A stretch of DNA of 64,000 nucleotides from an uncultured Acidobacteriota bacterium (GTDB lineage: Bacteria > Acidobacteriota > Thermoanaerobaculia > Multivoradales > UBA5704). The stretch is from assembly GCA_963770895.1 (NCBI GenBank), contig CAVYRF010000002.1, positions 5,664,001 to 5,728,000 of the forward strand. Reading direction: 5' to 3'. This document shows positions 1 to 64,000 of this stretch, one piece after another. How positions within the stretch are numbered: position 1 is the stretch's first letter; every line of letters begins with the position of its first letter. A program made the translations under genes and the position numbers. Under the pieces are notes generated by a model. It was given only the letters and a program-made list of their open reading frames with translations, ran no database searches and was not told the origin of the DNA.

Positions 1-840
1 CGGACGCTGGTCGACTGGCTGCGCCGAAGGGCGCCCGCGGGAGCGGTGGTGGCGACGTTTCCGGGATCGGCGCTGCGCATCCAGCGCTGGGCGCGTTCCG
101 TCGGCGCGACCCTGCCGCCGGTGACGTGGATTCTGGGCGGTGAGCCGGTGAGCGCGGTCAAGCGCCAGCGGCTCGAAGAGGACGGTCACCGGGTCTACCC
201 GTGGTACGGCGCCGTCGACACCGGCCGCATCGCCATCGGCTGCCTTGCGCCCGCGAGCGCCAATGACATGCATCTGCTCACGGATCGCTACGCGGCGATC
301 ATGCCGTACCCGGCCGGGGACGATGCGGCGGGCGGCGAGCGGAGGTTGCTGCTGACCTCCCTGATTCCCGAGGTCCATCGGCGCATGTTGAATGCCGACA
401 TCGGCGACCTGGCGGCGCCGCTCGAGCGCCGGTGCGGCTGCGCGTTCGAGCGGCTGGGCCTGGTGCGCCACCTGCACGCGGTCCACAGCAAGCAGAAGCT
501 CACCGTGGAAGGTGCCACGCTCTCCGCGGAGACGGTGCAGTCGCTGGCCAGCGACCTGTTGCCGGCGGCTTGCGGCGGTTCGCCGACCGACTACCAGATC
601 CTCGAAGAAGAGGACGGCGCCGGCGTCACGCGCCTGGTCGTGCTGGTGCATCCGGCCCTGACCGCCGACGAGCAGGCGGTGCTGCACACGGTCGACCGCG
701 TGCTGGCGGTGGCGGGCGGCGGCGGCACCGCCGAGCGATTGCGGCGCTCCGGCGTGGTGACCGTCCGCCGCGAGACACCGCGCATGAGCGCCGCCGGCAA
801 GTCGCAGTCGGTGGCGCGGGCCGGACGGACGCCGGGATGA
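1..840 (+). CDS. Phenylacetate-CoA ligase/F390-synthetase-like adenylate-forming protein, 5' partial
   Basis: Frame is open from base 1. Motifs GGEPV, YGAVDTGRIAIGC, LLTSL..MLNADIGD and CGC resemble the PaaK-like C-terminal region. Stop overlaps the next start (ATGA). Confidence 0.6.
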   Translation, partial: RTLVDWLRRRAPAGAVVATFPGSALRIQRWARSVGATLPPVTWILGGEPVSAVKRQRLEEDGHRVYPWYGAVDTGRIAIGCLAPASANDMHLLTDRYAAIMPYPAGDDAAGGERRLLLTSLIPEVHRRMLNADIGDLAAPLERRCGCAFERLGLVRHLHAVHSKQKLTVEGATLSAETVQSLASDLLPAACGGSPTDYQILEEEDGAGVTRLVVLVHPALTADEQAVLHTVDRVLAVAGGGGTAERLRRSGVVTVRRETPRMSAAGKSQSVARAGRTPG

Positions 841-1673
841 CCGGCGTGGCCGTCCGCGCGGCGGAGGAACGCGACGCTCCCGGCGTGCGTCAGCTCTGCG
901 CCCGGCTCGACCGCTGCGACTACCTGCTGAGCGCCTGGGGCCGCTGGATGCGGACGCCCGGCGATCTCAACCTGGTCGCGGAGTCGGCAGGCCGCGTCGT
1001 CGGTTGCGTGCACGCCGGGCTGCTTTCGGCGAGCGAAACGTTCCTGCAGGGACTGCGGGTCGATCCGGGCGTGCGGCGGCGGGGCGTGGGCAGCCGGCTG
1101 ATGGCGGAGCTCGACGCGCGCCTGCGCCAGCGCGGGCTCGCGGTCCAGCGCGCGGTTACCGCGAAGGACAACGGCGCGGCGCGCCGCCTGCTGGCCGCTC
1201 TGGGCTGGCGTGAGGTGCATGCCGTGGCGCGGCGCCGGCGGCAGTCCGTGCACGTCGCGGGCGCCGGCCTGGAACGGCCATCGCGGGAGTCGGTCGCGGC
1301 GATCGCCGGCCGCCATCCCATGGTCGCCAGCCGGCCCGGGCAGGCGTTTTTCCACCGCATCTACTTTGCCGCCTCGGCGGCCTGGGTCGCGGACGCGGTG
1401 GGCGCCGGGCAGGTCCTGGGCGACGGCGACGCCTGCGCCTTCCTCGACCCGCCCAGCGACGGTACGCTCTGGCTGCATTCCTTCGCCGGACCCGCGGCAT
1501 CCTCGCTGCGGCTCCTCGCCGGGCTGATCGATGCGCGCGCCGGCGGCCGCGGCACGGTCATCATCGAGGCGCCCGCCGACGCCGAGATCCAGGGCGCCCT
1601 GGATGCGCTCGGCTTCGAGCCCGCGGGCCCGCACGACCGCTACGTGGTGGTGGAAAACCCGCTGCGTGGATAG
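837..1673 (+). CDS. GNAT family N-acetyltransferase
   Basis: ATG at 837 overlaps the upstream TGA. Acetyl-CoA motif LRVDPGVRRRGVGSRLM and N..ARRL..ALGW. Confidence 0.8.
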   Translation: MTGVAVRAAEERDAPGVRQLCARLDRCDYLLSAWGRWMRTPGDLNLVAESAGRVVGCVHAGLLSASETFLQGLRVDPGVRRRGVGSRLMAELDARLRQRGLAVQRAVTAKDNGAARRLLAALGWREVHAVARRRRQSVHVAGAGLERPSRESVAAIAGRHPMVASRPGQAFFHRIYFAASAAWVADAVGAGQVLGDGDACAFLDPPSDGTLWLHSFAGPAASSLRLLAGLIDARAGGRGTVIIEAPADAEIQGALDALGFEPAGPHDRYVVVENPLRG

Positions 1674-3663
1674 CGCTCTGCTGGCGCTGCGCCAGCTGCT
1701 GGCGCTGGCGGCGCTGACGACCGTCGCCGTCCTCTGGGGACGGCGGGCGATGGCGCTGATCCTGGGCAAGACGCCGCCCACGAGCGGGCTGGAAGGCTGG
1801 GGCTTCGCGGTCGCCTGCGGGCTCGCCACCTTGGGCACCGCGCTGTTCGTGCTCGGCCTGGCCGGTGGTCTGACGCCGCTCGCCGTCGCGCTGCTGGCGG
1901 CGTGCGGCGTCCTGGCGTGGAGAACCGCGGGCACGCGGCAGGCCGCTCCGGCCGCGCCGATCGATCCGGCGGCGCCGGTCGCCGTGCCGGTCGGCCGCGC
2001 CACGATCGTGCTCGGTGCGCTCCTGATGCTGCCAGCCTTTGTGCTCTCCCTGTACCCGCCGAACGGCTTTGACGAGACCACCTACCACCTGCCGCTCGCC
2101 GCCGCCTTCGCGCGCAGCCACCACCTGGTGCTGGTCCCCGACGTTCTCTACCCGGTCTCACCGCAGCTCCTGGAGCTGCTGTTCACGGCGCTGCTGCTGA
2201 CCGCGGGGGACGTTGCGACGCACACCGTCCAGTTCCTGTGCCTGGGAGCGATCGCCGCGGCGGTGTTCGCGGCGGGGGAGCGGTATGCCGGCCGCCGCGC
2301 GGGGGTGGTCGCCGCCGCCCTGTGGCTCGCCAACCCGCTGGTCCACTACCAGGCTGCCAGCGCCTACGTCGATCTCGGCCTGACGCTCTTCGTCTTGCTG
2401 GCGATCCTGGCGTGGGAGCGCTGGCAGGCGGGGGAGTCGCCGCGCTGGCTGGTCGCCGCCGGCGTGCTGGCCGGATCTGCCGCCGCCACCAAGCACCTGG
2501 GGCTGCTCTGGCTGGCGCTGCTGGCGCTGGCGACCTGGGGCGCGGCTCCCCGCGGCCGGCGCTGGCGGACCACGGCGCTCTACCTGGCCGGCGCCGGCGT
2601 GACGCTCGCGCCATGGGCCGCCCGCAGCCTCTGGGAGACCGGGAATCCCATCTTTCCGCTGCTCTCCGGCTGGTTTACGGGCACCGGCTCGCGGCTCGAG
2701 CAGGCCGCCGGCGTGCCGCTCGCCGCGGCCTGGCTGGGCTCGCGCCAGTGGGCCGCGGCAACCCTATCCGTGCTGCGCCAGCCGTGGACGCTGCTGGCGC
2801 TGCCATGGCGAGCCGCCTTCGATCGCGGGAGCTTCCACCTCCAGGCGCCGCTGTCGCCGTACCCGCTGCTGCTCCTTCCCCTGGTCGCCTGGCAGGCGGT
2901 GCGGGATCGCCGGCTGCGCCGCTGGCTGCTGCTGATCGTCGCCTACGCGGCGCTCGGCACCACGGCCGATCTGCGCTTCCAGCTGCCGAGCGCCGCGCTC
3001 TTCGCGGTCGCCGGCGGGATCGCGGTGACGCGGGCATTGGAGTCGCCGCAGCTGGCGCGCTGGGCGCGTCCGGGGAGCGTCGCAGTCCTGGCGCTGGCGA
3101 TCGCCGCGCTCGGCCCCCTCTACGCCTGCTACAAGGTGTGGCGGCACGGTCCGCCGCCGGCGACCGCCGCCGCGCGGGAGACTTTCCTGGCGCGGGAGCT
3201 GCCCGGCTATCGCGCCATCGCGCTGCTCAATCAGCGCTGCGGCGCAAGCTACACGGTGTTTGCCTTCGATGCCGAGAACCTGACCTACTACGCCCAGGGA
3301 CGGTTCCTGGGCCAGCGCGGCGGCCCGTTCGCCCAACGCCCGCTGGCGCCGCTACGCCGCGACCCCGGCGGTCTGGCCGCGGCGCTCAGCCGCTGGAGCG
3401 TCGACGACCTCCTGGTCAATCACCCGCTCCCCGCCGCCGTCCCCTTCGCGGCGGAAGCCGGCCGCGCGCCGCTGGCGCGGTGGTTTCAACCCCTGCCGAC
3501 CGGGCCGTGGCCCGACGCCGAGCTGTTCGTGCTGCTCGACGGGCAGGGGCGCCCGCGCGCCTCCGCGTTCTCCCAGGTGGGCTCGCAGCGACTGCTTCCC
3601 ATCGGGTGCCGGCTGATCCAAGCCACAGGTGAGCCGGCCGTCGAGGATCGTCAGCGGCACTGA
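1666..3663 (+). CDS. GT-C/ArnT-like polytopic membrane glycosyltransferase
   Basis: GTG at 1666 overlaps the GNAT end. Many TM segments; FDETTYHLP, AYVD, ATKH and TGNPIFP motifs. Confidence 0.7.
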   Translation: MDSALLALRQLLALAALTTVAVLWGRRAMALILGKTPPTSGLEGWGFAVACGLATLGTALFVLGLAGGLTPLAVALLAACGVLAWRTAGTRQAAPAAPIDPAAPVAVPVGRATIVLGALLMLPAFVLSLYPPNGFDETTYHLPLAAAFARSHHLVLVPDVLYPVSPQLLELLFTALLLTAGDVATHTVQFLCLGAIAAAVFAAGERYAGRRAGVVAAALWLANPLVHYQAASAYVDLGLTLFVLLAILAWERWQAGESPRWLVAAGVLAGSAAATKHLGLLWLALLALATWGAAPRGRRWRTTALYLAGAGVTLAPWAARSLWETGNPIFPLLSGWFTGTGSRLEQAAGVPLAAAWLGSRQWAAATLSVLRQPWTLLALPWRAAFDRGSFHLQAPLSPYPLLLLPLVAWQAVRDRRLRRWLLLIVAYAALGTTADLRFQLPSAALFAVAGGIAVTRALESPQLARWARPGSVAVLALAIAALGPLYACYKVWRHGPPPATAAARETFLARELPGYRAIALLNQRCGASYTVFAFDAENLTYYAQGRFLGQRGGPFAQRPLAPLRRDPGGLAAALSRWSVDDLLVNHPLPAAVPFAAEAGRAPLARWFQPLPTGPWPDAELFVLLDGQGRPRASAFSQVGSQRLLPIGCRLIQATGEPAVEDRQRH

Positions 3664-3719
3664 GCGCCTGTGCCCCGGCCTTTGGCTGCAGCCACGGGCC
3701 AAGAGGGGCGCAGTTCCCG

Positions 3720-4706
3720 TTGCAAACCGCGGCCGGCAGCGACCTGGGCGGATGTTGCGCCCGCGCGAGCCTCTACGCATCGGATGGCACCGCGGCCGGC
3801 AGCGCCGTCCTCACCCGCGCCGCGGACGATCCCGACTACATCCCGCTCCTCCTGCCGGACCTGTATCTGTTCGCCAACTTCGGCGGCAACGAGGTGCTCT
3901 TCAGCAATCACGCCACCGGGCTCTGGGTGAGCGACGGCACCGCCAAGGGTACCCGGCAGCTGTTCGCCGCCACGCAGAGTCAGGTCCCAGGGCGTTTCAC
4001 GCCCGTCGCCGCGCTGGGCGCGAAGCTGATCTTCGCCGGCCACCGGATCGGTGGCCCCAGCTGCGATCCGGGAGAGATCGAGCCCTGGGTCACCGACGGT
4101 GTGCGAGCCCACACCCGCGAGCTGAAAGACCTCAATCCATACTTTTACGACGGCGGCGGCTCGCAGTGCGAAGGCCTGCCGCTTTCGTCCTATCCCGGAC
4201 CGGGTGTCGCGCTGGGCGCGGAGGCCCTTTTCGCCGCCGACGACCTGGTGCACGGCCGCGAGCTCTTCGCCTCGGACGGCACGGCAGCCGGCACGCGCCT
4301 GGTGGCAGACATCAACCCGGCAAAGATCCCCAATACGATCACCGATCCGCCAGGCGTGCCGGCGAACGCGGGTGTCGGATCGGACCCGACGGACCTGGTG
4401 GTGCTCGGCAGCCATGTGCTGTTCGTGGCCGACGACGGCACCACGGGGCGGCAGCTGTGGATCACCAACGCCACCGGGCGCGGCACGTACCAGGTGACGA
4501 ACTGGACGGCGGCTGAGGACGGCTCGTCACCGCACGACCTGGGGACCTGGAGGCTGGCCGACATCGCACCCGGTGCCGCGTCGAGCAACCCCGGGCCTTT
4601 CGCCGTAGCCGGAAACCAGGTGCTCTTCGGCGCCGACGACGGTGAGCACGGCCGCGAGCTGTGGGCTCTGCCGGTGAGCGCGGTGACCGCCGGCACCGCG
4701 CCCTGA
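3720..4706 (+). pseudogene. ELWxxDGT repeat beta-propeller protein, probably 5'-truncated with an internal deletion
   Basis: Repeats LWVSDGTAKGT, EPWVTDG, HGRELFASDGTAAGT and HGRELW. No signal peptide; one repeat is collapsed (SSPHDL|GTWRLADI). Confidence 0.55.
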
Positions 4707-4782
4707 GCGGCGACGGCAGGGCGGGGCACCGCCGGCTCCCCGCCCTGCCGCGCTCCGCCGGCCGGTGCATCAGGCTGGCGGC

Positions 4783-7700
4783 TCAGGGGGTGAAGGCGGT
4801 GTCGTCCAGGCCGCCGCAGTAGTTGCCGGCGGCGTTGTGGTAGGTCTTGATCTGGCCGCTCCTGGTGTCGGTCACGGTCAGGGTGTATTCCAGGTCGGAC
4901 AGGGTGCCGTAGAAGACCGCGATCCGGTTGCCGAGGTCGAGGACCTTGACCAGCAGCTCGAGGTCCGCGGGATCGGTGAAGTAGAAGGCGCCGGTGAGAT
5001 TGCCGGCGAGCGGCACCGCCCCGCCGGTGCCGCTCGTGCCGTTGCCAGGGTTGGACCACTGGATGGCGAGCGCAAAACGGCTGGCCATCAAGCAGAGAGT
5101 GCCGGAGCCTGGGCGGCAGGTGCCGCTGGCGCCCGGTGCTGCCGCGGCCAACGGTGCCAGGCGGGCGCCGGCCGCTGCGCTGGGCATCGCGCTGCCCGCT
5201 TCTCCGGTCGCGGCGCTGATCGTTGCGCCGGCCGCCGCGCCGGCGCGCTTGCGGCTGCTCTTGGTGAAACCGACCTCATCGATCGCGCCGCAGTTGCCGG
5301 GCGTGTTCTTGTAGGTCTTGACGGTTCCGGTGACCACGTCGGTGACGGTCATGGAGAAGAGCAGGTCGGTGAGCTCACCGTAGAACACCTTGAAGTTGGC
5401 GCCAAAATCCAGGATCTTGACGATCAGCTCCACGTTGGTCGGGTCGGTGAAGGTGAAGAACCCGGCATCGTCGGTGCGGGTGATGGCGGACGCCTGGCCG
5501 CTGGTGCTGTTGTACTGGTTTTCCCAGGCGGCTTGCACCTGGAAGCGGCCGGAGGCAAGGCAAAGGGTATTGACGCCGGGGGTGCAGTGTCCAGGCGTCG
5601 CGGGGGGAGCAGGGGGCGTGGGAGGCTGTGCACTGCCGCTCGGGCTGTAGTCCCAGATCCCCCGACCAAAGGTGGCGAAGCGCACGACCCCGGCCGCCGG
5701 CACGCCTTCGACGGAGTTGTAGATGGTCTGCGGCGCACCGCCGGCAGCGGTCAGCAGGTCGACCCAGGTGCCGGCGCCGGAGTCGTAGCGGTATGGACCG
5801 CCGTCGGTCGCGGCGTAGACGTTCTCGGTCGCGGGGCCGTCGAACGCCAGGTCTTCCAGAGAGTCGGCCGGCAGGCCGTTGGACATGTCGCTCCAGGTGG
5901 CACCGCCGTCGGTCGACTTGTAGACCGCGGCCTGTGCGCCCGTGCCACCGGCATAGCAGGTCAGCGGGTCTTGCGACGAAGCCAGCACGGCGGCGCCCGA
6001 CAGGCCTGAGGCCGGTTGCGAGCTGGTCCAGGTGACGCCGTGATCGTGCGACGCCCAGACGGTGCCTGCGCTGGTGATGGCGTACCAGTAGCTGCCGTTG
6101 GCCGCCGAGATCGCCAGCGACTGCACGTAGTCGGTGCCGCCGCTGCCGGAAAAGTCCTGCGGCAGCATGACGGCGGGCGGCTGAGGCTGCTGATCGACGT
6201 CCGGCACGCGCCAGATGTGATCGCCCCCCACGTAGACGCTCTTCGCATCCTCGGGATCGGCCAGGAGATACGGCAGGAACGGGCGCTGGGTGAACGGCGG
6301 CATCGCCACGTGCGTCCAGGGGCCCTCCTGCGCTGGATCGGCGACGAATCCGATGGAGCCGACGCCGGAGACGAAGAGATTCGTGAAGTCGCCGGCGCTC
6401 GACGAGATGTGGCCGCTGTCACCGGGATACGGCTGGTCGAAGGGCATCACTCCCGGACCCGGATGGGAGATCTGCAGCCCCTGGTCCTGCGCGCCTGCGG
6501 CGATCTGGTCGGGATTGCGCGGACTGGTGTAGGAGCTGTAGTACTGGGAATCGGGAAAGCCCTGGAGCGTGATGTTCTGCACCGTGGCACCGCTGTCGAA
6601 GGACACGTAGCTGCCGCCGTCGGTGTTGACGAACAGGGCTTCGCGCCCCTGCCACATGGCGCACTCGATGCCGTCGATGTCGATGTGGAGCTGGCTTGCC
6701 GGGTGATCGGCGTAGTCGAAGCCGATCTGCGTGAAGGTCCGGCCGCCGTCCGTCGAGCGGTAGGCGAAGATGCCCCCGAACAGGACCAGGTTGGGGTTGT
6801 GGATCGAAGTCCCGATGCCGCTGTTGCCGCTGTAGAAGATGCCGGTGGTGTCGAAACGCTCCTGCCAGGTCTTGCCGCCGTCTTCAGAGGCATAGAGGTT
6901 CCACACCGGGCTGGTCTGCACGTTCTGCCTGAGCGTGGCATAGAGGGTCGGACCGCCGGCCTCCGAGCCGCCCAGCACCGCGCTGACGGTGCTGCCCGGA
7001 CCGGCCGCTCCGAGCTGCGAGAAGGTGGCGCCGTGATCGCTCGAGGCCATCAGCTGGCCGTTCTGGAGCATCACGTAGATCGGCCCCGAGGCGGTGCGGC
7101 TGGTCCAGATGCCGGGGCCGCTGGCAGTGTTCGGCGGGGAGGTGAGCGGCAGGGTGGCCTGCCCGGTGAAGGTCTGGCCGCCGTCGGTCGACAGAAAGAC
7201 CTGCGCCTGGGTGTCGCTGATCGCGGCGAACAGGTAGACCGTGCTCGGGTTGCCGCCGTCGTGAAGCAGTCCGAACACATCGGTCCCCTGCGGCGCCCCG
7301 GTCGGCACCGACCAGGTGGCGCCGCCGTCGCTGCTGACCTCCGGCGGCGAGAAGTAGCCCGCCGCCGCCCAGATCTGGGGGGGACCGGGCGTCACCACCA
7401 GATAGCGGACGCCGAAGCTCCAGATGCCCAGCTCGAGGCTGTCGCCGCGCGGCTGCCAGCCGGCCTGAGGCGTTCCCTGAAAGATGCTGCCGCCGGCCGT
7501 GCCGACCAGCAGGCTCTGGCCGTCGGGGGAGACGACGGTGACCTGGGTCCGGCCGGCCTGGCTGGAGCTGCCGCGCTGGGTCCAGCTGCCCGGGTCGGCG
7601 GTGCCGCCGGCGCTCGTCAGGCCTCGCCCCATCGCGGCGCGCCGCAGGCGCAGGAGAGCTTCCCGCCGTGGATCGCCGGCGATCGCCGTCAGGCTGCCTC

Positions 7701-7944
7701 CCGACAGCGAACCGGGGAGCGCCTTCTGCTCCTCCTCGACCTCGACGCTCTGGGCCGCCTTGGCCGTCCGCGACGCCGCGGAGCCCGGCGAGAGGTTGGC
7801 CCGCACCGCCACGGTCACGCAGCCACAAAACGGCAGGACCGCGCCGGAAACCGCCAAAGCCAGTGCCACGGAGCGAACCCTCCCCTGCGCGCGGACCGCC
7901 GCGATCAGGGCAGTGGAGCACAGTCGCCCAGCAGAGATCATCAT
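4783..7944 (-). CDS. Secreted BNR/Asp-box (VPS10/GH74-like) beta-propeller protein with two C-terminal repeat domains
   Basis: Multiple SxDGGxTW/F Asp boxes. ATG at 7944 with AAGAAAGGA RBS, and a hydrophobic N-terminus. Two LCL..xRF..W..ELxVKxLD..VFYGxLxD..TVTD..CG domains. Confidence 0.75.
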   Translation of the reverse strand: MMISAGRLCSTALIAAVRAQGRVRSVALALAVSGAVLPFCGCVTVAVRANLSPGSAASRTAKAAQSVEVEEEQKALPGSLSGGSLTAIAGDPRREALLRLRRAAMGRGLTSAGGTADPGSWTQRGSSSQAGRTQVTVVSPDGQSLLVGTAGGSIFQGTPQAGWQPRGDSLELGIWSFGVRYLVVTPGPPQIWAAAGYFSPPEVSSDGGATWSVPTGAPQGTDVFGLLHDGGNPSTVYLFAAISDTQAQVFLSTDGGQTFTGQATLPLTSPPNTASGPGIWTSRTASGPIYVMLQNGQLMASSDHGATFSQLGAAGPGSTVSAVLGGSEAGGPTLYATLRQNVQTSPVWNLYASEDGGKTWQERFDTTGIFYSGNSGIGTSIHNPNLVLFGGIFAYRSTDGGRTFTQIGFDYADHPASQLHIDIDGIECAMWQGREALFVNTDGGSYVSFDSGATVQNITLQGFPDSQYYSSYTSPRNPDQIAAGAQDQGLQISHPGPGVMPFDQPYPGDSGHISSSAGDFTNLFVSGVGSIGFVADPAQEGPWTHVAMPPFTQRPFLPYLLADPEDAKSVYVGGDHIWRVPDVDQQPQPPAVMLPQDFSGSGGTDYVQSLAISAANGSYWYAITSAGTVWASHDHGVTWTSSQPASGLSGAAVLASSQDPLTCYAGGTGAQAAVYKSTDGGATWSDMSNGLPADSLEDLAFDGPATENVYAATDGGPYRYDSGAGTWVDLLTAAGGAPQTIYNSVEGVPAAGVVRFATFGRGIWDYSPSGSAQPPTPPAPPATPGHCTPGVNTLCLASGRFQVQAAWENQYNSTSGQASAITRTDDAGFFTFTDPTNVELIVKILDFGANFKVFYGELTDLLFSMTVTDVVTGTVKTYKNTPGNCGAIDEVGFTKSSRKRAGAAAGATISAATGEAGSAMPSAAAGARLAPLAAAAPGASGTCRPGSGTLCLMASRFALAIQWSNPGNGTSGTGGAVPLAGNLTGAFYFTDPADLELLVKVLDLGNRIAVFYGTLSDLEYTLTVTDTRSGQIKTYHNAAGNYCGGLDDTAFTP

Positions 7945-7978
7945 AGCGAATGATCCTTTCTTGGTGATGACTTGCTCC

Positions 7979-8007
7979 AATGTATACAACTGCACACAAA
8001 ACGTCAA
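7979..8007 (-). promoter_or_regulatory. Sigma70-type promoter of the BNR gene
   Basis: TTGACG-N17-TACATT on the minus strand in an AT-rich patch 35 nt upstream of the ATG. Confidence 0.55.
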
Positions 8008-8316
8008 ATGCAATGCTGCCCTGTTGTCATCGTTGCGGTGCAGGTGGCCGGGCGGCCTGTCTGGAGGCACACCGATGGGCTTGGAAGGGCTGCGCGTGCT
8101 TGTGGAAGCGCCCCAGCCGGCGCGCCGCCTGGCGGGAACGGGCCGGCGCCATCGCCGGCTGAGCCTGGGGGCGGTTCGTCGATCGGCGGTTCGTCGATCG
8201 GCAAGCGGCGGATCAGAGGATGAGGGGCAGGTCGCCTTCTGCCGCGACCCGCTCGACGCGCGGGGCGGCGCCGGCGGCCCACAGGTCGGGGCGCGGTGGA
8301 GCGCTGGCGAAAAATT

Positions 8317-10914
8317 TTACTGGTAGTAACCGTTCACGTCGAGCAGGACGTTGGTGGAGCCGCCGGTGCCGGACATGCCGACGTAGACGTTGACCTGACC
8401 GCCGGCGCCCATGGTGGTCATGGCGTTGTTGGCGCGCGTCTGGCCGGGACGGAAGTTGAGCGTGCTGGTGGGCGGCAGGTTGGCGCCGGCGGGGAAGAGG
8501 GTGAGGTAGCCGCCGTTGAGCGGTCCGACGATGGTGAGGTTGGCGGAGACCACCTGGGCGGTCGACGGAATGCCGCAGACGCCGGTCACCTGGAAGGCGG
8601 TGGTGGTCGCGGCGGCGAGAGCCGTGGTCTGGCGGGTATCGAACACCCGGCAGGGAGGCACGGTGTAGAAGCGCAGCGGTGTCACGCAGGCGTTGGCGGC
8701 AGCCGTCGTCGAGCGCGCCGAGGCGCAGGTGCCGTTGCTGGCGACGACCTGGTAGTCGTAGGTGGCGCCGCAGATCAGGCCGCCGTCGGCAAAGGATGCG
8801 CTGGTGACCAGGCCGGCCAGGTCGTAGGGGCCGCCGCTGCCGGAGGTGGAGCGCAGGACGGTGTAGTGGGACGCGCCGGAGACCGCGTTCCACGACAGCT
8901 GCACGCCCGACGCGCCGCTGGGGGTGGCGAACAGATCCGTGGGCGCCGACGGCGCCTGGCAGCCCGCCGAACCTGCCGAGCCAGTCCAGCTGGCGACCAT
9001 CTGCGCGGCGTTGACCGAGCCCAGGCCGGTTGCCTGGTCGTAGGCCGTGGTGCAGGCGTAGCCGGTGACGCCGGGGACGCTGTTGTTGCCGGTGGTGACG
9101 TCGTGGAAGACCGCCGGCCCGTGGCTGCTGCCGTACTGGCTGGCGGCCAGCGGATAGAGGACGGTGTTGGCGTTGCCCTGGCGCGACGCGGTCTGCTGCA
9201 CGACCAGCGACATCAGGCCGGCGAAGCTGGGCGACGCCGCCGAAGTGCCGCCGACGACGGTGAACTGGCCGTCCTGCACCACCAGGTAGCCGTCGTGGCC
9301 TGCCGCGGTCAGGGCGACGTCGGGGACGTCGCGCAGGCCGTCGGCCGGCACTCCGGGAGCGACCTGCCAGGTGGGCTTGGTATAGACGGAGCTGGCGCCG
9401 CCGCCGGTGGCCCAGAGATTGCCGCCGCCGCTGACGGTGCCGCTTTCGTTCCAGGCCATTTCGGGGATGTACGACAGGGCTGACTCCAGGGTGGTCTGGT
9501 TGTTGGTGCTGGACCAGTAGGCCGCGGGATTGTTGGCGTCCATGAATTCGGTGCCGCCGACGCAGACGTCGTACTTGGTCGAGCAGAGCCCGTTGACCGC
9601 GCGGCCGGTGCCGGTGGTGTCGCCGCCGGTCTCGCAGCCCGCCGCGCCGGCGTCGCCGGCCGCCACCATGGAGGTGATGCCTTGCGAGGCGGCCTGCGAC
9701 CACAGGTTGTTGTAAAAAGCCAGGTCGCTGTTCATTTCCGCTTCGCAGCTGCCGAAGCTGGTGCTCATCACCGGCGCCAGGTTGTTGTCGACGATGAATT
9801 GCGCCGACAGGTCGACGCCGTCGGTGGTGTCGGTCGAGGCGGAAACCACCAGGTAGACGGTGGCGTTGGGCGCCACCGCCCCCGACCATTCGGTGTCGAG
9901 GTCGGCTTCGGTCTCCTCGCCGCCGCCCAGGTCGCCGGGAGAGGCGCCGTTGTAGGCCACCACCGGGTCGTTGGCCGGCAGGTTGAATTCGCTGCGGAAC
10001 GCCTCCACGTCGCTGAGCAGGATTTCGGTGCGGGCGACGATGGCGATGGCCTGCCCGCTGCCCGTCAGGTTGTTGCCGTACACCGAACCCAGGCCGTAGA
10101 TCGTGGCGAAATCCGCCGGTGCCAGATAGTTGAAGCCCTCGGACGAATAGTTGGGGTCAGCCTTGGGCTGGCCGGCGGCAGCGGGCAGCGCCTGGATGCG
10201 GTGGTGCAGGGGCGGGCGGCGGAAGTCGTTGAGCGAGACGATACCCTGGATGACGCCGGCCAGGGCGCGCGGGATGGACGGCTGGAGCGCGTTGGCATGG
10301 TGCACGGTGCCGGCGACGTCGTAGTCGTGCATCTCGGTGGCGAACGTCTCTTCGACTTGCCGGGCGGTGCCGCTGAAGTTGATCCAGCCGCGCCCGCGGG
10401 CCACTTCGTCGATGGTGAAACCGTGGCTCACGAGCCATCCGGCGACGTTTGCCACGGCGGCCTGGGAGGCTCCGAAGCGCGCTCCGAACTCATTGGGCGT
10501 CAGCCATTTGTGGTAAAGCGGCGAGGCCGGGTCGGCCTGCCCGGCGAGCAGCGTGTCGAGGTCCGCACGGCCGCCGGGGCGAAGCCCGAGCACCAGCACG
10601 ATCCGCTTCATCGGCAGATCGGCGGCGGTGCGGCCCAGGTCGACGGCGGTGCGCAGCCGCGGATGGATGGCGCCGGGCAGGACGACGCGATCGGTTTCGT
10701 CGAGCTGCTGTCGCGCAGCGGTGCCGGCGGCGATGTCGGAGCCAGTGGCGCCAGGGGCGGCAATGGAGCCAAGAGCTGCAGTGCGGCCAGGCGTAGCAGG
10801 CGCGGCGGTAGCGGCAGCGGCGGCGGAATGGGTCAGGATCGACCCGGCCAGGGAAACAAACAGCATGATACCGGCCTGACGCAAGCGATGGCAGGCGGAA
10901 TGGCGATCCGTCAT
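8317..10914 (-). CDS. S53 (sedolisin/kumamolisin) peptidase with pro-domain, FN3-like domain and C-terminal PCRxxDTR domain
   Basis: Pro-domain DPASPLYHKWLTPNEFGARFG; catalytic EADLD, GDAG and GGTSAASP; Ca-site YDQATGLGS; signal peptide. Confidence 0.9.
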   Translation of the reverse strand: MTDRHSACHRLRQAGIMLFVSLAGSILTHSAAAAATAAPATPGRTAALGSIAAPGATGSDIAAGTAARQQLDETDRVVLPGAIHPRLRTAVDLGRTAADLPMKRIVLVLGLRPGGRADLDTLLAGQADPASPLYHKWLTPNEFGARFGASQAAVANVAGWLVSHGFTIDEVARGRGWINFSGTARQVEETFATEMHDYDVAGTVHHANALQPSIPRALAGVIQGIVSLNDFRRPPLHHRIQALPAAAGQPKADPNYSSEGFNYLAPADFATIYGLGSVYGNNLTGSGQAIAIVARTEILLSDVEAFRSEFNLPANDPVVAYNGASPGDLGGGEETEADLDTEWSGAVAPNATVYLVVSASTDTTDGVDLSAQFIVDNNLAPVMSTSFGSCEAEMNSDLAFYNNLWSQAASQGITSMVAAGDAGAAGCETGGDTTGTGRAVNGLCSTKYDVCVGGTEFMDANNPAAYWSSTNNQTTLESALSYIPEMAWNESGTVSGGGNLWATGGGASSVYTKPTWQVAPGVPADGLRDVPDVALTAAGHDGYLVVQDGQFTVVGGTSAASPSFAGLMSLVVQQTASRQGNANTVLYPLAASQYGSSHGPAVFHDVTTGNNSVPGVTGYACTTAYDQATGLGSVNAAQMVASWTGSAGSAGCQAPSAPTDLFATPSGASGVQLSWNAVSGASHYTVLRSTSGSGGPYDLAGLVTSASFADGGLICGATYDYQVVASNGTCASARSTTAAANACVTPLRFYTVPPCRVFDTRQTTALAAATTTAFQVTGVCGIPSTAQVVSANLTIVGPLNGGYLTLFPAGANLPPTSTLNFRPGQTRANNAMTTMGAGGQVNVYVGMSGTGGSTNVLLDVNGYYQ

Positions 10915-11085
10915 AACAGGCCCTCTGCGACGGTGATTGCGGGAGGCGAGAATACCCCGTTCCGCTGTACGCCGCAAGGCTGGCGGCCCAGGCAACCATG
11001 TCGATCCACCATATCGGGCCTCACGAACGGCCGGGCGCCGCGGGGCGCGCCGGGCGCCGAACGCCTGTCGCAACCCTTGGCGCGG

Positions 11086-11114
11086 TTGACGCAAGGACCC
11101 GGTTGGTGTATAAC
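11086..11114 (+). promoter_or_regulatory. Sigma70-type promoter upstream of carD
   Basis: TTGACG-N17-TATAAC. Confidence 0.45.
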
Positions 11115-11192
11115 TTACACCCGTAAGCGTTGGTCCCTCAGTGACTTGCTGCTACAGCTCCGGCACTCATAGACATTCAAGGGGGCAGAGGC

Positions 11193-11711
11193 GTGACATT
11201 TCGAATCGGTCAGAAGGTGGTTTACCCCAATCACGGGGTAAGCCTGGTCGAGAAGATTGAGTCGGGCCAGATGGATGGCGTGGAGCAGCTCTATTTTCAT
11301 CTCCGCCTGTTGTCGAACAACTCCAAGGTCATGGTGCCGAAGGCGAATTTGGAGCTGGTGGGGCTGCGTCCCCTGTGCCACACCCGCGACGTCCGGGTCC
11401 TCTTCGATATCCTCGAGGACGGCAACATCGACACCTACAAGGATTGGAAGGGCCGCTACAAGCAGAATCTGGACAAGATGAAGACCGGTCGCCTGACCGA
11501 AGTCGCGGAGGTGCTCAAGAACCTCCGCCTGGTCAGCCAGCGCAAGAGTCTGTCGTTCCGCGAAAAGAAGATGTACGAGCGCGCCAAATACTTCATCGTC
11601 AGCGAAGTGGCGCACGTCAAGGACATCTCCGAGCGCGAAGCCGAAGACCTGGTCGAGCAGGCGCTCAACTCCAGCCTGGAAAAGCGGCAGCGGACAAAGG
11701 CGGCCAGTTAG
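11193..11711 (+). CDS. carD: CarD family transcriptional regulator
   Basis: FRIGQKVVYPNHGV, VMVP..VGLR, WKGRYKQN..KMKTG and LSFREKKM. Confidence 0.9.
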   Translation: MTFRIGQKVVYPNHGVSLVEKIESGQMDGVEQLYFHLRLLSNNSKVMVPKANLELVGLRPLCHTRDVRVLFDILEDGNIDTYKDWKGRYKQNLDKMKTGRLTEVAEVLKNLRLVSQRKSLSFREKKMYERAKYFIVSEVAHVKDISEREAEDLVEQALNSSLEKRQRTKAAS

Positions 11712-11762
11712 GCCGCCGTTGACGTGCCGTCCGCGCGTTAGCCACGGGAAGCGCCGCCAGCG

Positions 11763-12521
11763 GTGAACAAAGACAACCTGCTGTTCGCGATGATCGGCCT
11801 GCTGTTCGGGTTCATCGCCGGCTACCTGCTGCACGAGGTGCTGGTAGCCCGGCAGCCGCTGCGCCGCCCGGCCAGCGAGATGGCTGCCGATGCCGGGGCG
11901 GCGGCCGGCGGCGGCATGGCCGAACCGCCGGCGCCCGGCGGCTCGCCGCAGGCCGACATGGCGCCCAACGGGGGAGCCGGCGCCGCGGATGCCGGCGGCG
12001 GGGCAGGGAAGGGGGCCGGCGCGCCCGGCTTCGCAGCGCCCGAGGCGCCGGCGGCCGATGCGCCGGCAGCGGCGGCCGGTGGCGGCGCCGCCGGAGTGCC
12101 GCCCGGCATGGCCGCGGTGCAGCAGCTGCGCGACTACGTGGCCTCCCATCCCAAGGATGCCGACGCGGTGCTGAAGCTCGCCAACCTCAACTTCGACATC
12201 CATAATTGGGCGCGGGCGCGCGATCTCTACTCGCAATACCTCGGGTTGCGCCCGGACAATCCCGACGTGATGACCGACCTGGGCGACTGCTACCGTGAGC
12301 TCAAGCAATACGACAGCGCGCTGGAGCAGTTCCGCCGCGCCGAAGGGCTGGCGCCGGCGCACTGGCGGTCGCTGTTCAACGAGGTGGTCGTGCTGGCCTT
12401 CGATCTCAAGCAGTTCGACGCCGCCGACAAGGCCTTCGCTCACCTCCAACAGGTGGCGCCCCAGCAGCCCGAGGTCACCCAGCTGGGCACCGAGCTGCAA
12501 CGCCGCCGCGCCGCCGGATAG
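11763..12521 (+). CDS. Membrane-anchored TPR protein
   Basis: N-terminal TM, Ala/Gly/Pro linker, TPRs (LANLNFD..ARDLY, PDNPDVMTDLGDCY). Confidence 0.8.
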   Translation: MNKDNLLFAMIGLLFGFIAGYLLHEVLVARQPLRRPASEMAADAGAAAGGGMAEPPAPGGSPQADMAPNGGAGAADAGGGAGKGAGAPGFAAPEAPAADAPAAAAGGGAAGVPPGMAAVQQLRDYVASHPKDADAVLKLANLNFDIHNWARARDLYSQYLGLRPDNPDVMTDLGDCYRELKQYDSALEQFRRAEGLAPAHWRSLFNEVVVLAFDLKQFDAADKAFAHLQQVAPQQPEVTQLGTELQRRRAAG

Positions 12522-12680
12522 GCGGCGGGCAGCCGCCGGCCGGCACGCACTGCGCGCCGGCCGGGCCTCGACGATTCGCCGCCGGCGCCCGGCGCGGACC
12601 CGATGTAGAGACCGGCGCCGCCGGCCGAACCGTTCGCACTGAGCCCTTGACCTGAGATCGCCGACTCCGCTCCCAGCCCC

Positions 12681-12983
12681 ATGATCGTCCGGTTGCTCGA
12701 CTTTGCGCTGCTGTCGTTTCTTGCCTGGCTGATCTGGAGCCAGGTGTTCCGTCAGTGGCGTCATGCCGCCGCCGCGCGGCGCCGCGCGGCGGGCGGCGGC
12801 GGGGCGGCGGCATCGCGCGCCACGCGTGCGCCGCAGGACCCGGCCGCCATGACGCTCGTGCGCTGCAGCGCCTGCGGCGTGCACATGCCGGCAGACCGCA
12901 TGCTCGGCGGCCACCCGGGGCAGGTTTTCTGCTCGCCCGCGTGCCAGGCGCGCGGCGCCGCTTCGTCCGCAACCCGCCAGTGA
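12681..12983 (+). CDS. Small membrane protein with Cys/His zinc finger (PP0621-like)
   Basis: N-terminal TM; LVRCSACGVHMP..FCSPAC. Confidence 0.65.
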   Translation: MIVRLLDFALLSFLAWLIWSQVFRQWRHAAAARRRAAGGGGAAASRATRAPQDPAAMTLVRCSACGVHMPADRMLGGHPGQVFCSPACQARGAASSATRQ

Positions 12984-15607
12984 GCCGCCGAACGCCCCCG
13001 CAGCGGTCGATCGGCCTGTTTGCGCCGGCGGGATCGGAGGACCCCACGCGGCAGGACAACCTGGGCGGGGAGGTGAGCCCGGAAGACTCGGCGCGCGAAC
13101 AGGCGGCGGCGGCCGGCGCCGTCGCGGGCTATGTCGACCTGGCCCTGCCGCTGCCGCTGCCCGACGCGCTGACCTATGCGGTGCCGGCGGGGTGCGATGC
13201 GCTGGCGGTGCCCGGCGCGCGGGCGCGGGCGCCGGTCGGCAAGCGCCGGCTGGTGGGGGTGATCGTGGCGCGGCGCCCGGCGCCGCCGCCGGGGGTGGCG
13301 GTGCGGCAGCTCGAGGCGGTCCTCGACCGCGAGCCGGTGCTGGGCGAGGACCTGCTGGATCTGGCGCGCTTCACCGCTTCCTACTACCTGGCGCCGCTGG
13401 GCGAGGTGCTGCGCTCGATGCTGCCGGCCGACCTGGCGCCCTGGGGAGACCGGCGGCTTCGCCTCACCAACCAGGGCGCCCTGTCGCTGCCGCGCGCCGG
13501 GGACGCCGGCGCCTGCGAGGCGGCGATCATCGAAGCGCTGCGCGAAGGCGGGCGGATGGCGGTGTCGGACCTGCAGGTGAAAGTGGGCCTGCCGGGTTTC
13601 GAGGCCGCCCTGGCGGCACTCGAACAGAGCGGCCGCATCGCCGGCGAGGACGGCAGCACCCGCTCGACGCGCTACGTGCCGGCGGTCGCCCTGGCGCCGG
13701 AAGTCGCGCCCGAGGCGGTCGGCCGCTCGGCGCCGGCCCGCGAGGTGGTGCAATACCTGGCGGCGGTGGGGCGGCCGGCCACCAGCGCCGAAGTGATGGC
13801 GGCCGTCGGCTGCGGCGCCGGCGTCCTGCGGCGCCTGATCGCGCGGGGCGTCCTGCGTCAATTCACCCAGGTCGAGCGGCTGTCGCTGGACCGCCACCGC
13901 CTGGCGCCGCTCGCGCCGCCTGGGCCGGCGGGGACGCTGGAGCCGGCAGCGCCAGGTTTGCCCCCGGCATCCCCCCTGGACGCGGCGTCGCCGTGGCAGC
14001 TGCGCGCCGACCAGGCGGCGGCCGTGGCGGAGCTGGTCGCGGCGATCGAGCAGCGCCGGTTCCTGCCGGTGCTGCTGCAGGGCATGACCGGCTCGGGCAA
14101 GACCGAGGTCTACCTGCGTGCCGCGGCGGCGGCGATCGAGCGCGGCCGCTCGGCGATCCTGCTGGTGCCCGAGATCGCCCTGGTGCCGGCGCTGGCGCGC
14201 GAGGTGCAGGCCCGCTTCGGCGATCGCCTGGCGATCCTGCACTCCGGCCTGGGGGCAGGCGAGCGCAACCAGGAATGGGAGCGGGTCCGCCAGGGCGGGC
14301 CGATGGTGGTGCTGGGGCCGCGCTCGGCACTGTTTGCGCCGGTGGCAGACCTGGGCCTGCTGGTGGTGGACGAAGAGCAGGACTCGGCCTACAAGCAGGA
14401 GGTCACGCCGCGCTACCAGGCGCGCGACCTGGCCCTGGTGCGCGGCCGCGCCGCCGCCGCCGCGACGCTGCTGGTGTCCGCCACCCCCAGCCTGGAGAGC
14501 CGCCACAACGTCGCCCTGGGCAAGCTCGGCCTGCTGCGCCTGACCGCCCGCTTCGGTCATGGCGCCTTGCCAACCGGCATCCTGGTCGACCTGCGCCAGG
14601 AAGAGGTGGCGCGCCGCCGCCCCGGCGAGGTGCAGTTTTCGGCCCGCCTGCGCGCCGAGATCGCCGCCACCCTGGAAGCGGGGGAGCAGGCCATCCTGCT
14701 GCGCAACCGCCGCGGCTACTCGCCCATGCTGCTGTGCCGCGCCTGCGGCGAGGCGATGCGCTGTCCCGACTGCGGCCTGCCGCGCACCTACCACCGCAGC
14801 CTGCGCCGCCTGCTCTGCCACTACTGCGGCCAGGCGGTCAACGCGCCCCAGGTCTGTCCGGTCTGCGGCGAAAGCGCCCTGGAGCCGATCGGCGCCGGCA
14901 CGGAGCGGGTGGAGGAGGACTTTCAGGCGCTCTTTCCGGGCGTCCCGGTGGACGTGCTGGACCGCGACAGCACCCGCCGGCCGGGCGGCATCGCGGCGGT
15001 CCTGGCGCGCTTCGAGCGCGGTGACGCGAGGGTGCTGATCGGCACTCAGATGGTGTCCAAGGGGCACCACTTCCCGAACGTCGCGCTGACCGCGGTGCTG
15101 ACCGCCGATTCCTATCTCAGCTTCCCCGACTTTCGCGCCGTCGAGCGCACCTACAACCTGCTCACCCAGGTGGCCGGCCGCGCCGGCCGCGGCGACCGTC
15201 CCGGCCGCGTGGTCATCCAGACCTTCCACCCCGAGCATTACGCCATCCAGGCCGCCCTGTCCGGTGACGACGACGCCTTCCTGGCCGAAGAGATGCGCTT
15301 CCGCCGCGTCTTCCACTATCCGCCCTTCACCCGCATGGCGCAGCTCCTGGTCCACGACCGCAACCGCGACCGCGCCCACGCCGCCATCGAAGACCTGGCC
15401 GCCGCCCTGTCCCAGCACACCGCGGGCCGCGCCGTCCGCCTCACCGGCCCCGCCCCCGCCCCCTTCGAACGCCTGCGCGGCGAATGGCGCTACCAGCTCC
15501 TGGTCCGCGGCGCCTGGAGCGACGTGCACCGCCTGCTGAGCGAAGCCCTGCCCAAGACCCCAGCCTACGACCTGACGGTGGATATCGACCCGCAGCAGCT
15601 ACTTTAG
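12980..15607 (+). CDS. priA: Primosomal protein N' (replication restart helicase)
   Basis: GMTGSGKTEVY, LVPEIAL, DEEQD, SATPS, four CxxC pairs, GTQMVSKGHHFP, QVAGRAGR and DIDP. Start is uncertain (GTG 12980 via GTGA overlap, or 13073). Confidence 0.95.
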   Translation: MSRRTPPQRSIGLFAPAGSEDPTRQDNLGGEVSPEDSAREQAAAAGAVAGYVDLALPLPLPDALTYAVPAGCDALAVPGARARAPVGKRRLVGVIVARRPAPPPGVAVRQLEAVLDREPVLGEDLLDLARFTASYYLAPLGEVLRSMLPADLAPWGDRRLRLTNQGALSLPRAGDAGACEAAIIEALREGGRMAVSDLQVKVGLPGFEAALAALEQSGRIAGEDGSTRSTRYVPAVALAPEVAPEAVGRSAPAREVVQYLAAVGRPATSAEVMAAVGCGAGVLRRLIARGVLRQFTQVERLSLDRHRLAPLAPPGPAGTLEPAAPGLPPASPLDAASPWQLRADQAAAVAELVAAIEQRRFLPVLLQGMTGSGKTEVYLRAAAAAIERGRSAILLVPEIALVPALAREVQARFGDRLAILHSGLGAGERNQEWERVRQGGPMVVLGPRSALFAPVADLGLLVVDEEQDSAYKQEVTPRYQARDLALVRGRAAAAATLLVSATPSLESRHNVALGKLGLLRLTARFGHGALPTGILVDLRQEEVARRRPGEVQFSARLRAEIAATLEAGEQAILLRNRRGYSPMLLCRACGEAMRCPDCGLPRTYHRSLRRLLCHYCGQAVNAPQVCPVCGESALEPIGAGTERVEEDFQALFPGVPVDVLDRDSTRRPGGIAAVLARFERGDARVLIGTQMVSKGHHFPNVALTAVLTADSYLSFPDFRAVERTYNLLTQVAGRAGRGDRPGRVVIQTFHPEHYAIQAALSGDDDAFLAEEMRFRRVFHYPPFTRMAQLLVHDRNRDRAHAAIEDLAAALSQHTAGRAVRLTGPAPAPFERLRGEWRYQLLVRGAWSDVHRLLSEALPKTPAYDLTVDIDPQQLL

Positions 15608-15647
15608 GCCTGGCTGAGGTTGCTCCAGGAGAGGACCGCTCGGGACT

Positions 15648-17561
15648 CTAATGTTGGAGCGCCCATGTCAGGTCAGTGTTGTTCGACGGCGGGTATTGTT
15701 TCAGGTATTCCTGCGGAATCCTTGCCAGCTCGGCTCTCACATCTGCCGTGGTGTGAGGCCCTCCGGCGCGCGCGATGACGGCCAACGCCGTCGCCTTGAG
15801 ATAGCGTGTACGGTTGAGGTCCGCCGATTCACTATTGAACCAGCGCTCGGTCTCGCGATCGCCTTCATTGTTGTCGCGAGCTGCCAGCTTGGAGATCTCC
15901 GCCATGATCCCCAGGGCAGAGTCCAGCTCCTGGAGCGCCAAGGTTGCGTATCGTAGCCGAGAGCGATCGTTCTCCGGGTTCGGCCTGTCTTGCACCAGGA
16001 AGGTGCGGGCGACCAGCAGCAGCGCCCAGCCTTTGTATTCGCGTTGAATGATTCGCCTGGGAGGCGTGAGACGGATACTGTTCACGCTGTCGATCCGAGT
16101 GGCAAGGCTTTCGCCCTCCTGCCGCACATGTTCAGGCCAACCCGGATTGGCTGCTTCGAAGTCGCCGCGAAGAACCTGGATATCCTTCATATAGGAGATC
16201 ACACGGTAGTCCTCGGCGGTCTTTTTCAGGTAGTCAGACTGGGTCCGATACAGCCCGATGATCAGCGCGGCACTGACCACGGCGAGCCCTGCCACCGCCC
16301 AGATCAGGCCGCGCCGTCTCAGTTGATCGCGCCTGCGCACCCGGCTCTCGAGCACGATCGGCGTCATGACTTCGTGGATCAGCTCCACCTGTGTCTGGTG
16401 GAAACGTTCTTCGAAGCGCAGGAGCCTGCGATCGACCAGCCGGTCCAGCGCTTCGCGGGTCACGCCCTGACTGCCCACCGCTTCCGCCAGGAACACGCTG
16501 GCCGGGTTACCGGCAGGGGTGACCATGCGGCTTTCGATGAGTGAGCGCACCGGCCTGCCGGAATCCACCAGGCAACGTTCATAAAAGGCTGCCAGGATCT
16601 CGTGCGAAGAGCTCAGCACCAGGTTGGAGCTGATCGTCTCCAGCCGCTGCAACTTGCGCCGGCTGTTGAGCTCACGGCAGAAAAGGCTCAGGATCGCCGG
16701 TTCGATCTCCAGCGTTTGCCGGTCGTTGGCCGTGTCCAGCTGTACGTCCTGCCGCCTTCCGGCGACGACCTTGAGGATCTCGGATGCCGCCTGCCGGTCG
16801 ACCAGGCCGATGCGCGGTTTCAGGATGGCATCCAGCGCCTGGTCGCCATTCATGGGCAGCAGGCGATATCGATTTTGCATCAGCGACGGCATGCGCGCCT
16901 GCAACTCGACGAGGTCGGCCAGGAAGTCTTCGCGCAGGCACAGCAGCACGCGCACCTTCTGCCGGTCGAATGGGAAGTCCAGGTCCTGGTCGGTCCGCTC
17001 CACTCGTTCGCGCACCGCTTGGGGGACCTGGTTTTCGATCAGATCCGCCAGCTCGACAAGGAACGAATCGACCCCGCCGGCATACTGCCTGCCGTGGGTG
17101 AAGATCTCTTCGAACGGGTCGAAGACCAGGAGCGGTGTCAACAGCCGATTGCGGCGATCGAAAAACGGAGTGCGGTGGAAGTACTCCCAAAGCGTCTGGT
17201 CGGCGGCCAGCGGCGGCACCTCGACGTCGTGCTCACTGGCAGCCTTGCCACAGGCGGCGCCGACCTGCGCGACGAGGCCCCGGTCGGCGGTGAAGTCCAG
17301 CCGGACCGGGATCGGCAGGATACCCGCCTGGCGCAGGAGGGGGTAAAGACCGGCGTTGAGCAGCGAGGTCTTGCCCAACCCGGAGCGGCCGAACAGGACG
17401 GTCAGGGTCTCGCGCTGGACCAGGGTGAACAGGTCGCGGCTCTCGCTATCGCGGCCGAAGTAGAAAGCCCGATCGGCCTCGCCAAATGCCTGCAATCCTG
17501 GATAGGGATCTTCGGTGCTGACACCAGGTACGGCAGCGACCTGTGGTCCGGAGGAAGTCAT
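15648..17561 (-). CDS. nSTAND1-like STAND NTPase with a single TM helix and C-terminal helical domain
   Basis: PYPGLQAF..FYFGRD, Walker A GRSGLGKTS, Walker B LLVFDPFEE, LREDFL, ELIHE; TM LIWAVAGLAVVSAALIIGLY. ATG at 17561 overlaps the upstream stop (ATGA). Confidence 0.85.
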   Translation of the reverse strand: MTSSGPQVAAVPGVSTEDPYPGLQAFGEADRAFYFGRDSESRDLFTLVQRETLTVLFGRSGLGKTSLLNAGLYPLLRQAGILPIPVRLDFTADRGLVAQVGAACGKAASEHDVEVPPLAADQTLWEYFHRTPFFDRRNRLLTPLLVFDPFEEIFTHGRQYAGGVDSFLVELADLIENQVPQAVRERVERTDQDLDFPFDRQKVRVLLCLREDFLADLVELQARMPSLMQNRYRLLPMNGDQALDAILKPRIGLVDRQAASEILKVVAGRRQDVQLDTANDRQTLEIEPAILSLFCRELNSRRKLQRLETISSNLVLSSSHEILAAFYERCLVDSGRPVRSLIESRMVTPAGNPASVFLAEAVGSQGVTREALDRLVDRRLLRFEERFHQTQVELIHEVMTPIVLESRVRRRDQLRRRGLIWAVAGLAVVSAALIIGLYRTQSDYLKKTAEDYRVISYMKDIQVLRGDFEAANPGWPEHVRQEGESLATRIDSVNSIRLTPPRRIIQREYKGWALLLVARTFLVQDRPNPENDRSRLRYATLALQELDSALGIMAEISKLAARDNNEGDRETERWFNSESADLNRTRYLKATALAVIARAGGPHTTADVRAELARIPQEYLKQYPPSNNTDLTWALQH

Positions 17562-18937
17562 GAGAACCCCCGGCTCCTCAGCTGCCGAGCTTTGATCGCC
17601 TCTTTGACCTGCTGGATGAAGTCCTGTGTGGGGCGGCCCTGCGGCGCAACGTGCCATTGAAGATCGTGGAACTCTTTGGGAATTCCGTTTGCCCCCTGCT
17701 CAATGTCGTCGATGGCGACGGGTAGGATGAATCGAGCCTCAGGGTCGACACCGCGATTCAGAGCCGATTTCCACTCGTTTCGATAGTGGCCTTCGTCGCG
17801 CCGGGCGGCCTCTTTCGACAGAAGCGGCAGGAACAGCGCACAGTCCGCAATGCGGCTCGGTATGGTGAGCGGCCACGCGTCACCTGTCGGCAGGCTATGT
17901 CTGTCCATCCACACTTCAACATTCTGGCTCACCAGAGCGGTGTACAGATTCTGTGCCGCCACCAGGTCCTCATTGGCATAGCTGAGGAACACCTTATTGC
18001 CTGCGGTCCGGCCGCCGCCGCTCGCCGCGCCGGGCGCAGACCCCGGTATGGGCGACGAGCCGCGCGGGCTCTCCTGCTGCCAGCGCGCGTAGAGCTCTGC
18101 GACGAAGGGCACCGGGTCGCCTGCGGGATGCGTCTCGATCCTGCACTGCCGCAAGAAGAGAGCGAGATCGAGATCGAGCTTGGCGCGGTGGTCGATCACG
18201 AATTTGGGTTCTTCCGAGGATAGAGGGCGATTGACCAGCATGCGCAGGAAACACCGTGCCAGCCCGTCGGGGAAGCCGCAACCGAGAAACAGCAAGGTGC
18301 GGTTCCGCAGCGCTTCGAACAGCGCAGGCAGCGTGCTTTCGCGCCGGTGCAGAGCATGCAGGAACTCCAGCGCGTCTTCCTCGGTGACCACATAGCCGCC
18401 CAGGCGGGAGATCCGGCCCAGGATCTGGAACACCTGGGCGTGCTCCAGGGCCCCGGGGGCACCGGAGAGGTCTTCGCGCGCCGAAGAGGTGGAGAAGCTC
18501 AACCTGCGGGTCTGCGGTTTGCCGCCGTAGCGCTCGCCGTCGATGGCGTTGGCGAGGAGCTCGTCGAAGGTGGTGCTGATGAAGAGCCGGAAGTCTGAGA
18601 TCGCGGCAAGTTGACGCAGCGGCTCGGGAACCGGCCACGTCCGTTCCTCCACCAGGCCCCGCAGGGTGGAATGCAGTTTGCGTCGAAGACCGCCTTGCTG
18701 CAGATAGGCGACCGCCACCTGGTTGAGGTCGACTGAAAACGGGAGTCCCGTGGTGTCGATGCTCAAGTCTCTCACCAGGCGCTGCGCGAGGTAGGGATCG
18801 AGGAGGGTCTGCTGTCCATCGATCGAGACGGTAAGGAGCTCCTTGCCGACGATCGGGACCACCTCACCGTCGCGGACCAGCTGCAAAAGGCCGGCCCAAT
18901 CGAAGGCTTGGCTCAGCGCCGAAGGCTCTCCGGTCAC
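17558..18937 (-). CDS. SIR2-like domain plus C-terminal TIR domain protein
   Basis: VVPIVG, FISTTFDELL and TLLFLGCGF (SIR2_2-like); KVFLSYANED..VWMDR..GDAW..YRNEW..FILPVAID (TIR). Start is uncertain (GTG 18937 or 18970). Confidence 0.8.
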   Translation of the reverse strand: MTGEPSALSQAFDWAGLLQLVRDGEVVPIVGKELLTVSIDGQQTLLDPYLAQRLVRDLSIDTTGLPFSVDLNQVAVAYLQQGGLRRKLHSTLRGLVEERTWPVPEPLRQLAAISDFRLFISTTFDELLANAIDGERYGGKPQTRRLSFSTSSAREDLSGAPGALEHAQVFQILGRISRLGGYVVTEEDALEFLHALHRRESTLPALFEALRNRTLLFLGCGFPDGLARCFLRMLVNRPLSSEEPKFVIDHRAKLDLDLALFLRQCRIETHPAGDPVPFVAELYARWQQESPRGSSPIPGSAPGAASGGGRTAGNKVFLSYANEDLVAAQNLYTALVSQNVEVWMDRHSLPTGDAWPLTIPSRIADCALFLPLLSKEAARRDEGHYRNEWKSALNRGVDPEARFILPVAIDDIEQGANGIPKEFHDLQWHVAPQGRPTQDFIQQVKEAIKARQLRSRGFS

Positions 18938-19456
18938 GTCATCGGTCCGCTTCTCTCCGCTCGAGGTCACCGTCGAATTTTTACAGTATATTTGCAATTC
19001 TAGCAGGCTGCGGCGACCGTTGGAAGAGCGCGCGGTCCGATCGGCAGGCTCCCAGGAGCGGGCGGAGGAGGCGCGCGCCGGGGACGGATGACTCCCCTTG
19101 CGTCCACCTACCCGCGGTGTGCATGGCGGACCCAGGCAGCTCGCGGCGTCGCGGTCCAGGAGCGCCAAAGCACCCCCATCTAAAGAGGCGACTGCACAAT
19201 GGCACGGCGGATCGATGCAGTGCGGTGCGTAAGTGCATGAGTGCATGAGGTTGACAGAAGAAACTGAAGCAACTAACATCCGGCAGTTTACCCACACACT
19301 TCGCCGTGTTCACCACCTTCGCCCCCGGCTCAACCAGAACCCGCGCCAGCGTGTCGAAGGAAGAAGTGTGCCTGATGCTTGCGCCAGGATAGGCCATAAG
19401 GGTATGCATGTATACTTTGGTGCCCAGGGTTCGCGGCGAGGTCGGGACGGTAGTTC

Positions 19457-19485
19457 TTGACATCGCAATATATATAAACAAGAAT
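19457..19485 (+). promoter_or_regulatory. Sigma70-type promoter of the small peptide gene
   Basis: Perfect TTGACA-N17-AAGAAT in an AT-rich island just upstream of the AAGGAGGT RBS. Confidence 0.55.
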
Positions 19486-19508
19486 TTAAACAAGGAGGTG
19501 AACAAAGG

Positions 19509-19664
19509 ATGTCCAATGCATTCAAGGCGGTCCTGCTGCTCCTGGGTTTGGCCGGGCTTTTCGCCTTTGGCCTCTCTGCCCAAACCGACACGAACGCAAA
19601 TGAGAGGGCGCATTCTCCGCACACCAGCCAGGATCCGAACGGCGGCAATGGCGGTCCCCTCTAG
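19509..19664 (+). CDS. 51-aa secreted peptide with DPNGG motif (not in the ORF track)
   Basis: MSNAFKAVLLLLGLAGLFAFGLSA|QTDTNANERAHSPHTSQDPNGGNGGPL*. Perfect SD AAGGAGGT at 19492-19499; Sec-type signal peptide. Confidence 0.75.
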   Translation: MSNAFKAVLLLLGLAGLFAFGLSAQTDTNANERAHSPHTSQDPNGGNGGPL

Positions 19665-19705
19665 ACTCAATAGATCTCGATCGCTGGAATTCGACTAGGC
19701 CCGAT

Positions 19706-19757
19706 GGCCCCCAAAGGCAAGTCCCCGGTCGTTGGCCGAGGATCTCCGTTGGGGGCC
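19706..19757 (+). terminator. Hairpin downstream of the peptide gene, putative terminator or stabiliser
   Basis: GGCCCCCAA...TTGGGGGCC stem with additional inner pairing; only a weak U-tract follows. Confidence 0.4.
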
Positions 19758-19941
19758 TTGTGCGTCCAATCCCGGATCCCGTCCCATCGCGCGGTCACCG
19801 GCTGGAAGGCGGATTGAGCACCGGTTGACGCACCGGTTGCGGCCGTTGGTTCATCGGCCCGGCAGGGGAGCCGGAGCCGGCCCGTAGAGCCGCGCGCGGC
19901 CTCCCCCGAGCCTCAGTTTTGTGTTACCTTGGCCGCGGCTT

Positions 19942-20892
19942 ATGCCGACCGCCGACGCCTTCGACGAACCTCTCGTCCAGCTCCGCCGCAGGATTCAAGA
20001 GCTCGAGCGCTTTCCGCAGGGGAGCGGTCAGGACAAGGAGCTGGATCGCCTGCGGGCGACGCTCAAAAAGACCACCTCAGAGGTGTATGGCGGCCTGACG
20101 CGCTGGCAGAAGCTGCAGGTGGCCCGGCATGCCGAGCGGCCGTACACGCTCGACTACGTGCGGTACCTGATGACCGATTGGGTGGAGCTGCATGGCGACC
20201 GCGCGTACAGCGACGACGCGGCGATCGTCGCCGGCCTGGCTACCTTTGCCGGGCGCAGCGTGGCGGTGATCGGCCATCAGAAGGGGCGGGACACGCGCGA
20301 GCGCATCCATCGCAACTTCGGCCAGCCGCGGCCCGACGGCTACCGCAAGGCGCTGCGCATCATGAAGCTGGCGCAAAAGTTCGGCCGCCCGGTGCTGACC
20401 TTTGTGGACACCGCCGGCGCCTACCCCGGCATCGACGCGGAAGAGCGCGGCCAGGCCGAGGCGATCGCCCGCAACCTGCTGGAGATGTCGCACCTGGAAG
20501 TGCCGATCGTGGTCACGATCACCGGCGAGGGGGGCAGCGGCGGCGCCCTGGCGCTCGGCATCGGCGACCGCGTCTACGTGCTGGAGTACGGCACCTATTC
20601 GGTGATCTCGCCCGAAGGGTGCGCCGCCATCCTGTGGAAGGATCAGGAGCGCAAGGCCGATGCGGCGGAAGCCATGCGCCTGGCGGCCCCGGACCTGCTC
20701 GACCTGGGCATCGTGGACGGCATCATCGCCGAACCGCCCGGCGGCGCGCACACCGATCCGGAGGCCACCTGCCAGCGGGTGGGTGACACCCTGGCGGCCG
20801 CTCTCGACGAGCTCGAGCAGCTGAGCGTCGACGAGCTGCTGGCACGCCGCTACGACCGCTTCCGCTCGCTCGGCGCGTTCGACCAGCGATGA
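19942..20892 (+). CDS. accA: Acetyl-CoA carboxylase carboxyltransferase alpha
   Basis: ARHAERPYTLDY, ELHGDR, GHQKGRD, DTAGAYPG and GEGGSGGALA. Confidence 0.97.
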   Translation: MPTADAFDEPLVQLRRRIQELERFPQGSGQDKELDRLRATLKKTTSEVYGGLTRWQKLQVARHAERPYTLDYVRYLMTDWVELHGDRAYSDDAAIVAGLATFAGRSVAVIGHQKGRDTRERIHRNFGQPRPDGYRKALRIMKLAQKFGRPVLTFVDTAGAYPGIDAEERGQAEAIARNLLEMSHLEVPIVVTITGEGGSGGALALGIGDRVYVLEYGTYSVISPEGCAAILWKDQERKADAAEAMRLAAPDLLDLGIVDGIIAEPPGGAHTDPEATCQRVGDTLAAALDELEQLSVDELLARRYDRFRSLGAFDQR

Positions 20893-22685
20893 GCGCCATC
20901 GCCGGCGGCGCAGGCGGCTCTGTCGGCCTCGCCGCCAGCGATGCCGGCACCTCCACCGCCGCCGCGGGCGCTGACGGCGCCGGCGTCTCCAATGCGGCCG
21001 GGGAACGCCTGCCGGTGCGCTGGGAGCAGGCCGCGGGCTCGGCGGCGGCCGCCGACCTGGCCGGTTCGGGCTTCCCTTCGTGGATGGCGGAGCTGCTGGC
21101 GCGGCGCGGGGTTGCCGACCGCGGCGACGCGGCGCGCTTTCTGGCGCCGTCGCTCGACCAGCTGCACGATCCGCTGCGGCTTGCCGGCATGGAGCCGGCG
21201 CTGGCGCGGCTGCTGGCGGCGCGCGCCGCGGGCGAGCGCGTGGCGATCGTCGGCGACTACGACGTGGACGGGATCAGCGCCACGGCGCTGCTGGCGGCGG
21301 TGCTGGCGGCGTGCGGCATCGATGCGCGGCCGATCCTGCCGCACCGGCTGCGCGAGGGCTACGGGTTTCAGCCGCTGCACGTGGCGCGCGCCGTCGAGCT
21401 CGGCTGCCGGCTGATCGTCACCGCCGATTGCGGCAGCTCGGCCGGCGACGCGGTGGCGGCCGCCCTGGCCGCCGGCCTGGACGTGGTGATCACCGACCAT
21501 CACGTGCCGGGCGGCGCGCTGCCCGGCGCCGCGATGCAGATCAACCCGCGCCAGGAGGCGTGCTCCTATCCGTTCCGCGACCTTGCCGCGGCGGGGCTGG
21601 CCTTCAAGCTGGCGACGGCGCTGGCCGAACGTTGCGGACGGCGGATCGACCCTTTGCGCCTGCTGAGCGTCGCCTGCCTGGGGACGATCGCCGACCTGGT
21701 GCCGCTGCACGGCGAGAACCGCGTCATCGCCGCGCTCGGCCTGGGCGCCCTGGCGTCGTCGCAGTCGCACGGCCTGCGGGCGCTGATGCAGCAGGCGGGC
21801 ATGCGGCCGCCCTACACGGCGGCGGACGTCGGCTTTCGCCTGGGCCCGCGGTTGAACGCGGCCGGCCGGCTGCACGACGCCGGCGCCGCGCTGGAGCTGC
21901 TGATGAGCCGCGACCCCGATCGCGCCTCGGCGCTGGCGGTGGAGTTGGACGGCTGGAACCGCGAACGCCAGGCGCACGAGCTCAGGGTGGTGGAGGAGGC
22001 GCGGCGCCAGATCGACGCGCGGCAGCCGCTGCCGTCGATCCTGGTGGCGTGGAGCGCGGACTGGCACAAGGGGGTGGTGGGCATCGCCGCCGGCCGCATC
22101 GCCAAGGAATTGCACCGGCCGACGGTGCTGTTGACGGTGGAGGGTGCGGTGGCCAGCGGTTCGGGCCGCAGCGTGCCCGAAGTTGCGCTGCACGCCTTCC
22201 TGAGTCCGTGGCAGTCGCGCCTCCAGCGCTTCGGCGGCCACTCCCAGGCGATCGGCCTGGCGGTCGATTGCGATTGTCTCGAACAGCTGCGCGACGAATG
22301 GGAGCGGTCGGCGGCCACGGCCTGGCAGCCGGCGTGGATCGAAAAGCGCCACGTCTACGAGCTGGCCCTGCCGCCGCACGCGGTGTCGGGCGAGCTGGTC
22401 GGCGAGATCCGCCGCCTGGAACCGTTCGGCATGGCCAACCCGCAACCGCTGCTGCGCGTCGGGCCGATGCGCCTGCGCCAGGCGCCTCGCCTGTTCGGCA
22501 AGGGGCACCTGGCGGCGCAAGGCGAAGGGGAAGACGGCGGGCGGGTGGAGCTGCTCGGCTGGAACTGGGCCGAGCGCGCCGGCGACCTGGGCGGGACCTT
22601 CGAAGTGCTGGCCCACGCGGACATCGACGGCTGGCACGGCGGACCGGTGCTGCGCCTGCTGGACAGCCGGCCGGTGGTGGCGTGA
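20889..22685 (+). CDS. recJ: ssDNA exonuclease RecJ
   Basis: GDYDVDG, TADCG, TDHH, GTIADLVPL, GPRLNAAGR, GSGRS, FGGH and LEPFG..NPQP. Confidence 0.95.
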   Translation: MSAIAGGAGGSVGLAASDAGTSTAAAGADGAGVSNAAGERLPVRWEQAAGSAAAADLAGSGFPSWMAELLARRGVADRGDAARFLAPSLDQLHDPLRLAGMEPALARLLAARAAGERVAIVGDYDVDGISATALLAAVLAACGIDARPILPHRLREGYGFQPLHVARAVELGCRLIVTADCGSSAGDAVAAALAAGLDVVITDHHVPGGALPGAAMQINPRQEACSYPFRDLAAAGLAFKLATALAERCGRRIDPLRLLSVACLGTIADLVPLHGENRVIAALGLGALASSQSHGLRALMQQAGMRPPYTAADVGFRLGPRLNAAGRLHDAGAALELLMSRDPDRASALAVELDGWNRERQAHELRVVEEARRQIDARQPLPSILVAWSADWHKGVVGIAAGRIAKELHRPTVLLTVEGAVASGSGRSVPEVALHAFLSPWQSRLQRFGGHSQAIGLAVDCDCLEQLRDEWERSAATAWQPAWIEKRHVYELALPPHAVSGELVGEIRRLEPFGMANPQPLLRVGPMRLRQAPRLFGKGHLAAQGEGEDGGRVELLGWNWAERAGDLGGTFEVLAHADIDGWHGGPVLRLLDSRPVVA

Positions 22686-22762
22686 CCGCGCCCGGCCGGT
22701 GGGGTGCTCCCTGCGACGCGGGGCAAGCATCCCGGCGATCGAACCCGTAAAATGACTCGCAT

Positions 22763-25534
22763 ATGGCCCGCCCGACCACCCGCCGAACGCTGACCCGCTT
22801 TCGGGTGCTGCTGATGCTGAGCCTGCTCGCCGCGGTGGCGATCGTCGTCGTCCTCTACATGTTCGGGCGCGCCGGCGCCAACCGCCCCCACCGCGCCAGC
22901 AGCGATGCGCCGGCGTTCGAAGAGGGGACGCGGATGATCGGCAAGGACTTCGACTACACCTTCACCCAGGGGGAGAAGTCGGTGTTCCGCGTGGTCGGCA
23001 ACAGCGTGCGGGTGGACAAGAACGATACGGTGTTCCTCGAAGACGTCTCGATCACCCTCTACGACAAGGAAGGGCGCCGCTTCGACGCCGAAAGCGACCA
23101 CGGCAGCATCAACCGCTCCACCAATGAGGGCATGCTGTGGGGCGACGTGTCGATGAAGGGGCCGTCGCAGCTGGAGATCTATTCGGCGCAGCTGCTCATC
23201 CAGCAGAAGGGGAACCTCCTGGTGACCCCGCGCGTGGCGCGCGTGCTGTATGCCGGCAAGTATTTCGGGCGTTGTGATTCGCTGCAGGCATGGCTGCCCG
23301 ACCAGATCTATTCGATGGTCGGCAACGTCCGCATTGAGACCTTCCCCGAAGTGCAGCCGCCGCTCAGGCTGGAGGCCGATCGCGCGTTCTACGAGCGCAA
23401 GAAGCGCTTGATCACCGTGCAGGACGGCGCCGAGCTGCACCGCGGCGCCGGCATCCTGGACGCCGACCACATCACCGGCCAGCTGTCCGACGACGAATCG
23501 TCGCTGACCTTCGTGCGCGCCACGACCGACGTGACCGGCGCCACCGCCGAAAACGAAACGCCCGGCGCGACGCGCCAGACGTGGGAAGGCAACGACCTGG
23601 CCGTGCTGCTGACGCCCAAGGGGAGCCTGGTGCGGCAGATCGACCTGAACGGCGTGCCCGGCAAGCCTGCCGTGCTGCATTCGATCGGCCCGGTCCTGTC
23701 GCGCACGCTGACCGCGCCGCACATCGACGGCGAGCTGGCAGAAAAGGACATCCTGCGCACGGCGCATGCCGCGGGCGGCGTCGACATCGAAGAGATCGGG
23801 CCGCCGCCGGCGCAGCCGGGCAAGGCGGGCGCGCCGGCGGCCGCCGGGCCGGCGGCAAAGGCAGCGCCGCAACCTGCAGGCAGAGCGGCCGCGGCAGGCA
23901 AGGGCACGGCGCCGGCGACAGTGGGCGGGGCCGGCGGGGCCAGGCCAGGTGCGCCGGCGGCGGCAGCCAAGGCGGGCAGCGCGGCGGCGGCGGCAAAAGG
24001 CGGTGCGGGAGCCGCCGCGGTCGCCGGCAAGGCGCCCAACGGCGCGGCGGCGGCCGGCGCCGGCCGCCGGGGCGGCGCGGCGGCGGCAAAGACGCAGCAG
24101 GCCGCGGCGCCGCAACCGGCGGTGCGCCATGCCCGCGGCGAGCGCGCCGACGCGACGTTCCGGACCGACGGCCAGATCGAGACGGTGAAGCTGACCAAGG
24201 ACGTGTCCTACAGCGACGACGAGGTCAACGCCACCGGCGACCGCGCCAACATGGACCTGGACGCCGGCCACGGCGACTTCTACGGCACGCCGGTGCACGT
24301 CGTCAGCAAGCGCGGCCAGATGCGCGCGCCGCACGTGATCTACACCTCGGCGGACGCCCTGCTGCACGCCGTCGAGGGGGTGAGGGCGCAGATCGAGCAG
24401 CAGAACGACGCCAACCTGGCCGGCTCGGTTCTGGGGGAGGGCAAGGGGCCGGTGATGGTGGAGTCGTCGGAGGCGTACTGGCGCCGCCCCGAATCGTCCT
24501 TCATCTTCCGTGGCGACGTGCGCGCCTGGCGGGGCGACAATCTGCTGCTGACCCCCGAGCTGATTGGCGACAGCCTGCCGGCCGGCAACGAGCTGACGGC
24601 CGTCACCGGCGTCAAGACCGTCTGGATCCCGGTGCAGGGCGAAAAGTCGAAATCGGGCAGCGGCGGCGGCGCCAAGAGCGGCGGCGCGGGCGGGGGAGGT
24701 GGCGGCACCGGCACCGCGCAGGCGGCCTCGACCGCCAAGGGCGCCGCTGCCGGGGCGGCCGCCAAGCCTGCCAAATCTGCCACGACGCCGGCGGCCACTG
24801 CAGCCGCCAAGCCCGCCGCCGCCAAGACGGCGATGGCGCCGGAGCGCAGCAGCGGCGGCCCGATCACCGTGCTGGCGACCAACATGTACTACCACGACTT
24901 CACCGGCCTGCTGACCTACAAGGGCAACGTCCACGTCGATCAGGACACCAAGACCCTCACCTGCCAGCAGCTCGACGTGAACCTGGACAAGGACCACAAG
25001 GCCGAAAAGATGACCTGCACCGGCGACACCCATTTCAACGACCCGGCGACCGGGCGCAAGATCGACGGCCAGACCGCCATCTACCGGGTCGAGATCCGCA
25101 AGATCGACGTGCTGGGCGAACCGGTGGTGATGCACGACCGGGACGGCAGCCTGGTGCACGGCAAGCGGCTGCGCTACTCGATCGACGACGGCAAGGTCGA
25201 GGTGCTGGGCAAGAACGACGGCCCGATGCCGGCGCCTCCGGCGACGGTCTCCTCGGCCACGGCGGTGGCCGCGGCGACCGCGGCGGGCGTGCCGGGGGAG
25301 CCCGGCCTGCCGGGTACGGCCGGCGGTGACACCACCACGGCGGGTGCGCCCGCGACTGGCGCGGCGGGTGCCCCGCCGACCGGCCCACCGGGCGAAACGG
25401 GCACGGCCACGACGGCCCCGGTTCCCCCTGGCGCGAGCGGCGGGGCGGGCAGCGGGAGCGCGACGACGACGGCGCCCTTGCCGCCGCCGGCGGGCGGGTC
25501 CCCCGCAACGGCGGGCGCAGGGGGCGTACGATGA
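22763..25534 (+). CDS. LptC/LptA-like fused beta-jellyroll LPS transport protein with low-complexity inserts
   Basis: N-terminal TM, repeated OstA-like segments ([15 protein letters not shown]), directly upstream of lptB. Confidence 0.75.
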
Positions 25535-26265
25535 GCGAGGAGCCGCAGCGGCTCTACACCGAGAACCTGCGCAAGGTCTATCGCGGCCGGGCGGTGGTCA
25601 ACCAGGTGTCGATCGAAGTGCATCCCGGCGAGATCGTCGGCCTGCTCGGCCCCAACGGCGCGGGCAAGACGACCACCTTCTACATGGTGGTCGGGCTGAC
25701 CACCCCGGATACCGGCACCGTGTACCTGGGCGACGAGGACATCACCGACCTGCCGATGTACCTGCGCGCCCAGCGCGGCATCAGCTACCTGCCGCAGGAG
25801 CCGTCGATCTTCCGCCGCATGTCGGTCGAGGACAACCTGCGCGCCATCTTCGAGACCCTGGACCTGGCGCACGCCGAGCAGGAGCGGCGCATCGACCAGC
25901 TGGTCACCGACTTCGGTCTGACCAAGGTGCGGCGCAACCGCGGCTTCTCGCTGTCGGGCGGCGAGCGCCGGCGGGTGGAAATCGCCCGCGCCCTGGTCAT
26001 CAGCCCTTGGTATATCCTTCTGGACGAGCCCTTCGCGGGCATCGATCCGATCGCCGTGCTGGACATCCAGGGCATCATCCGGCACCTCAAATCGATGGGC
26101 ATCGGGATTCTCATCACCGACCATAACGTGCGGGAAACATTGAAAATAACCGACAGAGCCTATATCATCAACAATGGCGAGATTCTGCGCGCGGGCACGC
26201 CCCACGACCTCTCTACCGACGAGCAGGTCCGCAAGATCTACCTCGGCGAAGACTTCACCCTGTAA
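25531..26265 (+). CDS. lptB: LPS export ABC ATPase
   Basis: [47 protein letters not shown] and TDHNVRETL. Confidence 0.97.
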
Positions 26266-26280
26266 GGCTCCCCCCATCGC

Positions 26281-27801
26281 ATGGCCTTAGAGCAAAAACT
26301 CTCCCTCAAGCTGGCGCAGCGGCTGGTCATGACGCCGTCGCTCCAGCAGGCGATCAAGCTGCTGCAGATGACCCGGATGGAGCTCGACACCCTGCTGACG
26401 CAGGAGCTGGTCGAGAACCCGGTGCTCGAAGAGTCGGCCGAAGCGGCGGACAACCCGGAGACCCCCGAAGAGGAAGCCGAGGCGCCCCGCGAAGAGCGCA
26501 AGGAGGCGGCCACCACCGAGGAGCTGAACCACGGCGAATCGATGGAGAACATCGACCTGGACGCCTATTTCGGCGACTACTGGGAAGGGTCCGGCTACTC
26601 CTCGATGATGGAGGAGCGGGACGAGCTGCCGATTGAAAACAGCCTGAGCCGCGAGCCGGACCTGTACGACCACCTGCTGTGGCAGCTGCACATGGCGGAG
26701 GTGGCGCCGCGCCTGCGCGAAATCGCCGAGCTGATCATCGGCAACCTCAACCCCGACGGATTTCTGGTGGCGACCATCGAAGAGATCCGCGCCATGGGCG
26801 ACGCCGTGGCGGCCGACGCGGTGACCGGGACGCCCTCCTCCAACGGCAAGTCCGCCAACGGCTGCCCCTACGCCCAGGAAGAGGTCGCCGCGGCGCTGGA
26901 GCTGGTGCGCGGCTTCGATCCGCCGGGGATCGCCTGCCACGACCTGCGCGAAAGCTTGCAGCGCCAGATGGACGTGCTGGAGGTGCCGCCGGATGCGCTG
27001 GCGCGGCGGGTCCTGGGCGAAGCATGGGAGCTTTTCTTGCGCCGCCAGTTTCCGGCCGTCGCCAAGAAGGTGGGCGTCGAGCTGGCCGCCCTGGAAGAGG
27101 CGGTGGAGCTGATCCGCACGCTGGAAACCAACCCCGGTCGCAAGTTCAGCACCGAGCGCCCGCACTACATCGAACCGGACGTGTTCGTGCGCCGGGTCGG
27201 CGACGAATACGTGATCCAGCTCAACGACGACGGGCTGCCGCGCCTGCGCGTCAGCCGCTCCTACCGGCGCATGCTGCAGACCATGCGCACGGAAGGCCGC
27301 CAATCCGAAGCGCAGCAGTTCATCAAGGACAAGATCCGCTCGGCGGTGTGGCTGATCAAGAGTCTGGACCAGCGGCAACGCACCATCTATAAGGTCGCCT
27401 CCTCGATCGTGCGCCAGCAGCGCGAGTTCCTCGATCAGGGCATCGACCATCTGCGTCCGATGGTGCTGCGCGACGTCGCCGAAGACATCGGCATGCACGA
27501 ATCGACGGTCAGCCGCGTGGTGTCCAACAAGTACATCCACACCCAGCGCGGCCTCTTCCCGATGAAGTTCTTCTTTCACAGCGGCATCGATCGCGAGTAC
27601 GGCGACAACATCTCGTCGCTCACCGTCAAGCGCAAGATCGAGCAGATGATCCAGGCCGAAGACCCCAAGCGTCCGCTCTCCGACAGTGAGCTGATGCGCA
27701 TCCTCAACCGAGAGGGGATTCAGATCGCCCGACGGACCGTGGCCAAGTACCGTGACGAGCTCAGCATCCCCTCTTCCACCGACCGCAAGCAGGTCTTTTA
27801 G
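26281..27801 (+). CDS. rpoN: RNA polymerase sigma-54
   Basis: MTPSLQQAIKLLQ, HESTVSR and RpoN box ARRTVAKYR. Confidence 0.98.
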   Translation: MALEQKLSLKLAQRLVMTPSLQQAIKLLQMTRMELDTLLTQELVENPVLEESAEAADNPETPEEEAEAPREERKEAATTEELNHGESMENIDLDAYFGDYWEGSGYSSMMEERDELPIENSLSREPDLYDHLLWQLHMAEVAPRLREIAELIIGNLNPDGFLVATIEEIRAMGDAVAADAVTGTPSSNGKSANGCPYAQEEVAAALELVRGFDPPGIACHDLRESLQRQMDVLEVPPDALARRVLGEAWELFLRRQFPAVAKKVGVELAALEEAVELIRTLETNPGRKFSTERPHYIEPDVFVRRVGDEYVIQLNDDGLPRLRVSRSYRRMLQTMRTEGRQSEAQQFIKDKIRSAVWLIKSLDQRQRTIYKVASSIVRQQREFLDQGIDHLRPMVLRDVAEDIGMHESTVSRVVSNKYIHTQRGLFPMKFFFHSGIDREYGDNISSLTVKRKIEQMIQAEDPKRPLSDSELMRILNREGIQIARRTVAKYRDELSIPSSTDRKQVF

Positions 27802-27829
27802 CGCAAGGGTCCGCCAGGAAGGGGAAAGC

Positions 27830-28387
27830 ATGCAAATCGACTACACCTGCCGCAACACCCAGCTCAGCGACGATCTCCGAGACCACATCCAACAAAAGTT
27901 GCTCAAGGTGTCCAAGTTTGTCGAAGAGCCGGTCGACGTCAAGATTCTTCTTGAGATCGAGAAGCACCGCCACATCGTCGACCTTCACATTTCGCATCGC
28001 CTGGGCATCCTGCAGGCGACGGAAGAAAACGACGGCAGCCTGCAGGACGCGCTCAACCTGGCGGTGGAGCGGGCCGAAAAGCAGGCGCGCCGCTCGCGCA
28101 AGAAGCTGGTGGACACCCGGCGGCGCGCCGATCGCATCGAGCGCGGCAACGGCCATCGCTGGCCGGTCGAAGTGCTCGACCGCGCGTCCGTCGGCGGCGG
28201 CGCGACGCCGCGCGTCGTCGAGACGACCCACCTGCCGATCAAACCGATGACGATCGAAGAGGCGGCGATGCAGCTGGAAACCGCGGAGCACGGGTTCGTG
28301 GTGTTCCGCGACGCGCACAGCGATCGCCTCAGCGTCCTGTTCCGGCGGAAGGACGAAAACTACGGTCTGATCGCCCCCGAGCCGTGA
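27830..28387 (+). CDS. hpf: Ribosome hibernation promoting factor (long HPF)
   Basis: ATG at 27830 follows rpoN; C-terminal KPMTIEEAAMQL..FVVFR..YGLIAP. Confidence 0.9.
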   Translation: MQIDYTCRNTQLSDDLRDHIQQKLLKVSKFVEEPVDVKILLEIEKHRHIVDLHISHRLGILQATEENDGSLQDALNLAVERAEKQARRSRKKLVDTRRRADRIERGNGHRWPVEVLDRASVGGGATPRVVETTHLPIKPMTIEEAAMQLETAEHGFVVFRDAHSDRLSVLFRRKDENYGLIAPEP

Positions 28388-28860
28388 GCACGTTCATGAC
28401 CGCCGTCGGACCGTTGGTGCGGCCGGATCTCATCTTTTCCGACCTGACCGCCACCGACCGCTCCGCGCTGTTGCGCGCGCTGGCCGACCGCATCGTGGCG
28501 GCCGGCGCCGCCGGCGCGGCAGGTGACGCCGGCGCCTTGTGGCAGGCGCTGCTCGAGCGCGAGCAGCTGGGCTCGACCGGGATAGGACATTGCACCGCGA
28601 TCCCGCACTGTAAGTTGAAGGGGCTCGACCATGGGATCGTGGCGGTCGGCATCGCCAGGTCCGGGGTGGATTTCGGAGCGCCCGACGGCAAGCCGGTGTC
28701 GATCTTCTTCGTCGTGCTGTCGCCGGCCGAAAACCCGTCCGAGCACCTGCAGATCCTGGCCAGGGTATCGCGCTGGGTGCGCGTCCAGGAGCACGTGGAT
28801 ACCTTGCTCCAGCTGGCCGACGACCAGGCCGTCTTCGACTATGTACGGGAGAGCCTCTGA
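28384..28860 (+). CDS. ptsN: PTS EIIA (Ntr/fructose type)
   Basis: EREQLGSTGIG..AIPH, VDFGAPDGKPV and HLQILA. Confidence 0.85.
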   Translation: MSTFMTAVGPLVRPDLIFSDLTATDRSALLRALADRIVAAGAAGAAGDAGALWQALLEREQLGSTGIGHCTAIPHCKLKGLDHGIVAVGIARSGVDFGAPDGKPVSIFFVVLSPAENPSEHLQILARVSRWVRVQEHVDTLLQLADDQAVFDYVRESL

Positions 28861-29837
28861 TGCAGACCCCACCTCCGGCCATCGTGCCGGAGCCGGTGAC
28901 GGTGCGGGAGCTGCTCGGCGACGAGCTGGCCAGCCTCAACCTGCGGGTGCTGTCGGGGGAGTCGCACCTGGACAACCGCATCACCCACCCGCGGGTGCAA
29001 AAGCCCGGTCTGGCGTTTGCGGGCTACTTCGCCTACATCAAGGAGGGGCGAGTCCAGATCGTCGGCGAAAGCGAAACCGAATACATGCTGACGCTCGACG
29101 AAGCGGAGCGGCTGCGCCGCTTCGACGTCATCGCCAGCCTGCCGGTGCCGGTGTTCGTCATCACCAAGGGGCTGCCGCCGCTGCCCGGCTTCCTGGAGAG
29201 CTGCCAGCGCTCCGAGCTGCCGGTGCTGTCGTCGACGGCGCTGTCGTCGACGGTCATCAAGGCGATCAGCTACTTCCTGGAAGACCACCTGGTGCCGTCG
29301 ACGCGGCTGCACGGCGTGCTGCTCGACATCTACGGGCTGGGCGTGCTGCTGATCGGCGACAGCGGCGTGGGCAAGAGCGAGTCGGCGCTGGACCTGATCA
29401 GCCGCGGCCACAGCCTGGTGGCGGACGACCTGGTCTACGTCAAGCGCTATCCCAGCGGCGAGCTGGTCGGCTTCAGCGAAGGGCCGCTGCGGCTGCACAT
29501 GGAGCTGCGCGGCATCGGCATCATCAACGTCCAGGACCTGTTCGGCCTGGCCTCGGTGCGCGAGCGCAAGACGATCGACCTGGTGATCGAGCTGGAGCAT
29601 TGGCAGGCCGGGCAGGCCTACGACCGGCTCGGCCTGGACGAAACGGTGTTCCACATCCTGGACGTGCCGTGCCCTTACATCCGCATGCCCGTCGCGATGG
29701 GCCGCAACGTCGGCATCCTGGTCGAGATCGCGGCGCGCAACCACGTGCTCAAACTGCAGGGGCACCATTCGGCGCGCGAGTTCGCACGCAAGCTGGAGGC
29801 CGAGCTTGAGCGCAATCGCAAGGTTCCCGCCCGCTGA
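28860..29837 (+). CDS. hprK: HPr kinase/phosphorylase
   Basis: LHGVLLDIYGLGVLLIGDSGVGKSE, LVADD and MELRGIGII. Confidence 0.97.
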   Translation: MQTPPPAIVPEPVTVRELLGDELASLNLRVLSGESHLDNRITHPRVQKPGLAFAGYFAYIKEGRVQIVGESETEYMLTLDEAERLRRFDVIASLPVPVFVITKGLPPLPGFLESCQRSELPVLSSTALSSTVIKAISYFLEDHLVPSTRLHGVLLDIYGLGVLLIGDSGVGKSESALDLISRGHSLVADDLVYVKRYPSGELVGFSEGPLRLHMELRGIGIINVQDLFGLASVRERKTIDLVIELEHWQAGQAYDRLGLDETVFHILDVPCPYIRMPVAMGRNVGILVEIAARNHVLKLQGHHSAREFARKLEAELERNRKVPAR

Positions 29838-30813
29838 TCCGCACGCCGGCGGACCGGTCGCGCCGCCGGCGGCGGTGCCTCCGGCACCGGCGCGGGAGGA
29901 TGCGCGGGCGTCGGCGGGCGCCGCCCTGCCCGCCGGACTGCCGGCCGACAAGCAGCGCCTGGTGCTGATCACCGGGCTTTCCGGCTCGGGCAAGAGCGTC
30001 GTCGCGCGCTGTTTCGAAGACCTCGGGTACTACACGGTGGACAACCTGCCGCTGCCGCTGCTGCGCGAGCTGCTGTCGCGGCCGCGCGAGCTGGCGTGCG
30101 GGCACGAGCGGATCGCGGTGGTCGCCGACTTGCGGGCGCCGGGGTTTGCGGCGGACTTCCCCGGCCTGGTCGCCGAGCTGGACGGCAGCGGCGCCTGCAT
30201 CCGGCCGACGCTGCTGTTCCTGGACGCGAGCGACGAGGTGCTGGTGCGGCGTTTCTCGGAGACGCGCCGGCCGCACCCGCTGGCCGCCGACCAGCCGCCC
30301 ATCGACGGCATCCGGCGCGAGCGCGAGCTGCTCGCCGGCGTGCGGCCGCGGGCGGACGTGGTGCTCGACACCAGCCGCTGGTCGATCCACGAAACGCGCG
30401 ACCAGATCTACCGGGCGTTCGCCGCGCCGGGCGCCGAGCCCGAAATGGTCATCACGCTCAACAGCTTCGGCTTCAAGCACGGCGTGCCGGTCGATGCCGA
30501 TCTGGTCTTCGACGTGCGCTTTCTGTCCAACCCGTACTTCGAGCCAGGGCTGCGCGAGCTCACCGGTCGGGACGCGGAGGTGATGGCCTACCTGGACCGG
30601 CAGGACGATTTCGCGGAAGTGATCGCGCGGCTGGCCGACCTGTTGGGCTTCCTTTTACCCCGCTATCGCTGCGAGAATCGCAGCTATCTCAACGTCGCGG
30701 TCGGCTGCACCGGCGGGCGTCACCGCTCGGTCGCCGTCTGCGAGCGCCTGCGCCAGCGGCTGGAGGCCGCGGGGTGGCCGGCGCGCCTGAGCCATCGCGA
30801 CGTGGCCCGCTAG
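29806..30813 (+). CDS. rapZ: RNase adapter RapZ/YvcJ
   Basis: ITGLSGSGKS, VDNLP, RRFSETRRPHPL, SFGFKHG, DVRFL.NP and GCTGGRHRSV. Start uncertain. Confidence 0.95.
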   Translation: MSAIARFPPADPHAGGPVAPPAAVPPAPAREDARASAGAALPAGLPADKQRLVLITGLSGSGKSVVARCFEDLGYYTVDNLPLPLLRELLSRPRELACGHERIAVVADLRAPGFAADFPGLVAELDGSGACIRPTLLFLDASDEVLVRRFSETRRPHPLAADQPPIDGIRRERELLAGVRPRADVVLDTSRWSIHETRDQIYRAFAAPGAEPEMVITLNSFGFKHGVPVDADLVFDVRFLSNPYFEPGLRELTGRDAEVMAYLDRQDDFAEVIARLADLLGFLLPRYRCENRSYLNVAVGCTGGRHRSVAVCERLRQRLEAAGWPARLSHRDVAR

Positions 30814-30947
30814 TGGCACGGGTGGCAAGGCCGGCGGGGAAGGGCGGCGGCCGGCACCGGGCAGGCGAAAATGCAGCGCAAATTGGGAATGTTGCTGGGG
30901 CTGAATCTGCTGAATAGGGAGGGGGGCTTGCGCTCCACGGACTTACG

Positions 30948-31397
30948 ATGATCGGGACTTTGATCTTGACGCACGGCGGCGCCGCCAACGAGCTGCTGGC
31001 GGCAGCGCAGAAGATCGCGGGATCGCTGCCGTCGTTTGCGGCGTTGTGTCTGGATTGGAACGAGCCGATCGAGGAGCTGAAAGCCGAAGTGGGGCGGGCG
31101 ATCGAACGGCTGGACCAGGGGCAGGGGGTGTTGATCTTGACCGACATGTTCGGCAGCACGCCGTGCAACGTAGCCAGCTCGTACCTCGAAGAGGGCAGGG
31201 TGGAGATCCTGTCGGGCGTCAACCTGCCGATGGTCATGCGGCTGGCCTGCCAGCCGCGGCAGGAGGGGAGCCTCAAGGACCTTGCCCGGTGGCTGCAGGC
31301 GAAGACCCAGAAAAGCGTCTGCCTGGCCAGCGACTTGGTGCCAGCGAAGAAATGCGAAAATATAGCAGCGCTGATCAAGTCGGCGGCTCATGATTGA
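30948..31397 (+). CDS. PTS EIIA, mannose type
   Basis: ILTHG, LTDMFGSTPCN and GVNLPM. Confidence 0.9.
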   Translation: MIGTLILTHGGAANELLAAAQKIAGSLPSFAALCLDWNEPIEELKAEVGRAIERLDQGQGVLILTDMFGSTPCNVASSYLEEGRVEILSGVNLPMVMRLACQPRQEGSLKDLARWLQAKTQKSVCLASDLVPAKKCENIAALIKSAAHD

Positions 31398-31659
31398 GCA
31401 AGACGCCGAGATCGTCAACCGGTTGGGCCTGCACGCGCGAGCGGCGGCGAAGCTGGTCAACACCGCGGCGCGTTTCCAGGCGCGCGTGACGATCTCGAAG
31501 GACGGCGAAGAAGTCGATGCCAAGAGCATCCTGGGTGTCCTGCTGCTCGCCGCCGGCCAGGGCAGCGAGCTGAAGGTGCGCTGCGAAGGCGCGGATGAAG
31601 GCGAGTGCATGCAGGCGTTGACCTCGCTCATCGCCGGCCGCTTCGATGAGGAGAGCTGA
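31390..31659 (+). CDS. ptsH: Phosphocarrier HPr
   Basis: NRLGLHARAAA and DAKSILG. Confidence 0.95.
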   Translation: MIEQDAEIVNRLGLHARAAAKLVNTAARFQARVTISKDGEEVDAKSILGVLLLAAGQGSELKVRCEGADEGECMQALTSLIAGRFDEES

Positions 31660-33425
31660 TGGCGGAGATGCTGGTCCTGCAGGGAATGGGCGTATCGGGC
31701 GGCGTCGCGATCGGTCGCGCGGTGGTGATCGAGACCCGCGAGCCCGACGTCTTCCGGCTGCCGTTGCTGGACGACCAGATCGCGGCCGAGCTGGAGCGTC
31801 TGGATCGGGCGGTGGCCCACGCGCGGGACGAGCTCAAGGTGACCCGGACGCAGGTGCAGGACGATTTCGGCGGGGACCTGGCGGGGATCTTCGACGCCCA
31901 CCTGCTGCTGCTCGCCGACGACCGCTTTCTGCGGCGGGTGGAGGAGCGCATCCGCACCCAGAAGGTCAACGCCGAATGGGCGGTGCACAAGACGGCCGAA
32001 GAGCTGCAGCAGCGTTTCGCGCAGATCGACAACGCCTACCTGCGGGAGCGCGGCACCGACATGACCGACGTCGCCCGGCATCTGCTGCGCAGCCTGCAGG
32101 GCAGCCCCCACCCTGGGGCGTCCGCGGAGCTGCCGCCGGACGTGATCGTGATCGCCGACGACCTGACGCCGTCGGACACCATCCGCCTGGGACGCAATCG
32201 CGTGCTGGGCTTCGCCATCGAGTCGGGCGGCCGCACGTCGCACACGACGATCATTGCCCGGTCGCTCAACCTGCCGGCGGTGGCGGGCCTGACCGGGGCG
32301 ACACGGCTGGTGGCGGACGAAGCGCCGGTGATCGTGGATGGCGAGCAGGGGAAGATCATCGTATGCCCGAGCGAAGAGATCCTGGAGCAATACACCTTGC
32401 GCCGTTTCGACCTGCAGTGCCGTGACCGCGACCTGATGAAGACGCGCGAGCTGGAATCGGTGAGCCGCGACGGGGTGCACGTGTCGCTGATGGCCAACAT
32501 CGACCTGCCCGAAGAGGTGGAAGAAGGTGTCTGCTACGGCGCCGCCGGCATCGGCCTGTACCGCAGCGAATTTCTGTACATCGAAAAGAGCCCCAGCCTG
32601 CCGACGGAAGACGAGCACCTGGCGCTCTACCGGCGGCTCATCGAGTCGGCGGCGCCGCACCCGGCGGTCATCCGCACCTACGACCTGGGCGGGCGCAAGC
32701 TGGCGCGGGAAGTGATGGAGACGCACGAAGAAAACCCGGTGCTGGGTTTGCGCGGCGTCCGTCTCACCCTGGCGCGCCCCGACGTGTTCCGGACGCAGGT
32801 GCGGGCGCTGCTGCGCGCCGGGCTGTTCGGCGACCTGTGGGTGATGCTGCCGCTGGTCAGCACTCTGGACGAGGTGCGGAGCTTCCGCGCCTTCGTGGCG
32901 GAGATGTCGGCGGAGCTGGACAAGGAGGGGATCCCGTTCCGGCGCGACATGCACCTGGGGATCATGATCGAGGTGCCGGGCGCGGCGGTGATCGCCGACG
33001 TCCTGGCGCGCCACGTCGCCTTCTTCTCGATCGGCACCAACGACCTCATCCAGTACTCGCTGGCGGTGGACCGCAACAACGAGCACGTGGCCAGCCTCTA
33101 CCAGCCGCTGCACCCCGGCATCCTGCGCATGCTGCGCCACGTCATCGACAGCGCCCGCGCCGCCCAGATCGACGTCGGCCTGTGCGGCGAGATGGCCGCC
33201 GACACGCGCTGCGCCCTGCTGCTCATCGGCATGGGCATGCGCCGGCTGTCGATGAGCCCGCGGCGCATCCCCGAGATCAAGACCTGCATCCGGCGGATGG
33301 CGGTCTCCGACCTGGCCGACCTCGCCAACCGCTGCATGGGCTTCAGCACCGCGGCCGAAGTGCAGCAGGAAGTCGAAAGCTTTTTCGAAGCGGTCGCGGT
33401 CCCCTCGTCGGCAAGCGCCAGCTGA
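31659..33425 (+). CDS. ptsP: PEP-protein phosphotransferase (Enzyme I)
   Basis: GGRTSHTTIIARS, GIGLYRSEFL, NPVLGLRG, SIGTNDLIQY and CGEMA. Confidence 0.96.
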   Translation: MAEMLVLQGMGVSGGVAIGRAVVIETREPDVFRLPLLDDQIAAELERLDRAVAHARDELKVTRTQVQDDFGGDLAGIFDAHLLLLADDRFLRRVEERIRTQKVNAEWAVHKTAEELQQRFAQIDNAYLRERGTDMTDVARHLLRSLQGSPHPGASAELPPDVIVIADDLTPSDTIRLGRNRVLGFAIESGGRTSHTTIIARSLNLPAVAGLTGATRLVADEAPVIVDGEQGKIIVCPSEEILEQYTLRRFDLQCRDRDLMKTRELESVSRDGVHVSLMANIDLPEEVEEGVCYGAAGIGLYRSEFLYIEKSPSLPTEDEHLALYRRLIESAAPHPAVIRTYDLGGRKLAREVMETHEENPVLGLRGVRLTLARPDVFRTQVRALLRAGLFGDLWVMLPLVSTLDEVRSFRAFVAEMSAELDKEGIPFRRDMHLGIMIEVPGAAVIADVLARHVAFFSIGTNDLIQYSLAVDRNNEHVASLYQPLHPGILRMLRHVIDSARAAQIDVGLCGEMAADTRCALLLIGMGMRRLSMSPRRIPEIKTCIRRMAVSDLADLANRCMGFSTAAEVQQEVESFFEAVAVPSSASAS

Positions 33426-33541
33426 TCTGCGCCGGTCCGCGCGGCCTGCGGCAGCGCCCCTGTCAGCTCTCCCGTCCTGGCGATTTTTGCAGTCCGGAGT
33501 TGCACGTGCTGATGCTTGTTATGCGTCTATACTAGTGTGCC

Positions 33542-34099
33542 ATGGATACCACCCTGGGTAAGCTCACCTACGATTTCCTCGCTGCTCTGCCCGAAGACGG
33601 CAAGCTGCACGAGCTCATCGACGGCGAGCACTACGTGAGCCCGTCGCCGACGCTGCGCCACCAGCTGGTGCTGGGCAACCTTTACTCGGTGCTGCGGGCC
33701 CATGTCAGGTCACACGACCTCGGTCTCATCGTGTTCGCGCCGTTCGACGTGCTGCTGTCGCAGTTCGACGTCCTGGAACCGGACCTGCTGTTCGTCGCCA
33801 AGCGACGGCTGGACGTCGTCGAGGAGCGTTACGTGCACGGCGCTCCCGACCTGGCGATCGAGATCCTTTCGCCGTCCACGCGCCGCATCGACCTGACGAT
33901 CAAGAAGCGCACCTATCGCCGCTTCGGGGTGGCCGAATACTGGATCATCGACCCCAAGGTCGAAACCATCGATGTTTTCCGTGGCGACTCCGACTGGTCG
34001 GTGCCCGTCGCCAGGCTCCACCAGGGTGACGGCGAGCGGGGTCTGGAAAGCCCGGCATTCCCCGGCCTGCGGCTGAGCTGGCAGGACGTTTTCGTCTAG
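33542..34099 (+). CDS. Uma2 family endonuclease
   Basis: ELIDG..SP..HQ, EPDLLFV, GAPDLAIEILSPST and GVAEYWIIDP. Confidence 0.92.
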   Translation: MDTTLGKLTYDFLAALPEDGKLHELIDGEHYVSPSPTLRHQLVLGNLYSVLRAHVRSHDLGLIVFAPFDVLLSQFDVLEPDLLFVAKRRLDVVEERYVHGAPDLAIEILSPSTRRIDLTIKKRTYRRFGVAEYWIIDPKVETIDVFRGDSDWSVPVARLHQGDGERGLESPAFPGLRLSWQDVFV

Positions 34100-34161
34100 C
34101 CCCTAAGCCCGCGGCCCGTCACCGTCGCTTCTCTGCGACGCGACGTTCGGCTATCCTGTCG

Positions 34162-35466
34162 GTGGTGGAACCTTCCCTGCAGACAGAGCTTGGCATCCTG
34201 GTGCCGGTGCATGACCGCCCGCAAAGTGCGCGGTGTGCGGGACTTGGATTACGGCGGCCGCCGCCACGGCGCGTGTCGCGGATTGCCGTTGGTGGGGCAG
34301 GGCTCGGCCTGGCGCTCGCGGTCCTGGCCGCTGGCTGCTCGCAATCGCCGCAAGCGGTGACACGGAGGGACGGGTCCCAGCCGGTCGGCGGACCGACGAC
34401 CCCCGCGGGCAGCGGCTCGGCCGGCGCGTCCGCCAGCGGGTCCGGGCCGGCCCAGGCGGGGGGTGTCGCCCATGGGAGCGAAGCCGAACCCAAGGCCGCG
34501 CCGCTTGCCTCGGCGTCGGCTACAGCGCCGGCGGCGCCGGCGGGTCCCTCAACCAGTGGCGCCAGTGCTGGTTCTGCGCCGGGACAGGTGCCGCAAGGCG
34601 CCACGGCGCCGACGGGTGCGCCGTCGACAGGCATACCGGCGGCAGGCACGCAGACAACCTCCAGCGCCTCCATGGCGAGCGGCGGATCGCAACAGTCCGG
34701 TTCCGTCCCGGCGGCGGCGGCATCTCCCGCGGGTGGCACGGCGGCCGCCCCGCCCGCTCCGGCCGCGCCTGCCGCGGCGACGCCAGGCACGGTGATCCCG
34801 ATCGGCGGCGGCAACGCCGCCACCACAGATCCGTCGGTCGTGATCGTGGACGGTCCCGGAGTCGCGGCGGACTCGCAGCTGAGCCTGGCGGATGCCGCAA
34901 AGGCCGAGCGCGAGCGCAAGGCCGACGCGGTGCCGCCCCGCATCGTGATCAACGACAAGAATCTGCACAGCTACGCCAAGAAGGGCCAGATCACGGTGGC
35001 CGACCCCAAGAAGAAGAAAGCCGCCGCCACCCCGGCAGCGGCGCCGGCAGCGGGGGCGGGCACTGGTGCCGCGGCCGCCGCGACAGCGGAGCCGGTGCGC
35101 GACGAAAGCTATTGGCGGGCGCGGGCGCTGGAGATCCGCCAGCGGTGGCGCAAAGCGGCCGACCGTATCAAGGGTCTGGAAGCGGACGTCGCGGAATGGC
35201 GCCGGCGCTTCTATGCCCAGGACGACCCGTGGGTCCGCGACGGCCAGATCAAGCCGGCGTGGGACCACTCGCTGGAGGAGCTGCGCGACGCTCGCGCCAC
35301 GGCGGAGGTCGCCAAGAAGGAACTGGCAAGCTTCATGGAAGAGGGCCGCGCCGCCGGAGCGCTGCCCGGCTGGCTGCGGGAAGGGATCGACCTCGAACCC
35401 AAGGAAGACAAGCCTGTCGATCCTACCCAGTCCGTCGAAACTCCCATCTACAAAGACAACGGCTGA
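34162..35466 (+). CDS. Hypothetical lipoprotein with low-complexity linker and coiled-coil C-terminus
   Basis: Lipobox LAAGC; SLADAA..ER, VINDKNL, ESYWR and RAAGALPGWLR. Stop overlaps the miaB start. Confidence 0.65.
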   Translation: MVEPSLQTELGILVPVHDRPQSARCAGLGLRRPPPRRVSRIAVGGAGLGLALAVLAAGCSQSPQAVTRRDGSQPVGGPTTPAGSGSAGASASGSGPAQAGGVAHGSEAEPKAAPLASASATAPAAPAGPSTSGASAGSAPGQVPQGATAPTGAPSTGIPAAGTQTTSSASMASGGSQQSGSVPAAAASPAGGTAAAPPAPAAPAAATPGTVIPIGGGNAATTDPSVVIVDGPGVAADSQLSLADAAKAERERKADAVPPRIVINDKNLHSYAKKGQITVADPKKKKAAATPAAAPAAGAGTGAAAAATAEPVRDESYWRARALEIRQRWRKAADRIKGLEADVAEWRRRFYAQDDPWVRDGQIKPAWDHSLEELRDARATAEVAKKELASFMEEGRAAGALPGWLREGIDLEPKEDKPVDPTQSVETPIYKDNG

Positions 35467-36791
35467 TGATCCGGCAGGGCGCGCGACGCTTCTTCATCGA
35501 GACCTGGGGCTGCCAGATGAATGAGCTGGACACCCAGCGCATGGCAGGCCAGTTGATGCAGCAGGGGATGCTGCCGACGCGGGATCCCAACGATGCCGAT
35601 GTGATCCTGTTGAACTCTTGCAGCGTGCGCGAAAAGGCCGAGCAGAAGGTCTATTCGCGGCTGGGCGAATACCGTCTGCTCAAGAAGGATCGCCCGGACC
35701 TGCTCATCGGCCTCTGCGGCTGCGTGGCGCAGCAGGTCGGCGAAAAGGCTCTCAGCCGGGTGTCCGACCTCGACTTCGTGGTGGGCCCGGCGCGCGTCGG
35801 CGAGGTGAGGGACGTCATCGCCCAGGCCTCTGCCGGCCGGCGCGTCGTGCGCACCGGCTTTCCCGAGCAGCGCACCTACGACATCGACGCCGTGGCGCGC
35901 GAAGGCGAATACAAGGGCATGGTCACGATCATCGAAGGGTGCAACAAGAAGTGCACCTTCTGCATCGTGCCGCAGACCCGCGGCCCGGAGCGCAGCCGCC
36001 CGATTGGCGATATCGTCGCGGAAGTAGAGCACCTGCTGGAGTTTGGGTTCGTCGAAATCGAGCTGCTCGGCCAGACGGTCAACCACTGGCGTGATCCGGG
36101 CGGTGAGCTCGACTTTTCTCATCTGTTGGAGCGAGTGGCCACCATCCCCGATCTGCGGCGCCTGCGCTTTGTGACCTCCTACCCGCGTGACTTCACGCCG
36201 GCGATGGTCGAGCAGGTCGGCCGCCATGCGAACATCTGTCCGTATCTTCATCTGCCTGTGCAGTCCGGTTCCGACCGCCTGCTGCGGCGGATGGGGAGGG
36301 GCTACACCAGGGCCGAGTATCTCGACCTGGTCAGCCAGCTGCGCCAGGCGCGACCGGGCCTGGCCCTTTCGACCGATCTCATCGTCGGCTTCCCAGGCGA
36401 GACGGAAGAAGACTTCCAGGCGACTCTCGACCTGGTGAGCGAGGTGCGCTTCGCCTCCGTCTTCGCGTTCGCCTACTCACCGCGGCCGGGAACGGCAGCG
36501 CCCCGCCTCGATGGCGAGGTGCCGCGTGAGCTGGCAGCCGAGCGGCTGCAGCGGCTCTTCGCGCTCGAAGACGGCATCCAGCGCGTCCTGAACCAGGAAC
36601 TCATCGGCAACGAGATGGAAGTGCTGGTGACGGGATGGGGCAAGCAGCCCGGCTCGCAGACCGGCCGCACCTCGTGCCATCGCGTGGTGCACTTCCCGGC
36701 TGCGCCAGCCGCCGTGCCGCTCGGCCAGCTCACCCGCGTCCGCATCGAATCCGCCCTCTCCCATAGCCTGCACGCAGAGCGCGTTGCCTGA
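35466..36791 (+). CDS. miaB: tRNA-2-methylthio-N6-dimethylallyladenosine synthase
   Basis: ETWGCQMN, NSCSVREKAEQK, GCVAQ, radical SAM CNKKCTFC, HLPVQSGS, TDLIVGFPGE and a TRAM domain. Confidence 0.96.
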   Translation: MIRQGARRFFIETWGCQMNELDTQRMAGQLMQQGMLPTRDPNDADVILLNSCSVREKAEQKVYSRLGEYRLLKKDRPDLLIGLCGCVAQQVGEKALSRVSDLDFVVGPARVGEVRDVIAQASAGRRVVRTGFPEQRTYDIDAVAREGEYKGMVTIIEGCNKKCTFCIVPQTRGPERSRPIGDIVAEVEHLLEFGFVEIELLGQTVNHWRDPGGELDFSHLLERVATIPDLRRLRFVTSYPRDFTPAMVEQVGRHANICPYLHLPVQSGSDRLLRRMGRGYTRAEYLDLVSQLRQARPGLALSTDLIVGFPGETEEDFQATLDLVSEVRFASVFAFAYSPRPGTAAPRLDGEVPRELAAERLQRLFALEDGIQRVLNQELIGNEMEVLVTGWGKQPGSQTGRTSCHRVVHFPAAPAAVPLGQLTRVRIESALSHSLHAERVA

Positions 36792-36877
36792 GCAGCGGGG
36801 GAGGAGGCGAGATCCGGCGCCGTTCAGGCGGCGTGGTTTTGCTTGACCTTCCCAGCGGCTGGGTCCCACAATAGGTC

Positions 36878-37378
36878 ATGAGCGACCCTGCGGCAGAGCT
36901 TCGCGTCGAGATCAAAGGCCTGATGCTGGACCCTTCTTCGGATGTGCCGATCGTGATCCTGCGCGACGTGGAGAACCAGCTGTTCCTGCCGATTTGGATC
37001 GGCGTACCCGAGGCGCAGGCGATCGCCGCCCACATCGAAGGGATCGAGTCGCCGCGCCCGATGACCCACGATCTGCTCCGCCAGCTTATCGACAGGCTGG
37101 GAGCCACCCTCGACAAGGTGGTCATCTCCGACCTCAAGGAGAACACCTTTTTTGCCAACCTCCACTTCCTGCAGGGCGAAAAGCACGTAGTGGTCGATGC
37201 GCGGCCGAGCGATGCCATCGCCCTGGCGCTACGCACGCAGGCGCCGATCTTCGTCCTGCAATCGGTGCTCGATCAGGCGCAGGCCGTGGACCGCGCCGCC
37301 AAGGTGCCAGATCAGGAGAAAATCAAGAAGTGGCTGGAAGAAGTGAGCCCAGAAGAGTTGGGCAAATGGACGATGTAG
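36878..37378 (+). CDS. Bifunctional nuclease family (DUF151)
   Basis: LPIWIG..EAQAI, RPMTHDL and DARPSDAIALA. Confidence 0.92.
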   Translation: MSDPAAELRVEIKGLMLDPSSDVPIVILRDVENQLFLPIWIGVPEAQAIAAHIEGIESPRPMTHDLLRQLIDRLGATLDKVVISDLKENTFFANLHFLQGEKHVVVDARPSDAIALALRTQAPIFVLQSVLDQAQAVDRAAKVPDQEKIKKWLEEVSPEELGKWTM

Positions 37379-37503
37379 CCGCGGCGACTGCCGCCGGGTC
37401 GTCCCCGTCGATCGCTGTAACACACCTATAATCAATGCTTTGCGAGCCATGTCGGCGCGCCGACAAAGGCGGGATACCATCAATGGAGCTGCGTCGCAAT
37501 CCC

Positions 37504-37532
37504 TTGACCCACCTCATGGTGTCTCTTAGACT
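37504..37532 (+). promoter_or_regulatory. Sigma70-type promoter of parAB
   Basis: TTGACC-N17-TAGACT, 15 nt before the ATG. Confidence 0.55.
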
Positions 37533-37547
37533 GCTGATCGCATCCTC

Positions 37548-38306
37548 ATGATTATCGCGATCGCAAACCAGAAAGGTGGCGTCGGTAAAACGACCACCGC
37601 GATCAACTTGGCGGCGGGCCTGGCGAGCAAGGGCAGGCGGACGCTGCTCCTGGATCTGGACCCGCAAGCCAACAGCTCGATGTCCTTTCTGGACATCCGG
37701 CAGCTCAAGCTCTCGATCTACGACGCCCTCACGGACGACCAGATCCACCTGTCCGATGTCCTTGTCCCGGCGGAAAAGATCCCCAATCTGATGGTTGCCC
37801 CTTCGACCATCGCTCTGGCGAAGATCGAGGCAAAGCTGATCGGCGAGCTCGATAGCCACTACCGCCTCAAGGACGAGGTGGAGCGGGTTCAGGACTCCTT
37901 TGAGTACATCGTGATCGACACCCCGCCGACACTGGGAATCATCACCGTGAACGCGTTGGTCGCCGCCTCCCACGTGCTGATTCCCATCCAGGCCAGCTAC
38001 TTCGCCCTCGAGGGCACGGACGACCTGCTGGAGACGATCGACAAAATCAAGGTCCGGGCCAACCCCCAGCTGCAGATCCTGGGCGCACTCATCACGATGT
38101 ACGACAAACGGACTTTGCTGGCGAAGGACATCCTGGAGCAGATCCAATCCGTCTTCGGCGTCAAGGTGTTCAATACCATCATCACCAAGAGTGTTCGGCT
38201 CGAAGAGAGCCCGGCGTATCGAGAGTCGATTTTCTCGTTCGCTCCCAAGTCGACCGGAGCCTACGAGTACTACCGGCTCTCCGAGGAGGTCCTGAGTCGT
38301 GTCTGA
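37548..38306 (+). CDS. parA: ParA/Soj ATPase
   Basis: NQKGGVGKTTT, DLDPQAN and DTPP. Confidence 0.93.
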   Translation: MIIAIANQKGGVGKTTTAINLAAGLASKGRRTLLLDLDPQANSSMSFLDIRQLKLSIYDALTDDQIHLSDVLVPAEKIPNLMVAPSTIALAKIEAKLIGELDSHYRLKDEVERVQDSFEYIVIDTPPTLGIITVNALVAASHVLIPIQASYFALEGTDDLLETIDKIKVRANPQLQILGALITMYDKRTLLAKDILEQIQSVFGVKVFNTIITKSVRLEESPAYRESIFSFAPKSTGAYEYYRLSEEVLSRV

Positions 38307-39171
38307 CCCATCTCGCAAGCGCGGCCTCCCATTGCAGGTCAAAATGCGCCATGACACCCACTTTGTCGAGGAACTGGCAGCCCGCAGCGAGGCCCCGGTC
38401 GGCAGGATGGTTCCGCTCTCCGCGATCGAGCCCGACCCCAATCAGCCCAGGGGAACGTTGGGAGAGCTCCACGAATTGGTAGCCTCCATCCGCTCCAAGG
38501 GCGTTCTCGAGCCGATCCTGGTCCGGCCCCGGCCGCCCGCGCCCGGCGAAGAGGCGGTCGGCGTGGCCTACCGGATCATCTCCGGCGAGCGGCGCTATCG
38601 TGCGGCCCAGGAGGCCGGCCTCTACGAGGTTCCGGCGATCGAGATGGACGTCTCTGAAGAAGAGGCGTTAGAGATCGCCCTGATCGAAAATCTCCAGCGC
38701 AAAGACCTGACTCCCTTCGAAGAAGCCGAGGGCTTCCGCCGCCTGGCAGAGATCCACCGCTACACCCACGAAGACATCGCCGAGGCAGTGGGGAAGTCTC
38801 GCACCGTCGTGACCGAAAGCCTGTCGCTTCTCCAGATGTCCCCCCGCGTCCGCGACACGGTGCAAGCCCTGGGAATCAGCTCCAAGTCGCTCCTTCTGGA
38901 AGTCCTCAAGGCCGGCAACGAAGGCGAGATGATCAGCCTCCTGGAAGAGGTCGCGCGCCTCGGCCTCAACCGCGACGACCTGCGGCGCCGCCTCCGGCGA
39001 GCCGATCCCGCCAAGGGCACCAGCCGCAGGAAGCCCTACATCTTCCGCTTCAAGGCCCCCGACAAGACTTACTCGCTGGCCCTCACCTTCCGCCAGGCAG
39101 AAGTCGACCGCTCCGACCTCATTCAAGCCCTGGAAAAGATCCTCAGCCAGCTGAGATCCGACACCCGCTAG
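38299..39171 (+). CDS. parB: ParB/Spo0J family protein
   Basis: PNQPR, GVLEPILV, SGERRYRAA, ENLQRKDL and an HTH. Confidence 0.92.
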   Translation: MSDPSRKRGLPLQVKMRHDTHFVEELAARSEAPVGRMVPLSAIEPDPNQPRGTLGELHELVASIRSKGVLEPILVRPRPPAPGEEAVGVAYRIISGERRYRAAQEAGLYEVPAIEMDVSEEEALEIALIENLQRKDLTPFEEAEGFRRLAEIHRYTHEDIAEAVGKSRTVVTESLSLLQMSPRVRDTVQALGISSKSLLLEVLKAGNEGEMISLLEEVARLGLNRDDLRRRLRRADPAKGTSRRKPYIFRFKAPDKTYSLALTFRQAEVDRSDLIQALEKILSQLRSDTR

Positions 39172-39267
39172 CAAGGTTGTCGTCGTCCTGGATGGGGAGT
39201 GTTCGCCCCCCGGGAGCTCGCCTTCCCAACAGGGCCAGGTTCAGGTGGTCCGACCAGCCCGGCCGAC

Positions 39268-39855
39268 TCAGGGGATGCGATGGAATTCGGAGATCCAGTT
39301 GGTCTCCCACGTCTTGCCACGATCCGGTGAGAATGCCTGCTCCCAATGGGCAGAGTCGCGCGTGATCCTTGACCAGATATAGCGCGTAGTGACCGGCTTG
39401 CCGCGCAGGCTGTAGTCGGCGTAGAAAGTGCCCACACCGTCCTTGAAGCGCCCGATGTTGGGCGCATCCATCTGCTCCAAGGGATGCCGGGCATCGAGCC
39501 ACCAGAGCGCCCACTGGCCGGTTGCGGGATCGTAGGCCCGCACGCTCACTCCCCGATACACACCGTCAGGAAGGTTGAGCACGTTGTCGTCCGCGTTGCC
39601 ATAGCCGTCCATCGTCTTCCACCAAGTTTGGGTGCCATCGAACTCTTCCCATTGATGGCTACCCATAAGGCGCTCCTTCAGGCGCCGATTGTGCACTTGC
39701 CAATGCCCCACACGCAGATCAAAGGCATGCAAACCGCTCAAGTCAGGAGCCGAGCTCGGCTTTGCACCATTCGGCGCAGAGTGCACGCGGACCAGGGATC
39801 CAAGGCCAACCAGCAAGACCAGGCCAACCATCAGAACTGCGCGCAAGCGTCTCAT
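39268..39855 (-). CDS. Secreted DUF1579-like beta-barrel protein
   Basis: Signal peptide; FDLRVGHWQVHNRRL, YDPATGQWALWW and WEQAFSPDRGKTWETNW. Confidence 0.7.
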   Translation of the reverse strand: MRRLRAVLMVGLVLLVGLGSLVRVHSAPNGAKPSSAPDLSGLHAFDLRVGHWQVHNRRLKERLMGSHQWEEFDGTQTWWKTMDGYGNADDNVLNLPDGVYRGVSVRAYDPATGQWALWWLDARHPLEQMDAPNIGRFKDGVGTFYADYSLRGKPVTTRYIWSRITRDSAHWEQAFSPDRGKTWETNWISEFHRIP

Positions 39856-40228
39856 GATTCATATCTCCTCTCGCCGCAGACCGCGGCCGTTGATTCCTTC
39901 AGGTTCAGGCGCTTCGCCACCTGCCGTGTGTCAGGGAACGCCCCAGAGTAAAACGCCAGCGTTTGCTGCCGCCCAGAGTTGGCCGTGGCCGTTTGTGCCA
40001 GTCCAGCCGGGTCAGGCCGGCTCCAAACCAGCTCCCCGAACCCTCTTGCATTCATCCACTCTGCGCCGTGCCTCACGAAACGATCCTTGGCCGGATCAAC
40101 CCGGAAGGCAAGTCAACATTGGCTCTCTGGCGAGCCCACACAATGTCTCTGACCGGCGTGACCCAGCGTCTCCCGCAAATGACCCAGAGGAGCACCACAT
40201 CAAGCAGGGCGGGCTGCGGGCGAGGGAC

Positions 40229-40595
40229 TTTCTCCCGCCGTTGGAGGGGGTGGGCGCCGGTACAGGGATGGGCTTGATTGCAGGCCCGCGCCGGGCGCCC
40301 GGCAAATGCTTGCGATCAAGCCGAGCCGGACCGGCGCCCGTCTCGGCCGTTGGGAGCAAGGCCACCGCCGTTCCGGCCTCGCGCCAGTGTTGACGCGGGG
40401 CCGGAACGGCGTATCTGACGACGCCATGCCTCTGGCGCGGGGCAGATGGGCGGGAGCGGTTTCAAGGGCCGGTGTTGCGCCGTGCACCCCGCGGTGCGAT
40501 CAGAGCAGGCACCAGCACAGCCTTGCCGCGGGGGCATGGCGCTGGAGGCCTTCTCTCGCCGTTGGTGGCGGGCGCCGGTGGCGGGGGGGTGGGCT
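40229..40595. repeat. ~320 bp palindrome-containing tandem repeat, unit 1 plus tail of a preceding unit
   Basis: Similar to 43373-43850; internal hairpin GCCGTTCCGGCC...GGCCGGAACGGC at 40367-40410. Confidence 0.75.
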
Positions 40596-40737
40596 TGTCA
40601 AGACGACGCCAAATTTCCCCCCGCGCGCGACGTTAATTTTCCCCCCTCCCTGGGTTAGTGGACCTGTCCCGGCAGGGACAGGTCTCGGGTAAACGTCAGG
40701 GGCTGTTGCCTTTGCTTCTTAAAGACTGAGTATCCCT

Positions 40738-40943
40738 TCGTCGCCGGGGCTGTGGGAGGGGTGGAAAGCGGCGAGGGTGGGTGGGTGGAGGGCGGGCGCG
40801 TGTGGGGGGCCGGGAGCCGGTTTCCAAGGGTCTGCGGAAACGGCGGACCGGGGGCCGCGGTGGGCGGGGGCCGTGGAGCGCAGCGACACGGGCGGCCCCT
40901 GTTGGGTCCGCGGTTTCCGCAGACCCGGCGCCTTCCATAGCCC
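40738..40943 (+). ncRNA. Putative structured three-way-junction element in IS21 #1
   Basis: Stems GGGCTGTGGGAGG/CCTTCCATAGCCC, GGAAA/TTTCC and GGGTCTGCGGAAAC/GTTTCCGCAGACCC; same layout as 45269-45403. Transcription is not shown. Confidence 0.45.
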
Positions 40944-41102
40944 ATGCTTGCGTTGGGTGGGCGGCGGGGTTGAGAGGACGGCCGGCGCCGTGACCTTCCG
41001 GGCTCGGCACCGAGATCCCCCCCTTCCAGGCGCGTAGCGCGCGCCCGCCACGGTGGCGCGTCAGGCGGTCGATCGTTGCCGGCTCACTTCTTCGCAGCAT
41101 GA

Positions 41103-41915
41103 TCAGCTTGCCTCCTCGACGGAGAGCGCTTCGGCGACGTGGGGCTCGCTGCGCGTCAGCAGGCCTGCCTTGCGCTTTTCCTTCAGCCGGTAGCTCTCGC
41201 CTTTGATGTTGACGATCGTCGAGTGGTGCAGCAGGCGGTCGAGAATCGCCGTCGCGATCACCTGGTCGCCGAAGACCTGGCCCCAGCCGGCCAGACTCTG
41301 GTTGGACGTGATGAGAATCGAGCCCCGTTCGTACCGGCGCGACACCAGTTGGAAGAGTAGATTCGCACCGAGACGGTCCAGCGGTAGATACCCGATCTCG
41401 TCTATTACCAATAGCTTGGGCTGGATGAGCTGCTTCAGCTTTTCCTCCAAGCGGTTCTCCTGGTGCGCCCGCGTCAAGGTGTTGACCAGCGCCGTCGCCG
41501 TCGCGAAGGCCGTGCGGTAGCCGGCAGCGCAGGCCTTCAGTCCCAGGGCTACCGACAGGTGCGTCTTGCCGACGCCGGGCGGCCCCAGCAGCAGTACGTT
41601 GTCGGCGTCAGCGATGAAACGACAGGTGGCGAGCTCGCGGATCACCTTGGGCTCGATCGACGGCTGAAACTTGAAGTCGAAGCTCTCCAGCGTCTTGTGG
41701 AACGGGAAGCGCGCCATGCTCGTCTTCATCGCCGTGTGGCGCTCCTGCTTGGCCGCCAGTTCCCGACCCAGCAGATCCTCGAGCATGTCGGTGTAGGGCA
41801 GATCCTTCTTGCTCGCCTCCTGTAACAGCGCCGGCAGCTGGTCGGCAGTGCGCACCAGTTTCAGGCGCCGAAGCTGCTCTTGGAGCCGATCGATCTGGAC
41901 CGCACCGGCGGTCAT
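41103..41915 (-). CDS. istB: IS21 helper ATPase IstB
   Basis: KTLESFDF, GPPGVGKTHL, DEIGY, ITSN, AILDRLLHH and GESYR. Confidence 0.96.
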   Translation of the reverse strand: MTAGAVQIDRLQEQLRRLKLVRTADQLPALLQEASKKDLPYTDMLEDLLGRELAAKQERHTAMKTSMARFPFHKTLESFDFKFQPSIEPKVIRELATCRFIADADNVLLLGPPGVGKTHLSVALGLKACAAGYRTAFATATALVNTLTRAHQENRLEEKLKQLIQPKLLVIDEIGYLPLDRLGANLLFQLVSRRYERGSILITSNQSLAGWGQVFGDQVIATAILDRLLHHSTIVNIKGESYRLKEKRKAGLLTRSEPHVAEALSVEEAS

Positions 41916-43300
41916 GAGCGCACCTCACTGAGCAGCCCTTCGTAGCGACCGAGTGGCCGGACCTCGACCTCGCCGATCCGCTCGACGTAGGCTGGATCGA
42001 AGCGCGGCGGCCCCATGGCCGGCTCGGGGGCGGCGCGCCGCGGAACCTCCCGTCCTGGACCGTTCCAGCGCGCCACTTGGTACTTGCCCGTGAGCCGGAC
42101 GTGGCGGATGGGATCGACCCCGGGACGGTGAATCCAAATCTCCTCGGACAAAATGCGCACTTCCACCACCGCACCTGCCCACTCCAGCGACACCGGATAG
42201 CGGTTGGACTCCACCGCCACGTAGCCGTCGCGCGGCACGCGCCGGCTCTCGACGCGCTCCCGCGGTGGCGGCGACCGGCGGTCCACCGGGATGAGCCGCT
42301 CGGCCCGAGCGAAGCGCTCCGCCGGCTTCTCATGCGTCGTGCCGTGCACCCGCTGGTCAGCCACCTCGACGCACCAGCCCAAAAGGTAGTCGTTGAGTGA
42401 CTCGAAGCTGGCGAAACGACGACCCGCCAACGCATTGCCCTTGATGTATTTGACACCGCTCTCCACCTTGCCTTTCGTTTGAGCCCGGTAGTAGCGGCAC
42501 AGCTGCACCTTGACTCCGTAGAAGTCCATGCGATCCTTGAACGTGGCGTTTCAGCTCACACGGCCCGTGGCCTCGTCTTTGGCAATGACGATCGTCCGCG
42601 GGTTGTCGTAGAGCAAGCTCTCCGGCCGACCGCCAAAGTGAGCAAATGCCGCCGCATGAGCCTCCAGCAACGACTCCAAACCCTCATTGCAGTAGGCTTT
42701 GGCGAACAACCGCCGGCTGAAGCCCAGTACCATGGTGAACAGGTGCACCCGTACCTGCTGCTCGCCGAGATAGATCCAGGTGCTGCCCCAGTCCACCTGG
42801 CCTTGCTTACCTGGCTCGGTCTCGAAGCGCACCGTCGACTCGGCCGGCCGCTGCGCCGCCCGCCACGACGCGATGTACTTCGCCACCGTCGAGGCGCTGC
42901 ACCGCTGGCCAAGATGCGCCAGCTCACGACTCAGCACCACGCTGTTGAACCCCACCTCCGGGGCTCGCACCCGCAAGAACGGCACCCAACGGTCCAGGAC
43001 ACGCCCCCGCCGCCGACGGTGCTGCACCTGCCAGACCCGCGCCCACCACTTCCGCACGGTCTTTACGTCGAGGCCGAGCTGCCGCGCAATCGCCTTCTTC
43101 GCCACTCCACGCTCCCGCAAAGCGGCGATCGCTCCCCACATCCCCTCGTCGACCAACTCGCCCTCCTGGGCGCCTCCAGGCGCCGCAGAGAGCATGTCCG
43201 ACTCCGGTGCCGGCAACGGCGCCGGCTCCTGCTCCGCATGCACCTCGGCCGCCGGCACGCCGGCCGCCGCCACTTCGCTGCTGCTGCTTGTTTCGCTCAT
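41912..43300 (-). pseudogene. istA: IS21 transposase IstA interrupted by an in-frame TGA
   Basis: RFETEPGKQGQVDW, LGFSR and YDN upstream; TKGKVE downstream in the same frame; stop at 42551-42553 in GRVS*NATF. Confidence 0.88.
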
Positions 43301-43372
43301 TCCCTTCCTCCGTGCGGAGGGGGGGGGAATTTTAGCGTCCAGCATGGGGGGAATTTAGGCGTCTCGCTGACA

Positions 43373-43850
43373 CGGCTTGACCGCAGGCCCGCGCCGGGCG
43401 CCCGGCAATACTGCGATCAAGCCAAGCTGGATCGGCGCCCGCCTCAGCCGTTGGGAGCAAGGCCTGCGCCGTTCCGGCCCGCGTCAGTCTTGACGCGGGC
43501 CGGAACGGCGCATCTGGCGATGCCTTGCCTCTGGCGCGGGCCAGATGGGCAGGAGCAGTTCCGAGGGCCGCTGTTGGCCGCGCCCCTCGCGTCAAGGTCG
43601 TGCTGGTGTCTGGTGTGATCGCGCCGCGGGGGGGCAGCGGCGCTGGAGGCTTCTCTCCCGCCGTTGGCGGCGGGCGCCGACCCCGATGGGCTCGACCGGC
43701 GCGCTCTCGCCAGGCAAGCCCGTGCCGGGCGCCCGGCAATGCTTGCGATCAAGTCGAGCCGGACCAGCGGCCCCGTCTCAGCCGTTGGAGCAAGGCTCCC
43801 GCCGTTCCGGCCCGCGCCAGTCTTGACGAGGGGCCAGAACGGGCAAGCCG
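43373..43850. repeat. ~320-330 bp tandem repeat, unit 2 and partial unit 3
   Basis: Hairpin copies at 43468-43509 and from 43801; shared CCGGGCGCCCGGCAA..TGCGATCAAG and GCCGTTGG(G)AGCAAGGC. Confidence 0.75.
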
Positions 43851-44027
43851 ACGACAGGCCTGGCCTCCGACGCGGGGGGGCCTTTCTCCCGCCTTTCGGG
43901 CGGCCAGGACCTTGCCGAGCTGGGCCAAGGTCTGCTTACCGTCGATCTTGTTCCCCGAGGATGCAGAAGGAGTAGGGGAGGCCAAGGGGCGGCGCGGTGG
44001 GGAAGCCGGCCGCCCTCCGGGGGGCGG

Positions 44028-44804
44028 TCAGATTTGGGCGGGAGATGCGTACATCAGGGAGCCGGGGGTGGTGAGCAGCTCGCCGGTTTCGAGCAGGGTC
44101 TTGAGGCCCGACAGGATCATGGGCCAGCCACCATAGAGCTGCGCGTTGGCGCCTTCGCGCATCTGGTCGTGGGTCACGGTCAACCGGCATGAATCTTTGA
44201 TCTGCTCGATTTCCCAGGTCACTCGCGAAGCGCCTTCACTCTTCACATCGTCGCCCCAGAGAGCGGTGAAGGTCTGCACCAGACGGCGGGGAGGGTCGAC
44301 TTCCAGGTTGTCGCCTTCGCACAGGAGGCCGGGTGCGTTGGGGGCGCGGCCCACATAGTGAGAGCCGGGCGTCCAATCGGATTCGGCAGCCATGCCGAAG
44401 CTGTACTTGCGCCTCAGGTCAGGGTTGGTGATCGCCTCCCAAAGGCGCTCAGGGGTTGTCTTGATGTAGATCTCGAACACCTTTTCCATGGTTCTGCCCT
44501 CCAAATCGTGTTTAAGGTCGCTCAGGCCAGCGGCCCAAGGCTCGGCGTATTTGCTCACCCAGCGGTCATGGACCAACCGGATCGGGACCGGGTTCAGGAA
44601 ATGCAGTTTTTCGCGGCCCCGCCGTTTGGTGACAACCAACCCAGCCTCTTCAAGCACCCGCAGGTGCTTCATCACCCCAAATCGAGTCATCGGCAGCCGC
44701 TGCTCTAATGCGTTCAACGTCACTCCGTCTTCTACGAAAAGCGCATCCAGCAGGCTTCGACGTGCCGCATTTGCCAGTGCCCTGAACACGTTGTCCTCAT
44801 TCAT
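44028..44804 (-). CDS. ArsR-HTH plus SRPBCC (AHSA1) fusion regulator
   Basis: VFRALANAARR, VMKHLRVLEEAGLV..GREKLH; then YIKTTPERLWEAIT, EVDPPRRLV and GGWPMILSGLKTLLETG. Confidence 0.9.
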   Translation of the reverse strand: MNEDNVFRALANAARRSLLDALFVEDGVTLNALEQRLPMTRFGVMKHLRVLEEAGLVVTKRRGREKLHFLNPVPIRLVHDRWVSKYAEPWAAGLSDLKHDLEGRTMEKVFEIYIKTTPERLWEAITNPDLRRKYSFGMAAESDWTPGSHYVGRAPNAPGLLCEGDNLEVDPPRRLVQTFTALWGDDVKSEGASRVTWEIEQIKDSCRLTVTHDQMREGANAQLYGGWPMILSGLKTLLETGELLTTPGSLMYASPAQI

Positions 44805-44810
44805 GCCGCA

Positions 44811-44840
44811 ATAATAGGTGACTAATTAGTCACCTGTCAA
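44811..44840 (-). promoter_or_regulatory. Promoter with perfect palindromic operator for the ArsR gene
   Basis: TTGACA-N18-TATTAT, 6 nt before the ATG; AGGTGACTAATTAGTCACCT (44816-44835) spans the spacer. Confidence 0.8.
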
Positions 44841-45268
44841 CACACCAACGATCCCGTCATGTGAGCCCCAGCCGCAGGCCCGGTCGGCCAGCGTGGCCCA
44901 AACCTGCGCCGCGGCCCATTGGATCTACCCAGCCGCCGCTCCGTTCCTGGCACAAAGAGCCCCCCCCCCCGCGCTAAGGGGCTTGGTGCCGCATGTCGAG
45001 AGAGCGGCGCCGCCAAGGTCCATGTGTTCCGTATCCAGGAAGGAGGCGCCCTGGAGAATTCGAGAGCTTCGATTTCCTGGCACCTCCAAAGAGCTACGCG
45101 GTGCCTCCGCATAAGATCGAGCCACGGTTGCGTATTCCGGTCGAAGGCGACCATGCCCGGCGTCAACTACACTTGTGCGGCGACGACAATTACACCTGTG
45201 CACCGTGGTAGGGGGCGGGGCGTAGCCCCGCGGGCTTTTTCTTGCTTCAAATTCAGGTAGATATCTCC

Positions 45269-45403
45269 TCGTCGTCGGTCCTGTGGGAGGTGTGCGAAAC
45301 GCGGGTGGGAGGACAGGGGGGCGTTTTGCAAGTCCTGTGGGAAACTGGGAGGGGGTGCGGGTGGGGGACCCAGTTTTCCACAGGGCGTCACCTTCCATAG
45401 GAC
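45269..45403 (+). ncRNA. Putative structured three-way-junction element in IS21 #2
   Basis: Stems GTCCTGTGGGAGG/CCTTCCATAGGAC, GCGAAACGC/GCGTTTTGC and GTCCTGTGGGAAACTGGG/CCCAGTTTTCCACAGGGC. Transcription is not shown. Confidence 0.45.
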
Positions 45404-45430
45404 GCGCGCCGGCCGATGGAGCGCCAAGTC

Positions 45431-46195
45431 TCATGATTTCTTGGCTTCGGCGCCGCGGGCGGCTGCCTCTTCGGACCGCATACTCGGACCTGTCATCTCC
45501 AGAATGACGGCGTGATGCACCAAGCGGTCGATCGCGGCGGCAGTGGTCATCGGGTTCTTGAAGATCTGATCCCACTGCGAGAAGACCAGATTGCTGGTGA
45601 TCAGGACGCTCTTGCGCTCGTAGCGCTCGGCGAGGAAGGTGAAGAGCACCTCCATCTCCTCGCGGTCTTGCTGGACGTAGCCGAGGTCGTCGACCAGGAC
45701 GGCGTCGAAGGCGTCGAGGCGCCGCAGCTCGGCATCGAGGGCGAGGTCGCGTTTGGCGACCAACAGCCGTTGAACCAGCCGAAAGGCCGGCGTGAAGAGC
45801 ACTTTGTAGCCGCGCTGGACCAGCTCGTGACCGACGGCACACAAGGCGTGGGATTTTCCCCTTCCTGGCAGCCCAAAGGCCAAGAGATTCTCCGCCCGCT
45901 CGACAAAGCCGCCCTCGCACAGGCTTGGCAGAACTCGTCGTACCTTGGCGGGAAGACGGGACAAATCCAGTGTTGTCAGCGTCTTTTCGGCGGGTAGTTG
46001 CGAAGCCCGCCGCAGCCGATCGAGCTTGCGCTGTTGCCGCTCGTCGAGCTCGAGCTGCGTCAAATGGGCCAGGTAGTTTTGGAAGGGCCATCCTCCCTGC
46101 TCAGCCCTCTTCGCCACCTCGTCGTGGTAGGTCACGAACGCCGGCAGCTTGAGCTCTCGCAGCTGGATCGGGAGGCCCGCTGGCGTCGCACTCAT
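45431..46195 (-). CDS. istB: IS21 helper ATPase IstB
   Basis: GLPGRGKSH, DDLGY, LAERYE, ITSNL and AAAIDRLVHH. Confidence 0.96.
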   Translation of the reverse strand: MSATPAGLPIQLRELKLPAFVTYHDEVAKRAEQGGWPFQNYLAHLTQLELDERQQRKLDRLRRASQLPAEKTLTTLDLSRLPAKVRRVLPSLCEGGFVERAENLLAFGLPGRGKSHALCAVGHELVQRGYKVLFTPAFRLVQRLLVAKRDLALDAELRRLDAFDAVLVDDLGYVQQDREEMEVLFTFLAERYERKSVLITSNLVFSQWDQIFKNPMTTAAAIDRLVHHAVILEMTGPSMRSEEAAARGAEAKKS

Positions 46196-47670
46196 GACGC
46201 CACCTGCGCCAGCAGGGCATCGTAGCTGTGGAGGTCGACGACCGGCATCGCAACCTCTGGCACAGTCAGCGACGTCCGTGCCGGTTGCACCAAGCTCTTG
46301 ACGCGCTCGTACAGCGGCACCTCTTCGCTCAACAGATCCAGCGCCGCCTCTACCTCGGACTCCATCGTCGAGGCGGCCAAATGCAGAATCCGCAGATACT
46401 CCAGGTCGGCCCGCGCCGTGGCCTGCGCGCCGTGGAGCTGGTCGTAGGCGCGGCGAAACGCCGGCGTCGGGAACAACTCCTCACGGTACCGGTACCGCGC
46501 GAAGGCGCCGGGCTTGCGCACCAGCGACCAAATCACGTGCCGGTAGTCGATACGGTGACCGTTTTCGCCGCGACGCCGCTCGATCGTCAGCTGGTGCCGG
46601 CCGCCATGGAAGACCTCCAGCCTGGCGTCGAAGATCCGCACGCGCACTCGCTCGCCCTGGAGCCGCGACGGCACCGAGTAGGCGTTGTGTTTGACTCGGA
46701 TCGTGCTCCAGCCGCTGACTCCAACTTCAACCTCGCTGTACTCGGGGAGACGCTCCACGCGCAGCTGGCGCATCGCATCGAGCTCCACCGTCAGCCGCCG
46801 GCTCCGCAGCCGGTTGGCTTTCTCCGTCACCTGCTCAAGCCAAGACTCGTACGCCTCCTGGCTGCCAAACTCACGGCTGCCCCGCAACAGCAGGTGCTGC
46901 TCAAGCCGCCGCTTGAGGGCGCCGTTGAGAGCCTCCACATCGCCATTCTGATGCTTCTGTCCCGGCTCGATAGTCCGCGGCTCCATCCCCAAATGACGCA
47001 TCAACGCCTCGTATTCAGCGTTGAAGCCCCGCTTGCCCGTCCGCAAATCGTGCGTCGCCGCCGTCGAGTTGTCGGTCTGGTGAAAGTGCGCCACCCGACC
47101 CAGCCGGAACACCGCGGCCTGGACGCCGCGGCGCAGCGCCGCCAACGACTCCGAAAAACACACCGTCGGCCACGACCAATTTGAGTACGGCAGCACGACA
47201 TGGCACAGCTGGTGCGGAAACGCCTCTCCGCCGATCGTGATCGCCAACTCCTTGGCCCAGGTGAAGTCGCTCTGTAGCGCCTCCCCTGGACGATGCTCCT
47301 GCGCGAAAAAGACCTCCTTGGCCGGGCCTTCCTGCGCCCGCCATGCCTTCACCCGGCGCTGAAACGTCCGCACCTGGCCAGGCTCGTAGCGGCCCGGCCG
47401 CCGCGACAGCAGATCCTCGAACAGCACCTTCGCCTCCAGCTCCGGCGCATCGGCCAGGCGCTCCACCACCGCCGGCCAATCCTCCACGAACGGGTCGTCC
47501 CGCGTCCGCCACGACCGCGGCTCCTTGACCTCCGAGGGCACCTTGCCCAGGTCCCGGTATCGCCTCGCGGTGTTGCGGTGCAGACCCGCCCGAAGGGCGG
47601 ACAAGCCCACCTTGCCATGTCGCTCCAGCTCTTCCATGAGTCGCCTCACCTGTGCGTCGCTTGTGATCAA
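46192..47670 (-). CDS. istA: IS21 transposase IstA
   Basis: RSWRTRDDPF, RTFQRR, QEHRPGEALQSDF, HQTDN, NGDVE and YSVPSRL. Confidence 0.95.
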   Translation of the reverse strand: MITSDAQVRRLMEELERHGKVGLSALRAGLHRNTARRYRDLGKVPSEVKEPRSWRTRDDPFVEDWPAVVERLADAPELEAKVLFEDLLSRRPGRYEPGQVRTFQRRVKAWRAQEGPAKEVFFAQEHRPGEALQSDFTWAKELAITIGGEAFPHQLCHVVLPYSNWSWPTVCFSESLAALRRGVQAAVFRLGRVAHFHQTDNSTAATHDLRTGKRGFNAEYEALMRHLGMEPRTIEPGQKHQNGDVEALNGALKRRLEQHLLLRGSREFGSQEAYESWLEQVTEKANRLRSRRLTVELDAMRQLRVERLPEYSEVEVGVSGWSTIRVKHNAYSVPSRLQGERVRVRIFDARLEVFHGGRHQLTIERRRGENGHRIDYRHVIWSLVRKPGAFARYRYREELFPTPAFRRAYDQLHGAQATARADLEYLRILHLAASTMESEVEAALDLLSEEVPLYERVKSLVQPARTSLTVPEVAMPVVDLHSYDALLAQVAS

Positions 47671-48282
47671 GCAGCCTCCTCCCCGGCCGCCGGGGGTACG
47701 AGCCTGCCAACCACTTTACGCGCTGCTTAAATTGCACAGGTGTAGTTGTCGCCAGTGCACAGGAGTAATTGTCGCCGAGCACGACCACCCATTCCGGTCC
47801 AAGGCGACCACTGATTCCGTTTGAAGGCGACCACCCGTTCCAGGCTGAAGGCGACCGTTTTTCGCCTGGCGCCGGAAGGGTGGTCGGGATCACCGGAAGG
47901 GTGGTCGCCATCGAACGGAATCGCCCCTGAAAAGAGCTGCGACGATGAGCAGAGGCTCCTTACCTCTGGCATCCTGGTCCTTCATCGGAGATGGGGGGGG
48001 TGGGATGCCGGCACGGAGAGTGAGCGTGAGAAAGATACGAGAGCTGTTGCGATTGCTATGGGAGTGCGGCCTGAGCCAGCGCCAGGCGCACGGGACAGCG
48101 CAGATGGTGGCAGCAGGGAGGAGGGTGAGGGTGGGTGACCACTCAGGGGACCAGGCGGTCGGTAGACTGGGGCCGAGAGGAATCCGGCAACGGGAACGCC
48201 ATTCGGCAGCGGTCCGCGCCAGCGCTCCACGGCGGTTAGTTTACATAATATATCTTATCGGACGTTGAATCCGGAAGCTAAA

Positions 48283-48414
48283 GGTGGCTGGATCGAACTC
48301 TCCCTCCTCATCCAAGCGACCCCCAGTTCCGGTTCCTTTGGTCCGCGCCCCGACTGCTGGTGGCTGGATCGACTCTCCTGATCCAAGCGCCCAGTTCCTT
48401 TGGTCCGCGCCCCG
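48283..48414. repeat. Two imperfect direct repeats of ~55-70 bp
   Basis: GGTGGCTGGATCGA..ATCCAAGCG..CCCAGTTCC..TTTGGTCCGCGCCCCG at 48283 and 48359. Confidence 0.6.
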
Positions 48415-48567
48415 GGAGGGCAACTCGGTCCCGACTTCGCCTCAGCGTACAGCCAATTGCCCGCCACCTATCCTGTCCGCAGCGTGCCCCCCCTCCCGTC
48501 TGGGTGGGCAGCAAGACGTCATGTTGAGAGGGCGGCAGCGGTCAGCCAGCCGGGTGGATGCGGAGAT

Positions 48568-49080
48568 TTATGGGCGGGTGTCCTCGAGGTGCCATTCGGC
48601 GGCGAGGTCTTCGTCTTCTTCGAGGCGCAGACGGAGGAGGTCGAGGGTTGGCGGCAGGGCGTTGGCGAGCTGGGATTGGATCCAGGTGACCAGGGCTTCG
48701 CTGGAGGGATTGGTGCGGCTGGGGGCGAAGTCGGGGATGGCGGAGTTGAGGTGCTGGTGGTCTAGGCGATCCAGGACTTTTTGCGCGACCAGGGTGTCGA
48801 GCCAGCCCAGATCGACTAGAAAGGAGGTCTGCGGGTCGGGGGTGCCGCGCAGGGTGACGAAGAGGCGGTAGTTGTGGCCGTGGCCTGGGAGGTTGGCGCA
48901 CTTGCCGAAGTGCTTGCGGTTCTGCTCTTCGGTCCAATCCGGGCGCCGGTAGATGTGGCTGGCGCTGAAGCGATAGCGGCGCTCCAGGCGCACCTTGGCG
49001 GCGCCGCCCTGGGAAGCGGTGCCGATCTGGGACGAGGCGTCATCGGACTGCCGGGCCAGGGGGCGGGATGGATCGCTCAG
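48568..49080 (-). CDS. queD: 6-carboxytetrahydropterin synthase / PTPS family
   Basis: FSASH, FGKCAN..GHGHNY, LDHQHLN and PSSEAL. Start is CTG 49080 (after AAGGAGG) or GTG 48993. Confidence 0.85.
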   Translation of the reverse strand: MSDPSRPLARQSDDASSQIGTASQGGAAKVRLERRYRFSASHIYRRPDWTEEQNRKHFGKCANLPGHGHNYRLFVTLRGTPDPQTSFLVDLGWLDTLVAQKVLDRLDHQHLNSAIPDFAPSRTNPSSEALVTWIQSQLANALPPTLDLLRLRLEEDEDLAAEWHLEDTRP

Positions 49081-49937
49081 GATTCCTCCTTGGCCGGATC
49101 CGAGGCGCCGGGTGCTGCCTGGCCGCGCCAGAGCTGGGAGCCGCCGGTGACTTCGATCCAGGCGCCGGTGACGTAATCGCAGCGTAAGAGGAATTCGACG
49201 GCTTGGGCGATGTGGGCTGGGCTGCCGAGGCGCTTGAGCAGGGTGCGCTCGCGGATCTTTTCCAGCTCGGCCGGGGGGGTCTGGTCGACGGGGAGGACGG
49301 GTCCAGGGATGACGCCGTTGACGCGGTAGTGCGGAGCGAGGGCGCGGGCCAGGCCCTTGACCAGGGGGATGAGGGCTGCCTTGGAGACGGCATGGGCCAG
49401 GTAGCCGGTCCATAGCTCCAGGGCCGCCGAGTCGCCGATGGCGATCAGGACTCCTCCCCTATCGCCGCGGCGGCGGGCCAGCTCCTGGGCAAGGAGGAAA
49501 AAGGAGCGGACGTTGAGGGCCTGGGCACCGTCCCAGTCGGCGACGCTGGTGGCGAGCAGGGGGCGGTTGAGGAACGAGGCGGCGGAATGGACGATGACGT
49601 CCGGCAGCTCGCCGGCCGCGGCGCACAGGTCGAGCAGGCGCTTGGGACCGGCGGGGTCCGTCAGGTCGGCGCAGAAGGCGGCGCCGCCGGCTGGCAGGCT
49701 GGCCACCAGGTCGGTCGCTTCCCAGGCGCTGCGGTGGTAGTGGACCAGCACCTTGGCCCCGAGGCGCCCGAGGTGGCGGCTGATCTCGCCGCCGACGCGG
49801 TGGGCTCCCCCGGTGACCAGGACGGTGTGACGCCCCAAGGGGGGCTCGACCGGAGCCGAGGACGGCAGATCCTGGTCGGGAGGTCCCACGGCGGCTGTCT
49901 CTCCTTCCCTGCTGGGAGGTTGGCGCCCATCGGCCAC
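49077..49937 (-). CDS. SDR oxidoreductase, pteridine reductase/FolM-like
   Basis: VTGGAHRVG, VHYHRS, HSAASF, LARALAP..RVNGVIPG and YVTG. The usual YxxxK is HAVSK here. Confidence 0.85.
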   Translation of the reverse strand: MADGRQPPSREGETAAVGPPDQDLPSSAPVEPPLGRHTVLVTGGAHRVGGEISRHLGRLGAKVLVHYHRSAWEATDLVASLPAGGAAFCADLTDPAGPKRLLDLCAAAGELPDVIVHSAASFLNRPLLATSVADWDGAQALNVRSFFLLAQELARRRGDRGGVLIAIGDSAALELWTGYLAHAVSKAALIPLVKGLARALAPHYRVNGVIPGPVLPVDQTPPAELEKIRERTLLKRLGSPAHIAQAVEFLLRCDYVTGAWIEVTGGSQLWRGQAAPGASDPAKEES

Positions 49938-49959
49938 GCGGCGTCCATATAATGCAGCT

Positions 49960-52350
49960 GTGCGCGTCCGCATCAACCGCTACGTCATCACTGAGATCTT
50001 CGGGCCGATGGGCCTTGGGTTCCTAGTCTATACCTTCATCCTGCTGCTCCGATTCCTGTTCCAGTCGGCCGAGATGATCATCCGGCGGGGGCTGCCGGTC
50101 TCCGTGGTGGGCAAGCTCCTGCTGGTGACGCTGCCCAACATCGTGGTCTTGACGCTGCCGATGTCGCTGCTGTTCGGCATCCTGATCGCGGTCGGCCGCC
50201 TTTCGTCGGATAGCGAGCTGACGGCGATGCGCTCGTGCGGCATCAGCCTGGCGTCGCTCTACCGCCCGGTCCTGCTGGTGTCCGGCGTCTTCACCATCTT
50301 GAACGCTCTGCTGATGATCTACGTGCTGCCCTGGGGCAACCACGCGCTGCAGGAGCTGCGGCTGGAGATTCTGACCCAGACCATGTCGCAGCAGGTCGAG
50401 CCGCGGGTCTTCTACCAGGAGTGGGTCGGCAAGTCGATCTACGTGTTCGAGGCTCCCCCGCCGGGCCGGCGCTGGAAGGGCGTCTTCCTGGCCGAGACGG
50501 ACCCCAATACCACCAAGAGCCAGATCACGGTGGCGGATTGGGGCGAGATCAAGGTCGATCCGACCGGCGAGCATGTCGTGCTGTCGCTGACCAACGCGGT
50601 CCGGCACACGGTCGATCTCAACCGTCCTTCGAGCTACGAGATCAGCCGCCACAAGGAGCTGAGCGTCGTCCTGGAGGACCAGTTCACCAGCGAGCAGAAG
50701 GCGAAGATGGCGGCTTCGAAGGGGGTGCGCGAGCTGAGCATGGCAGAGCTGCGCCGCCTGAACCGCAACCGCAACGCTCCCTCCGAGGCGCGCAACCTGG
50801 CCCTGGTGGAGCTCCACAAGAAGTTCTCCATTCCGTTTGCCTGCATGGTGTTCGGCCTGTTCGCCCTGCCTCTGGGGATCAACAATCGCCGCGGCGGCAA
50901 GACCTCGGGGTTTGCCATCTCGATCGGCATCATCGTCGTCTACTACATCATGCTCAACAACGGCGAGGAGGGGGCGCGCTTCGGCAAGTTCCCGCCGTGG
51001 CTTGCGATGTGGATGCCCAACATCCTGCTGACCGTCATCGGTATCTTCATCCTCATCCGCCGCAACGCCGACAAGGGGCTGCTGATCGGCCGCCTGGACC
51101 GCTGGGTGCGCACCGACCTGTGGAGCCGCCTGGCGTGGCTCAAACGCAAGCGGTCCGAGCCGCGGCAGGAGCGGCCGCCGGGCGAGGAGCGCCGCCAGCG
51201 CGCCAGGGCTCCCGCCGCGGGGCCGCGGCTGCTGCTGCGGCTGCCCCGCCTGCGCATCACGTTTCCCAGCCTGCTGGACCGCTACGTGGCATCGGCGTTC
51301 GCGCGGGTCTTCGTGCTGGTCCTGCTGTCGGGCGTGACGATCTTTGTGATCTTCGACCTGACCGAGCGGCTGGACGACATCATCAAGAACAAGGTCGCCC
51401 TGTCGCTGGTCATGAAGTACTACAAGTACCTGTCCATTCAGATCGTGTACCAGATCTCGCCGATCGTGGTGCTGGTGACGACGCTCATGACGTTCGCCCT
51501 GCTCAGCCGCACCAGCGAGATCGTCGCCTGCAAGGCGCTCGGCATCAGCCTGTACCGTCTGTCGCTGCCGGCGCTGGTGGCGGCCCTCCTGATCACGGGC
51601 TTTTCGGGGTACCTGGAGTCCGGCAAGATCCTGGCCGCCGCCAACGAGAAGGTCGCCCAGACCAAGGACCGCATCCAGGGGCGCACCGAAACCCGCTCGT
51701 ACCGGCGCGCCGATCGCCAGTGGCTGTTCGGCCAGGGCCGCTACATCTACAACTACCTCAACTACGACTCCGGCACGACCAGCCTGCAGCGCTTGCAGGT
51801 GTTCGATTTCGATCCGGCGCACCACCTGATCCGCCGCCTGTTCACCGAGAAGGCCAGCTACGTCGGGGACGCCTGGGTGTTCACCAAGGGCTGGGCGCGC
51901 ACCTTCGGGGGCAACTTCCGCATCCGCTACGAACCCTTCGACCAGCCGCGCATCGTGCGCTATCCCGAGACGCCGGCGTACTTCAACTCCGAGATCAAGC
52001 CTCCCGACGAGATGGGCTACCACGAGCTGCAGGACTACATCGACGAGATGGCCGAGAGCGGGCAGCCCGAGCCCGAGCTGCTGGTCAGCCTCTACCAGAA
52101 GGTCGCCTATCCGGTGATCTCCCTGGTCATGGCGCTGGTGGCCCTGCCCTTCGCCTTCCGCCTGGGACGGCAGGGGGCGCTCTACGGAATCGGCCTGTCG
52201 GTGATCCTGGGCTTCGTCTTCATGGCGATCTACGCCTTCTTCACCAAGATCGGCGAAGCCGGCGCGCTCCCGGCCCTGATCGCCGTCTGGAGCCCTGGGA
52301 CCGTCTTCGGCATCCTGTCGGTCTACCTGTTCCTGGGCGTCCGCACCTGA
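49960..52350 (+). CDS. Fused LptF-LptG LPS export permease
   Basis: Two permease halves: GRLSSDSELTAMRSCGIS and LSRTSEIVACKALGIS; second half starts at LLDRYV. Confidence 0.9.
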   Translation: MRVRINRYVITEIFGPMGLGFLVYTFILLLRFLFQSAEMIIRRGLPVSVVGKLLLVTLPNIVVLTLPMSLLFGILIAVGRLSSDSELTAMRSCGISLASLYRPVLLVSGVFTILNALLMIYVLPWGNHALQELRLEILTQTMSQQVEPRVFYQEWVGKSIYVFEAPPPGRRWKGVFLAETDPNTTKSQITVADWGEIKVDPTGEHVVLSLTNAVRHTVDLNRPSSYEISRHKELSVVLEDQFTSEQKAKMAASKGVRELSMAELRRLNRNRNAPSEARNLALVELHKKFSIPFACMVFGLFALPLGINNRRGGKTSGFAISIGIIVVYYIMLNNGEEGARFGKFPPWLAMWMPNILLTVIGIFILIRRNADKGLLIGRLDRWVRTDLWSRLAWLKRKRSEPRQERPPGEERRQRARAPAAGPRLLLRLPRLRITFPSLLDRYVASAFARVFVLVLLSGVTIFVIFDLTERLDDIIKNKVALSLVMKYYKYLSIQIVYQISPIVVLVTTLMTFALLSRTSEIVACKALGISLYRLSLPALVAALLITGFSGYLESGKILAAANEKVAQTKDRIQGRTETRSYRRADRQWLFGQGRYIYNYLNYDSGTTSLQRLQVFDFDPAHHLIRRLFTEKASYVGDAWVFTKGWARTFGGNFRIRYEPFDQPRIVRYPETPAYFNSEIKPPDEMGYHELQDYIDEMAESGQPEPELLVSLYQKVAYPVISLVMALVALPFAFRLGRQGALYGIGLSVILGFVFMAIYAFFTKIGEAGALPALIAVWSPGTVFGILSVYLFLGVRT

Positions 52351-52537
52351 AGCCCGCGGCGGCCTGACGGCACTCCCCTCCCCCGCTACCCCCTGCGACT
52401 CTGCAGACTACGGAAACCAGGGGGGGCCTTTGGCAGGCCCGGAGCGAGGGACGGAGCTTGGCCGAGCTTTCAGGAAATAGACCGGGACTTGGGGAAAGGC
52501 TCCAAAGAAAGAAGCCCGGAGAGCCTTCAGGTTCAGT

Positions 52538-54553
52538 TCAGGTCTTGCTGGGCGTGAAGCGCATGCTGGGGGCGTTGCGGGCCTGCTGGAGGAAGGAGGA
52601 GACTTCCCGGACCAGGTTGAGGCCGGCCTGGTCGGCGCGGGCGGCGTCGCAGAAGACGAGATAGGCGGCCATGGCTTCGCGGTGCAGCTGGCGCGCCTCG
52701 AAGAAGTTGACCATCTGGTGGGCAAGCAGGCGCATCTCCGCGGTCTTGCCTTGCTGTGCAAGGATGACTGCCAGGTCGAGGCTGGCCAGTGCTGCGTCGT
52801 AGGCGTGGCCGCCTTCGACGAACGCTTCGCTCACTTCGCGGTAGGCTGCTTCGGCCTGGTCCAGGCGATTCATGCCGTGGGCGACCTGGCCTTCGACCCA
52901 GCGCAAGCGCAGCAGGCTCCAGCGGTCGCCCATTTTGAGGTAGAGCGGGCGGGTGTGGAACAGCAGCGCAAACGCCTCCCGCGGACAGCCGTCGGCGAGC
53001 AGGGTGACGATGATGTTGTGGCGCACGGCCAGGAACCAGCGCGCATCCGTCTGCGGATCGATCAGGTTGAGCGCGCGCTGCAGCAGGGCCAACCTGCCTT
53101 TGAGGTCTCCCTGGTGGCCCAGCACGATCGCCTTGAGGTTGAGCGCGCGGCCCAGCAGGCCCCGCTGCCCCAGCCTGCCGTAGATGGCGATGACGCGATC
53201 CAATAGCCGGGCGGACGTTTCGAGCTGCCGCAGCCCCAGGTAGAAGGACGCTTGCAGGTCGAGCACCCGCGCCTTGTCGAGCGGACCGATCGACGGATAC
53301 GCCACCAGCTGTGCCTCCGCCGCTTCGAACGCCTTGCCAGCGCCGTCCATGTCCGTCAGGACGCGCAACGCGTTGCCGAACTGGGCATGGGCGCGAGCGG
53401 CAAGGCCGGCCAGCAGCGCCAGGTCGCCAGCGGGACAGAGGGCGAAGGCATCGTGAGCGCAGTCGCCGTCGATGTCGTCGGCGGTGGTCATTGCAGGGAG
53501 TGCCGCCAACGCCGACGTCGGCAGCGGCTCCGGGCGGTCTTGCCGATCGCGCTGCACCGCTTGCCTTGCCGCGAGGATGCGCCCCGAGATCTCCACCGCC
53601 AGCTGTGCCAGGTGGGCGCTGCCGGTGCCGTCGCGGAAGACTTCGTCGCGGCTGGCGTTGAGCAGCTCTTCGCACAGGAACCGGTCGCTGAAGCGGGCGC
53701 TGTTGCGCACCAGGAGACCCTGCCGCGTCGGCGGATGCTGCATCAACTCTTCGAAGAGCTCGCGCCCACGCCGGCGCGAAGCTTCGATGACCGCTTCGGC
53801 GGGAGTGACGCGAGAGAAGACGCGATCGAGCACCTGATCGTAGGAGGTGTTGTGCGAGGTCGCGGCAGGCTGCGGCGATGGAATCGATGGAGCGTTTGCC
53901 GCACCAGCGGCCGCCAGGCCTGGCCGTCGCCGGATTGGCTCATCCTGCCTGACCAGCGCGGCTCTGGCGCGCGTGGGACCGGTGGCGCCGGTGGCGCCGG
54001 CCGTGCCGTTGACGGCCCGGTCGAGACGCGAGAAGCCACCGCGGCGAACCGACGCAGCTGCGACGCTGCCCAACTCGGCAAAGGCGCGCGGCAGGGCAAG
54101 CGGCCCCGGCGCGCTCAGCGAGCCGGCCGCGGTCAGCGCGGCCATCGCAGTGGTGGCAGCCGTGGCGGTGATCGCGATGTTTGCGACGTTTGCGGGGATC
54201 GCGCTCAACTCAGCCGGCGCTTCGACCGTGCCATCGGCGCCCTGAACTGCAAGGCCGCCTGACAGTTCGAGCACCGCGGCGATTGCCGGCGGGTCGAGGT
54301 TCCACACTTCGCGGGCCTGCGCCTGGCATGGGAGGCACCCTGCCAACAGGTGGCGCAGCACCTGCTGCACTTCCCCCGCGGGGAGGGTCCCCAGCATGAA
54401 ACCGCGCAACGCCTGCACCTGGACGTGCACCGCCAGGTCGACGGCTGGCGCATCTTCGCGGTCAGGCGATGTCGGAGGGGGCGGGGGCGAGGCCAGGAGC
54501 GAGGCCGGCGGCAGGGCCGGGGGCGGTGACGCCAGCTTGGAATCGTCGATCAT
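52538..54553 (-). CDS. Cytoplasmic protein with N-terminal ZAS-like zinc finger and C-terminal TPR-like array
   Basis: H-X24-H-X4-C-X2-C (VHVQ...RHLLAGCLPC); helical repeats GNALRV, ARVLDLQA, GRALNLKA, RHN, LRLRWVEG and DAALASLDLA. No obvious TM. ATGA overlap with the upstream sigma. Confidence 0.8.
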   Translation of the reverse strand: MIDDSKLASPPPALPPASLLASPPPPPTSPDREDAPAVDLAVHVQVQALRGFMLGTLPAGEVQQVLRHLLAGCLPCQAQAREVWNLDPPAIAAVLELSGGLAVQGADGTVEAPAELSAIPANVANIAITATAATTAMAALTAAGSLSAPGPLALPRAFAELGSVAAASVRRGGFSRLDRAVNGTAGATGATGPTRARAALVRQDEPIRRRPGLAAAGAANAPSIPSPQPAATSHNTSYDQVLDRVFSRVTPAEAVIEASRRRGRELFEELMQHPPTRQGLLVRNSARFSDRFLCEELLNASRDEVFRDGTGSAHLAQLAVEISGRILAARQAVQRDRQDRPEPLPTSALAALPAMTTADDIDGDCAHDAFALCPAGDLALLAGLAARAHAQFGNALRVLTDMDGAGKAFEAAEAQLVAYPSIGPLDKARVLDLQASFYLGLRQLETSARLLDRVIAIYGRLGQRGLLGRALNLKAIVLGHQGDLKGRLALLQRALNLIDPQTDARWFLAVRHNIIVTLLADGCPREAFALLFHTRPLYLKMGDRWSLLRLRWVEGQVAHGMNRLDQAEAAYREVSEAFVEGGHAYDAALASLDLAVILAQQGKTAEMRLLAHQMVNFFEARQLHREAMAAYLVFCDAARADQAGLNLVREVSSFLQQARNAPSMRFTPSKT

Positions 54554-55080
54554 GAGGTCTTCTTGCCGGCCATTCCGGTGGCGGTGAGTTGGCGGGTCAG
54601 GGCAGCGAGGCAGCGATTGGTGGTCTTGCTGATGCTGGTGGGGCTGTACCCCAGACGCTTTGCCAGTTCCGGCGGCTCATAGCCCTGGCTGTAGCGCAGC
54701 AGCAACAGGGCGCGGCAGCGGGTCGGCAAACGTTCGATCGCCATGATCAGATCGCGCCGCAGATCGGCGTCTTCCTGCTCGGGAGCCATCGGCTCGGCCA
54801 TGAATTCAAGCACTGCAGCATCGACGGCATCATATAATTTACGGCGATGCTCGCGCCAGTACAGCAGGCACTTATTTCTAAGTGTGCCGATCAGCCATGC
54901 CTCGTGGTCACGGATCGCGTGCCGCTGGTAGACCAGCGCGAGCAAGGCCTGCTGCAGGATGTCTTCGGTGTCCTGCGGGGGAATGCGGTAATGCGCGAAC
55001 AGCGCCTTCATCCGCGGGCGGACGGATTTCAGAAACTGATCGAAGCTGGTTTCGGCTTCAGAGATATCGGCTGCGCTCAT
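54550..55080 (-). CDS. ECF-type sigma-70 factor (paralogue 1)
   Basis: Region 2 DTEDILQQ..EAWLIGTLRNKC; region 4 LPTRCRALLLLRY..ELAKRLG..SIS. Confidence 0.88.
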   Translation of the reverse strand: MSAADISEAETSFDQFLKSVRPRMKALFAHYRIPPQDTEDILQQALLALVYQRHAIRDHEAWLIGTLRNKCLLYWREHRRKLYDAVDAAVLEFMAEPMAPEQEDADLRRDLIMAIERLPTRCRALLLLRYSQGYEPPELAKRLGYSPTSISKTTNRCLAALTRQLTATGMAGKKTS

Positions 55081-55267
55081 AAACAAACACGTCTAAATTG
55101 TGCCCACCATAGCATCTGTGGGGAGCCGTGTCCAGAAGACACAGCTCTCCCCATCTCGACGCGATGCGAACGCCGCAGAGTCTCTTCAAGAGCTACGGGA
55201 CGGCGAGGAGCACCGGGTCGGCGGTCAGCCCACCTCCGCCCTCCCCTCACCGGAGAAGGAGGGGGAA

Positions 55268-55471
55268 CTAGCCGCCGCCGTTGGGGTCCATGCTGATCCC
55301 GAAATCGGAGAACATGTTGGCCAGGCCGTTGATCACGCTGGCCAGCTGCTGCATCAGGCGGGAGCCGGCACTGGCCGCGGTCGGCCGATGGGTGCCGCAG
55401 AACGCGGAAGCAGGGGCGAGGGCGGCGACCAGGGTGACGATGGCAACGGTACGGCGCAAGGAAGTCTTCAT
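55268..55471 (-). CDS. 67-aa secreted peptide ending MDPNGGG
   Basis: AGAGGAG RBS; signal peptide MKTSLRRTVAIVTLVAALAPASA; C-terminus SDFGISMDPNGGG. Confidence 0.8.
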   Translation of the reverse strand: MKTSLRRTVAIVTLVAALAPASAFCGTHRPTAASAGSRLMQQLASVINGLANMFSDFGISMDPNGGG

Positions 55472-55520
55472 GACTTGATACTCCTCTGGGGTTTCCCGAC
55501 GCTTCAGGCGCCGGTAAATA

Positions 55521-55545
55521 GCAATCTAGCTCTAAGCTACGTTGC
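55521..55545. promoter_or_regulatory. Imperfect palindrome upstream of the peptide gene (candidate operator)
   Basis: GCAA-TC-TAGCT-CTA-AGCTA-CG-TTGC. Confidence 0.35.
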
Positions 55546-56085
55546 CGCTGGACCATCCGGAGAGACAGACATGTGGTCACAGCCTGGTGGCCAAGCGTCG
55601 CCAGCCCTGGCCCGACGCGCCGTCCACCGCCACAAGCTACCCTCCTTGCAAGCCGAAGACCTGATCCTGCAATGGTTTGCAAGAGGCAAGGCGCTCCAGA
55701 AGGGTTTGCGGGCGGCGAGGCGCGCTCTGGGGGAGGCTTGGCGGGCGCTACCGGGCTCGCGAACCGAGAACGCCGACGGCGCCAATCGGCATGCTGGTCC
55801 CGTTCGGCCTGCGGTTCAACGGGCTGGCGGCCAAGGTGAACCACCTGGCGCTGCTTGTGGTCGTAGCCATGGACTTCCGCATCGAGTTTCGCGACGTGCC
55901 GGTGACGTGACCACCCTGACAGGGCGCCCCTGGCGCACCGCTCACAGGCACAGTGATCGCCGGCGGGCGCGGCAGCGTGCCAGCGAACGATCGGCTGATC
56001 TACGGATTTTGGTCAGGCGGAAAGCGCAGACTCGCCCCTACAGGCCCATTGAGGGTCTGGATCGTAGGGGCGAGGCACCGCGGGT

Positions 56086-56649
56086 CTAGTCGTCCTTGAG
56101 AGCGGCTTCCGGCTGCGAATGGAAGCGTGCCCCAAGGAGGCGCTCTGAGAGCGCGGCGAGACAACGATGGGTCACCTTGCGAATGCTCGACTGGCGATAG
56201 CCCGTCCGTTCGGCGGCCTCGGCGGTGCTGCAGCCCAGCCCATAACGCAGGCGCAGGACCGAACGACAACGGTCCGGGAGCTGGGACAGCAGGGTGTCGA
56301 GATCGGCGCGAAGATCGGAACGATCCTGGGCGGGCGTTTCTGCCTCGGCCAGGAGCTCCAGGATGGTGCTGTCCACCAGGTCCCAGAGACGGCTGCGATG
56401 CTTTCGCCAGTAGATGATGCAGCGGTTGGCCAGCGTTGCCAGCAGCCACGCTTCGGGATTACGGATGCTGCCTGACTTCGAGACCATGATCAGGAAGGTC
56501 TCTTGCAGGAGGTCGTCCGCGTCCTGAAGCGGGATGCGATGGCGCCACAATACCCTCTTCAGCTTCGGCTCTACGTTGTGGAGGATCTGCTCCAGAGAGG
56601 GCTCCTCCACAGGTGGCACTTGGTAGCTCATGCTAGTAGTGAAAACCAT
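56086..56649 (-). CDS. ECF-type sigma-70 factor (paralogue 2)
   Basis: DADDLLQE..EAWLLATLANRC..YWRK; LPDRCRSVLRLRY..SSIRKVTHRCL. Start is 56649 or 56631. Confidence 0.88.
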   Translation of the reverse strand: MVFTTSMSYQVPPVEEPSLEQILHNVEPKLKRVLWRHRIPLQDADDLLQETFLIMVSKSGSIRNPEAWLLATLANRCIIYWRKHRSRLWDLVDSTILELLAEAETPAQDRSDLRADLDTLLSQLPDRCRSVLRLRYGLGCSTAEAAERTGYRQSSIRKVTHRCLAALSERLLGARFHSQPEAALKDD

Positions 56650-56817
56650 CTATACATGAAAATGTACCAAGGTTTTCCCTCCAATGTCTAGGGGGACGCT
56701 CCGACAGGATCGTAACACTTTGTTGGCAGCTCTGGGCGACCCGACGCCGGGGCGCGAGGGATGCGCAGGATGCCGCATCGGGAATCGTCGCTGAGGCAGC
56801 TTTTGCGGCGATCGGAG

Positions 56818-57342
56818 TCATGGCTTCCGCTCGTAGCCGACGGCCAGCAGCTGGCGGGTCAAGGCTGCCAGGCACCGGTTGGTCACCTTGCGGATGCTGG
56901 ACGACCGGTAGCCCATCCGCTCCGCCACTTCGTTGGGTCCGTACCCCAGGCCGTACCGCAGGCACAGCAGCGAGCGGCAGCGGGTCGACAGCCGCGACAG
57001 CACGCGATTGAGGTCGAGCGTCAGGTCGTCTTTCTCCTGACGCGGCGCCTCGGGGGTCGAGATCAGATCCAGGATGGCGGCATCCACCGCCTCGCAAAGG
57101 CTGCCCCGCCGTTTGCGCCAGTACATGATGCACTTCTTCTTGACAGTGCCGACCAGCCAGTTCTCGGGGCTGTGGATCTTTTCCCATTTGTAGAGCAGCG
57201 TCAGCTGGGCATCCTGCAAGATGTCTTCGGCGTCTTCGGGCGGAATCTCAAACCCCCGCAGCACCCGCTCCAAACGCGGACGAGTGCTCTTGAGGAGGTT
57301 ATTGAGCGATTCCCGCAGCTCTGGATGGTCCAGGGTCGTCAT
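56818..57342 (-). CDS. ECF-type sigma-70 factor (paralogue 3)
   Basis: DAEDILQD..ENWLVGTVKKKC..YWRK; LSTRCRSLLCLRY..SSIRKVTNRCL. Confidence 0.88.
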   Translation of the reverse strand: MTTLDHPELRESLNNLLKSTRPRLERVLRGFEIPPEDAEDILQDAQLTLLYKWEKIHSPENWLVGTVKKKCIMYWRKRRGSLCEAVDAAILDLISTPEAPRQEKDDLTLDLNRVLSRLSTRCRSLLCLRYGLGYGPNEVAERMGYRSSSIRKVTNRCLAALTRQLLAVGYERKP

Positions 57343-57717
57343 GTCACCCTAAATCTGAGTCTTCGTGCATTGGTAGGCTAACACCTGCATCGCACCCTTG
57401 TCTACCTTTTTGAGGCCTCACGGCCACCAAGTAGCCGCTTTTTTGGGTCACGTCGGGCCACTGGCCGTCGCACCTGGGCTCCGAAACTGGATGCCCTTAG
57501 GGGTTAACCCGATCGACGGGTGTGACAACTGCTCCTTGGGTGACCAGCGGCGGCGCCGTCCTGGCGACGGGCAGCCACCGCGTGGTCCGGGCGCGGCGGG
57601 GACCGCCAGCGGCTGCGTGGGCTCCCCCGGGGCGCTTCCACGACGGCCCCGAGGCGCGCACACCGCGGGGCCGTCTCTGCTGCGATGCCCGCCGCCCTGC
57701 GGCGGCGAGCCGCTGGA

Positions 57718-59001
<1,284 letters not shown>

Positions 59002-59179
59002 CTACGGCATTGCAATGGATGGTTGGAAGGCACAGGTGCCGGCGGGCGCCAACGAGGGAACCGCCGCGCCAAGCGGCTCGGCTCCGTCGCGCACCTGATC
59101 GCCGCCTTGCAGCTGCCGCGGCGCGCGGTCCGGCGACTGGGTGTTGCAGCCGCCGGCTTGCCGCGTCGTCGCGGTCAAA

Positions 59180-60370
<1,191 letters not shown>

Positions 60371-60522
60371 CACACCTCAGAGCTGCCATTGTGGTGCTCG
60401 GCGGCAATCACCGCTCGCCTAGCTCGGATACGGAAAGGTAAGAGGTCCAGGAACCCCGGACAGGCGGCCGCCTATGGTACCACGCAGGCGCACCGTGGGG
60501 CGCGTGGCGGTGTTCAGCGGGT

Positions 60523-61110
60523 TCAGCGGCCGGGGCGGCTCTCGATGACGCCGTAAAACAGGCTGGCGACGGCGTGCAGGGTCGAGGAGGCGACCGCCTT
60601 GCGGCGATTTTCCAGCTGGCCGGTGAGCGAGCTGATCATGCCGCCGCGCTTGCGGGTGCCGGGAACGGCGAACGGGATCTGCTCGCTGTCGAGGCCGTGG
60701 ACCAGGCGTTCGGGCAGCTGGATCGAGCCGCTGGAACCCCACGCTTCGCCGACGGGGCCGCGCACCACCGTCCAGTAGCGCACGAAGTAGCGGGTGCAGC
60801 CGTCGAGGTCGATCGAGTGCAGGCCGGCTTCGCTGGCGACGTAGAAATGATAGTTGTCGGTCAGCGCCCGCTCCAGCGCCATGGCGCGCTCGCGAGTGAG
60901 GCGGATCACTTCGGCGTCCGAGATCAACAGGCCCAGCGGCGCCTCTTCCATGGCCTGCGGCACCACCGCCACCGACACCGCCCGTTCGAGCCCGTCGCGG
61001 AAATAGCGCAGGAACCCGTCCCTCACCCCCAGCATCTTGTCGGGAGAGGGACCGGCTACCGCCACCTCGACGCCAGTTTGGAGGCGCTGCCAGAACGCCT
61101 TAGTATCCAT
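60523..61110 (-). CDS. YjjX/DUF84-like non-canonical purine NTP phosphatase
   Basis: VAVAGPSPDK..V, VASEAGL, GSSGSIQLP and GGMISSLT..RR; ATG at 61110. Confidence 0.65.
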   Translation of the reverse strand: MDTKAFWQRLQTGVEVAVAGPSPDKMLGVRDGFLRYFRDGLERAVSVAVVPQAMEEAPLGLLISDAEVIRLTRERAMALERALTDNYHFYVASEAGLHSIDLDGCTRYFVRYWTVVRGPVGEAWGSSGSIQLPERLVHGLDSEQIPFAVPGTRKRGGMISSLTGQLENRRKAVASSTLHAVASLFYGVIESRPGR

Positions 61111-61930
61111 GATCATAATGATTGCGAGCCGCCAGAATCGGACGCTCAAGGATATTCGTCGCCTCCGCCGAAGTAAAGGCGAGCACGCGCTGCTCGAGGG
61201 CCCGCACCTGGTGGCGGAAGCGCTGGCAGCCGGCCTGCAGCTCGACTGCATCCTGACCACCGCGGATTTTCTGGCATCGCCGGCGGGCAGGAGCCTGGTC
61301 GACCGCTTCCCCATCGCGCCGCTGGCGGTCGAGGAGCGGCTGCTCGACGAGCTGGCGGACGCCGACTCGCCGCGCGGGCTGCTGGCGGTGGCGCGCCTGC
61401 CGCGCGGCGGCGGCGTCGCGGCGCTGCCGGTCCACCCTGCCGGCGTCTACGTGTTCGTCGAAGGGATCCAGGACCCGGGCAACCTGGGCGCCCTGGCGCG
61501 TGTCGCGGAGGCGGCGGGGGCGGCCGGCATGGCGCTCGCCGGCGGCACCGCCCATCCCAACCATCCGCGGGCGCTGCGCGCCTCGGCCGGGAGCCTGCTG
61601 CGGCTCCCCGTGGCGCTCGGCGTCGAGGCCGCCGACCTGGATCGCCACCTGCTGGCGGCGCCGGGCGGGCAGCCCGTCACCTGGGCGGCGCTGGTGCCGC
61701 GCGACGGCCTGGACCTCTACGCAGAGGGCGACGGGGCCGCGGCGGGCAGTCTTGCCGGCATGCTCGTGCTGGCGCTGGGCGCCGAGGGGCCCGGCCTGTC
61801 GCGGGCGCTGCTCGACCGCGCCGGCCTGCGGCTGACCATCCCGGTCGCCCCGCCGGTCGAATCGCTCAATGCTACGGTTGCCGCGGCGCTCGCCCTGTAC
61901 GAGCTCCGCCGCCGCCGGCTCAGACGGTAG
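61109..61930 (+). CDS. TrmH/SpoU family RNA methyltransferase
   Basis: IASRQN, LLEGPHLV, IQDPGNLGAL.R, RASAGS, GAEGPGL and VESLNA. Start is 61109 or 61118. Confidence 0.92.
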   Translation: MIIMIASRQNRTLKDIRRLRRSKGEHALLEGPHLVAEALAAGLQLDCILTTADFLASPAGRSLVDRFPIAPLAVEERLLDELADADSPRGLLAVARLPRGGGVAALPVHPAGVYVFVEGIQDPGNLGALARVAEAAGAAGMALAGGTAHPNHPRALRASAGSLLRLPVALGVEAADLDRHLLAAPGGQPVTWAALVPRDGLDLYAEGDGAAAGSLAGMLVLALGAEGPGLSRALLDRAGLRLTIPVAPPVESLNATVAAALALYELRRRRLRR

Positions 61931-61988
61931 AATCGAACGTTGTGGCACGCGAACGGCATCGGCCGGACCGCGAGAGGGAGAGCGCAGC

Positions 61989-62420
61989 ATGAAGATCGCC
62001 ATCGGCTCCGATCACGCCGGCTTCCAGTACAAGGAAGCGATCAAAGATTTCCTGCACGCCCAGGGTCACGAGGTACAGGACCTGGGGACCTATGCGGCCG
62101 AGCCCCCGGTCGACTACCCGCGCTACATCCGCCCGGTGGCCGAGGCGGTGGCGGCCGGCACGGCGGAGCGCGGGGTGGTGCTGGGCGGTTCGGGCAACGG
62201 CGAGGCGATCGTCGCCAACCGCGTGCGCGGCGTGCGGTGCGCGCTCTGCTGGAACGCCGACTCGGCACGGCTGGGGCGCCAGCATAACGACGCCAACGTG
62301 ATCTCGCTCGGCGAGCGCATGATGCCCGTCGAAGAAGCGCTGGAGCTGGTGCGGATCTGGCTCGAGACGCCGTTCGAAGGCGGTCGCCACGTGGCCCGCC
62401 TGGCGATGATCGACGCCTGA
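61989..62420 (+). CDS. rpiB: Ribose-5-phosphate isomerase B
   Basis: IAIGSDHAG, VDYP, GGSGNGEAIVAN, RQHNDAN and FEGGRH. Confidence 0.95.
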   Translation: MKIAIGSDHAGFQYKEAIKDFLHAQGHEVQDLGTYAAEPPVDYPRYIRPVAEAVAAGTAERGVVLGGSGNGEAIVANRVRGVRCALCWNADSARLGRQHNDANVISLGERMMPVEEALELVRIWLETPFEGGRHVARLAMIDA

Positions 62421-63386
62421 GTGGCGCTGAGTGCCGCGATGCCGGACTCCCCCGCCGCTCGGCTCGCGGCGCTGGCGCACGACCTGGGCGAAGCACGTGT
62501 GCGGCGCGACGTTCCCCTGGCGCCCCTCACCACCTTCGGCATCGGCGGCCCCGCCGACCTGCTGGTCCAGGTCGAAAGCGCCGACGAGCTGGCCGCGGCG
62601 ATCGGCGCCGCTGCGCGTCGTGGGGTGCCGTACTTTCGCCTGGGCCTGGGCGCCAACATCCTGGTCGGCGACGGCGGCTTTCGCGGCCTGGTGATCCGCA
62701 ACCGCGCCCGCCACGCCGAGCTGGCCGGCTCGCTGCTGCGCGCGGAGAGCGGCGCCGTGGTGTACCCCGACCTGATCGAGCTGGCGATCGCGCGCGGCCT
62801 GTCCGGTCTGGAACACTATGCCGGCATCCCTTCGACGGTCGGCGGCGCGATCTGGCAGAACCTGCACTTCCTGTCGCCCGCACCGCGCCGCGAGCGCACC
62901 ATGTTCATCGCCGAGGTGACGCGCGAAGCGGAGCTGCTGGACGCGGCGGGAGGGCGCCGCACCGTGGGGGCGGCGGAGCTGGCCTTCGGCTACGACACCT
63001 CGATCCTGCATCACCGTCCGGACACGGTGCTGAGCGTGACCTTCGAGCTGACCCCCGCCGAGCCCGCGGCCCTGCGCCAGGTCGTCGCCGAAAACCTCGC
63101 CTGGCGCGCCGGGCGCCATCCGCCCCTGGCCACCGAGCCCAGCGCCGGCTCCATCTTCAAGAAGATCGCCGGCCTCGGCGCCGGGCGCCTGATCGAAGAG
63201 TGCGGCTTGAAGGGCGCCGCGCGCGGCGGCGCCGTGGTCACCCAGCGCCACGCCAATATCATCGTCAACCGCGGCGGCGCCACGGCCGCCGACGTCCGCG
63301 GCCTGATCGAGCACGTCCAGGAGGTCGTCGCGCTGCGCACCGGCCAGCACCTCGACCCCGAGATCCAGATGGTCGGCGAATTCTGA
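62421..63386 (+). CDS. murB: UDP-N-acetylmuramate dehydrogenase
   Basis: TTFGIGGPA, GLGANILVGD, GLE..AGIPSTVGGA, SAGSIFK and HANIIVNRG. Confidence 0.92.
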   Translation: MALSAAMPDSPAARLAALAHDLGEARVRRDVPLAPLTTFGIGGPADLLVQVESADELAAAIGAAARRGVPYFRLGLGANILVGDGGFRGLVIRNRARHAELAGSLLRAESGAVVYPDLIELAIARGLSGLEHYAGIPSTVGGAIWQNLHFLSPAPRRERTMFIAEVTREAELLDAAGGRRTVGAAELAFGYDTSILHHRPDTVLSVTFELTPAEPAALRQVVAENLAWRAGRHPPLATEPSAGSIFKKIAGLGAGRLIEECGLKGAARGGAVVTQRHANIIVNRGGATAADVRGLIEHVQEVVALRTGQHLDPEIQMVGEF

Positions 63387-63446
63387 CCGCCGGCGCCGGC
63401 AGCGCCGCCGGGGCGGCCGGAGACGACCTGTCGGGCGGCGCGCTGG

Positions 63447-64000
63447 TCATTGGTGAAGCCGGAAGGTGAAAGGCAGCTCGGTCCACATCTTGCCGGGGAT
63501 GCCGTCGCGGGTGGCGGGATTGAATTGCGCCTGCATCGCGGCCTGGCGGGCGGCGACGTTGAAGCCCAGGCTGCCGGGGTCGTCGGTTTTCTTGACGATG
63601 GTCTGGATGACGTGGCCGGTTTCGTCGACCAACACCAGGATCAACACCTCGGCCTCCACCTGCCGCCGCCGCGCCCGGTCGGGATAGGTCGGCTCGGGCC
63701 GGCTGACCAGCCGCGGCGGCACGGCGCCCGGAGCGCCGGGCTCGATGAGGTCGCCGCGAGCCATCGGGCGGTGCGCCGCCGCGCCGTCCGTGGCGCCGGC
63801 CGCGCTGCCCGCACCGCCCATGCCGCCATGAACGCCGGCGTCCGGCGATGCCGCCGCTCGCGCCGCGGTCTCGGCGCCGGGGCCGGGCGCGGTCCCGGCG
63901 GCAGGATTTGCCGGCGGCGGCGGGGCACCGCCATCGGCGCCGCCGCTGCGCATCGGCGGCGCCGGACCCGCCAGACCCGCCAACCGTTCGAACGGCAGGC
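63447..64000 (-). CDS. TonB family protein, C-terminal part (5' end outside the window)
   Basis: PEPTYPDRARR..V..LVDETGHV..FNPATRDG.P..PFTF after a Pro/Ala-rich linker. Confidence 0.85.
   Translation of the reverse strand, partial: LPFERLAGLAGPAPPMRSGGADGGAPPPPANPAAGTAPGPGAETAARAAASPDAGVHGGMGGAGSAAGATDGAAAHRPMARGDLIEPGAPGAVPPRLVSRPEPTYPDRARRRQVEAEVLILVLVDETGHVIQTIVKKTDDPGSLGFNVAARQAAMQAQFNPATRDGIPGKMWTELPFTFRLHQ

Follow-up and report, generated by a model that had tools for sequence, protein, structure and literature searches.

On balance, we judge it probable that the open reading frame (ORF) at 19509..19664 on the forward strand of the window (the whole 64-kb stretch of DNA that was analysed) encodes a real, lineage-restricted small peptide of 51 residues that is exported via Sec, with a C-terminal S-x-DPNGG that would be recognised or processed and with an action outside the cytoplasm as a signal or modulator. 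The proposal is built on the sequence features and the coding signature of the ORF, on the rarity and the repetition of its DPNGG motif, on the retention of the motif in one relative of a 67-residue sister peptide, and on the insertion in which the ORF lies.

Results

The ORF and its putative expression signals

The ORF starts with ATG and its product is MSNAFKAVLLLLGLAGLFAFGLSAQTDTNANERAHSPHTSQDPNGGNGGPL, where residues 1-24 (19509-19580) are signal-peptide-like and the following 27 residues (19581-19661) make up the predicted mature part, QTDTNANERAHSPHTSQDPNGGNGGPL, which is acidic, has an N-terminal Gln and contains no hydrophobic stretches. Upstream on the same strand lie the Shine-Dalgarno (SD) sequence AAGGAGGT at 19492-19499, which ends 9 nt before the ATG, and a proximal promoter-like site TTGACA-17-AAGAAT at 19457-19485, which has 10 of the 12 consensus matches. 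A further promoter-like site found by the consensus scan, TTGACA-17-TAACAT at 19251-19279 (+), lies 230 nt upstream of the ORF, so that two such sites are present in about 1 kb, compared with 0.2 expected from shuffles. Downstream is an inverted repeat with 12-nt arms at 19706-19717 and 19746-19757 (+), 11 of the 12 positions being paired. A small unit with promoter, perfect SD, signal peptide and downstream hairpin had been described in the first-pass annotation, and each of these elements was found again here. The hairpin is present as an inverted repeat but is unconvincing as a terminator, having no U-tract and lying in a segment (19660-19790) whose fold is no stabler than those of shuffled sequences (z -1.07); as a candidate terminator it is weak. 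A perfect tandem direct repeat, GCACCGGTTG twice with 12-nt spacing (19818-19839), follows the hairpin in the right end of the island described below, before accA. The search of 19000-20100 against Rfam gave no match at E <= 1.

The SD 8-mer AAGGAGGT occurs three times in the window, where 0.84 occurrences are expected. It is noted that canonical strong SDs are under-represented there, GGAGG-N4-10-ATG being present 10 times in the whole window where shuffles predict 17.5. The source genome does not typically have strong SDs, and this counts against the ORF as a gene. The coding signature is as follows. The G+C content by codon position (0.62/0.48/0.73) has a pattern like that of the neighbouring island genes (0.69/0.44/0.77 and 0.68/0.46/0.78), and the codon log-odds score, which was trained on the confident genes of the window, is best in the frame of the ORF, with 0.02 versus -0.72 and -0.76 in the others. 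Longer ORFs of 96, 112 and 229 residues overlap it in other frames.

An anti-SD segment, TGTTCACCACCTT, is present at 19307..19319 (+), 172 nt upstream, and is complementary to the SD region at 19492-19504, forming an inverted repeat of 13 nt with 92% complementarity. The MFE and centroid folds of 19286-19530, corresponding to the longer leader, both contain the pairing, the z-score of -1.35 for this segment being not significant. In the longer leader as folded in the prediction, the pairing could provide translational control of the peptide.

Predicted signal peptide and probable export

The product begins with M-S-N-A-F-K, continues with the uncharged hydrophobic run of 16 residues A7-L22 and then reads L-S-A|Q. 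As is expected for Sec and signal peptidase I, the n-region is positively charged (K6, with no acidic residue in 1-6) and the h-region A7-L22 is uncharged and of a length within ~10-16 residues, its mean Kyte-Doolittle hydropathy being 2.6 in the 10-residue core and 2.17 in a 19-residue window. The rule-based check gave as cleavage candidates L22-S23-A24|Q25, where the Leu at -3 is allowed but uncommon, or A19-F20-G21|L22. The product is probably an exported small peptide.

How rare such a combination is was estimated with a heuristic rule of our own, which demands a basic n-region, at least 10 uncharged residues with a mean Kyte-Doolittle hydropathy of at least 1.9 and small residues at -1 and -3, together with a strong SD 5-18 nt upstream of the start, in ORFs of 30-120 residues. 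In the window the rule passes 2 of 1595 ORF/start combinations, namely the 51-residue ORF and the 67-residue ORF at 55268-55471 (-), while in 80 other bacterial loci (1,299,775 bp) it passes 10 of 37,422; as the rule was devised post hoc, when the peptides had already been seen, these counts are indicative and are not a clean test.

Homology searches

The peptide had been called unannotated, which needs to be amended: its exact sequence is already present in a public collection of predicted proteins, although only as a cluster with a single member. A word-indexed search among the proteins of 28-90 residues in 5.8 billion clusters returned only the self-match, and phmmer against 1.84 billion representatives returned the self-match and P0006 only. 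P0006 was judged to be spurious as a relative, being a surface-type repeat protein of 1450 residues in which eight 'HDPNGNY' repeats inflate the score. With tblastn, nothing was found at E <= 10 in plasmids and all the matches in the 80 fetched loci had E >= 1.3. There was no match to the peptide in Pfam and PADLOC; its sole NCBIfam match, of 12 bits (E 0.053) to the transmembrane (TM) segment of a transporter, does not place it in that family. The 51-residue peptide scored at best 0.85 and the 67-residue peptide at best 0.87 in the ESM Atlas, both below the lead threshold of 0.9. Since no homologue of the 51-residue peptide was found, conservation, which is the strongest test for a small gene, is missing.

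The DPNGG motif at two loci

The motif, found by six-frame search, occupies residues 42-46 (19632..19646, +) within SQDPNGG. In the six-frame translation of the window DPNGG occurs exactly twice, each time at most 10 residues from the stop of the 51-residue or the 67-residue ORF, which bears out the earlier statement that the two peptides have it in common. The 67-residue peptide (55268..55471, -) has a signal peptide ending in ASA|F, a helical middle and the C-terminal SMDPNGGG. In the six frames of the 80 other loci, amounting to 1,299,775 bp or about 2.6 million codons, no DPNGG is present. As compared by BLASTP, S-x-D-P-N-G-G is common to both peptides with 6 of 7 residues identical (SQDPNGG versus SMDPNGG), and beyond the 7-residue motif they have no alignable similarity. 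Among 977 ORF tails in the window, 588 of the 476,776 pairs (1.2e-3) share any 5-mer, and the shared words are mostly Arg/Ala/Pro-rich ones of non-coding frames. Judged on sequence grounds, it is very unlikely that DPNGG in the 51-residue peptide is due to chance. Moreover, because 2 of the 5 third codon positions differ between the two copies, the motif is not a copied piece of DNA.

In 5.8 billion clusters the 67-residue peptide has the relatives P0002 (99%) and P0003 (58% identical overall), the latter being its sole non-identical relative beyond P0002, and P0003 ends in SMDPNGG, with the motif unchanged. We conclude that the motif is, as far as sequence can tell, functional in the 67-residue family. 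An iterated profile search with that family passed 2 of 44 candidates, both of them known, and did not retrieve the 51-residue peptide. The latter is without the conserved Cys and the helical middle (LMQQLAS) of the 67-residue peptide, whose ORF has a third-codon-position G+C of 0.88. What the two have in common, with lengths of 51 versus 67 residues, is a signal peptide, S-x-DPNGG in the last 10 residues, a strong SD and the genome window. Therefore, which family the 51-residue peptide is assigned to depends on the definition: it is included if a signal peptide together with S-x-D-P-N-G-G at the C-terminus is taken as the definition, and not if full-length homology to P0002 and P0003 is required. 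As there are only two DPNGG in the window, none in 1.3 Mb of other loci and an invariant motif in P0003, a small motif-defined peptide family is likely. With regard to the family of DPNG peptides that had been suggested, the sharing of a motif beyond what chance would give and its retention in P0003 stand, but the family comprises two loci and no further member was found. Occurrences of DPNGG in full-text literature were judged to be unrelated from the titles and abstract openings.

The 67-residue ORF heads a line of genes that continues with those of an ECF sigma factor (54550-55086) and a TPR protein (52538-54553). The cluster as a whole (52538-57187, -) comprises two ECF sigma genes (54550-55086 and 56086-56649), the 67-residue peptide, the TPR protein of 671 residues and a family-less protein of 184 residues. 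The N-terminus of the TPR protein carries an H-x4-C-x2-C motif, which we take to be reminiscent of zinc anti-sigma domains. No TM-like segment was found in the TPR protein, and it has no similarity to the C-terminal domain of the STAND protein described below, so that the earlier idea that each peptide is placed next to a receptor is not borne out.

The insertion between priA and accA

The 51-residue ORF lies in a 4.3-kb insertion, or defence island, between priA and accA (15604..19915), as revealed by blastn against the contig of a Thermoanaerobaculia MAG (L001) that has the best AccA match in the genome collection (84%). Positions 1-1591 of this contig correspond to 14013-15603 of the window (82.9%) and positions 1637-2608 to 19916-20886 (84.3%). 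Since priA and accA are 45 nt apart in L001, versus 4312 nt in the window, 15604-19915 is an insertion, and this closest relative found is without the entire island. The G+C content is 0.53-0.68 inside the island and 0.70-0.79 in the flanking core genes outside it. No terminal repeats of at least 9 nt were found at the two island ends, no tRNA gene that could be an integration site was found in the window, and no integrase was found. The accA gene (ATG 19942) has no SD, and just upstream of it a conserved GTTTTGTG(C/T)TACCTTGG is present in the window and L001 alike.

The cargo of the island consists of three genes, namely those of a SIR2-TIR protein, a membrane-spanning nSTAND1 NTPase and the 51-residue peptide, the last being divergent from the other two across one spacer of about 530 nt. 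The neighbour that had been called TIR does have a TIR_2 domain, but the protein (17558..18976, -) is a fusion of SIR2_2 and TIR_2 (Pfam TIR_2 1e-16, SIR2_2 4e-10), i.e., an NADase-type effector. Its true start is probably GTG 18937 or GTG 18976 rather than the long-ORF start at 19297, because the long ORF aligns with the Paraburkholderia homologue only from about its residue 121 onward. The nSTAND1 NTPase (15648..17561, -; Pfam nSTAND1 E 5e-31) has its likely start at ATG 17561, overlapping the stop of the SIR2-TIR gene. It contains one TM helix at residues 451-469 (16251-16307; Kyte-Doolittle 2.52), and because the Arg-rich RVRRRDQLRRRG precedes this helix, the last 200 residues (15651-16250) should face outward. 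The putative extracytoplasmic domain that had been noted for the NTPase is thus confirmed in its features, the single TM helix, the RVRRRDQLRRRG flank and the C-terminal part of 200 residues. The AF2 single-sequence model of this C-terminal domain is all-helical (pLDDT 77, pTM 0.78). A fold search of the PDB with it gave none at E <= 0.001, the best E being 0.089 with TM <= 0.34, and the complex prediction of STAND residues 470-669 with peptide residues 22-51 gave a score of 0.02 (mark 0.34), which speaks neither for nor against binding.

Homologous SIR2/nSTAND1 loci were drawn from plasmid and chromid records. In a Paraburkholderia caribensis replicon (L081) a SIR2_2-TIR_2 protein of 546 residues, 32% identical over its length, is followed by an nSTAND1 protein of 660 residues with a TM segment at 433-451, while a Haliscomenobacter plasmid (L082) has a reduced form in which SIR2-EAD11 is followed by nSTAND1 with a TM-like segment near the C-terminus. 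A two-gene module of a SIR2(-TIR) effector and a single-TM nSTAND1 protein can thus be delimited at 15648-18976 (-) of the window, 3346-6965 of L081 and 732-3451 of L082. It recurs in Acidobacteriota, Burkholderiales and Bacteroidota, with a variable C-terminal domain that probably faces outward. The module has only weak PADLOC matches (TIR part, <=23 bits), and the plasmid table lists no annotation for its Paraburkholderia copy. The outward domains of the three STAND proteins are unalike, as tblastn covered only residues 29-399.

In the 8-11 kb examined at L081 and L082, neither of the two loci has a DPNG ORF or a comparable ORF of a small exported peptide. The strict signal-peptide rule gave none in L081 and, in L082, one ORF of 53 residues that has no SD and lies 4 kb downstream. 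The loose rule gave one unconvincing ORF of 89 residues in L081 and, in L082, the same 53-residue ORF together with a start codon inside the STAND gene and in its frame, a hit that marks the TM segment of the protein. As to the placement of the peptide next to the TIR/STAND pair, the two were co-inserted in one 4.3-kb island, but the linkage that had been expected to be conserved is seen at 0 of the 2 homologous loci, and L001 is without the whole island.

Other features of the window are recorded here. Three copies of a non-coding repeat that is about 200-270 nt long (40217-40477, 43374-43576 and 43705-43903), each containing a near-perfect palindrome and with no match in Rfam, flank an IS21-type element, whose IstB is at 41103-41915 and whose transposase is apparently split into ORFs 41912-42529 and 42551-43345; a second transposase-like gene is at 46192-47670. 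At 22763-25534 (+) a protein of 923 residues has an LptC-like N-terminus and an LptA/LptD_N-like C-terminus, and the stretch joining them (especially 23700-24150) has 80-84% G+C and a very strong AT skew of 0.6-0.7 and is probably a low-complexity linker. An ORF of 796 residues at 49960-52350 (+) has two LptF_LptG matches and is an apparent LptF-LptG fusion.

Discussion

We propose the following pathway for the 51-residue peptide. Its gene would have come as cargo of the 4.3-kb insertion, together with the SIR2-TIR effector and the membrane-spanning nSTAND1 NTPase. One or two sigma-70-like promoters would drive its transcription and the strong SD its translation, and the product would be exported through Sec, with the signal peptidase cutting probably after Ala24. 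The cleavage would free an acidic, disordered peptide of 27 residues into the periplasm or the medium. The 51-residue and the 67-residue peptides would then constitute a small family limited to this lineage, which would be set by the signal peptide and S-x-D-P-N-G-G and not by overall homology. We infer that the function resides in the C-terminal motif, which a single shared partner would read as a site of recognition or of processing, and that the variable middle may be a spacer. Asp-Pro and Asn-Gly bonds are chemically labile, and on such chemical grounds the motif might mark a place of processing or cyclisation, as had been suggested earlier. The export, the cleavage, the role as a signal or modulator and the existence of a partner are thus the inferred parts of the pathway, and the outward domain of the STAND protein would be one candidate for the target, though an improbable one.

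Other explanations are to be weighed against this pathway. The A+T-richer right end of the island might be simply a promoter region serving the island or accA-recJ, in which a frame, a hydrophobic start and a motif have come together by accident. That the peptide has no homologue at all is what would be expected of such a chance ORF, as are the longer ORFs overlapping it in other frames, high-GC DNA giving many ORFs. Moreover, since accA has been separated by the insertion from the DNA that used to precede it, and since the hairpin makes a poor terminator, a promoter reading from the island end into accA is plausible, which also fits. By contrast, it is rare for an ATG to be preceded by a correctly spaced perfect SD and followed by a signal-peptide-like start and coding-type codons (2 of 1595 combinations in the window, 10 of 37,422 in the other loci), and the one further ORF of this kind in the window has the same very rare pentapeptide at its end. 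We thus regard a chance ORF as unlikely, while giving it real weight. The ORF could also encode a small membrane protein that stays uncleaved, with a signal-anchor and a periplasmic tail of 27 residues, acting as an MgrB/SafA-like modulator of a membrane sensor or as a Hok-type type I toxin that is kept in check by the structure of its mRNA. In this case the hydrophobic run A7-L22, which is long for a signal peptide, the very short c-region and the Leu at -3 would be readily understood. The sister peptide, with its canonical ASA|F site and the same C-terminal motif, points instead to released peptides. As for the toxin, SD sequestration is known in the mRNAs of type I toxins, and in the fold predicted for the longer transcript the SD is paired with the segment lying 172 nt upstream; against this, the fold is not significant by its z-score of -1.35, the consensus scan found no antisense promoter, and the tail is acidic and Gly-rich, unlike the pore-forming toxins known to us. 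An uncleaved membrane protein is therefore, in our estimation, quite unlikely.

The model put forward earlier was that the secreted peptide is the ligand of the outward domain of nSTAND1, either as an activator or as an off-signal denoting 'self', and thereby gates the SIR2-TIR NADase. It draws on the joint insertion of the peptide gene and the SIR2-TIR/STAND operon, divergent from one spacer, and on the STAND TM helix with its positive-inside flank and the helical outside domain of 200 residues; in addition, periplasmic sensor domains have already been proposed for some STAND-type conflict systems, according to the parts of PMC10907252 available to us. If this model is true, it would be expected that loci of the same architecture also have such a peptide. 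Neither L081 nor L082 has a DPNG or comparable small exported ORF, the three STAND proteins have dissimilar C-terminal domains, and the same motif stands beside an unrelated ECF sigma/TPR pair, in which the TPR protein has neither a TM segment nor similarity to the STAND domain. The idea of a ligand and its receptor finds no support, and we hold it to be very doubtful. In the available parts of PMC8195603 and PMC10907252 small peptide partners of STAND systems are not mentioned, and among the matches listed in the literature search on STAND/TIR with a small secreted peptide in defense there was nothing relevant. Its most far-reaching form, which we mention as a long shot, is a bacterial NLR-like receptor that senses from outside: the periplasmic helical domain of nSTAND1 would sense the DPNGG tail of a secreted 'self' peptide encoded on the island, loss, modification or competition of this peptide (e.g., by phage or neighbouring cells) would switch on the SIR2-TIR NADase, and DPNGG would be a lineage-wide currency of extracytoplasmic signalling in Thermoanaerobaculia.

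Returning to the exported peptide with a C-terminal motif, we compare it with known systems. The pro-peptides of RRNPP systems (Phr, PapR, NprX and the phage AimP; Bacillota) are encoded by ORFs of 40-70 codons and have an N-terminal Sec signal peptide, a functional conserved C-terminus and a variable middle, with the gene located beside that of the regulator; the mature signal is the processed C-terminal oligopeptide, which is re-imported by Opp. By analogy, these would be the closest functional likeness to the DPNGG peptides, of which the 67-residue one adjoins a TPR protein. The differences are that the host here belongs to the Acidobacteriota (to the class Thermoanaerobaculia, judged by the closest match of AccA), that the 51-residue gene has no adjacent HTH-TPR or Rap-type receptor, its neighbours being SIR2-TIR, nSTAND1 and accA, and that the DPNGG peptides have no sequence similarity to any known family. 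MgrB and SafA of Enterobacteria are peptides of about 50 residues whose N-terminus is hydrophobic and whose short tail lies in the periplasm; their target is the periplasmic domain of a sensor with a single or two membrane passes. The 51-residue peptide is like them in size, hydrophobic N-terminus and short tail, but it has no homology to them, its cleavage is likely, and the candidate sensor is an NLR-like NTPase and not a histidine kinase. The third comparison is with the nSTAND1 conflict systems, nSTAND1 (Pfam PF20703) and its SIR2/TIR effectors having been defined by Kaur et al. 2021 (PMC8195603, in the parts available to us). The island resembles these in the pairing of an nSTAND1 NTPase with a SIR2_2-TIR_2 gene whose stop overlaps the start of the NTPase gene, and differs in the small exported-peptide gene, which is not a component described in those parts of the source and is absent from L081 and L082. 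From the sequences compared, the 51-residue peptide is an add-on of this island only.

As regards the meaning of these results, a compact defence island of 4.3 kb has been delimited, and the architecture of its nSTAND1 NTPase, membrane-spanning with an outward domain, recurs in two further phyla. Peptide quorum sensing in Gram-positive bacteria and their phages uses as its signals small exported peptides that carry a conserved tag at the C-terminus; to our knowledge, nothing comparable is known from Acidobacteriota. If the 51-residue peptide has no partner, it would be one more orphan small gene. Finally, we note that one copy of DPNGG is on the SIR2-TIR/STAND island and another leads an ECF-sigma operon, and that a motif-defined peptide family in the little-studied Acidobacteriota would open a testable route to cell-cell or envelope signalling.

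Follow-up and report, generated by a model that had tools for sequence, protein, structure and literature searches.

What kind of regulation is carried by a locus in which three ECF sigma factor genes stand in line with a gene for a putatively secreted peptide and a gene joining an anti-sigma domain to a TPR solenoid, and what links the peptide to the sigma factors? The question arises in the window, that is, the whole 64-kb stretch of DNA that was analysed, where the ORF list places all five cluster genes on the minus strand and the stop of sigma1 and the start of the 671-aa gene share an ATGA overlap, confirming the co-orientation and coupling described in a sequence-only reading. Starting from the observed gene order, domain identities, conservation, upstream motifs and a peptide family with tandem units, the preferred reading, with a probability of about 0.5, is an ECF sigma/anti-sigma module whose dedicated secreted product would be the peptide; even odds are likewise given to its being a lineage-specific chromosomal regulatory module of the Thermoanaerobaculia/Holophagales (Acidobacteriota). 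The cluster is kept in 53 Thermoanaerobaculia/Holophagales loci within housekeeping synteny, and locus L039 has the same flanking genes as the window (DUF84 NTPase, MetK and AdoHcyase on one side; LptF/LptG, SDR and PTPS on the other). The features of the cluster are as follows.

56818-57342, minus: sigma3, ECF sigma factor of 174 aa (ORF list; Sigma70_r2 and r4; TIGR02937 58.0 bits against a cut-off of 42.9)
56690-56661, minus: promoter-like TAGACA-18-TACATT ahead of sigma2
56086-56649, minus: sigma2, ECF sigma factor of 187 aa (ORF list; Sigma70_r2 and r4; TIGR02937 69.7 bits)
55572..56085, minus: spacer of about 515 bp from sigma2 to the upstream motif of the peptide gene, found in the window alone
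55541..55567, minus: bipartite motif TGTCTC-N13-GCGGCAAC, 69 nt upstream of the peptide ATG
55268-55471, minus: putative exported pre-peptide of 67 aa, C-terminal end ...SDFGISMDPNGGG (ORF list; family profile E = 1.8e-17)
55106..55134, minus: promoter-like TGGACA-17-TATGGT with TG before the second hexamer, ahead of sigma1 (housekeeping-type)
54550-55086, minus: sigma1, ECF sigma factor of 178 aa from TTG (ORF list; TIGR02937 63.0 bits; ATGA overlap with the anti-sigma gene)
52538-54553, minus: anti-sigma/TPR protein of 671 aa (ORF list)
54290..54433, minus: predicted anti-sigma domain, residues ~41-88 of the 671-aa protein (profile match; AlphaFold2 pLDDT ~93)
53891..54289, minus: low-complexity Ala/Pro/Thr-rich linker, residues 89-221 (pLDDT <50, predicted disordered)
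52574..53860, minus: predicted TPR superhelix, residues 232-658 (AlphaFold2 pLDDT >90)
52512..52526, minus: terminator-like hairpin directly 3' of the anti-sigma gene (a consensus match only, such sites in the region being as frequent as expected by chance)

Pfam Sigma70_r2 and Sigma70_r4 were matched in all three sigma factors, and each passed the cut-off of the ECF model TIGR02937, in agreement with the initial call of three ECF sigmas. They are paralogs with 47-51% identity (sigma2 is 47-48% identical to sigma1 and sigma3), and their region-4 helices are nearly identical, which fits one common target motif. For sigma1, the ATG at 55080 appears a likelier start than the TTG. Each sigma factor would be expressed from its own housekeeping-type promoter: TGGACA-N17-TAnnnT was found upstream of sigma1 in 47/50 sources, of sigma2 in 23/34 and of sigma3 in 39/40 (there as TGGACA-N17-TAGCCT, to which the window was not matched), and the whole window contains two sites of this type against 0.37 expected. 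No anti-sigma gene adjoins sigma2; sigma3, with orthologs present in related loci, is coupled in most relatives to an ASD-TPR anti-sigma of its own (TPR_A), which is missing from the window's clade.

In the preferred reading, a soluble cytoplasmic anti-sigma would be made together with sigma1, and likewise with sigma3 in most relatives, and would hold its sigma through a zinc-type (H,H,C,C) three-helix domain. Judged by profile and structure model, the N-terminal domain of the 671-aa protein belongs to the zinc-class anti-sigma domains, as its zinc-anti-sigma-like motif had led the sequence-only reading to propose. In its model, the domain forms a three-helix bundle (pLDDT 86.6); translational coupling joins it to an ECF sigma both in the window and in its relatives; and its profile resembles the anti-sigma domains of DdvA (E = 7.4e-5), RslA (0.0066) and ChrR (0.017) in the PDB, the best five matches all being solved structures of anti-sigma domains. 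H6, H31, C36 and C39 are invariant in 53/53 sequences. The zinc motif reads H-x4-C-x2-C (RHLLAGCLPC), the canonical form being H-x3-C-x2-C, and HLLxxCxxC occurs in 42/45 TPR_B and 31/31 TPR_A proteins and in 0/14 of TPR_C, a TPR-only paralog. The top 10 Foldseek matches of the small domain were all zinc anti-sigma domains at non-significant values (E = 2.1-4.7); Pfam zf-HC2 gave no match at E ≤ 1 for the window's own domain, and matched below threshold in 30 of the 53 family members, the window's member not being among them.

Downstream of a linker that is absent from most orthologs (~458 aa), AlphaFold2 predicts a confident all-helical solenoid of ~430 aa, with 47 invariant TPR columns among 53 homologs; the Pfam matches of the window protein, TPR_16 (21.1 bits) and TPR_12 (19.6 bits), are both under the gathering score. 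Hydropathy revealed no membrane-type hydrophobic segment in the linker or in the 671-aa protein as a whole, and Kyte-Doolittle values above 1.6 were reached in 3/90 paralogs, in all three by Pro-rich linker or TPR helices. By these predictions the protein is soluble and lacks a membrane helix, and its early description as a soluble protein with a TPR-like array holds. The TPR superhelix is presumed to be the sensor or regulatory domain; it would receive the releasing signal and so correspond in function to the C-terminal sensor domain of ChrR.

A peptide profile built from relatives finds the window's 67-aa ORF at E = 1.8e-17 and an ORF in 41/53 related loci, so this small gene, too, is real and not a chance ORF. 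Members of the family combine a signal peptide with a helix that contains Trp and with a [DN]-x-[NDE]-G unit at the C-terminus; the unit is often in tandem, and D62 and G65 are conserved. The window pre-peptide consists of a basic n-region (KTSLRR), a hydrophobic core, the site ASA↓F, a helix-prone middle and the C-terminal unit SMDPNGGG, and GGAG lies 10 nt before its ATG. Such features suggest Sec-type export, after which the pro-peptide would probably be processed to units that end in [DN]-x-[NDE]-G.

The peptide gene would be transcribed from a separate, invariant motif with the family consensus GTC-N16-CGGnAAC, located 63-84 nt upstream in 40/43 peptide ORFs. GTC and CGG.AAC are invariant in 36/36 aligned leaders, the site is the sole one in the window, and the motif is absent from the sigma genes. 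It probably serves an alternative sigma factor as promoter, and is most economically read by at least one of the three sigmas. Its second box looks like the -35 box GnAAC of ECF promoters; the aligned leaders contain no conserved -10 box 16-17 nt downstream of it, and no consensus RNA structure was found in the peptide leader. Alternatively, an unrelated regulator could bind at this motif. Because no terminator lies between, the peptide transcript would probably read on into sigma1 and the anti-sigma gene: terminator-like signals before sigma1 are lacking in 38/41 cases, and among the 41 regions after the peptide stop, three fold with z < -2 and two have a run of T4 or longer. Searched by blastn, the ~515-bp spacer of the window had no counterpart in any of the 53 loci or in the rest of the window, and neither Rfam nor Pfam gave a match.

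The peptide might also be an input of the module. In an RRNPP-like autoinduction, its units would be re-imported, dock to the concave side of the cytoplasmic TPR and alter the hold of the anti-sigma on the sigma, making the peptide both output and input, a scheme that we regard as doubtful. It is encouraged by the fact that the peptide gene immediately precedes sigma1 and the anti-sigma gene in 42/50 assessable sources, which bears out the linkage to sigma/TPR loci elsewhere that the sequence-only reading had expected, and by locus L031, where sigma3 and TPR_A are preceded by a second peptide gene, the only extra copy. Within the mature peptide, it is the C-terminal unit that is conserved; it forms the very C-terminus in 22/43 copies and is repeated in 10/43 copies and in 50/144 database relatives, much as Phr pro-peptides are reported to contain their pheromone units in tandem (PMC11343458). 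Foldseek matches of the TPR domain include LGN/Pins and kinesin light chain, whose TPRs bind extended peptides, and peptide-bound Rap receptors (4gyo, TMt 0.62; 3ulq; 4i9c; 6t46), whose peptide-binding superhelix has the same fold; acidobacterial proteins of similar structure include some with HTH_3+TPR_12, which is the classical architecture of RRNPP receptors. However, no RRNPP receptor is among the sequence-level PDB matches of the TPR protein at E ≤ 1, and by sequence there is no kinship with these receptors. The eight peptide-less loci group in a single clade (support 100). Of the 65 TPR_B positions conserved at ≥95% elsewhere, they have altered one (E295D) and kept 64; outside L031, neither TPR_A nor TPR_C is accompanied by its own peptide. 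No oligopeptide importer or protease was found in the cluster, as already remarked, or in the flanks examined (window, L039), and the adjoining LptF/LptG genes indicate an outer membrane. The unit is also kept across the whole lineage and has not diversified into specificity types, and in 14/144 relatives it is bracketed by two Cys (C-x-IDP[ND]G-x-C), probably as disulfide loops, which form outside the cytoplasm; these relatives suggest an active form in that compartment.

A looser connection, in which the peptide gene is a mere syntenic neighbour without functional tie to the sigmas or TPR proteins and its motif serves a regulator or sigma encoded elsewhere, is unlikely, and an equally low estimate applies to the corresponding action outside the cell, e.g. 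as a surface-receptor signal, a membrane-active peptide or a metal-/calcium-binding turn peptide. Adjacency alone is weak evidence because the whole region is conserved housekeeping synteny. The peptide was lost once, and the sigma and anti-sigma genes show no visible effect of it: the eight peptide-less loci retain all three sigma types and both anti-sigmas, so the sigmas must have other targets and the peptide is not the sole output. The motif spacer is often palindromic, like the sites of dimeric regulators, and the 795 clusters of the peptide family in the database, all without a name, far exceed the 53 anti-sigma homologs, although the search methods differ and the two numbers are not directly comparable. 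Yet 42/42 sources with a peptide gene have it within the cluster and in the same orientation, flanked by sigma2 (or TPR_A) and sigma1; a motif-plus-signal screen of 5697 ORFs gave 36 matches, 35 directly upstream of sigma1, one upstream of sigma3 and none elsewhere. The extra copy in L031 next to a sigma/anti-sigma pair and the rarity of terminator-like signals before sigma1 also speak against a mere neighbour.

It is less probable still that the zinc site itself is the sensor, by reacting with singlet oxygen or through oxidation of its thiols, as has been suggested for RsrA and ChrR, with the TPR serving oligomerisation or docking and the peptide as one of several stress-induced products. The ChrR-type HHCC site reportedly reacts with singlet oxygen, and here the H, H, C and C ligands are invariant. 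TPR_C, having no anti-sigma domain, could pair with TPR_A or TPR_B. Against this, the zinc site of ChrR is regarded as mainly structural and its C-terminal domain is needed for the response, and a 430-aa domain with so many invariant columns exceeds the needs of a scaffold. An association of soluble class I anti-sigma domains with zinc motifs, in which they are enriched, and often with redox sensing is described in PMC7406223 and would be compatible with sensing at this site.

Very improbable is a contact between pre-peptide and TPR that precedes export or is made from the membrane, with the hydrophobic segment of the pre-peptide uncleaved or an anchor and its C-terminal unit tethering or titrating the anti-sigma, e.g. 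as a secretion-load sensor: it would make re-import unnecessary, and in many copies several Arg directly follow the hydrophobic segment, a position where such residues can hinder translocation, but the n-region is more basic than the stretch after the core, AXA-type cleavage sites are conserved in relatives (LSA↓A, AGA↓E, AVA↓Q) as in the window, and the Cys-bracketed relatives point to an oxidising compartment. Two relatives of the window peptide, P0078 and P0081, are 99% and 58% identical to it.

We rate the cluster as a known kind of ECF sigma/anti-sigma module in a novel form, with an undescribed peptide family attached to it. The gene listing returned five co-oriented minus-strand genes at the coordinates claimed in the sequence-only reading, and the predicted coupling of sigma1 to the 671-aa gene was also found, the stop codon of the former and the start codon of the latter overlapping in ATGA:

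56818-57342, minus strand, sigma3
56086-56649, minus strand, sigma2
55268-55471, minus strand, ORF of the 67-aa peptide
54550-55086, minus strand, sigma1
52538-54553, minus strand, ORF of the 671-aa protein

The Pfam models Sigma70_r2 and r4 matched sigma1, sigma2 and sigma3, the first above its gathering score in all three and the second in sigma1 and sigma2, with sigma3 reaching 20.6 bits against a gathering score of 24.1 for r4. ECF (group IV) sigma factors comprise sigma2 and sigma4 domains only, in about 170-200 aa, and the ECF superfamily model TIGR02937 scored 58.0 bits in sigma3, 69.7 in sigma2 and 63.0 in sigma1 (cut-off 42.9). Domain content and these scores bear out the identification of the three proteins as ECF sigma-70 factors (group IV). 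No NCBIfam subfamily or equivalog model reached its cut-off on them, the best being TIGR02983 (71.2 against 141.55 bits). Pairwise identity among the three is 47-51%, and their region-4 helices are near-identical.

The 671-aa protein has homologs in a set of 53 sequences, its own counted; source names that identify a taxon (5 of 53) are Thermoanaerobaculia or Acidobacteria, the others being unnamed or "TPR repeat protein". No NCBIfam model matched this protein or the 67-aa ORF, and its Pfam matches are confined to TPRs, all sub-threshold. In its AlphaFold2 model (53-row alignment, mean pLDDT 76.5), an N-terminal domain of three helices (residues 46-83, pLDDT about 93) is followed by an Ala/Pro/Thr-rich stretch (residues 89-221), disordered in the model and missing from most orthologs (about 458 aa), and by a confident helical solenoid (residues 232-658). 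The zinc-anti-sigma-like motif previously described in the N-terminal domain stands as to its ligands and kinship; its spacing is not canonical. Four ligands, H6, H31, C36 and C39 (H43, H68, C73 and C76 in the window protein), are invariant in 53/53 N-terminal domains, among them the ligand about 25 residues upstream that is expected of ZAS domains; this His-His spacing of 25 is the same as in ChrR. The motif of the window protein, like that of each of the 77 extracted N-terminal domains, is H-x4-C-x2-C, one residue off the canonical H-x3-C-x2-C, and the HMMER alignment to DdvA and RslA carries a one-residue gap. The five best PDB sequences of the N-terminal-domain profile are all anti-sigma domains, from DdvA (E=7.4e-5; full-length chain 0.0032), RslA (0.0066) and ChrR (0.017 and 0.018). 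Modelled in isolation, the domain again forms three helices (pLDDT 86.6), and its top 10 Foldseek matches are all zinc anti-sigma factors (RslA, ChrR, RsiW), at E-values of 2.1-4.7 that are not significant, the domain being small. The commonest weak match is zf-HC2 of Pfam, found in 30 of the 53 members, always below threshold (best 0.0019), with no match in the N-terminal domain of the window protein. As far as sequence goes, it is translational coupling that suggests binding of zinc and of the cognate sigma factor by this domain. A third anti-sigma-like N-terminal domain (HMLTGCPLC) occurs at 146-301 of one related locus (L025), several kb upstream of the cluster.

None of 90 paralogs contains a membrane-type hydrophobic segment; three of them exceed 1.6 on the Kyte-Doolittle scale, in each case in a Pro-rich linker or TPR helices. 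We therefore interpret the 671-aa protein as a cytoplasmic and soluble anti-sigma factor built of two domains like ChrR, with a TPR solenoid as the second of them. Neither the membrane helix between anti-sigma domain (ASD) and TPR nor the CHAT domain that mark DdvA-type proteins was detected in it by Pfam and hydropathy.

The Foldseek matches of the solenoid are peptide-binding TPR superhelices, namely LGN/Pins, kinesin light chain and Rap receptors (4gyo, TMt 0.62). Rap structures ranged over TMt 0.49-0.62, with LGN, kinesin light chain and designed TPRs equal or better, and the likeness, as judged from the model, is generic. RRNPP proteins were absent from the sequence-level PDB matches of the TPR protein at E<=1. 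In the Atlas, the structure clusters of a homolog (P0039) contain unnamed TPR proteins together with HTH_3, LuxR and kinase-TPR look-alikes. Some of these look-alikes belong to Acidobacteriota and have HTH_3/HTH_31 N-terminal domains (TM 0.56-0.66), and further ones carry LuxR-type HTH, Trans_reg_C or histidine-kinase domains; in terms of predicted structure, TPR sensors of this type seem to have been linked to a variety of output domains.

When species-representative genomes were scanned, 53 loci were recovered, each of them from Thermoanaerobaculia, Holophagales or unclassified Acidobacteriota MAGs. The recurrent order is sigma3 - (TPR_A) - sigma2 - small ORF - sigma1 - TPR_B - (TPR_C), where TPR_B is the family of the 671-aa protein, TPR_A a sigma3-linked paralog that abuts or overlaps sigma3, and TPR_C a TPR-only paralog. 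TPR_A, TPR_B and TPR_C form one clade each (supports 99, 99 and 100), and HLLxxCxxC is present in 31/31, 42/45 and 0/14 of them, respectively. The clade of the window (with loci L001-L003, L005 and L006; L004 has the same gene order and is not included in the paralog tree) is without TPR_A and TPR_C. Relative to L007-L049 it has lost both, and its TPR_B has gained a long low-complexity linker; with the loss of TPR_A, the partner of sigma3, both sigma3 and sigma2 are therefore left without an adjacent anti-sigma factor. Flanking housekeeping genes follow the same order in the window and in L039, with a DUF84 NTPase and MetK at one end of the cluster and LptF/LptG and PTPS at the opposite end; of these two loci, only the window has AdoHcyase beside MetK. 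By its genomic context, the cluster is a module of the core genome that has been inherited vertically, and not an island. PADLOC matched none of the five cluster proteins and so gives no sign of a role like that of DdvA in a defence island.

The 67-aa ORF is preceded by GGAG 10 nt 5' of its ATG and has the C-terminal end ...SDFGISMDPNGGG. When the 5697 ORFs of the loci were screened for a signal-like N-terminus combined with [hydrophobic]-[DN]-x-[NDE]-G near the C-terminus, 36 matched, of which 35 lie directly upstream of sigma1, one upstream of sigma3 (in L031) and none elsewhere. A profile built from these matches located the gene in 41 loci and the window (E=1.8e-17), with two copies in L031. 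Four loci could not be assessed, their upstream DNA being missing, and the gene is present in 42 of the 50 assessable sources; the linkage of the peptide to sigma/TPR loci, on which the sequence-only reading depended, thus extends to related genomes by co-occurrence and profile search. In the eight peptide-less sources sigma2 abuts sigma1, and these sources form one clade (support 100), representing one change on the tree. The second family member of L031 (4452-4742) is found upstream of sigma3-TPR_A, with the upstream motif in a diverged form; this is the only such locus of 40, and the arrangement hints that peptide, sigma and anti-sigma may once have been duplicated as a unit.

The N-terminal part of the peptides shows a basic n-region (usually RR), a hydrophobic core ending in Pro and AXA-type sites, after which come a basic stretch of variable sequence, a segment prone to form a helix and mostly containing Trp, and the unit G-x-R-[IMW]-[DN]-x-[NDE]-G. 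Its [DN]-x-[NDE]-G element is present in 41 of 43 ORFs, at the very C-terminus in 22 and one or two residues away in 10; two or three copies occur in 10/43, including three copies of an 11-residue unit in L042. A Tat signal, considered for the conserved RR, was rejected, as NCBIfam gave no match for the window peptide and several members are without twin Arg. A lipoprotein reading of the Cys after ASAF was also rejected, since the lipobox does not accommodate the Phe found at -1.

Beyond these loci, a database search returned 29 peptide relatives, every one "hypothetical", and a 50%-identity library yielded 795 clusters at E<=0.001, 106 of these at <=1e-10. Among the best 144 relatives of <=250 aa, a signal-like start is present in 137 and the motif in 133, most often as IDPNG; 50 carry 2-5 copies, and in 14 two Cys bracket the units (C-x-IDP[ND]G-x-C). 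From their sequence, the bracketed units are probably disulfide loops and therefore point to a form that would work outside the cytoplasm. Six relatives (P0201, P0168, P0176, P0195, P0209 and P0162) have 3-5 units C-x-IDP[ND]G-x(1-3)-C with linkers of 8-20 residues between them, which would probably be disulfide-closed turns. Another, P0211 (683 aa), is built from a ~52-residue unit repeated about 13 times, every copy having a hydrophobic Trp segment and IDIDP[DN]G; it has no obvious signal peptide, and its NCBIfam and Pfam matches, with 0 accepted stretches, look spurious. On the multi-unit relatives, Pfam and NCBIfam produced nothing but sub-threshold noise, for example the GCG_CRPN repeat model at 17.8 against 24 bits. 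In the window, a 51-aa ORF at 19509-19664 (plus strand) lies in an intergenic stretch of lower GC ahead of accA; its N-terminus is signal-like, and its C-terminal end reads ...SQDPNGGNGGPL. This second DPNG ORF was not counted as a family member, the profile being silent at E<=10 and Pfam silent as well; it may be a chance occurrence or a very distant peptide relative.

In the peptide leaders, GTC and CGGnAAC, 16 nt apart, are invariant in all 36 that were aligned, and a regular-expression search placed this bipartite motif 63-84 nt 5' of the start codon in 40/43 peptide ORFs. GTC-N16-CGGnAAC has one site only in the window, at 55541-55567. A structured-RNA reading of the conserved blocks was rejected, RNAalifold giving 0 consensus pairs in the 36 leaders, and because of this it is probably as DNA that the blocks are recognised. 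Interpretation of the motif as a sigma-54 or ECF-type promoter was set aside, no conserved -10 box following the GnAAC box. Between sigma2 and this motif the window has a spacer of about 515 bp (55572-56085) that has no counterpart in the 53 loci, where the gap is about 50-280 bp, and no match in the loci, Pfam, Rfam or internally; the Rfam search of 52000-58000 yielded nothing beyond an miRNA match attributed to chance (E=0.37).

The sigma genes carry a different signal, TGGACA-N17-TAnnnT, mostly with TG before the second hexamer, found before sigma1 in 47/50 cases (55134-55106 in the window), sigma2 in 23/34 and sigma3 in 39/40. ECF sigma factors are without the region that reads an extended -10 TG, and the TG of these sites suggests the housekeeping sigma factor. 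Some doubt attaches to this assignment because TGGACA is strictly conserved and rare elsewhere in the window, where TGGACA-N17-TAnnnT has two sites against 0.37 expected. The peptide gene is not regularly followed by a terminator (of 41 downstream regions, 3 fold at z<-2 and 2 contain a T run), and a terminator-like hairpin is found 3' of the anti-sigma gene. The simplest reading is that an outer promoter for an alternative sigma factor serves peptide, sigma1 and anti-sigma, and an inner constitutive promoter serves sigma1 and anti-sigma. We take this layout before sigma1 to resemble that of the two sigR promoters of Streptomyces coelicolor, one constitutive and one further upstream.

From the observed gene order, domains, motifs and conservation of the module we infer a mechanism in which the ASD would hold sigma1 at rest, as TPR_A would hold sigma3 in most relatives. 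A signal at the TPR solenoid would free the sigma factor, which would transcribe the peptide gene and, via read-through, its own operon; the peptide would then be exported and probably cut into units. That the processed peptide also returns and binds the TPR of the anti-sigma factor, in an RRNPP-like loop, seems unlikely. Such a loop would agree with the tight and repeated association of the peptide with the module, the second copy adjoining sigma3-TPR_A in L031, the C-terminal and tandemly repeatable unit, the TPR fold of a peptide-binding type and the HTH_3+TPR look-alikes within the same phylum. However, the peptide-less clade retains all sigma and anti-sigma genes and 64 of the 65 TPR_B positions conserved elsewhere, the paralogs are without peptides of their own, the host cell is bounded by an outer membrane, the unit stays uniform throughout the lineage, and some relatives have Cys-bracketed units. 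It also speaks against a loop that no importer is in the cluster, as the sequence-only reading had remarked; neither a transporter nor a protease was found there. On the TPR_B tree (36 tips), the x position of the unit changed 6 times and its hydrophobic position 12 times, too few for co-variation over ~430 columns. We put at roughly one in five the chance that the module is the first peptide-pheromone circuit of RRNPP logic outside monoderm Bacillota, with a secreted multi-unit pro-peptide, its units ending in D-x-N-G, sensed by the cytoplasmic TPR solenoid of a soluble anti-sigma factor, and with release or capture of ECF sigmas as the response instead of an HTH or phosphatase output. If so, the 795-cluster family, in which 2-5 units in tandem or between Cys residues are common, would amount to a sizeable acidobacterial class of signalling peptides that has escaped notice.

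Among known systems, the module is closest in function to ChrR/sigmaE of Rhodobacter sphaeroides (PDB 2q1z, 2z2s), a soluble HHCC anti-sigma factor with a sensor domain. Both anti-sigma factors are soluble, two-domain and co-encoded with an ECF sigma, with an N-terminal zinc domain of His, His, Cys and Cys in which the first His precedes the second by 25 residues (H43/H68), and with a C-terminal domain thought to receive the signal; ChrR is also among the top Foldseek matches of the window ASD (profile E=0.017). In ChrR the C-terminal domain is a cupin, whereas here it is a ~430-aa TPR solenoid, and the cluster described here differs further in the H-x4-C-x2-C motif and in comprising three paralogous sigma factors, TPR paralogs numbering up to three, and a gene for a secreted peptide. 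RsrA/sigmaR of Streptomyces coelicolor likewise involves a soluble zinc anti-sigma factor, but RsrA is a single small domain without TPR or peptide gene, and reportedly senses disulfide stress via its own cysteines. In sequence, the module is closest to the ASD of DdvA (DdvA/DdvS, Myxococcus xanthus; PDB 8rlz, 8rot), the best match of the window ASD at E=7.4e-5. DdvA is transmembrane, with its TPR-CHAT part periplasmic, and controls a CBASS/CRISPR defence island (PMC11506125), whereas the window protein has no membrane helix, CHAT domain or defence-system match and stands in a housekeeping context.

The RRNPP(A) pairs of Bacillota (Rap/Phr, PlcR/PapR, AimR/AimP) resemble the module in having a cytoplasmic TPR-type protein beside an exported pro-peptide gene, an adjacency found here in 42/50 assessable sources, and in the C-terminal position of the conserved peptide part, which in RRNPP pro-peptides can be tandemly duplicated (PMC11343458); Rap structures are also among the fold matches. 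In contrast, the output here is an anti-sigma domain, not an HTH or response-regulator-phosphatase fold, no kinship can be detected in sequence, the host belongs to the diderm Acidobacteriota, the unit is lineage-conserved, not diversified, and TPR binding is hypothesised. With its different output domain and no sequence kinship detected, the module would not count among the RRNPP systems, though its way of working may still be similar. The main text of the RRNPP_detector survey contains the word "sigma" 0 times (PMC10075063). ECF42 sigma factors with a C-terminal TPR also use a TPR as the regulatory part of an ECF system, but fused to the sigma itself and with no anti-sigma factor, whereas here it is fused to a class I ASD. 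In its main text, the ECF re-classification mentions TPRs only as the ECF42 extension and in the FecR-like anti-sigma of ECF267, and counts soluble anti-sigma factors in 10 groups (PMC7826278). No description of such a cluster layout was found in the main texts searched.

Pairs of ECF sigma and anti-sigma factors belong to the most widespread signalling devices of bacteria, the signal of most soluble anti-sigma factors has not been identified, and Acidobacteriota have barely been studied experimentally. The module supplies a predicted soluble zinc ASD that is fused with a TPR sensor of large size and that, in up to three paralogs, accompanies three paralogous sigma factors, together with a previously unnamed, widespread, putatively exported and multi-unit peptide family that has its own invariant control motif. 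It is a concrete candidate for peptide signalling in a diderm soil/sediment lineage, and even if the peptide is output only, it would be a new secreted product under ECF control and would provide a promoter motif for regulon mapping.

Elsewhere in the window, two large adjacent ORFs occupy 15648-19297 (minus strand). In the 579-aa protein, TIR models of PADLOC match a TIR-like domain at the C-terminus (best E=8.6e-6); the 669-aa protein contains GRSGLGKTS, a segment resembling a P-loop, and matches mad8 weakly (PADLOC, E=0.0011); by these matches, the two may be an anti-phage defence pair.
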